Shown one piece after another: positions 1 through 26,147 of a stretch of 26,147 nucleotides of DNA. Numbering within the stretch: position 1 is the first letter of the stretch; every line of letters begins with the position of its first letter. The position numbers and the translations under genes are program-made. This DNA comes from Myxococcota bacterium (GTDB taxonomy: Bacteria > Myxococcota_A > Polyangia > Polyangiales > Sandaracinaceae). Location of the stretch: the NCBI GenBank assembly GCA_036149055.1, contig JAYZQJ010000163.1, positions 1 to 26,147 on the forward strand. Reading direction: 5' to 3'. Below the pieces are notes generated by a model. That model made no database searches, was not told where the DNA came from, and saw only the letters and a program-made list of their open reading frames with translations.

Positions 1-267
1 TACCCCGAGGCGGCCTGGAAACACGAAAACTCGGCGATGGGCATCGGCGTGGCGCCGGCCTCACTTCCCTCGAGCAACATGCGCGAGATCTGGCCCCCAG
101 ACCTCAGCTGCCGCGAGCGGTAACACGATGCACAACAGAGTCTCCTCCTGCTCTGCGACCTGAGCGCGTCGCCCGTGGAGTGCTCCGAGCCACCCTACGA
201 CACCCCCGTATCCTGCGAGCAGCCCCTCGGAGAGCAAACGCGCCCCGAGCCGGATCGACTGCCGTGA
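1..267 (+). pseudogene. Possible degraded C-terminal fragment of an Rhs/polymorphic-toxin-like ORF, truncated by the window edge, with an internal TAA at 121-123
   Basis: Frame +1 reads YPEAAWKHENSAMGIGVA...DLSCRER*HDAQQSLLLLCD...P* with GC3-biased codons on both sides of the TAA. It loosely resembles the 'HNNxxGxxxA...SCxxxCxxAxxxxxL' tails seen on Rhs-tip domains. Recalled resemblance only. Confidence 0.2.
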
Positions 268-284
268 GGTCCGCGAGGTAAATG

Positions 285-422
285 CCCGGCGGCGATGTGC
301 GGGCGCAGCGTGCCTCGGGCCTCGAAGGTCTTCGCGCGCTTGTACGGCCAGACGCTCTTCGCGCGCGTCGGTCCCATGACCCTCCAGCCCCGGGCGCGCA
401 CCTCGACGCGGGCCTGCCGGAG
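285..422 (-). mobile_element. Fragment of a myxobacterial IS200/RAYT-like (HUH Y1) transposase C-terminal region
   Basis: Reads LRQARVEVRARGWRVMGPTRAKSVWPYKRAKTFEARGTLRPHIAAG directly after a TAG at 423-425. Resembles, from memory, the C-terminal segment of Polyangiales Y1 transposases (GxxxxGxxxxxxxxPxxRxxxxExxxxxxPxxAxG). No HUH motif is present, so this is a remnant at best. Confidence 0.4.
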
Positions 423-542
423 CTATTGCCGGGTGCACGCAAGTGGATCGCCCTCCGACGGCAGGTGGGGGGAGTCACCTTTGCTGGTCCGGGAGCTTCC
501 AACGGTGCTGGTGATGAAGCCGGCGAACGGATAGGATCTGGC

Positions 543-851
543 GTGTCCGATATAGCTCGAGCAGTTCGAATAGCTGCCACAATGGAGTGGAACGACCCTG
601 CTTCCCTATCGAACGCTGTCGCGGCTTCTGTTCCTGAACACGCGCGTGAGGGTTTCGTGGTTCTCGCTGACTTCAGCGGAGTGTGTCTCTTGGATCCGCG
701 GGGCGTGTTCCGCGCTTTCGGGCACGACGGTGGGAGTGAGTTGGAGCGGTTGGACCCTTCTATCTTACGAAGCGCTAGGCTTCGTCTCAGTGAGACACAC
801 CCCAAGCTGGCGCAGCTCTTGGTGGACTCAGGTCACCCTATGCCGGGGTGA
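543..851 (+). CDS. Hypothetical protein, ~102 aa, in a lower-GC patch (orphan, possibly immunity-like)
   Basis: GTG at 543 preceded by AGGA; reads VSDIARAV...FVVLADFSGVCLLDPRGVFRAFGHDG...HPKLAQLL. Many A/T third positions, unlike the rest of the window. The 282 start in the ORF track runs through the transposase fragment and is unlikely. Confidence 0.5.
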   Translation: MSDIARAVRIAATMEWNDPASLSNAVAASVPEHAREGFVVLADFSGVCLLDPRGVFRAFGHDGGSELERLDPSILRSARLRLSETHPKLAQLLVDSGHPMPG

Positions 852-896
852 TGCGTCCCCCGCGCGAGGAAGCGGTCAGCGGACGGTGGGAAGCGT

Positions 897-1115
897 CTAG
901 GCGAACACGTCGGCGAGGCTTCCCGCGGTCAGGATGCGCTCGGCCCAGTGATCCAGCTTTAGCTCCGAACCCGCTCGGACCCGCGCCACGGTCTCGGGGC
1001 CTGGCTCTCCGAACTCGAGGCGCAGGAGCTTCAGGAGGATGTCGATGCGTCCTTGGGCGCGTCCTTCGGTGCGACCCTCCTCACGCTTCTTGATCGCCAG
1101 CATCTCCGAGTTCAA
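897..1115 (-). CDS. Intact DUF4351-like C-terminal mini-protein (72 aa), RpnS-like
   Basis: TTG at 1115-1113 lies 6 nt downstream of a GGAGG Shine-Dalgarno (1126-1122); uninterrupted frame to TAG at 897. Confidence 0.5.
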   Translation of the reverse strand: MNSEMLAIKKREEGRTEGRAQGRIDILLKLLRLEFGEPGPETVARVRAGSELKLDHWAERILTAGSLADVFA

Positions 1116-1494
1116 TGACTTCCTCCCGTACGCGAGGGCTCGTTACCGCAGAGCCTCGGCGACGAGGTCCTGTTCGGGGCGGCTGATGATCGAAAGATGG
1201 CTGAAGAGGCTGGCCAACGCCTGCCTTCCATCGCCGGCCGTCATCACCTCGTCGAGGAGACCCGAGAGGTCGGCTAGGGCGCCCGAGCGCGAGAGCGGCG
1301 AACGCCCGCATCCCCGAGCCCGGAGCGCGCGCGGGTGGAGCTGACCCAGGTCGTCCAGGAGGTAGCGGAGGCGCGGGACGAGCGGGCCCATGGCCGCGCT
1401 GAGCGTCGGGCTCGTCCCGAGCGCTACGCCGAGGTCGAGCGGGACAGGGCTGGTGAAGAGGGCGTCGGCGAGCGAGCCCGGGGCTGAGCGTCAT
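897..1494 (-). pseudogene. Rpn/YhgA-like (recombination-promoting nuclease / putative transposase) pseudogene with DUF4351-type C-terminus
   Basis: Segments in shifting frames: (T)LSPGSLADALFT, LVPRLRYLLDDL...LRAR, TAA at 1143-1145, VREEV, then NSEMLAIKKREEGRTEGRAQGRIDILLKLLRLEFG...LDHWAERILTAGSLADVFA. These match Rpn motifs, including the EGRxEG repeat and the WxERxLxAxSLxxVF tail. Frameshifts, an internal stop and large deletions are evident. Confidence 0.75.
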
Positions 1495-1608
1495 CTCCCC
1501 AATGAGGGCGTGCGAATTGCCCACGTTGGGCAATCGCGCAAGTGTGTCCCAGGTCGAACCGGACCCACCGCGCCGTAGTCGCCGTACCGAGATGCAGCCA
1601 GTCGACCG

Positions 1609-2070
1609 ATGACGGAGCTCGACCTCCAGTTCCTGCGACGCGCCTTCTCGGGAGCGGGCTTCTCGCGCTTCAGCTTCGCGACGGGGTTCGTCCTGCACTT
1701 CTCCCCGACACCGGGAACGCCGTCGGAGATGTCCGAGGAGCTGCGGGTCGATCTGAGTTGCGACTGGATCCTGGGCGACGAAGCCGAGTGGGAGGAGATG
1801 GTTCGGTCGTTCCCCATCGCCAGCGTAGAGCCCTCCGAGCCCGTGCAGGCGGCTGCGTTGGCCGCGCTTCGATGGGGGCCGCGTTCTCACGTGGAGGAGC
1901 TCCGGTTCGTCGGGGCGGATCTTCACCTCCGTTTCGGCGACGGGCGCGTCCTGGCCACGCGAGTCGAGCCGTCCATGGACGGCCCGGCTTGGAGCGTCTC
2001 GGTCGTCGCCTCCGGCCGCGCGTGGAGCGTCGCGTCGGAGGCGGGTAGGTTGGAGGGGAGCTCGGGCTGA
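1609..2070 (+). CDS. Hypothetical protein, 153 aa
   Basis: Normal globular composition and GC3 bias; its stop overlaps the next start (TGATG at 2068-2072). Confidence 0.7.
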   Translation: MTELDLQFLRRAFSGAGFSRFSFATGFVLHFSPTPGTPSEMSEELRVDLSCDWILGDEAEWEEMVRSFPIASVEPSEPVQAAALAALRWGPRSHVEELRFVGADLHLRFGDGRVLATRVEPSMDGPAWSVSVVASGRAWSVASEAGRLEGSSG

Positions 2071-2498
2071 TGCGACCGCGGGAGGGGTTCGAGCTCGACT
2101 GGCTCGCCACCGACGAGCGTGGGGTCGTCGCGCTGTTCAGCACGGCGGGGGGAGGCTACGTGCCGCGTCAGGTCTTGTCGGTCGCGGAGGCGCATGACGC
2201 CGCGGTGGACGCCTTGCTCGAGGCCCCGCGCACGACCTCCGCCAGCTTCGCCGAGGCCGTCGCCCCGGGGCTGGAGAACCCGTGGGAGGCGGCCGCCGCC
2301 CGAGGGGTGTTCGTGTACGACTCGGACTTCTTCGGCGGTCCGTACCGGTTGGTGGCGGCGCCGCTCGTGCCCCGCCTCGTCACCGATGCCTCGGACCCGC
2401 TCGCGGCGTCCGCGATCCTGCTTCGTCTCACCGGGGTGCGCCTCGGCGACGACGCGGTCCTCGATGCCCAGGCGCTCGAGGCCGCCTGCAGGGAGTGA
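2070..2498 (+). CDS. Conserved hypothetical protein, 142 aa
   Basis: Motifs DWLATDERGVVALFSTAGGGYVP and WEAAAARGVFVYD...GPYRLVAAP resemble a recurring family of uncharacterised small proteins; translationally coupled to the upstream ORF. Confidence 0.75.
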   Translation: MRPREGFELDWLATDERGVVALFSTAGGGYVPRQVLSVAEAHDAAVDALLEAPRTTSASFAEAVAPGLENPWEAAAARGVFVYDSDFFGGPYRLVAAPLVPRLVTDASDPLAASAILLRLTGVRLGDDAVLDAQALEAACRE

Positions 2499-2521
2499 CC
2501 GAGCGGCGCAGCGCGGGTGGG

Positions 2522-3121
2522 TCAGAAGGAGGAGCCGGGCTCCTTCAGGAAGGCCTCCTCCTCGGGCGTCGACGCGCGGCCGAGGAGGGCGTTGCGATGA
2601 GGGAAGCGGCCGAAGCGGGCGACGATGTCGCGGTGGCGGACCGCCCAGGTGGGGTCGAAGGTCGAGGCGAGCTTCGGCGGGGCGGCGTCGCGCGCCTCTT
2701 CGAAGAGACGCACGCAGCGCTCCTGCGCCTCGAGGTCCTCGGCGTGCATGAACGGCATGTAGAGGAAGTAGCGCTCGTGGGTGGCCAGCGCGTCGTCGTC
2801 GCCGGCCGCGAGCGCCGCCTCGGCCACGGCGAGGGCTTCGGCGTCGTTCTCGAACATGCGCGCGGTGTCCCGGTGCAGGTTCCGGCTGAGCTGATCGAGG
2901 ACCACGATCGTGGCCAGCCGGCCCCGCGGCGTCTCTCTCCATTCGGGCCGCTCCCCCGCCGCCACCGCCTCGTGCAGGGCGCCGAAGCGCTCGCGGAGCA
3001 GGGCGTCGAAGTCCGGGTCCTTGCGGAACCAGCGCTGGCGGTGCGCGTCGTCGGCGCGGCCGTCTTCGTCGAGCTGCCCGAACCAGAGCTCGAGCACGTC
3101 TTCTGCGTCGGGGTGGGTCAC
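2522..3121 (-). CDS. DUF924 family protein, 199 aa
   Basis: GTG start at 3121. Motifs VLELWFG, WFRKDPDFD, LATIVVLDQLSRNLHR, FLYMPFMHAEDL and HRDIVARFGRFPHRNALLGRASTPEE are diagnostic. Confidence 0.93.
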   Translation of the reverse strand: MTHPDAEDVLELWFGQLDEDGRADDAHRQRWFRKDPDFDALLRERFGALHEAVAAGERPEWRETPRGRLATIVVLDQLSRNLHRDTARMFENDAEALAVAEAALAAGDDDALATHERYFLYMPFMHAEDLEAQERCVRLFEEARDAAPPKLASTFDPTWAVRHRDIVARFGRFPHRNALLGRASTPEEEAFLKEPGSSF

Positions 3122-3127
3122 GCCCGG

Positions 3128-3133
3128 AGCGTA
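3128..3133 (-). promoter_or_regulatory. Putative -10 box (TACGCT) 6 nt upstream of the DUF924 GTG; leaderless-type promoter
   Basis: TAnnnT-N6-start geometry with no Shine-Dalgarno. Confidence 0.4.
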
Positions 3134-3138
3134 CCGCG

Positions 3139-4335
3139 TCAGGGGCCGGGGGAGGGTGGGGGGCCGGTGGGCACGAGGTGGAGGACGCGCCAGCTCCGGA
3201 CGACCTCGTCGTCGAGCAGGATGTCGACGCGCGCCTCCTCCACCACCGCGTGGTGAAGGAATCCGTCCACCCGCTCCGCCGCGACCAGCTCGAAGCACAG
3301 CCGGCCGCCTCGGGGCACGGACCGGTAGCGCTCCCCGTCGACCGGCGGCAGCCCGCAGCCCTCCGGCGCGCGACCGCTCGCGAGCCAGCTGGAGTCCCGG
3401 CTCCCCTCGTGCCGGATCCAGCCCTCCATCGCGGCCCGCTCGGCCACGTGCTCGAGCGCGTGCAGGGGCGGCGTCGCGCCGAGCTCCGGGTGATGCGCGA
3501 ACCAGAGCACCTCGTCGGCGAGCGGCTCGTCCGAGGCGTCCAGGGGATCGGTGCCCGCCGCGACCTCGATCCCGTCGGGGGCCCCGTCGTCGTCGAGGTC
3601 GCGGTTCAGGCGGCCGCCCGGCGGCTCGTCCGCGTCGAGCACCGCGTCCTCGTCGCTGTCGACGTCGAGGAAGTCCGGCTGCCCGTCGAAGTCGCTGTCG
3701 ACCGGGCGGGTCGCGAGGTCCGCGTCGCCGGCCTCGACCGCGTCCGGTACCCCGTCACCGTCACTGTCGAGGTCCACCCGCGCGAGCGCGCCGTCGCGGT
3801 CGGCGTCGACCCCGAGCCCGTAGAGGTCTCGGTCGTCGACGTCGGCGATGGTGTCGCCGTCGGAGTCGAGGTCCCGGTGGTCCGGGGTCCCGTCGCCGTC
3901 CGTGTCCACCGGCGGCGACGCATCCGAGCCCTCCTCCCGATCGAGGTACCGATCGTCGTCGTCGTCGCGGTCGATCCAGTCGCCCCACCCGTCGCCGTCG
4001 AGATCACCGACGCCATCGACCTCGTCCGGCAGCCCGTTGTCGTCGCTGTCGAGGTCGAGGTAGTCCGGGGTCTCGTCATAGTCCGAGTCCGCCGGCGGAG
4101 TCCGCAGGTCGTCGTCGCCCGCCTCTCGCGCGTCGGGGATGCCGTCGCCGTCCGAGTCGTCGTCGAGGTAGTCGGGCACGCCGTCCCCGTCGCTGTCCCG
4201 GCCCTCGGAGATCCCCTCGGTGCGGTCCCGGATGCCGTCGCCGTCGGTGTCGTCCCAGGCCCCCGCGTCGCCGATGTCGACGGAGCGGCCGCCGCAGGCG
4301 GTCAGGAGCAGGAGCGCCAGCGTGATCGCGCGCAT
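3139..4335 (-). CDS. Acidic lipoprotein with thrombospondin-type-3-like DxDGDG calcium-binding repeats, 398 aa
   Basis: ATG at 4335 gives signal peptide MRAITLALLLLTAC (lipobox LTAC). Many D-x-D-G-D-G-x-P-D repeats, including a duplicated DSDGDGxPDAxEAGDxDLxTxPxDSD unit. Confidence 0.85.
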   Translation of the reverse strand: MRAITLALLLLTACGGRSVDIGDAGAWDDTDGDGIRDRTEGISEGRDSDGDGVPDYLDDDSDGDGIPDAREAGDDDLRTPPADSDYDETPDYLDLDSDDNGLPDEVDGVGDLDGDGWGDWIDRDDDDDRYLDREEGSDASPPVDTDGDGTPDHRDLDSDGDTIADVDDRDLYGLGVDADRDGALARVDLDSDGDGVPDAVEAGDADLATRPVDSDFDGQPDFLDVDSDEDAVLDADEPPGGRLNRDLDDDGAPDGIEVAAGTDPLDASDEPLADEVLWFAHHPELGATPPLHALEHVAERAAMEGWIRHEGSRDSSWLASGRAPEGCGLPPVDGERYRSVPRGGRLCFELVAAERVDGFLHHAVVEEARVDILLDDEVVRSWRVLHLVPTGPPPSPGP

Positions 4336-4377
4336 GCGGGTCCGAGGACCGGGCGACCGAAACTGGCTCACATTCGG

Positions 4378-5019
4378 TCAGCCCGGAGCGGCGTGCATGA
4401 TGCCCTGGAGGTTGAAGTCCAGGAGCACCCGGGAGAGGTGGTCGAGGTCGACCTCGTCCTCCTCGAGGACGCGCTGCACGAGCTGCTTCACCGAGCCGAG
4501 GATGAGCCAGGCGACCGGCTCGGTGTCGAGGGGGCGGATGAAGCCGATGCGCTGGCCGTTGGCGAGCGACATGCTCAGCCAGTCGTGGAGCTGGGAGTAG
4601 AAGCCGTGCAGCTTCTCGTCGACCGCCTCGTCGATGCCGACCGCCTCGCGCAGGACGAACTTCGCCAGCGCGGGGTCCTCGCGGAAGCTGCCGAGCACGC
4701 TGCGCACGGTGGCGAGGATCTGGTCGCGGACCGGCGGCGCGCCCGGCTCGAGGTCGACGCCGATCATGTTCTCGTGGATGCGCTCGAGCAGCAGGTCGAG
4801 CAGCTCGTGGAAGATGGCGTTCTTCGAGTCGAAGTAGAGGTAGAAGGTGCCGCGCGCGATCGACGCCTCCTCGATGATGTCGGCCACGCGGGTCTGGTGG
4901 TAGCCCTTGGCGCTGAACACGCGCAGCGCCGCGTCGAGCACGGTGCGTCGACGCCGCTTGCGCTTCTGGGCCGCCCGCAGGCTCCGGCCGTCGAGCTCCT
5001 CGGTGGCGGTGGCGCTCAT
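4378..5019 (-). CDS. TetR/AcrR family transcriptional regulator, 213 aa
   Basis: HTH motif VLDAALRVFSAKGYHQTRVADIIEEASIARGTFYLYFDSK; ATG overlaps the upstream TGA (ATGA, 5019-5016). Confidence 0.95.
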   Translation of the reverse strand: MSATATEELDGRSLRAAQKRKRRRRTVLDAALRVFSAKGYHQTRVADIIEEASIARGTFYLYFDSKNAIFHELLDLLLERIHENMIGVDLEPGAPPVRDQILATVRSVLGSFREDPALAKFVLREAVGIDEAVDEKLHGFYSQLHDWLSMSLANGQRIGFIRPLDTEPVAWLILGSVKQLVQRVLEEDEVDLDHLSRVLLDFNLQGIMHAAPG

Positions 5020-5894
5020 CGGCGGCCCTCCCAGTAGTCGTTCACCCGCCGCGCCACGGAGGCCTGCACCCGGTCGGCGAGGGCGGGGATCTCGTCGTCG
5101 GTCAGGCCCGCCGACTCCACCGGCTCGTCGCACCAGACGGTGATCTCCTGGCCGGGGCGCAGCACGTAGCTGCCGGGGCGCATGAGGTCGAAGGTGCCGG
5201 TGACCGCGACCGGCACGATCGGGATCCCGAGGTCGCGCGCGATGTAGAAGATGCCCTTGCGGAAGGGCTTCACGTAGCCGGTGCGGGTGCGGCTGCCCTC
5301 GGGGAACGCGAGGATGGAGCGGCCCTCGGCGACCTCGCGGCCGATCTTCTCGCGGAGGTCCTCGGTCTGGTTCTTGGCGCCCTTCTTCACCGGGATGGTG
5401 CCGCGCTTCTTCATGAACCAGCCGTAGAACGGGTAGTCGAAGTGGCTCTCCAGCTCGAGGCCCTGCTTGAAGTGCGGGGTCGCGTTGTAGAGCATCACGT
5501 GGTCGAGGTGGTTCGTGTGGTTCTGCGCGAAGATGTAGGGCCGGTCGGGGTCGACCTTCGGGTGCACGACCGCGCGCCACTTGCAGCCGGTCAAGGCGAT
5601 CTGCCCCTTGCAGTAGACGCGGCCGAGGAGGTTCACCCGGTGGCTCGGCACCACGCTGTAGACCGCGGTCATCGCGCCGAGGCTCGGGACCAGCCAGCTG
5701 AGGCCGGCGCCCCAGAGCGCGGTGGAGACGAGCTTCTCGCGCAGGGTCGGCGCCTCGAAGGAGATCGAGGGCGCGCGCTCCTCGGGCGGCACCTCCTGGC
5801 GAGACGCGCGCCGGGTCGCGCGCGGCTGCGTCTCCGTGGGCCCGGTGTCGGCGGGCCGGTCGGTGTTCTGCTCGATCGAACGCTGCTGCATCAT
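5016..5894 (-). CDS. PlsC-family lysophospholipid acyltransferase, 292 aa
   Basis: HX4D motif NHTNHLD, FPEGSRT, PFRKGIF, PIVPV; N-terminal hydrophobic segment; ATGA overlap with the kinase stop. Confidence 0.93.
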   Translation of the reverse strand: MMQQRSIEQNTDRPADTGPTETQPRATRRASRQEVPPEERAPSISFEAPTLREKLVSTALWGAGLSWLVPSLGAMTAVYSVVPSHRVNLLGRVYCKGQIALTGCKWRAVVHPKVDPDRPYIFAQNHTNHLDHVMLYNATPHFKQGLELESHFDYPFYGWFMKKRGTIPVKKGAKNQTEDLREKIGREVAEGRSILAFPEGSRTRTGYVKPFRKGIFYIARDLGIPIVPVAVTGTFDLMRPGSYVLRPGQEITVWCDEPVESAGLTDDEIPALADRVQASVARRVNDYWEGRR

Positions 5895-6781
5895 GCGACC
5901 ACCTCCAGAGCGCCGGGCAGGATCTCCAGGCGCTCGAGCTTCAGCTTCATCACCTCGCCGTCGACCATCGCGTCCACGGCCTCGTCGAGCGACAGCTCGA
6001 CCGCTCGCGCGCGGCCCTGCTCCACCTCGGGACGCCGCACGTGCGTGCCCTGGAAGATGGACGGGAAGGCCCGCACGAAGGGAAGGCGCCCCATCTGCCC
6101 GATGCGGATGACGTCGAAGGCGCCATCGGTCGCGTCGGCCTCGGGGGCCATCATCATGGTGCCGCCGGTGTAGCGGCTGTTGGAGAACGAGAGGAGCACG
6201 CAGGGCCGCGCGTCCTCTTCGCCGCCGTCGACCCGGAGCGGGAACGACGGGTGCTTCAGCCGCGCCGCCGTGAGCAGCACCGCCGCCACGTACCCGGCCG
6301 CGCCCAGCGGCTTGAAGCGGCGGTTCGTCAGCCCGCCCGCCTCGGCGCTGAAGCCGACGCTGAGCAGGTTGATGAAGTGCAGCTCGCCGTCGGCGTGCAC
6401 CGCGCGCACCACGTCGCAGCGCCGGGTGACGCCCCGCTCGAGCGCCGCGAGCGCGTGCTCCGCCTTCGTGATCCCGAAGTCGCGGAGGAAGGAGTTGCCG
6501 GTGCCGAGCGGCAGCATGCCGAGCGTCGGCCGGTCCTCCTCGTCGTGCGGGAAGAGGCCGTTGACGATCTCGAAGCTGGTGCCGTCGCCGCCCACCGCGA
6601 GGAACTTCCGCTGACCCTTCGCCCACGCGTCGCGGGCGCGCTCGGTCGCCTCGCCGGCGCGCGAGGTGTGATGGACCTCGAGGTCCATCCCCGCGCGGCG
6701 CAGGCGCTCGAGCGCCGCCGGAGCGCGCTTGCCGCAGCGCCCGCCGCCGGCCGCCGGGTTGACGAGGGTCAGCCAGGTCAC
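5891..6781 (-). CDS. Diacylglycerol/sphingosine kinase family lipid kinase (DagK/YegS-like), 296 aa
   Basis: VNPAAGGG, VGGDGT, LPLGTGNSF, SNSRYTGG, VDGE; GTGA overlap with the upstream ligase stop. Confidence 0.93.
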   Translation of the reverse strand: MTWLTLVNPAAGGGRCGKRAPAALERLRRAGMDLEVHHTSRAGEATERARDAWAKGQRKFLAVGGDGTSFEIVNGLFPHDEEDRPTLGMLPLGTGNSFLRDFGITKAEHALAALERGVTRRCDVVRAVHADGELHFINLLSVGFSAEAGGLTNRRFKPLGAAGYVAAVLLTAARLKHPSFPLRVDGGEEDARPCVLLSFSNSRYTGGTMMMAPEADATDGAFDVIRIGQMGRLPFVRAFPSIFQGTHVRRPEVEQGRARAVELSLDEAVDAMVDGEVMKLKLERLEILPGALEVVA

Positions 6782-8505
6782 GAGAGGCGCTCCTCCTCGG
6801 GGGCCGCGGCCCGGAGCGACTCCGCCAGCAGCTGCCGCTTCACCTTCATGCTCGCGGTGCGCGGGAACGCCTCGTCGACGAAGACCAGGCCGCGGATCCG
6901 CTTGTGCTCGGGGAGGCGCCGGTTCTTCGCCGCGAGCTGGGCGCGGATCTCGCCGTCGCTCGCCGGCTCGGTGCCGTTGCCCTTCTTGCGCCGGACGACC
7001 GCCACCAGGCGCTCGTGACCCAGCCGCGCCTGCTCGGGCCAGAGGAAGCCGGAGGCGAAGACCGCGAGCTCCTCGACGGGCAGCGCCTCGAACGCGCCCT
7101 CGATGTCCTCCGGGTAGACGTTCTTGCCGCCCTCGGTGACGATCATGTTCTTGCTGCGCCCGACCAGGTGGAGGTGGTGCGCCGCGTCCATCCAGCCGAG
7201 GTCGCCGGTGCGGAGCCAGCCGTCCTCGGTGATCGCCTCGGCGGTCAGCTCCGGGTCGTCGAGGTAGCCGGTCATCAGGGTGCGGCCGCGGATCCAGACC
7301 TCGCCGACGCCGTCCGCGCCGGGCTCGTGGATGCGCACCTGCACGCCGGGCACCGGGCGGCCGACGCTGTCGCCGCGGAACGGCTTCAGGTCGTTGACGG
7401 TGGCCACGGTGCAGCACTCGGTGAGCCCGTAGCCGATCACCACCGGGAGGCCGAGGCGGTAGAACAGCTCGGCGCGATCGCGGTCGACGAAGGCGCCGCC
7501 GCAGAAGAGCACCTCGAGCTCGCCCCCGAACGCCTCGTGGATCGGCGAGAGCAGCGCGCGGCTGAGCTTCGGGGTGGGCTGCTTCGTGGTGAGCATCTCG
7601 TTCAGCCCGCCGATCACGCCGACCATGCGGCGCGCCCACGCGGGCTGCTGGAGCAGGCGCTCCTCGATGCTGCGCTCGAACGCCTCGAGCACCATCGGCA
7701 CCAGCGCCATGTGGGTGACGCCGTAGCTCTGCATCGTCGACTGCAGGAACTCGGGGCGGAGCGAGCGCTGGTGCACCACGGTGGCGCCGCAGCTGAAGGG
7801 GCCGACGAAGCCGACCATGAAGTCGATCGCGTGGTTGGTGGGCAGGATGGAGAAGGTCCGGTGCCCGACCCGCATCGGGAAGAGCGCCATCAGCGCCTTC
7901 AGCTGCTCGAGGTAGGCCTCGTGGCTGAGGACGCAGCCCTTGGGCCGGCCGCCGGTGCCCGAGGAGTAGACGATCGTCGCGGCGTCCTCGCGCGCGCGGG
8001 CCACCGGCGCCGGGGTCTCGCCGTCCGCGTCGAGCGCGTCCCAGTCGGTGTGAGCGAAGGCGTACTCCCCCTTGGCCTCGGTCACGAGCGCCGCCTCGAC
8101 GTCGAGCGCGCCGAAGCGCCGCGCGAGCCCGTGCTCGGTGATCAGCGCCTTCGGGCGGCAGTGCGCCATCAGCGCCTCCTGCTCGTCCGCCGAGAGCTTG
8201 TAGTCGAGGGGCACGAGCACCGCGCCGCGGGCGAAGACCGCGCAGGCCGCGAGGAGCCACCGGCTCTGGTTGCTCATCACGATCGCGACGCGGTCGCCCG
8301 CGCCGACGCCGCGCGCGGCGAGCCAGCGGGTCACCCGATCCGCCTCGCGCTTGGCGTCGAGGTAGGTGAGCCGGCGCGACTCCTTCTTGCGGTCGACCTC
8401 GATCAGCGCCGTCTCCGTCTTGAAGGTGACGAGCGCGTCCGCCAGCAGCTCGCCGAGCGAGCCGTAGCGGGTGGGGTCGATCATCTCGGGGTGGGGCGTC
8501 GCCAT
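6778..8505 (-). CDS. Long-chain acyl-CoA/acyl-ACP synthetase (AMP-binding, FadD-like), copy 1, 575 aa
   Basis: YSSGTGGRPKG, GYGLTE, WLRTGDLG, GRSKNMIVTEGGKNVYPEDIE, PRTASMKV. Confidence 0.95.
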   Translation of the reverse strand: MATPHPEMIDPTRYGSLGELLADALVTFKTETALIEVDRKKESRRLTYLDAKREADRVTRWLAARGVGAGDRVAIVMSNQSRWLLAACAVFARGAVLVPLDYKLSADEQEALMAHCRPKALITEHGLARRFGALDVEAALVTEAKGEYAFAHTDWDALDADGETPAPVARAREDAATIVYSSGTGGRPKGCVLSHEAYLEQLKALMALFPMRVGHRTFSILPTNHAIDFMVGFVGPFSCGATVVHQRSLRPEFLQSTMQSYGVTHMALVPMVLEAFERSIEERLLQQPAWARRMVGVIGGLNEMLTTKQPTPKLSRALLSPIHEAFGGELEVLFCGGAFVDRDRAELFYRLGLPVVIGYGLTECCTVATVNDLKPFRGDSVGRPVPGVQVRIHEPGADGVGEVWIRGRTLMTGYLDDPELTAEAITEDGWLRTGDLGWMDAAHHLHLVGRSKNMIVTEGGKNVYPEDIEGAFEALPVEELAVFASGFLWPEQARLGHERLVAVVRRKKGNGTEPASDGEIRAQLAAKNRRLPEHKRIRGLVFVDEAFPRTASMKVKRQLLAESLRAAAPEEERLS

Positions 8506-8508
8506 GGC

Positions 8509-8751
8509 TCAGATCCGGCTGGCGACCACGTCGGCGAGCTCGGCGAAGGTGCGCACGTCCTGCACCTCGTAGTCGGGGATCTCGACCCCGAACTTCTCCT
8601 CGAGCGCGGTCAGGAGGCTGAGCGCCTGCATCGAGTCGATGTCGAGCGCGTCGAACATGTCGGCGCTCGCGTCGAGCTCCGCGCGCTCCTTGCGGAAGCG
8701 CTCGGCGGCGAGGGTGAGGAGCTGATCGAGGACACGGCTCTCGTCGGACAT
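8509..8751 (-). CDS. Acyl carrier protein, 80 aa
   Basis: Small acidic protein with phosphopantetheine site LDIDSMQALSLLTALEEKFGVEIPD. Confidence 0.93.
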   Translation of the reverse strand: MSDESRVLDQLLTLAAERFRKERAELDASADMFDALDIDSMQALSLLTALEEKFGVEIPDYEVQDVRTFAELADVVASRI

Positions 8752-8759
8752 CGGGGACC

Positions 8760-9707
8760 TCAGTTCGGGGCCGCGGCCGCCTGGCGGCGCGGGAGGTAGG
8801 GCATCACGTCCTCCGAGGTCACGAAGGCGTCGAGCGCCTCCATCACCGCGGGGCTCGTGAGCAGGCGACAGAAGAGGGCCTTCTCCTCCGCGAGGCGCGC
8901 GGCGGGGAAGGGCTTGAGGAAGGGCTTGGCCGCGGCGACGGTGGCCGCGTCGAAGCGCTGGGTCTGGGCGGCGAGCTTGCGGGCCACGCCGAGCGCCTTG
9001 CCGTGGCCGACGAGCTGGGCGACGAGGCCGACCTCGTGGGCCCGGGCCGCGCCGAGGCTCCGTCCGCTGAGGAGCAGCTCGCGGACGAGCGCGTTTCCGA
9101 GGTCGCGCTCGAGGCGCGGCACCCCGCCGAAGCCGGGCACCAGGCCGAGCCGGAGCTCGGGGAAGGCGAAGCGCGCCGTCTTGTCGGCGACGATGACGTC
9201 GGCGGTGAGCGCCAGCTCGAAGCCGCCGCCGAAGCAGACGCCGTGCACCGCCGCGATGACCGGGACGGGCGCGGTGTCGAGGGTGTCGAAGACCGCGTGG
9301 ATGCGGTCGAGGAACGCGCGCACGCCCCAGACCTTGGCCGCCCGGAGCGGGTCGAGGCCGTAGTCGCCGCGGGTCAGGCCCCGCACGGTCGCGAGGCCGG
9401 CGCGCGCGGCTCGCCGCTTGCCGTCGAAGAGGCGCCGCGCGTGCTCGGGCAGGGCGCGCACGTCGCGGGCCGAGGCGAGCCCCTGGTGCAGCTCCCAGAG
9501 GTTGGCGCCGGCGCTGAAGCCCTTGGGGTTCTCGCTGTGGATCAGGACCGCGCGGTGGCCGCCCGCCCGGACGAGCGACGCCACCCGCTCGAGCTCGGTG
9601 AGCATGTCGAGCCCGATCTCGTTGAGCGGGTCGGCGTGCAGGGCCACCTCGAGCACCCCGTCGGTCACCTGCGTGCTCAGGCACGCGCCGGTCCAGGCGG
9701 CGGTCAC
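8760..9707 (-). CDS. Enoyl-CoA hydratase/isomerase (crotonase) family protein, 315 aa, with an internal insertion
   Basis: FSAGANL, PVIAAVHGVCFGGGFELAL and FAFPELRLGLVPGFGG (both catalytic Glu positions present); GTGA overlap at 9707-9704. Confidence 0.92.
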   Translation of the reverse strand: MTAAWTGACLSTQVTDGVLEVALHADPLNEIGLDMLTELERVASLVRAGGHRAVLIHSENPKGFSAGANLWELHQGLASARDVRALPEHARRLFDGKRRAARAGLATVRGLTRGDYGLDPLRAAKVWGVRAFLDRIHAVFDTLDTAPVPVIAAVHGVCFGGGFELALTADVIVADKTARFAFPELRLGLVPGFGGVPRLERDLGNALVRELLLSGRSLGAARAHEVGLVAQLVGHGKALGVARKLAAQTQRFDAATVAAAKPFLKPFPAARLAEEKALFCRLLTSPAVMEALDAFVTSEDVMPYLPRRQAAAAPN

Positions 9708-11329
9708 GCGTAGAGCCTCTCGATGGCGTCGGCGTAGTGCGCCTCGATCGCCTTGCGGCGGAGCTTCTGGTTGGCGGTCAGCAGCCCGTTCTCGACGCTG
9801 AACGGCTCGGGGCTGAGGTGGAACGAGCGGATGCGCCGGTAGTGCGGCAGCTCCTCGTTGATGCGATCGATCGCCTTGGCCGCCTCCTCGCGCGAGGCGT
9901 CGCCGGTGAGGATGGCGGTGAGGTAGGGGCGGCCGTGGCCGATGACGACCGCCTGGGTCACCCCGGTCACGCTCTCGAGGATGCGCTGCTCGATCGGCTC
10001 GGGCGCGACGTTGTGGCCGCTCTCCGGCACGAGGATGTTCTTCACCCGGCCGACGATCACCAGCCGGCCGTCGCGATCGATGCGGCCCTGGTCGCCGGTG
10101 CGGAACCAGCCGTCCTGGAACGCGTCCTCGGTGGCCTCGGGCTTGTTCCAGTAGCCGCTGAAGATGTTGGGCCCGCGGACCTGCAGCTCGCTGCCCTCGC
10201 CGAGGCGCATCTCGACGCCGTCGATGGCGTAGCCGACCTTGCCGGGCGCGGCGGCGCGCGGGCGGTCCATGGTCACGATCGCGGTGGTCTCGGTCAGCCC
10301 GTAGACCTGGTAGACCGGCAGGCCGAGCAGCTCGAACCACGCCTGGGTCTCCTCGGCCAGCGGCGCCGAGCCGCAGATCAGGCACTCGAGGCGCTCTCCG
10401 ATCTGCGCCTTGATCTTGGCGAAGACGGTGCGCCGCGCGGCGGCGAGCAGGAGCTTCTGCGGGAGCGTCGCGCGGCCGCGGCGGGCGTCGCGCCAGGCCT
10501 CGATGGACGCGTCGTAGAGCTTGCGGACCGGCAGCCCCTGGCTGGCGATCTTCTTCTCCACGCCGTCCTTCACGCGCTCGAGCAGGGCCGGCACGTTGAG
10601 GAACCACTCGGGCTGCGCGGTCTTCAGCTCCTCCGGGAGGTTGGTGAGGTCGGTCGAGACCATCACGCCGTTCTCCCGGTAGAGGTTGCTCCAGAGCACG
10701 AAGCGGCTGCCGGCGAAGCAGAAGGGCAGGTAGTGGAAGACGCGGTCGCGCCCGCCCGGCCGGCCCATGAGCTCGGTGAGCCGCCGGTCGATCGTGTCCA
10801 GCATGAACCGGACGTTGCCCGCGGTGGTCATCACGCCCTTGGGCTCGCCGCTGGTGCCCGACGTGTAGATGATCGTGACCGGGTCGTCGTCCGGCCGCGC
10901 CGCCGGCGGCTCGTGCACCGCCTCGCCCGCGAAGAGCGCCTCGAAGGTCATCACCGGCGCCTCGGCCCACGCCTTCGTCACGGCCTCGGCCAGCGCGTCG
11001 TCCGCGCAGACCACGAGGGTCGCGCCGGCGTCCTGCATCATCAGGACGAGCTCCTCCTCGGCCTGCCGCGCGTACATCGGCACGACGATCGCGCCCTCGG
11101 CGAGCATCGCGAGGTCGGCGGCGACCCACTTCGCCGAGTTGGGCGCGAGCAGCACCACCCGGTCGCCGGGGCTCACGCCGCGCTCGCGCAGCGCGCCGCG
11201 GGCCTGCGCGATCAGCTCGGCCAGCCGGCCGCCGTGGCTGCGCTCGAGCCGCTCGCCGTGCACCTCGGTGACGAAGGGGCGGCTCGGGTTCCGCTTCAGG
11301 TTCGCGAAGAACGTGTCGACGAAGCTCAT
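9704..11329 (-). CDS. AMP-dependent acyl-CoA/acyl-ACP synthetase, copy 2, 541 aa
   Basis: YTSGTSGEPKG, VYGLTE, WFRTGDQG, GRVKNILV, ENGLLTANQKLRR; ATG at 11329 with a GGGAGG Shine-Dalgarno upstream. Confidence 0.95.
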   Translation of the reverse strand: MSFVDTFFANLKRNPSRPFVTEVHGERLERSHGGRLAELIAQARGALRERGVSPGDRVVLLAPNSAKWVAADLAMLAEGAIVVPMYARQAEEELVLMMQDAGATLVVCADDALAEAVTKAWAEAPVMTFEALFAGEAVHEPPAARPDDDPVTIIYTSGTSGEPKGVMTTAGNVRFMLDTIDRRLTELMGRPGGRDRVFHYLPFCFAGSRFVLWSNLYRENGVMVSTDLTNLPEELKTAQPEWFLNVPALLERVKDGVEKKIASQGLPVRKLYDASIEAWRDARRGRATLPQKLLLAAARRTVFAKIKAQIGERLECLICGSAPLAEETQAWFELLGLPVYQVYGLTETTAIVTMDRPRAAAPGKVGYAIDGVEMRLGEGSELQVRGPNIFSGYWNKPEATEDAFQDGWFRTGDQGRIDRDGRLVIVGRVKNILVPESGHNVAPEPIEQRILESVTGVTQAVVIGHGRPYLTAILTGDASREEAAKAIDRINEELPHYRRIRSFHLSPEPFSVENGLLTANQKLRRKAIEAHYADAIERLYA

Positions 11330-11343
11330 CGTGGTCCTCCCGC

Positions 11344-12837
11344 TCAGGCGCGGTAGCGATCGACGACCGCGGACGCGGTGGGGCCCAGCGGGGGCAGGTG
11401 CGCCCAGGGGTCGCCGCCCTCGCCGAGGCCGTCGGCGAAGGGGAAGTCGGGGTGGAAGCCGCGGACGTGGTCGACGAGGATCGCGCCCATCCGGCCCATG
11501 CGCTCGAGGTTGGCGACGACGCAGCGGCCGATGCCGTCCTTCACCGCCTGGCGGTCCGCGTCGACCCGCTGCATCGCGGCGAGGAGCTTCCGGTCGAGCT
11601 CGGGATCGTCGACCTCGAGGGCGAGCTCCGGCTGGCCGCGGTCCGCCATCAGGTTCCGGATCCGCTCGTCCATCGTCACGCCCACGCTCGGCACGAGGCC
11701 GGGCATCGAGCAGACGAGCGCGTGGTAGCGCGACGACACCACCATCGCGCAGCGCCGCAGGATCGCGACCATCTCGTACATCTCGTGCTCGTCGCTCACG
11801 AAGAGCGGCAGCGGGGCGGGCAGCATCTCGTTCATGCGCTCCGCCGCCCGGCGGTCGAGCTGCTCCATGCCGACCAGGATCGGGAAGCAGTCGGTCTCCC
11901 GCCGGTAGTCCGAGAGCGCGCCGGCGAGGGCGCGGAGGTAGCCGTCGAACGCGCGGTCCACGTCCTGACCGTGCTTGTGGAAGTAGACGCTCTTGTAGTG
12001 CGCGTCGTCGTAGGCGCCGCTCAGCCCGTTCCAGGCCGCCTTGAGCGGCTCGGGCTTCACCGGCCACCAGAAGGGGTTGATCGGGCAGAGGGCCACCACC
12101 GGCTGCTCGCCGTCCCAACCGGCCCGCTTCAGGAGCCGCTCGGCGCGCTCGGCGGGGGCGGCCTCGAAGGTCCAGGCGGTGTCGGTGCCGAGCCGCGTGG
12201 GCACGCCGAGCCGGTCGAGCACGTCGGTCGACTCCTCGTTGCGCGTGATCACGAGCGCGTCCTGGCAGTGCTTCTCGACGAGGCGCTTCAGCGAGTCGTC
12301 CATCGCGCCCGCCTCGCCGCCGTAGCCGACCGCGACCTTCTCCTCCGCCGCCGCGAGCCCGATCGCGCCGACCATCATCGTCGAGAGCGCGTTCGCGAAC
12401 TTGCTCTTGAACATCGAGCCCTCGCACGCGATCACGCCGTGCTGCTCGCGGACCGTGTCGTAGAGGAACTTGTGGAAGATCTGGGGGATGTGGAGCTGGC
12501 GGACGGTGCGGAAGTAGCCCTTGGTCAGCGCCGGATCGATCGTGCAGATCGACAGCTCGAGGTGCTCGTCGCCGAAGAGGTGGCGGAACTGACGCACCAT
12601 CTCCTCGACCCGCACGTCGGCGCCCGTGTTGCGGGTGCCGACGTAGCCGGCGAGCAGCAGCTTGAGCGGCTCGCCCGGACGCCAGCGCGGCATCGGGTCG
12701 GCCTCGTGGCGGGTGCGGGCCGCCTCGATCAGCCCGCTCATGCCGAGCTGGACCATGCGGTCCGGGTCGAGGCTGTCCTTGGCGAGGTCGAGCGCGCCCT
12801 TGGCGGCGCGGCCGATCAGTCTCATCGCGAAGCTCAT
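11344..12837 (-). CDS. Polysaccharide pyruvyl transferase (CsaB/WcaK-like, GT-B fold) family protein, 497 aa
   Basis: LLLAGYVGTRNTGAD (cf. GYYGxxNxGD), ITRNEES (cf. vRDxxS), GTDTAW (cf. xDPA), VVSSRYHALV (cf. gMRLHa); ATGA overlap at 12837-12834. Confidence 0.75.
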   Translation of the reverse strand: MSFAMRLIGRAAKGALDLAKDSLDPDRMVQLGMSGLIEAARTRHEADPMPRWRPGEPLKLLLAGYVGTRNTGADVRVEEMVRQFRHLFGDEHLELSICTIDPALTKGYFRTVRQLHIPQIFHKFLYDTVREQHGVIACEGSMFKSKFANALSTMMVGAIGLAAAEEKVAVGYGGEAGAMDDSLKRLVEKHCQDALVITRNEESTDVLDRLGVPTRLGTDTAWTFEAAPAERAERLLKRAGWDGEQPVVALCPINPFWWPVKPEPLKAAWNGLSGAYDDAHYKSVYFHKHGQDVDRAFDGYLRALAGALSDYRRETDCFPILVGMEQLDRRAAERMNEMLPAPLPLFVSDEHEMYEMVAILRRCAMVVSSRYHALVCSMPGLVPSVGVTMDERIRNLMADRGQPELALEVDDPELDRKLLAAMQRVDADRQAVKDGIGRCVVANLERMGRMGAILVDHVRGFHPDFPFADGLGEGGDPWAHLPPLGPTASAVVDRYRA

Positions 12838-13982
12838 TCCGCGGCCTCCGGGAGCTTGGACGGCCGCGCGGGGAGCGGCGCGTAGGGGTACTCGAAGCCG
12901 ACCGACTTCGACCAGCGGTAGAGGTCGACGCCGTAGTCGGTGAAGCGCGCGGGCGCCTCGCCGAGCTCGGTGACCACCCGCGTGTTGTCGAAGACGACGT
13001 CGTTGGTGAAGTAGGGCAAGAAGACCTTGATCAGCGAGGCGTAGAGGCTCACCGGCCCGCGCGGACCGTTGGCGAGCCCGCCAGCGAGGGAGTCGAAGGC
13101 CCCGTAGAGCCTCGGCACGAGCTTGGGCGTGCGGATGCCGCCCTCGCGGAACGCCCGCTCGACCTCCCGCACCGTCGCCGCGCTCGTCCCCGCGCTGAGC
13201 TGGTAGCAGTCGTGGGCAACGTCGTCCTTGAGGTGCAGCTTCGCGATCGAGGGGCCGACGAAGCTGGCGGGCACGAAGTCGAGGCGCGTGTCGGGGTGGC
13301 AGGGCACCGCCGGCGCGTCGAGCATCCAGCAGAGGATGCGCACCATGTCGAACTGCGTCGTCTGCGGGAAGCGGTGATCGCCCATCACCGTCGGGGGCCG
13401 CAGGATGGTCTTCGGCACGTCGGGCAGCAGCTCGCGGAACATGTGCTCGGCGAACTTCTTGGTGCGGGCGTAGGGGTCGTAGTCGCTCAGCGACCAGTCG
13501 ATCGCCTCGTCCTCCTTCACCACCTGGTGCTCGCGCTTGCCGGCGACGGCGGTGGTGGAGACGAAGGAGAAGCGGCGCAGGCCGCCGCGCCGCTCGGCGA
13601 GCCAGCGGGTGAGCTGGGCGACGCTGAGCGAGCCGCGGAGGTTCGCGTTGAAGCAGGCCTTGGCGCTCTTGCGGTTCAGGCTGGCCGCGATGTGGAGCAC
13701 GCTGTCGCACTCCTCGGCCACCCGGGCGCGCGCGTCGTCCGACATGCCGAGCTGGGGCGACGAGAGATCGCCGGGCACGAAGACCACGCGGTCGAGGAAG
13801 GCGTAGAACTCCTCCGGCGCGAGGTGGAGCTGGAGCGCCTTCCAGAGCTTGGCCGTGCCCTCCTCGGCGTCCTTGGCGCGCGTCAGCAGGAAGAGGCGCC
13901 CCGCCTCGGGCCGCTGGCGCAGCTCGTCGAGCACGTAGGAGCCGAGGTAGCCGGTCCCGCCGGTGATGAAGATGCCGCTCAC
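12834..13982 (-). CDS. Extended SDR / NAD_binding_4 (thioester-reductase-like) oxidoreductase, 382 aa
   Basis: ITGGTGYLG, GDLSSPQLG, HIAASLN, FVSTTAV, catalytic YARTK, LRPPTVMG, DFVP; GTGA overlap at 13982-13979. Confidence 0.9.
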   Translation of the reverse strand: MSGIFITGGTGYLGSYVLDELRQRPEAGRLFLLTRAKDAEEGTAKLWKALQLHLAPEEFYAFLDRVVFVPGDLSSPQLGMSDDARARVAEECDSVLHIAASLNRKSAKACFNANLRGSLSVAQLTRWLAERRGGLRRFSFVSTTAVAGKREHQVVKEDEAIDWSLSDYDPYARTKKFAEHMFRELLPDVPKTILRPPTVMGDHRFPQTTQFDMVRILCWMLDAPAVPCHPDTRLDFVPASFVGPSIAKLHLKDDVAHDCYQLSAGTSAATVREVERAFREGGIRTPKLVPRLYGAFDSLAGGLANGPRGPVSLYASLIKVFLPYFTNDVVFDNTRVVTELGEAPARFTDYGVDLYRWSKSVGFEYPYAPLPARPSKLPEAAE

Positions 13983-15622
13983 TCCGCGCCTCCGAGCTCG
14001 GCCGAGGTGGTGGTGGGGGTCGGGGCCGGGAGCGCCGCCGCGACCGACGGCGGGTCGCCGCCGAGATCGAAGCCGACGTCGTCCGGCACCTCCTTGCCGC
14101 GGATGAGCGGCAACGACCAGGCGTCGAGCCCCGGGATCTCGACGTCCATCCAGTAGTGACGCCAGTCGAGCGTCTCGATGTCCCAGCCGAAGCGAGCGCG
14201 ATCCTCCTCGCTCAGCTCCGCGGTCCGGGCGCGCACGTGGTGCGTCTCGAACCGGTAGTCGAAGTCGTGGATGAAGGGCTGATAGACGTGCCACATCTGC
14301 TCGATGCTCTTGAGCAGCATCGAGGTCTTGTTGAGCTTGAGGCTCGCGTCGCGCGCCTTCTCCTGCCACTGCTCGCGGAGCCCCTCGTCGAGCGCCGCCG
14401 GCAGCTTCTTGGCGTCGACCTTGCGCAGCCGGTCGCGCAGCCAGCGGGTCGCCTTCTGCGCCGCCGGCACGAAGACGCTGCGGTCGGCGCCGTGCTCGAG
14501 CGTGGTCGAGTCCATGTGGGTCAGCAGCGCGCGCTCGAGCGGCGAGATCCCGCTCGGCACGTAGCCCTTGCGAACCTTCAGCGCCGTCAGATCGAGCGCG
14601 CGGTCGAAGGTGAAGCGGTTGGTGTCGCCGCTCGCGAGCTGCCAGACCTCCGGCGCCCGGCCCTCGAGCGCGTCGGCCAGCGCGAGCGTCATGCCGCGGG
14701 CCACCGTGTCCACCGGCACCACGTCGAAGCAGCTCTCGGCGCGCATCGGCACCTTCCAGGCGAAGCCGCTGCACATCCAGACGATGGGGCCGCTGGTGTT
14801 GATGCCCTCGTTCCACCCGGGGAAGGGGTAGCTCCGGGCGCACTCGACGATGCTCGGCCGGACGAGGGTCAGGTCGAGGTCGTCCCGCTGGGTGAGCGCG
14901 TGCTCGGCGAGGCCCTTCGAGTAGGTGTAGAGGTTGGGCCAGCCGAGGGACTTCGCGCGGCGGGTGCCGACCTCGATGCGGCCGCGCCGGGCGGCGGGGC
15001 GCTTGCGGCCGCCCTCGCGCTCGTCGATCGCGTCGCAGGCGCTGTCGATCGCGAGCAGCTCGGCGTCGACGTCGAAGCGGGTGCCGTTGGGCGAGACGCC
15101 GGGGGTGACCCGCTCGGGGATCGCGCCGTCGATCTCGCCGGCGACGAAGCAGGTGCTGACGTGCACCAGCCGCTTGCTGGGGATGCGCGCCGCGACGTCG
15201 GCCGCGTGCCGGGCGCCCCGCACGTTCACCTCTACCGCCATGCGCGGGTCGGGCGCGAAGTCGGTGAGGCCGGCGCAGTGGACCACCGCGTCGAGGCGCG
15301 GGGCGAGCTGGGCGAGCACGTGGGGCGGGATGCCCATCAGCGGCTCGGCGGCGTCGCCCTCGATGACCTCGATCTTGCTCTGCACGAGCTTCAGGAGCTC
15401 GTCGCCGTGCTTCTCGCGCAGGGGCCGCAGCGCGGGCGAGCTCTCGAAGATCCGCCGCACCCGGGCGGCCGCGCTCTCGGTCCGGCGCCCGCGCACCAGC
15501 AGGGTCAGCTTGCCGACCTCGGGCAGGTGGTCGAGCAGGAAGCCGACCCACACCTTGCCGAGGAAGCCGGTGAACCCGGTCACCAGCACGTGGCGACCCT
15601 TCAGCGTGTCGGAGATGGGCAA
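13979..15622 (-). CDS. Alcohol-forming fatty acyl-CoA/ACP reductase (FAR, male-sterility type), ~547 aa
   Basis: VTGFTGFLGKV, HCAGLTDF, HVSTCFVAG, GWPNLYTYSKGLAE, RPSIVE...PFPGWNEG, DVVPVDTV, C-terminal F.WDIETLDWRHY. Start taken as TTG at 15622 behind AAGGGAG, 2 nt after the HAD stop. Confidence 0.9.
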   Translation of the reverse strand: MPISDTLKGRHVLVTGFTGFLGKVWVGFLLDHLPEVGKLTLLVRGRRTESAAARVRRIFESSPALRPLREKHGDELLKLVQSKIEVIEGDAAEPLMGIPPHVLAQLAPRLDAVVHCAGLTDFAPDPRMAVEVNVRGARHAADVAARIPSKRLVHVSTCFVAGEIDGAIPERVTPGVSPNGTRFDVDAELLAIDSACDAIDEREGGRKRPAARRGRIEVGTRRAKSLGWPNLYTYSKGLAEHALTQRDDLDLTLVRPSIVECARSYPFPGWNEGINTSGPIVWMCSGFAWKVPMRAESCFDVVPVDTVARGMTLALADALEGRAPEVWQLASGDTNRFTFDRALDLTALKVRKGYVPSGISPLERALLTHMDSTTLEHGADRSVFVPAAQKATRWLRDRLRKVDAKKLPAALDEGLREQWQEKARDASLKLNKTSMLLKSIEQMWHVYQPFIHDFDYRFETHHVRARTAELSEEDRARFGWDIETLDWRHYWMDVEIPGLDAWSLPLIRGKEVPDDVGFDLGGDPPSVAAALPAPTPTTTSAELGGAE

Positions 15623-15624
15623 CT

Positions 15625-16305
15625 TCAGTGACTCCCTTCGACGACCGGCCAGTCCAGGTCGCGCGCCATGCGGCGCAGCTCTCGATCGGGGGTGACGGCG
15701 CAGGGCAGGGCGACGGCGCCGAGCAGCACCGAGTCCTCCTTGCCGCTGCCGTACGCGCAGGCGCCCCGCAGGTCGACGCCGAGCTCGGCGAGGCGGCCCA
15801 TCAGCGGGCGGCCGCCGAGGGCCGGGCCGAGGACCGGCGGGCGCAGCTCCCCGGTGGCCCGCGCGTGACCGTCGAGCTCCATCGCGTTGGCGATGACGTC
15901 GTCGAAGCCGAGGTGGGCGGCGATCGGCCTCGCGATCACGTCGAGGTTGTCGCTCAGCAGCACCAGGCGCTGGCCCTGATCGCGGCACCGCTCGACCAGC
16001 TCGACCCCGACCGGGTTCAGCGCCGGGCGGAGGTGCTCGTCGGCGTAGATCTCCCCGAGCACCACCAGGCGGTCCTCGGTCATGCCCTCGAGCATCGACC
16101 AGGCGAGCTTGGTCGCCCGACCCGGATCGCGGAGCGCCAGCGGGCCGGCGAGGGCCAGGCTGGAGAGCCCGAGCACGCGGGCGCGGACCCGGCGCGCGTT
16201 CATGGCCATCCAGGCGGCCGCGGTGAGGGTCGGCCTCGGGCTCAGCGGCCCCTCCAGCCGGAACAGCGCGGCTGGGCGCGCGCTTCTGGTGATCGCGTCG
16301 GTCAT
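15625..16305 (-). CDS. HAD-IB (SerB-like) superfamily protein with degenerate catalytic motifs, 226 aa
   Basis: Fold signatures LVLLSDNLDVIARPIAAHLGFDDVIAN, ATGEL, AYGSGKEDSVLLGAV and AVTPDRELRRMARDLDWPV; motif I reads FRLEGPL rather than FDxDGTL. Confidence 0.85.
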   Translation of the reverse strand: MTDAITRSARPAALFRLEGPLSPRPTLTAAAWMAMNARRVRARVLGLSSLALAGPLALRDPGRATKLAWSMLEGMTEDRLVVLGEIYADEHLRPALNPVGVELVERCRDQGQRLVLLSDNLDVIARPIAAHLGFDDVIANAMELDGHARATGELRPPVLGPALGGRPLMGRLAELGVDLRGACAYGSGKEDSVLLGAVALPCAVTPDRELRRMARDLDWPVVEGSH

Positions 16306-16340
16306 GCGTCCCCGTGCCCCCGCGGGCTCGAAAGACGGCC

Positions 16341-16369
16341 GGCATAGCAGAGGTAGACTGACGTGTCAG
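16341..16369 (-). promoter_or_regulatory. Putative sigma70-type promoter of the lipid operon
   Basis: Minus strand: CTGACA (16369-16364), 17-bp spacer ending in TGC, TATGCC (16346-16341); 35 nt upstream of the HAD ATG; A-tract upstream of the -35. Confidence 0.55.
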
Positions 16370-16370
16370 T
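16357..16370. promoter_or_regulatory. Palindromic operator ACTGAC-GT-GTCAGT, a candidate TetR site
   Basis: Perfect 6-bp inverted repeat with a 2-bp spacer, relatively AT-rich for this window, overlapping the predicted -35. Confidence 0.6.
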
Positions 16371-16626
16371 TCTTTTTGGGCGACCAGGCGGTCACGGAAT
16401 TGGGGGGGCGCACGCGTTCCGTCACACCACCGGGAGCGCGGGGCTCGGGGTGTGGTACACCGCTGTCGTCGCGCGGGTGAACGAGCCGAGGCCATCGAGC
16501 CGGTTCGGGGCACCTCAGCCATCCTGGCGCGCGGTTCCAAGCCCGGTCGAGCGCTGAGTCTGGAGATTCAGCGGCGAACGGGGACGGCGACGTGCCGTCA
16601 CAATACGAGAGAGAGAACGAGAGAAC

Positions 16627-16923
16627 ATGTCCAACAAGCTTTTCGTCGGCAGCCTGAGCTGGAACACGGACGACCACGGCCTCGCGGCCGCGTTCGAGCG
16701 TTTCGGTGAGATCACGGACGCCAAGGTCATCACGGACCGCGACTCCGGTCGCAGCCGTGGCTTCGGCTTCGTCACCTTTGCCGACCCGAGCGCCGCCCAG
16801 AACGCGGTGCGCGAGATGAACGGCGTCGAGATCGACGGCCGCTCGGTCAACGTCGACATCGCGCAGGAGCGCGGTGGCGGCGGCGGTGGTCGCCGCGGTG
16901 GCGGCGGCGGCGGTCGCTGGTAG
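16627..16923 (+). CDS. RRM (RNP-1) RNA-binding protein with Gly/Arg-rich tail, 98 aa
   Basis: RNP2 KLFVGSL, RNP1 RGFGFVTF, tail RGGGGGGRRGGGGGGRW. Confidence 0.97.
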   Translation: MSNKLFVGSLSWNTDDHGLAAAFERFGEITDAKVITDRDSGRSRGFGFVTFADPSAAQNAVREMNGVEIDGRSVNVDIAQERGGGGGGRRGGGGGGRW

Positions 16924-16950
16924 TCCCAGCCCGCTCCGAGACAGAACAGA

Positions 16951-16988
16951 AGAGCCGGCGTCCCTCGGGGCGCCGGCTCTCTTCGTTT
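16951..16988. terminator. Intrinsic terminator hairpin, probably bidirectional
   Basis: AGAGCCGGCG-TCCCTCGGGG-CGCCGGCTCT followed by CTTCGTTT and preceded by A-rich ACAGAACAGA; sits between convergent genes. Confidence 0.8.
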
Positions 16989-16998
16989 AAAGGCTCGA

Positions 16999-17424
16999 TC
17001 AACGCTGGCAGTGCTGATCGATCACCGTCTCGAGCTGCCCGCAGGCGAACGCGCAGTCGAACTGGCTCGGGTCCCCGGCGCAGCGCTCCCGGCAGCGGAC
17101 CTCCGCCGTCGAGGCGCCGCGGTCGCAGTAGCCCGGCGGCACCTCGGCGATCTGCAGGCAGCGCCGCAGCATCATCTGGCCGCCGCTCGCGCAGGAGATG
17201 TCGCGCCCGCAGGCCCGGACCTCCTCGTGCGCCGCGTCGTGGCACTCCGCGATCGGCCGCCCCTGATAGGCCTCCGCCCGGGCCACGCCCTGGCGCGCGG
17301 TCTCGGCGGTCTGCTGCCCCCACTCGAGGACCAGCAGCCCCATCACGCAGCAGCCGGCCAGCCCGAGGAGCGCGAGGACGCCGAGCACGATGAAGAGGGT
17401 CTTCTTCGAAGAGCCTTCGCTCAT
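16999..17424 (-). CDS. Small membrane-anchored Cys-rich hypothetical protein, 141 aa
   Basis: KK followed by hydrophobic TLFIVLGVLALLGLAGCCVMGLLVL, then a domain with 10 Cys residues. Confidence 0.8.
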   Translation of the reverse strand: MSEGSSKKTLFIVLGVLALLGLAGCCVMGLLVLEWGQQTAETARQGVARAEAYQGRPIAECHDAAHEEVRACGRDISCASGGQMMLRRCLQIAEVPPGYCDRGASTAEVRCRERCAGDPSQFDCAFACGQLETVIDQHCQR

Positions 17425-17430
17425 CGCGCT

Positions 17431-17459
17431 CGGTTACCCCGCGCTCCCGCGGCGGTCAA
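17431..17459 (-). promoter_or_regulatory. Putative leaderless promoter TTGACC-N17-TAACCG-N6-ATG
   Basis: Near-consensus -35, exact 17-bp spacer, ATG 6 nt after the -10, no Shine-Dalgarno; the -10 lacks the final T. Confidence 0.4.
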
Positions 17460-17466
17460 CGCGGGG

Positions 17467-20451
<2,985 letters not shown>

Positions 20452-20584
20452 GTGTCGAGCTTCCTCCAGGCTCCTTCTACGACGACCGCGCCCCAGCCTT
20501 CCTGCGTTTCAGGCGACCGCGAGCCAGCCGCGTTTCACGGCGTCGGAGAGGCTGGAAGCCAACAGTCACGGCGAAAAAAGGGCG

Positions 20585-20590
20585 TATACT
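20585..20590 (+). promoter_or_regulatory. Putative -10 box TATACT, 8 nt upstream of the ATG at 20599
   Basis: Near-consensus -10 preceded by an A-tract; no Shine-Dalgarno; no clear -35. Confidence 0.45.
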
Positions 20591-20598
20591 CTACATGC

Positions 20599-23500
20599 AT
20601 GGCGGCCGACGGCGAGTCAGCGCACGAGCCGATCTCGTACAGCCAGCTGGAGGCGGTGCCGTCGGCGGACGGGGTCTCGCACGCGAGCCTCGAGGCCGCC
20701 ATACGGCTGCTCGAGGCGGAGCTGTCGGGGGCCCGCGGCGACGAGGACCGCGCCCAGCTCTCGCTCGAGCTCGGCCTGCTCCACCTCGAGGCCGGTGACC
20801 TCGAGCGCGCGGGCGAGCGCCTCGGCGCGGCCGGCGGGAGCGCGGCGGCGGTCCGGCTCCGGACCGAGCTCGCGATCCGGCGCGCGGATCCGGGGGCGCT
20901 CGCCGAGGCGGTGGCCGCCGAGCTCGCGCTCGCCGAGGGCAACGCCGCGCGCGCGTCGCTCCGGGTGGCGCAGGGCCGGCTCGAGGCCACCGACGAGGGC
21001 GCGCTCGCGGCGTTCACCGAGGCGGCGGCGCTCGAGTCCGGGGTGGAGGCGTGCCTGGCCGCCGAGCGGGCGTTCGTGCGGGCCGGTCGCGACGGGGAGG
21101 CGGGCGACGTGGCCCGGGTCGCGGCGGAGCGCCTGCAGTCCCCCGAGGCCAAGGCCGAGTGGCTCGCGCGCGCCGCCCGCTACGCCTCGCGGGCCGGTCA
21201 GCCCCAGGACGCCGCCGCCGCGCTGCGCCGGGCCACCGAGCTGGCGCCCGAGGCCGCGTCGGTGCGGCTGGGCTGGGAGCTGCTCGCGGCCCGCAGCCGG
21301 GATCCGGCGCGCTGGATCGAGCTGCGCTCGCTCGCCCTCGATCGCGGCGCCGACCCCGCCGACGCGATCGACGCCGGCATCCTCGCCCGCTACCGCCTGC
21401 GCGACGGCGCGATGGCGCGCGCCTTCTTCGACCACGCGTTCGAGCGGGCGGAGGGAGACGCCAAGCGCTTCCTCGCCGGCGAGCTGGTGACGATGGTGGA
21501 TCCGATCGAGGAGCTGCCACGCTGGCTCGAGCTGACCGAGGCGCGGCGCGCCCTCACCGAGGACCCGGAGGCCCGAGCCCAGCTCGAGCACGAGCTCGCG
21601 CGCGGCTTCGCCGATCTCGCCGACGACCCGGAGCGGGCCCGGGAGCACGCGCTCGCCTGCCTCGCGCTGGCCCCTGCGCACGCCCCCGCGCTCGAGCTCC
21701 TCGCGCGCCTCGACCGAGGCGTGGGGCCGGAGCTGGCCGCTGCGTGGCGCCGCGCCGCCGAGGCCACCGAGGACCCGGCGCTCCGGGCCGACGCGCTCGC
21801 CCGGGTGGCGGACGCCGATCGGGAGTCCGCGCCGCTCGCCTGGGTGGAGGCGGAGGCGGCCGCGCCCGGAGACCTCGGCGCCCTCGCCGGCCTCGAGCGC
21901 GCGTTCGCCGACCCCGCCGCGCCCGAGCGCGTGCAGGCCCTCGAGCGGGCCGCGCCCTCGTTCCAGCACCCGGTCTCGCGCCTGCGCAGCGCGCTCTCTC
22001 GCGCCGACGCCCGGGTCGCCGCCGGCGATCCGGAGGGCGCCCGCGCGATCCTCGAGGAGGCGGCCGCCACCGACGCCCAGGTCTCGCTCGCCCTCGAGGC
22101 GAAGCGGCGCCTCGAGCCGCTGCTGGCCCCGACCGAGCGCCTCGCGATCCTGCGCGAGCTGCTCGCCGCCGATCCCTGGGACGCGCTCCATCGCTGGACC
22201 ACGCTCGCCCGCGAGCTGCTCGAGTCGGGCGATCCCGACGAGCTCGCGCCGGCGCTCGCCGAGGTGCTGCCCGAGGCGCCGCTCCGTCACCCCTTCCGGC
22301 TCGTGATGCGGCGCCTGCTCGCCGAGCAGGAGCGGCCCGAGGAGCTGCGCGATCTGCACGACGCCTCGGCCGCGCTCGCCGACGGACCGGCCCGCGCCGC
22401 CTGGCTCGAGCGCGCGGCCGACGTGACCCTGCACGAGCTCGATCAGCCGGTCGCTGCCCTCGAGCGGCTGGAGGCGGCGCGCGCGCTCCTCCCTTCGGCG
22501 TCGCGGCTGGTGACGCTCTCGCGCGACATCCTCGCGCGCCGGGAGGATCACCCGGGGCTGTCGCGGCTGCCCTTCGCGGAGGACGACGCGGTGGCGTGCC
22601 TCCAGCGCGCGGCGCTGCACGAGGCGGCCGGCGATCTCGAGGCCGCCACCCGCGCCTACCTGCGGGCCGAGGCGCTGGGCCTGGAGGCGGCCGGGCGGCC
22701 CGCCGAGCGGCTGCTCGCCGAGGCCGCGGACTGGGCGTCGCTGGTCTCGCGCGCCGAGGGCGCGGCGGCGCCGGAGGCGCGGCACCGGGCGGCGGTCCTC
22801 GCGGCCGAGGAGCTCCGGGATCCGGACGCGGCCCGCGCGATCCTCGAGGGCGGCGACGGCCTCGCGCTCCTCGCCCTGCGCCACCGGGTCGACGGTGATC
22901 TCGGGGCGGTGCTCGGGCTCGCCGAGGGGTGTGACGACCCGGTGCTGGCGCGGGCCCTGCGGCGCGAGGCGGCGTGGCTGCGCACCGCGGCCGATCCCGA
23001 CGACGCGGCCGCCTGGCTCCCGATCGCCGAGGCCGATCCCTCCGACGTGCTCGCGGCCGCGCACACCACCGTGTCGCTCGCGCGCGCCGACCGGCTGAAG
23101 TCCCTCCTCGAGTTCTGGGAGGCGTCGCCGCCCCCGATCGAGCGCAGCTCGCTCGCGACCCTCGCCGCGGTGCGCATGGCGGCCGCCTACGAGGCGCTCG
23201 GCTCCCTGCGCGCGGCCGCCGACGCCGCCGCGCTCGCGGTGGAGCGGCCGGAGGCGCCGTGGCTCGCTCACCTGCAAGCCCCGCGGCTCCATCGGCTCCT
23301 CGACGATCCGGAGGGGCGCGCCCGGAGCCTGGCCGCGCTCGCCCGGCGGCTGTCCCGCGGCCCGGCCAGCGCGCGGGTCTGGCTGACGCTCGCGATCGAG
23401 CAGCGCGAGGCCGGCGACCGCGCCTCCGCGCTCGAGACCCTGGTGCGCGCGCACCGCGCGGCGCCGACCTACTACCCGGCGCTCCACGCGATCGCGGCCG

Positions 23501-25386
23501 CGAGCCCCGATCACCCGGGCCCGCTGATCGACGCGCTGATGCGAGTGCTCGAGGCGGAGACCCGGCCGCGGGAGCGCGTGATCGCCGGCGTCCGGCTCGG
23601 CGAGCTCCTCGTGGAGTCCGGGCGGCTCGAGCTCGCGCGTGAGGTCCTCGAGCGGGTCGTCGCCACCGACCCGGGCTCGCTGCCGGGGCAGCTCTGGCTC
23701 GCCGAGGTGCACGAGCGGCTCGAGGAGCCGGCCGGGGTGCTCGACGCGCTCGAGTCGGTGGCCGATCACCCGGAGCTCGACGAGGGGGCGCGGCTGCGCG
23801 CGCTGACCCGGCAGATCGATCTCGCGCTCGGCGAGCTGCAGTCCCCGAGCCGCGCCCGGCGGGCCGCGATGAAGCTCGCCGCGATCGACGCCGACCACCC
23901 GAAGGTGCTCGAGGCGACGCTCGCGGTCGCGCGCGAGGAGGACGATCCGCGGCGCATGGCCGGGGTGCTCGAGAAGCTCGTCGCGTCCGAGCGGGTGGGG
24001 GAGGGCGAGCGGGTCGGCCACCTCTTCGAGCTCGCGACCATCGAGGCCGAGCGGCTCGGGGACGTGAGCGCGGCCATCCGCGCCCTCGGCTCGATCCGCT
24101 CCCCGCAGGCGACCGAGGAGACCGTGCGCCGGCTCCTCACCCTCGGCGAGAGCAGCGGGCGCTGGGATCTGGCGAGCCAGGCGCTCGAGGCGGCGCTCGA
24201 CGACGCGACCGCGCTCGACCGCGACTGGGAGCTGACGATCCGGCGGCGCCTGGTGGCCATCTTCGAGGGCCCGCTCGAGGACGCCGAGGCGGCGGCGCGT
24301 CAGCTGCGTCGCATCGTGGCCCTCGCGCCCGGCGACCTGGCGGTGCTGCGCAAGCTCTCGGCCGCCTCGACCGATCCGGCCGAGCACCTCTCGCTGCGCC
24401 GCATGGTCTTCGCCGCCGACCCGGATCCCGAGGTGCTCGACGCGCTGCGCGAGGGCTTCGCCGCGATCGAGGACGAGGACGCGGTGTTCCTCTGCGAGGC
24501 GGTCGCGGTGGGCATGGGCTGGGGCACCGAGGAGGCGCGCTACTTCTACCGGCAGCGGCGTGCGTTCCTGCCGACGCCGAGCCCCGAGCACCAGCTGACC
24601 GACGCCCAGCTCGAGTCGCTCCTCGAGGCGCCGAGCCCGGTGGCGCGCGGGCTCCTCGGCGCGCTCGAGCCGATCCTGCACGAGGTCTTCCCGCCCGACT
24701 TCACCGCCTACGGCGTGCGGGTGGAGGCGCCGCCGGGGGAGCTGCCCGAGGGCGCGGTGGCCGAGACCGCGATGCTCTTCGGCTGCGCCCCGCCGCCGGT
24801 GCACGAGGTGGGCGCTCAGCTCGGCCCGACGGTCGAGCATCACGCGCGGGGGCCGGTGCTGCTCCTGCCGCGCACGCTCATCGACGCGCCGCAGCGCCAG
24901 CAGCGCTTCGCGCTCGGCTGCCTCTTCTACCGGCTGTCGACGCGCACGACCTGGAGCGATCCGTGCCGCCTCGAGCCGCTGCGCTCGAGCTTCCTCGGCT
25001 ACCTGCTGACCGGGCTGCAGCGGGAGCTGCGCGGGGAGCACGAGCCGGTGGGCCGCGCGATCCTCGACGACGTGCAGGCGCGCTTGCGGGACGCGATGAC
25101 CGACGAGGTGCGCGAGGCGGCCCGCGCGGTGGAGGGGTGGGAGGGCCTGGACACGGCCTCGGTCGACACGGAGGGCTTGCTGCGGGCCACCGCGCTCGCC
25201 GCCGGTCGCGCCGGCCTCGTCGCCTCTCAGGATCCGGCGGCCGCGCTCGAGGCGCTCGGGCGCTGGCCGCAGCTGCTCCACGTCGATGGGCGAGGCGCGG
25301 GGCTGCACGAGCTCATGGTCGGCTTCGCCCTCTCCGACCCCCACGCCGAGCTCCGCGAGGCGCTCGGGCTGGGGTTGATCCGATGA
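20599..25386 (+). CDS. Large TPR-like alpha-solenoid protein, ~1595 aa, of myxobacterial type
   Basis: Ala/Leu/Glu/Arg-rich helical repeats (ALRRATELAPE, CLALAPAHAPALELL, VLERVVATDPGS, LRRIVALAPGD); strong GC3 bias begins near ATG 20599, not at 20452. Confidence 0.85.
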   Translation: MAADGESAHEPISYSQLEAVPSADGVSHASLEAAIRLLEAELSGARGDEDRAQLSLELGLLHLEAGDLERAGERLGAAGGSAAAVRLRTELAIRRADPGALAEAVAAELALAEGNAARASLRVAQGRLEATDEGALAAFTEAAALESGVEACLAAERAFVRAGRDGEAGDVARVAAERLQSPEAKAEWLARAARYASRAGQPQDAAAALRRATELAPEAASVRLGWELLAARSRDPARWIELRSLALDRGADPADAIDAGILARYRLRDGAMARAFFDHAFERAEGDAKRFLAGELVTMVDPIEELPRWLELTEARRALTEDPEARAQLEHELARGFADLADDPERAREHALACLALAPAHAPALELLARLDRGVGPELAAAWRRAAEATEDPALRADALARVADADRESAPLAWVEAEAAAPGDLGALAGLERAFADPAAPERVQALERAAPSFQHPVSRLRSALSRADARVAAGDPEGARAILEEAAATDAQVSLALEAKRRLEPLLAPTERLAILRELLAADPWDALHRWTTLARELLESGDPDELAPALAEVLPEAPLRHPFRLVMRRLLAEQERPEELRDLHDASAALADGPARAAWLERAADVTLHELDQPVAALERLEAARALLPSASRLVTLSRDILARREDHPGLSRLPFAEDDAVACLQRAALHEAAGDLEAATRAYLRAEALGLEAAGRPAERLLAEAADWASLVSRAEGAAAPEARHRAAVLAAEELRDPDAARAILEGGDGLALLALRHRVDGDLGAVLGLAEGCDDPVLARALRREAAWLRTAADPDDAAAWLPIAEADPSDVLAAAHTTVSLARADRLKSLLEFWEASPPPIERSSLATLAAVRMAAAYEALGSLRAAADAAALAVERPEAPWLAHLQAPRLHRLLDDPEGRARSLAALARRLSRGPASARVWLTLAIEQREAGDRASALETLVRAHRAAPTYYPALHAIAAASPDHPGPLIDALMRVLEAETRPRERVIAGVRLGELLVESGRLELAREVLERVVATDPGSLPGQLWLAEVHERLEEPAGVLDALESVADHPELDEGARLRALTRQIDLALGELQSPSRARRAAMKLAAIDADHPKVLEATLAVAREEDDPRRMAGVLEKLVASERVGEGERVGHLFELATIEAERLGDVSAAIRALGSIRSPQATEETVRRLLTLGESSGRWDLASQALEAALDDATALDRDWELTIRRRLVAIFEGPLEDAEAAARQLRRIVALAPGDLAVLRKLSAASTDPAEHLSLRRMVFAADPDPEVLDALREGFAAIEDEDAVFLCEAVAVGMGWGTEEARYFYRQRRAFLPTPSPEHQLTDAQLESLLEAPSPVARGLLGALEPILHEVFPPDFTAYGVRVEAPPGELPEGAVAETAMLFGCAPPPVHEVGAQLGPTVEHHARGPVLLLPRTLIDAPQRQQRFALGCLFYRLSTRTTWSDPCRLEPLRSSFLGYLLTGLQRELRGEHEPVGRAILDDVQARLRDAMTDEVREAARAVEGWEGLDTASVDTEGLLRATALAAGRAGLVASQDPAAALEALGRWPQLLHVDGRGAGLHELMVGFALSDPHAELREALGLGLIR

Positions 25387-25910
25387 CCAAGACCCGCGTC
25401 GAGATCCGCTGCCCGAAGTGCTTCCGGCAGTACTCCCTCGAGCTCGACCTCGAGAAGCTCAAGCGCCTCCGTCGCCGCGCTCAGTGCGGCCGCTGCGGCG
25501 AGAGCTTCGACGTCGGGGAGCGCCTGGCCGCCGAGCGCGCCGGGGTCGAGGCCGGGCGCACCTCGCGGCGCCCCACGCGCCGACCGCCTCCGGGGGACGA
25601 CGGGCCCCGCCGGACCAGCGCCGACGAGTGGCGCCCGGTGCCGACCCCGATCGAGCGCCGCTCCGACGCCGCGCTCGACGCCTTCCGCGAGGCGAGCACC
25701 CGTCCGCCGCCGGCGCCCGCGGCCGAGACCCCCTCCGAGCCGCCGGTCGAGCTGTCCGACGACGATCTCCTGTCGCTCGCGCCGCCGCCGCCGCCCCCCG
25801 CGCCCCCGGCGCCCTCCTGGGGCGAGCTCGCCACCGTCGACCTCGCGGCGCTCCAGACCGACGAGCCCCCCGAGGTCGAGGCGCTGATGCTCCTCATCGG
25901 CGAGGCCTGA
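25383..25910 (+). CDS. MJ0042-type zinc-ribbon domain protein with Pro-rich disordered tail, 175 aa
   Basis: IRCPKCFRQY...AQCGRCGESFDV; ATGA overlap with the TPR gene stop. Confidence 0.85.
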   Translation: MTKTRVEIRCPKCFRQYSLELDLEKLKRLRRRAQCGRCGESFDVGERLAAERAGVEAGRTSRRPTRRPPPGDDGPRRTSADEWRPVPTPIERRSDAALDAFREASTRPPPAPAAETPSEPPVELSDDDLLSLAPPPPPPAPPAPSWGELATVDLAALQTDEPPEVEALMLLIGEA

Positions 25911-25987
25911 GCGGGCGCTCGAGAGGTGGCAAGTAATGGCGCCGGGGCACCCCCGCCCGCTTCCACGACTGACCCGAGACGACGGCA

Positions 25988-26145
25988 GGCGACGAGCGAA
26001 GCGATCTCGCCTCACGCGCCACCCCCACCGGTGTTCGATCCCGCGGCAGCGGGCGGCCAGCGAGCGCGCAGCGCGAGCGCGAGCCGCAGGGCCCCCAGCG
26101 CCCCGTCGCTGGGGTCGCGGCGCGAGCGCGAAGCGCGAGGCGCCG
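25988..26145. repeat. REP-like GC-rich palindromic repeat cluster
   Basis: 18-mer GCGAGCGCG(C/A)AGCGCGAG at 26060-26077 and 26122-26139 (17/18 identical) flanking the hairpin CCCCAGCG-N6-CGCTGGGG (26093-26114); related GAGCGAAGCGA inside AGGCGA...TCGCCT near 25987-26012. Confidence 0.6.
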
Positions 26146-26147
26146 AC

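Follow-up and report, generated by a model that had tools for sequence, protein, structure and literature searches.

A conserved operon of Myxococcota and Acidobacteriota as a possible further route to bacterial ether lipids

The closest described system is the elbA-E cluster of Myxococcus xanthus (ElbD; MIBiG BGC0000871), to which we refer via its published description (PMC9131029) and via homologous loci (L127-L138, L146, L169-L176). The elb-made ethers are of the 1-O-alkyl type, the ligase domain of ElbD was confirmed in vitro to be of the acyl-CoA-synthetase type, and the formation of the ether bond is an open question in that study (PMC9131029). The elb cluster is listed as missing in Sandaracinus and Nannocystis (PMC12766979). 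Moreover, the main text of a preprint describes elb-like clusters of sponge Poribacteria and Acidobacteriota, in some of which elbD is split into two frames (bioRxiv 10.64898/2026.06.23.733905). As presented there, these clusters have acyltransferases, DAG kinases, CDP-alcohol transferases and FabH as neighbours, like the operon described below, but their elbD is split by one cut between the reductase and the A domain, unlike the operon, and the term 'pyruvyl' is absent from the main text. Clades 1-2 of the preprint may overlap with the operon. The route via alkyl-DHAP synthase (AGPS; MXAN_1676-1674 and the eukaryotic FAR, GNPAT and AGPS) uses a fatty alcohol made by a fatty acyl reductase (FAR) as the alkyl donor, as is proposed here; however, it uses an FAD oxidase, which the operon lacks, and the FAR of the operon falls outside the FAR-GNPAT clade. 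Many bacterial alkylglycerols that serve as environmental biomarkers are still of open origin. Here, we describe an operon that might, as a tentative reading, encode a further bacterial ether-lipid route, in which a GT-B enolpyruvyl transferase would form the ether bond on a fatty alcohol and a glycerol backbone derived from phosphoenolpyruvate (PEP) would then be completed on a carrier protein.

Gene content and kinship with elb

The window, i.e. the whole stretch of 26,147 nt that was analysed, carries 11 consecutive genes on its minus strand, running from position 16305 down to 4378. The one-strand coupled operon claimed in an earlier note was borne out, with the order HAD, FAR, reductase 2, pyruvyl-transferase-like enzyme, ligase 1, crotonase, acyl carrier protein (ACP), ligase 2, kinase, PlsC and TetR. 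The junctions are also as claimed there: six of ten are four-nt overlaps, all of them ATGA or GTGA, and the other gaps measure 2, 3, 8 and 14 nt (from HAD to TetR: 2, -4, -4, 14, -4, 8, 3, -4, -4, -4). GC3 lies between 0.95 and 0.99 across all 11 frames, and a Pfam search backs the label of every gene, the C-terminal match of the FAR (33.5 bits) being slightly below the cut-off of 35.4. We are nearly certain that this is a co-regulated lipid operon. The TSP3-repeat gene located 6 nt downstream of tetR (4371-3139) was considered as a further member and rejected because tetR is not followed by such a gene in relatives.

Three genes have counterparts in elb. The ElbB-like HAD-IB protein (15625..16305, minus strand, as for all genes below; PF12710; 33% identity to ElbB) belongs to the family to which it had been assigned, but its catalytic nucleophile is gone: R16-x-E18 is present in 76 of 78 sequences, as opposed to D-x-D-G-T in four ElbB sequences. 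Without the catalytic aspartate, it is probably a non-catalytic partner of the FAR, to which it is fused in acidobacterial loci. The FAR (13979..15622; TTG start; PF07993, PF03015), which retains Y232 and K236 in 87/87 sequences, is single-copy in the source genome (G000), where no other FAR was found; in the tree it groups with the FAR domain of ElbD to the exclusion of FAR-GNPAT fusions (SH-aLRT 99). Ligase 2 (6778..8505; PF00501) is the best match in the source genome to the ElbD ligase domain (31-33%) and groups with it (96/93), a grouping that is not resolved in a larger quick tree; a solved-structure search with ligase 2 gave nothing at 1e-35. The description as a split ElbD is thus correct for these genes, which are counterparts of ElbB and of the FAR and ligase domains of ElbD, whereas the ACP, PlsC and reductase 2 could not be so placed. 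The dedicated ACP (8509..8751; PF00550), probably loaded by ligase 2, has S40 in 69/69 sequences, and its profile reaches at most 10 bits on the ElbD carrier domain. The PlsC-family acyltransferase (5016..5894; PF01553) has H126 and D131 in 49/49 sequences and is present in 42 of 61 long loci; in the best tree it is not sister to the ElbD acyltransferase, a placement that the AU test does not settle (p 0.17). Descent of all four ElbD parts as stand-alone genes was therefore not supported. Reductase 2 (12834..13982) is of the thioester-reductase (R-domain) type, its best solved relative being the R domain of MxaA (E 1.6e-24). It has T143, Y171 and K175 in 90/90 sequences; in the tree it is a clade of its own, separate from ElbE (24-27% identity), and it is not an ElbE orthologue.

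The remaining lipid genes differ in how strictly they are kept. Ligase 1 (9704..11329), an accessory ligase of the long-chain acyl-CoA-ligase type, groups with ordinary ligases of the source genome (100/99), and an orthologue is missing from nine of ten genomes whose locus has no ligase 1; the second ligase, which had been counted as an added part of the system, is therefore dispensable and not core. The crotonase (8760..9707; PF00378) is a core component with the catalytic residues E164 and E184 in 80/80 sequences. The YegS/DgkB-type lipid kinase (5891..6781; TIGR00147 above cut-off) has the GGDG motif in 61/61 sequences. Both are kept where the operon breaks up: the crotonase is retained on another contig in 5/5 genomes searched, and a kinase orthologue occurs in 4/4 operon genomes searched but was not found in the elb-type genome G147. 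A solved-structure search with crotonase and kinase returned generic family matches only.

Like the operon, elb starts with a HAD gene followed by a FAR of the same clade, contains a related adenylating enzyme, a carrier, a PlsC-family acyltransferase and a second NAD(P)-dependent reductase, and occurs in the same two phyla. However, elb has ElbC (LarA family, NF052592 above cut-off), which is missing from the operon. Moreover, the parts of the operon are unfused, its HAD lacks D-x-D, its reductase 2 is of the R-domain type and not ElbE, and a PEP-transferase-like enzyme, the crotonase, the kinase, ligase 1 and TetR are added. The source genome (96% complete) gave no ElbC match, and no fused ElbD (FAR-ligase-carrier-acyltransferase) was found in it or in five other operon genomes. 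Operon and ElbC nearly exclude each other: they occur in 21 and 63 genomes, respectively, and together in 1/201; in 31 and 32 genomes and together in 0/101, twelve operon genomes of this sample having weaker LarA-family matches (27-38% identity) that were not counted as ElbC; in 52 and 25 genomes and together in 0/151; and in 49 and 4 genomes and together in 0/61. This exclusion is inflated by relatedness; it could mean that two descendants of one locus make different products. Together with the kinship with elb, it supports the earlier suggestion that the linking chemistry may be unlike that of elb. Sandaracinus and Nannocystis, which are listed without elb (PMC12766979), carry the GT-B transferase-like enzyme. 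Overall, the operon seems to stand in for the ether-lipid genes known from myxobacteria. The idea that the 'elb' clusters reported for subdivision-4 acidobacteria are in fact this operon was rejected, as 8/8 fetched ElbC loci of the class are canonical elbB-C-D; the reports more likely concern such loci.

The GT-B enzyme and a proposed pathway

AroA is an enolpyruvyl transferase that converts an alcohol and PEP to an enolpyruvyl ether, and the fold of AroA and MurA differs from GT-B. To our knowledge, no GT-B enolpyruvyl transferase has been described. MurA also makes an enolpyruvyl ether from an alcohol and PEP (PMC10435577); the reaction of both enzymes is the one proposed here, but their acceptors are water-soluble. 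The gene at 11344..12837 encodes a GT-B enzyme related to the ketal pyruvyltransferases CsaB and WcaK (model pLDDT 94; HH 98.3% to a CsaB over 330 columns), which is a candidate PEP:fatty-alcohol enolpyruvyl transferase. With CsaB, WcaK and Pvg1p (PF04230) it has in common the GT-B fold, the motifs NxGD, RxxxS, D and RxH, and a downstream basic residue. The PEP-site residues tested in CsaB, R148, R306, H308, K328 and S88 (PMC10435577), match R199, R370, H372, R392 and S141 by motif and spacing, and these five residues and E139 are invariant in 108/108 sequences. A lysine or arginine is found at position 261 in 105/108 sequences (61/85 divergent sequences), its equivalence to R207 of CsaB being by spacing only. 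The operon enzyme differs from CsaB, WcaK and Pvg1p by Glu139 in place of glycine (E or D in 84/85 divergent sequences, glycine in eight comparators), by an aromatic insert at about 251-290 and by N-terminal helices. Its profile scores are below cut-off for both TIGR03609 (CsaB; 73 of 213 bits) and WcaK (30 of 399). The fold does not single out pyruvyltransferases because PimA ranks first in the comparison (Z 21.5, rmsd 3.4, 326 aligned) and Pvg1p 23rd (Z 17.1, rmsd 3.5, 256 aligned). Searching the transferase sequence against solved structures gave no match, and the ESM Atlas returned same-family clusters only.

The tested members of the pyruvyltransferase family form ketals on sugars (PMC10435577). 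The operon enzyme is encoded among lipid genes and not among polysaccharide genes, and natural fusions exist: FAR-transferase in four of five cluster members, transferase-ligase and ligase-ACP-transferase. Both the gene context and the fusions suggest that the acceptor is a lipid. We lean slightly towards the view that a fatty alcohol or aldehyde is joined to the PEP carbon; the reading of the operon as a sister system of elb that makes an ether glycerolipid with a three-carbon backbone from PEP is held more tentatively for the route as a whole. What the analysis shows is the gene set and order, the conserved catalytic residues, the relationship of HAD, FAR and ligase 2 to their elb counterparts and the near-exclusion with ElbC; all of the chemistry is inferred. 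According to this proposal, the FAR would reduce acyl-CoA or acyl-ACP to a fatty alcohol, and ligase 1, where present, would help to provide acyl-CoA. The GT-B enzyme would then join the alcohol to C2 of PEP, yielding an alkyl enolpyruvyl ether (2-alkoxyacrylate) and phosphate, and the family-specific Glu139 could act as an extra acid/base. Ligase 2 would transfer the 2-alkoxyacrylate to the ACP, hydration by the crotonase would give 2-O-alkylglyceryl-ACP, and a four-electron reduction by reductase 2 would release free 2-O-alkylglycerol, which could enter phospholipid synthesis after phosphorylation by the kinase and acylation by PlsC. The route needs no phosphatase and thus fits the dead HAD. 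Moreover, bacteria with 2-O-monoalkyl glycerols exist (PMC5552659). However, the 1-O-alkyl structure of the elb-made ethers counts against a 2-O route, the hydroxyl acylated by PlsC would have to be a primary one, and ligase 2 may simply load a fatty acid because the ElbD ligase domain is of the acyl-CoA-synthetase type.

The operon and elb share FAR, ligase and HAD, but where elb has ElbC, the operon has a PEP-transferase-like enzyme together with a hydratase, a reductase and a kinase, and this difference points to the bond-forming step in both systems. If the proposed route is true, Sandaracinaceae, Nannocystaceae and many Acidobacteriota use it instead of elb, and 2-O-alkyl glycerols of soils and seas (or, with a second alcohol addition, di-O-alkyl glycerols) may in part stem from it. 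By analogy, the elb route would include a three-carbon acid as an intermediate, on which ElbC, a homologue of LarA-family hydroxy-acid isomerases, would work. The operon may join a fatty alcohol to PEP, and even without a glycerol-ether product, the coupling of a PEP transferase with a fatty acyl reductase would amount to a chemistry new to lipids. As the operon is unfused, its proteins contain no strong hydrophobic segment and it is carried by Nannocystis exedens DSM 71 (L087), a named strain in culture, each step can be assayed alone.

Alternative products and lipid data

One published lipid table weighs against an ether-lipid product. Table S21 of PMC13159169, with the column taken from its header, scores Schlesneria paludicola, which encodes a transferase-family member (WP_010586167.1) that groups with acidobacterial sequences, as ether-negative. 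Eight of nine subdivision-1 acidobacteria and Chloracidobacterium thermophilum are also ether-negative in this table, while the operon does occur in acidobacterial MAGs and genomes (see below), the comparison being between groups and not between strains. A search for a Schlesneria-type locus yielded two operon loci of the ordinary kind, with no more than 49-50% identity to the S. paludicola member, and a literature search found no lipid or biochemical paper for any named carrier. The ether-negative S. paludicola would be explained by a product that is no stable alkylglycerol but holds pyruvate in an acid-labile link: an enol ether or a ketal, borne by a fatty alcohol, a diol or the head group of a lipid, from which acid hydrolysis would set free fatty alcohol and pyruvate. 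This is the main rival to the PEP-backbone route, and we consider it unlikely, though by no means negligible. Ketal transfer is the known reaction of the family, and the reduced copy in G231 (L134) consists of HAD, FAR, transferase, crotonase, ACP and ligase 2 plus a desaturase, lacking reductase 2, kinase and PlsC. However, it is hard to see what the hydratase, the R-type reductase and the kinase, all strictly kept, would do for an acid-labile product, and the exclusion of elb is less well accounted for. The backbone could also derive from PEP or glycerate, with the crotonase adding a fatty alcohol, instead of water, to an acryloyl thioester. The resulting 1-O-alkyl- or 1,2-di-O-alkylglycerol would have the regiochemistry of elb and leave PlsC and the kinase their usual jobs, the latter on diradylglycerol, and the diethers could feed Tes-type tetraether synthesis. 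The loci without PlsC fit this rather improbable reading, as does a Tes-like gene directly upstream in L082, L096 and L112, but the Tes-like match, at 320 bits, misses its cut-off of 450, and a single event may underlie all three loci. Moreover, both hydratase glutamates are kept, and a 2-phosphate would require a phosphatase, yet the HAD is dead. We also know of no crotonase that forms an intermolecular ether.

The top structural matches of the GT-B enzyme, glycosyltransferases and UDP-GlcNAc epimerases, would suit a transfer of a glycosyl or other group from a nucleotide donor, giving an alkyl glycoside or glycolipid. This is very improbable, since the sequence is closest to CsaB and WcaK, the PEP-site residues are kept and no sugar-nucleotide genes recur among the neighbours. 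Similarly slim is the chance that only fatty alcohols or wax-type neutral lipids are made while kinase and PlsC recycle glycerolipids. FAR and an acyltransferase would suffice for such products, and fatty alcohols would not score as ethers, but they would call for neither the FAR-transferase fusion nor the transferase, the crotonase and the dedicated ACP, which belong to the parts kept most tightly. Finally, and as a remote prospect, an alkyl-DHAP synthase encoded away from the operon might draw its alcohol and acyl-DHAP from it, in the manner of animals and MXAN_1676. The window lacks an alkyl-DHAP synthase (FAD oxidase), as had been noted earlier: none was present among the 20 window proteins scanned. 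The source genome does have two AGPS-like genes (31-32% to myxobacterial AGPS), but they are unlinked to the operon, no FAR adjoins them, and a near full-length AGPS match occurs in only 2/10 other operon genomes.

Distribution, neighbours and regulation

The gene order is retained in relatives at 30-90% identity in two phyla, Myxococcota and Acidobacteriota, and is therefore not due to chance. A check of synteny confirmed co-conservation elsewhere, with all eight core genes in 48 of 61 long loci from both phyla. Genomes labelled Clostridia, Acidimicrobiia and Verrucomicrobiia fall within the acidobacterial class samples and were not counted as further phyla. In two acidobacterial classes, roughly one in three sampled genomes carries the operon (for instance, 52/151 from the class of G254), and it is also present in MAGs labelled Acidobacteriaceae and Korobacteraceae (L103, L105). 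A plasmid search with the transferase gave no match. Eleven loci contain an inserted FabH gene, 13 a CDP-alcohol phosphotransferase gene and five a Tes-like radical SAM gene, and these neighbours point to glycerolipids. In a seawater metatranscriptome, contigs from the RNA library cover the operon at 11-14x, but a flank outside the operon (17013-17500) is covered at 14.5x too, and the coverage may thus be DNA carry-over.

A scan for sigma-70 promoters found none. The last gene encodes a TetR regulator (4378..5019), whose nearest NCBIfam model, of the FadR type, is below cut-off; the gene is present in myxococcotal loci and not in acidobacterial loci. About 50 nt upstream of the first gene lies a 14-bp palindromic operator with the core TGAC-N2-GTCA (16357..16370), which is probably bound by the operon's own TetR, and TetR would repress the operon at this site. 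The exact operator core occurs upstream of the HAD gene in 24/27 loci that show the TetR gene vs 2/47 that do not, both of the latter ending before the TetR position, and its background in the source genome is 0.0015 per 280 nt.

Conservation, carriers and probable operator of the operon

The eleven minus-strand genes at 4378-16305 are best regarded as a real, widespread and apparently undescribed sister system of the elb ether-lipid operon of Myxococcus xanthus, with a different central enzyme set. Re-reading of the window bore out the genes, strand and ten junctions reported in an earlier note, and each gene label is backed by Pfam and NCBIfam. No description of the gene set was found by full-text literature searches, which reach few subscription journals; clades 1-2 of bioRxiv 10.64898/2026.06.23.733905 may overlap with the operon.

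The transferase, a GT-B enzyme related to ketal pyruvyltransferases (11344-12837, minus strand), was matched in 49 of 61 relatives (30 of the 31 within the family) and in 571 of 600 candidate stretches of species genomes; among the best 80 of these 571, the closest named relatives are labelled Sandaracinaceae. The tallies take in unpublished genomes, namely G023 (61-relative sample) and, in the class of G254, G434 and G458 (transferase) and G450 (ElbC). After removal of 5 duplicate or near-empty and 34 too short loci from 100 (L021-L120), 61 loci were counted. The earlier note had asked whether the genes stay together elsewhere. Indeed, HAD, FAR, reductase 2, transferase, crotonase, ACP, ligase 2 and kinase are all present in 48 of these loci, in constant order, and 14 have the complete set; ligase 1 is present in 49, PlsC in 42 and TetR in 24. 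Where the operon is broken up, the crotonase is still present outside the locus in 5/5 genomes and the kinase in 4/4, and ligase 1 is lost in nine of the ten genomes whose locus lacks it.

Named carriers include Nannocystis exedens DSM 71 (L087) and Paraliomyxa miuraensis (L077). Moreover, Sandaracinus amylolyticus encodes the transferase, and one family member each is recorded under the names Schlesneria paludicola and Endozoicomonas atrinae. In acidobacterial loci HAD is fused to FAR, and no TetR gene was seen there. One locus (L134, G231:C21) is a second, reduced copy with HAD, a short FAR, transferase, crotonase, ACP, ligase 2 and a fatty acid desaturase; it lacks reductase 2, kinase and PlsC, and its transferase shares 73% identity with P0242, a fusion of FAR and transferase.

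Some 50 nt ahead of the first gene is a 14-bp palindrome with the core TGAC-N2-GTCA. This core has a background frequency of 0.0015 per 280 nt. Among 27 loci in which the TetR gene is visible, 24 have it upstream of HAD; among 47 others, 2 do, and both of these stop short of the TetR position. Palindrome and TetR probably mediate autorepression of the operon.

Kinship and near-exclusion with elb

Canonical elb loci (elbB HAD, elbC, fused elbD, elbE) were obtained from FAR matches in long frames. In the source genome (completeness 96%), the proteins best matching ElbD are the FAR (34%) and ligase 2 (31-33%) of the window, the best match of ElbB is the window HAD (33%), and ElbC has no match. 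The FAR groups with the FAR domain of ElbD in a quick tree (SH-aLRT 99), and ligase 2 groups with its ligase domain in one tree (96/93), the grouping being open in another. Thus, three operon parts are elb counterparts. The likeness to a split ElbD proposed in the earlier note holds for FAR and ligase 2, with HAD as the counterpart of ElbB, and is not shown for the rest: no tie of PlsC or ACP to ElbD could be established, and trees place reductase 2 apart from ElbE and ligase 1 with ordinary ligases. L177-L179, from three acidobacterial operon genomes, encode ligase-(carrier)-acyltransferase fusions that lack a FAR part and fall outside the clade of ElbD ligase domains.

Transferase and ElbC orthologues were counted in identical samples. 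Among 201 Myxococcota, 21 carry the transferase, 63 ElbC, one both and 118 neither, 10 weak LarA matches being left out. The 101 genomes from the class of G258 comprise 31 with the transferase (one partial), 32 with ElbC, none with both and 38 with neither; 18 weak LarA matches, 12 of them in operon genomes, were not counted as ElbC. For the class of G254 (151 genomes) the numbers are 52, 25, 0 and 74, and four of the 61 relatives carry ElbC, none of them together with the transferase (49). Independence would predict co-occurrence in 6.6, 9.8 and 8.6 genomes of the three larger samples, as against 1, 0 and 0 observed, with the caveat that related genomes do not count as independent and that carriers were chosen as the centres of the samples. 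In family f48, only G147 is devoid of the transferase, and it carries elb instead. G122 has both systems (L130, L140), and the grouping of its ElbD with ElbD proteins from families f17 and f18 suggests transfer. Independently, elb is listed as absent from Nannocystis and Sandaracinus in PMC12766979. No fused ElbD was found in five operon genomes, and only 2 of 10 have a near full-length match to alkyl-DHAP synthase. The source genome has two stand-alone FAD oxidases resembling that synthase (C133:36384-38042 and C219:33683-35284; motifs HHHGVG and HHHAVG), both unlinked to the operon.

ElbC, described as of unknown function, belongs to the LarA family: at L135:2474-4084 and other elb loci its score exceeds the cut-off for NF052592 (NPN-dependent hydroxyacid isomerase, LarAH14/15/16). 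One tested LarAH15 member is reported as a gluconate 2-epimerase (PMC11770544) and one tested LarAH14 member as without activity (PMC7583248). The NF052592 match suggests that the elb route passes through a 2-hydroxy acid.

The transferase and a possible route

The predicted transferase model (pLDDT 94) has a GT-B fold, which by itself does not discriminate glycosyl- from pyruvyltransferases. The protein aligns to Bacillus CsaB (98.3% probability, 330 columns) and E. coli WcaK (91.9%). For CsaB, docking and mutagenesis are reported to have identified PEP-binding residues (PMC10435577); judged by motif and spacing, their counterparts here are R199, R370, H372, R392 and S141, none of which varies among 108 sequences. 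E139 does not vary either, and 84 of 85 divergent sequences have E or D there, whereas eight comparators have glycine at the equivalent site. FAR-transferase fusions occur in four of five members of one cluster, and transferase-ligase and ligase-ACP-transferase fusions once each. P0241 (1348 aa; one sequence, four contigs) combines an adenylation domain broken by a PilZ match with ACP and transferase. Catalytic residues are kept in crotonase (both glutamates, 80/80), reductase 2 (triad, 90/90; closest to the MxaA R domain among solved structures), kinase (GGDG, 61/61) and PlsC (HxxxxD, 49/49); HAD has R-x-E in place of D-x-D (76/78).

Tentatively, we propose that FAR would make a fatty alcohol, which the transferase would add to PEP with loss of phosphate; ligase 2 would load the adduct as a thioester onto ACP, the crotonase would hydrate it, and reductase 2 would reductively release 2-O-alkylglycerol, to be phosphorylated and acylated. 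This appears to be the shortest route in which each core enzyme catalyses a reaction of the type known for its family. It needs no phosphatase, which matches the dead HAD, and it calls for the kinase, since the backbone is left as a free diol. However, no GT-B enzyme is known to us that transfers enolpyruvyl groups. The enolpyruvyl transferases MurA and AroA have a different fold.

2-O-Monoalkylglycerols are reported from bacteria (PMC5552659). Against the PEP route, elb ethers are 1-O-alkyl, acylation by PlsC would be at an unusual position, and the substrate loaded by ligase 2 may be a plain fatty acid, as appears to be the case for the ElbD domain. Moreover, Table S21 of PMC13159169 scores as ether-negative S. 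paludicola, which has a member of the transferase family, as well as Chloracidobacterium thermophilum and 8 of 9 subdivision-1 acidobacteria; the operon was seen in MAGs of families related to the ether-negative acidobacteria. An acid-labile pyruvylated lipid would go undetected in the analyses behind these scores, and such a product, although rather unlikely, is the main rival; a 1-O ether or diether made by the crotonase, an enzyme family for which no such ether formation is known to us, comes next and is improbable.

Neighbouring genes

Genes that recur around the operon encode FabH (11 loci), a phosphatidylinositol-phosphate-synthase-like protein (13 loci, opposite strand) and a Tes-like radical SAM protein that scores below the cut-off. 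The Tes-like gene is beside or near the operon in five loci (L082, L096, L112, L071, L049), located 129 (L082), 261 (L096) and 513 nt (L112) upstream in three of them. In the window, a bacterial TSP3-repeat protein with a lipoprotein-like N-terminus (3139-4371, minus strand) is encoded 6 nt downstream of tetR, a position not conserved in relatives. Divergent from the operon lies an RRM RNA-binding protein gene (16627-16923, plus strand), followed by a terminator-like hairpin (16951-16980); contig depth at this gene in RNA runs is very high, in part from other organisms. RNA-library contigs of a seawater metatranscriptome cover the operon at 11-14x and the flank past it at 14.5x (17013-17500), a pattern that DNA carry-over may also produce. 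Beyond it are genes for a cysteine-rich repeat protein (PF11617) with a lamin-tail domain (17467-20451, minus strand) and a TPR-like protein of 1644 aa (20452-25386, plus strand).

What the first reader, a model, noticed from the sequence alone, without database searches (positions are those of the whole stretch)
11344..12837. Pyruvyl-transferase-like enzyme with no polysaccharide genes: possible PEP-dependent ether-bond formation on a fatty alcohol
Seen: a CsaB/WcaK-like protein sits between two reductases and a ligase, with no glycosyltransferase, flippase or sugar-nucleotide gene in the window. Its N-terminal motif is altered (GYVGTRNTGAD rather than GYYGxxNxGD) and it has a ~55-aa N-terminal extension. 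Established: this family transfers the C3 unit of PEP to hydroxyl groups. Inference, as a scheme that gives each enzyme a role: a ligase and FAR make a fatty alcohol; this enzyme forms an enolpyruvyl ether or ketal; the second ligase loads that acid on ACP; the crotonase hydrates the 2-alkoxy-acrylyl thioester to 2-O-alkylglyceryl-ACP; the NAD_binding_4 reductase releases 2-O-alkylglycerol; the kinase phosphorylates it and PlsC acylates it. That would build the glycerol backbone from PEP and place the ether at C2. The scheme is speculative.
Basis: inference. Interest (0 to 1): 0.85.

Follow-up and report, generated by a model that had tools for sequence, protein, structure and literature searches.

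The report
PEP-transferase replacing elb ether-lipid genes
An enzyme of the family that normally adds pyruvate to sugars sits in a conserved lipid operon that almost never occurs together with the known myxobacterial ether-lipid (elb) genes, so it likely joins a three-carbon unit from phosphoenolpyruvate to a fatty alcohol in an undescribed, untested route to ether lipids.

Summary
Window 12837-11344 (-) encodes a 497-aa PF04230 protein with a predicted GT-B fold and all modelled PEP-site residues (R199, R370, H372, R392). The canonical acceptor Asp is Ala/Ser in 86 of 88 homologues. No glycan genes lie nearby. The gene belongs to an operon (HAD-FAR-reductase-PVT-ligase-crotonase-ACP-ligase-kinase-PlsC) kept across Myxococcota and Acidobacteriota, and the operon is a split counterpart of elbB/D/E. 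Of 83 sampled genomes with this reductase type, 82 carry either PVT (21) or ElbC (62 of its 63 genomes), and only one carries both. ElbC is a lactate-racemase-fold protein. The operon's HAD has lost its catalytic Asp, whereas ElbB keeps it. Best reading (0.42): PVT makes an enolpyruvyl ether of a fatty alcohol, which is hydrated, reduced, phosphorylated and acylated, giving a PEP-derived backbone with the ether at C2. The main rival is a pyruvate ketal on a lipid 1,3-diol, as proposed for ChtnH. No chemistry is shown, and this genome also has AGPS-like and PlsA-like genes. The scan found this operon before on other DNA; I found no paper describing it.

The parts
15625..16305 (-). HAD-IB fold protein, counterpart of ElbB; motif I reads FRLEG, the nucleophilic Asp replaced by Arg (predicted pseudo-phosphatase)
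   Evidence: Pfam HAD. RxE in 74, KxE in 1, RxD in 1 of 76 readable HADs at 85 PVT loci (9 unread; 3 loci are repeats); DxD in 15 of 16 readable HADs at the 17 other loci, the exception being a split piece of a PVT operon.
13979..15622 (-). Stand-alone fatty acyl reductase (FAR), counterpart of the ElbD reductase domain; start codon uncertain (TTG 15622)
   Evidence: NAD_binding_4 + Sterile; 33-36% identity to the N-terminal domain of fused ElbD-type proteins; Y232/K236 conserved.
12834..13982 (-). Second NAD_binding_4 reductase, thioester-reductase type
   Evidence: best PDB sequence match MxaA, E 1.6e-24; Y171/K175 conserved.
11344..12837 (-). PVT: 497-aa PS_pyruv_trans-family protein, GT-B fold, PEP site kept, acceptor site remodelled, two-helix N-terminal extension (the finding)
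9704..11329 (-). Ligase 1: FadD-like long-chain acyl-CoA synthetase, dispensable
   Evidence: AMP-binding + AMP-binding_C_3; groups with other genome ligases, SH-aLRT 99; no orthologue found in 5 of 5 genomes whose operon lacks it; a PVT-ligase fusion exists, P0170.
8760..9707 (-). Crotonase / enoyl-thioester hydratase with both catalytic glutamates (E164, E184)
   Evidence: ECH_1; both Glu at 93% or more of 61 rows.
8509..8751 (-). Stand-alone acyl carrier protein, S40 conserved
6778..8505 (-). Ligase 2: counterpart of the ElbD adenylation domain
   Evidence: Best match of the ElbD A domain in this genome; sister to ElbD A domains, SH-aLRT 94, quick tree.
5891..6781 (-). YegS/DAGK-family lipid kinase, GGDGT intact
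5016..5894 (-). PlsC-family acyltransferase, NHxxxxD intact; counterpart of the ElbD acyltransferase domain
4378..5019 (-). TetR/FadR-like regulator, overlap-coupled to PlsC
   Evidence: present at 18 of 65 loci with enough downstream DNA.

Best explanation
The gene encodes a GT-B-fold protein with an intact pyruvyl-transferase PEP site and a remodelled acceptor site, in a conserved operon that occurs in place of elbC/elbD; it likely transfers the C3 unit of PEP onto a fatty alcohol to form an enolpyruvyl ether, which would be the ether-forming step of a glycerol-ether phospholipid pathway. Inferred route: ligase 2, the ACP and FAR make the fatty alcohol, as the matching ElbD domains are thought to. 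PVT gives RO-C(=CH2)-COOH plus phosphate. Ligase 1 or another FadD (or ligase 2) makes the thioester. The crotonase adds water at C3, and the second reductase releases 2-O-alkylglycerol. The kinase phosphorylates it and PlsC acylates the free hydroxyl. Because PVT itself would release the phosphate, no phosphatase is needed, which fits the dead HAD; because the backbone would arise without phosphate, a kinase is needed. Shown: genes, order, motifs, fold model, distribution. Inferred: every reaction and the product.
For: PEP-site residues named for CsaB/Pvg1p (R148/R217, R306/R337, H308/H339, K328/K361; PMC10435577) map by alignment to R199 (88 of 88), R370 (87), H372 (88) and R392 (87); CsaB K328R stays active. 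The acceptor side differs from 20 outgroup PF04230 proteins: A73 (D in 16 of 20), R76 (I in 14), E139 (G in 17), and an aromatic PFWWP insertion where many outgroups have the loop-1 Arg. Gene order is conserved: upstream FAR 73, HAD 72, reductase 72 of 79 loci; downstream crotonase 57, ligase 2 51, ligase 1 50, ACP 49, kinase 47, PlsC 37 of 65 (six own or repeated loci dropped). In 201 genomes of the phylum, PVT is in 21, ElbC in 63 and both in 1 (6.6 expected; P 0.003, overstated because kin are not independent); 82 of 83 FAR-positive genomes have one or the other. In 41 close relatives PVT is in 34 and ElbC in 3, all among the 7 without PVT (includes unpublished G023). In family f42, 13 of 14 have PVT and the 14th has elbCD. 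A paper reports the elb cluster absent from Sandaracinus amylolyticus and Nannocystis (PMC12224551), which carry PVT. Acidobacterial loci add FabH inside the operon (11 of 98 loci), a convergent CDP-alcohol phosphatidyltransferase (13 of 98) and a Tes-like radical SAM gene upstream (4 of 98; three scanned, 315-323 bits, below the 450 cut-off).
Confidence: 0.42

Rival explanations
1. PVT is still a ketal transferase but acts on a lipid 1,3-diol. The crotonase would make 3-hydroxyacyl-ACP, a reductase would release the alkane-1,3-diol, and PVT would cap it as a cyclic pyruvate ketal. The kinase and PlsC would work on the uncapped diol (a glycerol-free diol phospholipid).
For: It is the family's normal chemistry: a primary plus secondary 1,3-diol mimics sugar O6/O4. 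ChtnH is proposed to ketalise two hydroxyls of a lipid chain (PMC13291983, passages). PVT, FAR and the crotonase are kept more often than kinase and PlsC, and the G214 second copy has only HAD-FAR-PVT-crotonase-ACP-ligase-desaturase.
Against: The Asp that contacts the O6 hydroxyl in Pvg1p is lost. A ketal leaves no hydroxyl for kinase and PlsC and gives no need for a second reductase, which is present at 72 of 79 loci. It does not explain the near-exclusive swap with an ether-lipid operon.
Confidence: 0.22
2. The operon makes the same 1-O-alkyl (or 1,2-di-O-alkyl) glycerolipid as elb. The C-O bond at the primary carbon would be made by the crotonase adding a fatty alcohol to C3 of an acrylyl-type thioester, with PVT only supplying or capping the C3 unit.
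For: Mutual exclusion with elb implies an equivalent product, and the elb product is 1-O-alkyl. The crotonase is PVT's most constant downstream partner (57 of 65). A dialkylglycerol would suit a DAG-family kinase, and would fit both the weaker retention of PlsC and the Tes-like neighbours.
Against: Alcohol addition by a crotonase has no precedent that I found; the enzyme has the ordinary two-Glu hydratase site; no product data.
Confidence: 0.18
3. The operon only supplies fatty alcohol and lyso-lipid processing. The ether bond would be made elsewhere (AGPS or PlsA/Ger), and PVT would pyruvylate a sugar or inositol head group, or a glycan made at another locus.
For: G000 has two AGPS-like genes (E 9e-101 and 1.5e-66 to Dictyostelium AGPS) and a BcrAD+DUF2229 gene. 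PIP-synthase-like genes flank 13 loci. CsaB and WcfO need lipid-linked sugars. NxGA[DE] also occurs in glycan-type loci.
Against: A near full-length AGPS match was found in only 11 of 36 PVT-positive genomes, and none at E 1e-30 in 14 of 36, including all 8 acidobacterial ones. No glycan gene recurs at the loci. It leaves the crotonase, second reductase and ACP unexplained.
Confidence: 0.1
4. PVT has kept an anion pocket but uses another donor (for example a phosphorylated C3 acid other than PEP), or is a non-catalytic partner like the HAD.
For: The catalytic Asp position is lost; the best fold matches are other GT-B enzymes; the operon already keeps one predicted pseudo-enzyme.
Against: All four modelled PEP ligands plus D219 and D328 are near-invariant over 88 homologues down to 24% identity, and new invariant polar residues appear (R76, E139, D390).
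Confidence: 0.08

Closest known systems
Ketal-pyruvyl transferases of Pfam PF04230 (P. alvei CsaB, E. coli WcaK, S. pombe Pvg1p, PDB 5AX7)
   Different: Far below the CsaB and WcaK cut-offs; acceptor Asp replaced by Ala/Ser; new R76 and E139; aromatic loop insertion; 57-aa helical extension; lipid operon without glycan genes.
Myxococcus xanthus elbABCDE ether-lipid operon (ElbB HAD, ElbC, ElbD FAR-ligase-ACP-acyltransferase, ElbE), as reviewed in PMC9131029
   Same: HAD, FAR, adenylation domain, ACP, acyltransferase and an NAD-binding reductase are all present; FAR 33-36%, ligase 2 33-34% identical to ElbD-type domains; ligase 2 is sister to the ElbD A domain.
   Different: Domains unfused; no ElbC (Lar_N) in the genome; adds PVT, crotonase, kinase and a second ligase; the second reductase is thioester-reductase type rather than epimerase type; HAD lacks its nucleophile; the two systems nearly exclude each other. 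I compared with elb-type loci of unnamed Myxococcota, not with M. xanthus itself.
ChtnH of chitinimine biosynthesis (PMC13291983, passages read)
   Same: A pyruvyl-transferase-family protein proposed to act on hydroxyls of a lipid chain rather than a sugar.
   Different: It lies in a PKS-NRPS-PUFA cluster and gives a cyclic acetal on a diol; the assignment is itself predicted; I did not compare sequences.
MurA enolpyruvyl transferase
   Same: The inferred reaction type: C3 unit of PEP to one hydroxyl with phosphate release (PMC6801904, passage).
   Different: Different fold (recalled); PVT is GT-B, and no enol transfer is known for PF04230.

Membership tests
PF04230 pyruvyl-transferase superfamily | Pfam score above gathering cut-off | tested here: met
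   33.2 bits against 25.3
PF04230 pyruvyl-transferase superfamily | GT-B fold | tested here: met
PF04230 pyruvyl-transferase superfamily | PEP-binding Arg, Arg, His, Lys | tested here: met
   R199, R370, H372, R392 (Lys in 18 of 20 outgroups), by sequence alignment to outgroup members, not to CsaB or Pvg1p themselves
CsaB / WcaK ketal transferases | NCBIfam equivalog cut-off | tested here: not met
   73 against 213.1; 30.2 against 399
CsaB / WcaK ketal transferases | Acceptor-site Asp of N-x-G-D (Pvg1p D106) | tested here: not met
   Ala/Ser in 86 of 88; mapping rests on N103-D106 spacing and the outgroup alignment; D74 one residue on might substitute
CsaB / WcaK ketal transferases | Location in a glycan-synthesis cluster | tested here: not met
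   No recurrent glycan gene at 98 loci
CsaB / WcaK ketal transferases | Ketal formation on a sugar diol | not testable with these tools
   Needs an assay
elb ether-lipid operon | FAR, adenylation, ACP and acyltransferase homologues | tested here: met
   Present as separate genes
elb ether-lipid operon | Fused multidomain ElbD | tested here: not met
   Best ElbD matches in G000 are the separate window genes
elb ether-lipid operon | ElbC (Lar_N protein) | tested here: not met
   Not found in G000 (96% complete) or in 24 same-family genomes; the same query rang in 63 others
elb ether-lipid operon | ElbB HAD with DxD motif | tested here: not met
   RxE here and in 74 of 76 readable PVT-locus HADs
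elb ether-lipid operon | Makes alkyl ether lipids | not testable with these tools
   No lipid data found for carriers

The most novel reading that the evidence does not exclude
A further bacterial route to ether lipids that needs neither glycerol-3-phosphate nor DHAP: a GT-B enzyme forms the ether bond by enolpyruvyl transfer to a fatty alcohol, and the glycerol backbone is then built from PEP, giving sn-2 ether (or, if the crotonase adds a second alcohol, diether) phospholipids that could feed Tes-like enzymes in soil Acidobacteria. By analogy, the lactate-racemase-fold ElbC that it replaces would be the missing C3-handling, ether-forming step of the elb pathway.
Probability: 0.3. Interest if true: 0.92.

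Novelty: new variant of a known kind. Interest (0 to 1): 0.7.

Why it matters
How ElbD-type systems make the ether bond is an open question: a 2022 review states the steps from fatty acid to alkyl ether are unknown (PMC9131029). Here two unrelated proteins, PVT and ElbC, alternate almost perfectly beside the same reductase-ligase-ACP-acyltransferase core. That points to the slot where the unknown chemistry lies and makes it testable with one soluble enzyme, PEP and a fatty alcohol in an existing phosphate-release assay. Cultured carriers exist (Nannocystis exedens DSM 71, Paraliomyxa miuraensis; the protein is also in Sandaracinus amylolyticus). If true, it adds a new reaction to the pyruvyl-transferase family and a candidate source of acidobacterial ether lipids used as climate proxies.

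Full report
Observation. The frame at 12837-11344 (-) gives 497 aa and starts in an ATGA overlap with the upstream gene. It matches Pfam PS_pyruv_trans above cut-off, 33.2 against 25.3 bits, and CsaB and WcaK models far below theirs. It lies in a run of eleven same-strand genes with gaps of 14 bases or less: HAD, FAR, second reductase, PVT, ligase 1, crotonase, ACP, ligase 2, lipid kinase, PlsC, TetR. None of the 25 window ORFs scanned hit a glycan-synthesis family. Close homologues carry Sandaracinaceae labels.

The operon. Where enough DNA was held, FAR, HAD and reductase were upstream at 73, 72 and 72 of 79 loci; crotonase, ligase 2, ligase 1, ACP, kinase and PlsC downstream at 57, 51, 50, 49, 47 and 37 of 65 (six own or repeated loci dropped). 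A few loci are split or show PVT alone (for example L005, L020, L123). Catalytic motifs (labels recalled) are intact in the crotonase (E164, E184), both reductases (YxxxK), kinase, PlsC and ACP. The second reductase is nearest to the MxaA terminal reductase. Ligase 1 groups with general FadD-like ligases and had no orthologue in 5 of 5 genomes whose operon lacks it; ligase 2 is sister to ElbD adenylation domains (quick tree, 37 rows). One protein fuses PVT to a ligase-1-like domain.

Relation to elb. Fused ElbD-type proteins match FAR, ligase 2, ACP and PlsC. Their loci read HAD, a ~530-aa gene, ElbD, epimerase-type reductase, matching the elbB-E order in PMC9131029 (passages); the ~530-aa ElbC is Lar_N in 4 of 4 scanned. 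In one sample of 201 genomes, PVT is in 21, ElbC in 63, both in 1 (G105), and 82 of the 83 with a FAR match have one or the other. In 41 close relatives the three ElbC genomes are all among the seven without PVT (the tally includes unpublished G023). In 151 Acidobacteriota there is no overlap, but little is expected (includes unpublished G288). Kin are not independent, so the P values overstate. PMC12224551 (passages and tables) lists the elb cluster as absent from S. amylolyticus and Nannocystis; N. exedens and P. miuraensis have the PVT operon and no ElbC match. The HAD differs in step with this: RxE at PVT loci (74 of 76 readable) and DxD at elb loci (15 of 16 readable, the exception a split PVT-operon piece).

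Mechanism. The shared core is annotated to make a fatty alcohol and acylate a lyso-lipid. What the PVT operon adds is a PEP-site enzyme, a hydratase, a thioester reductase and a kinase, and what it lacks is ElbC and an active phosphatase. I rate it 0.42, with the ligase roles possibly swapped: PVT, ligase 1 and crotonase lie in reaction order. It predicts a C2 ether, unlike the 1-O-alkyl elb product, and needs enol transfer, which is not known in this family (PMC6801904, passages). A ketal on a lipid 1,3-diol has a proposed precedent in ChtnH (PMC13291983, passages) and gets 0.22. A crotonase-made primary ether or diether gets 0.18. An ether made elsewhere gets 0.10: G000 has two AGPS-like genes and a PlsA/Ger-like gene (label recalled from its domains), but a near full-length AGPS match was seen in only 11 of 36 PVT genomes. 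Accessory neighbours point to a phospholipid: FabH at 11, a CDP-alcohol phosphatidyltransferase at 13 and a Tes-like gene at 4 of 98 loci. I had a lead for the Tes link from an earlier AI note and checked it here.

Novelty. Ten literature searches found no description of this operon. A 2026 preprint on sponge elb-like clusters (10.64898/2026.06.23.733905; passages and one section read) mentions split elbD variants and DAG kinases but has no occurrence of 'pyruvyl'. PMC10087280, PMC13012113, PMC8313283, PMC9304148, PMC4644332 and PMC9864124 were read as passages only; no supplements were read. The scan itself has reported this operon several times on other DNA. Verdict: a real, widespread, uncharacterised variant of the elb system whose distinctive enzyme is a new PF04230 subfamily; the chemistry is inferred and directly testable.

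Noticed in passing
window 15625-16305: The HAD gene is a conserved predicted pseudo-phosphatase (RxE for DxD) that always precedes FAR; its role, perhaps as a binding partner, is unexplained.
   Followed up: partly
L107:10153-11763, L117:5394-6980 and other elb loci: ElbC, called unknown in PMC9131029, is a Lar_N (lactate racemase N-terminal) protein, 52-79% identical across the phylum; a search for elbC with lactate racemase found no paper joining the two.
   Followed up: partly
L120 (G214:C21) 7611-14450: Second, reduced copy of the operon: HAD-FAR-PVT-crotonase-ACP-ligase followed by a fatty acid desaturase, without second reductase, kinase or PlsC.
   Followed up: partly
L081-L088 (genus g20): Eight genomes keep only the second reductase, in seven next to a PlsC-like gene, at a different locus, with no FAR, PVT or ElbC match.
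   Followed up: partly
L031, L042, L056, L072, upstream of HAD: Tes-like radical SAM gene on the same strand; 315-323 bits against a 450 cut-off in the three scanned; about 170 bases from the HAD match in L042.
   Followed up: partly
P0170, P0130: Fusion proteins: PVT with a ligase-1-like domain (967 aa), and a FAR C-terminal piece with PVT (640 aa; may be a gene-calling artefact).
   Followed up: partly
L026, L030, L051, L063, L066, L078: Isopropylmalate dehydrogenase-family gene (6 loci) and synthase-family gene (3 loci) directly upstream of the operon in acidobacterial loci, a possible link to iso-branched primers.
   Followed up: no
G000:C133 (L181), C219, C246: Two AGPS-like genes, one near an ERG4/ERG24 sterol reductase, and a BcrAD+DUF2229 gene in the same genome.
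   Followed up: partly
L173, L174: Another PF04230 subfamily with N-R-G-A-E, beside an FrhB-like gene and a GT2 gene.
   Followed up: no
window 16627-16923: Gly-rich RRM RNA-binding protein, divergent from the operon, far deeper than its neighbours in all four RNA runs, followed by a strong hairpin at 16951-16980.
   Followed up: no
window 17467-20451 and 20452-25386: 994-aa secreted Cys-rich repeat protein (MopE-like repeats, lamin tail domain) and a 1644-aa TPR-like helical protein; unrelated to the operon.
   Followed up: no
window 897-1391: Two short ORFs (one DUF4351) that look like remnants of a longer gene.
   Followed up: no
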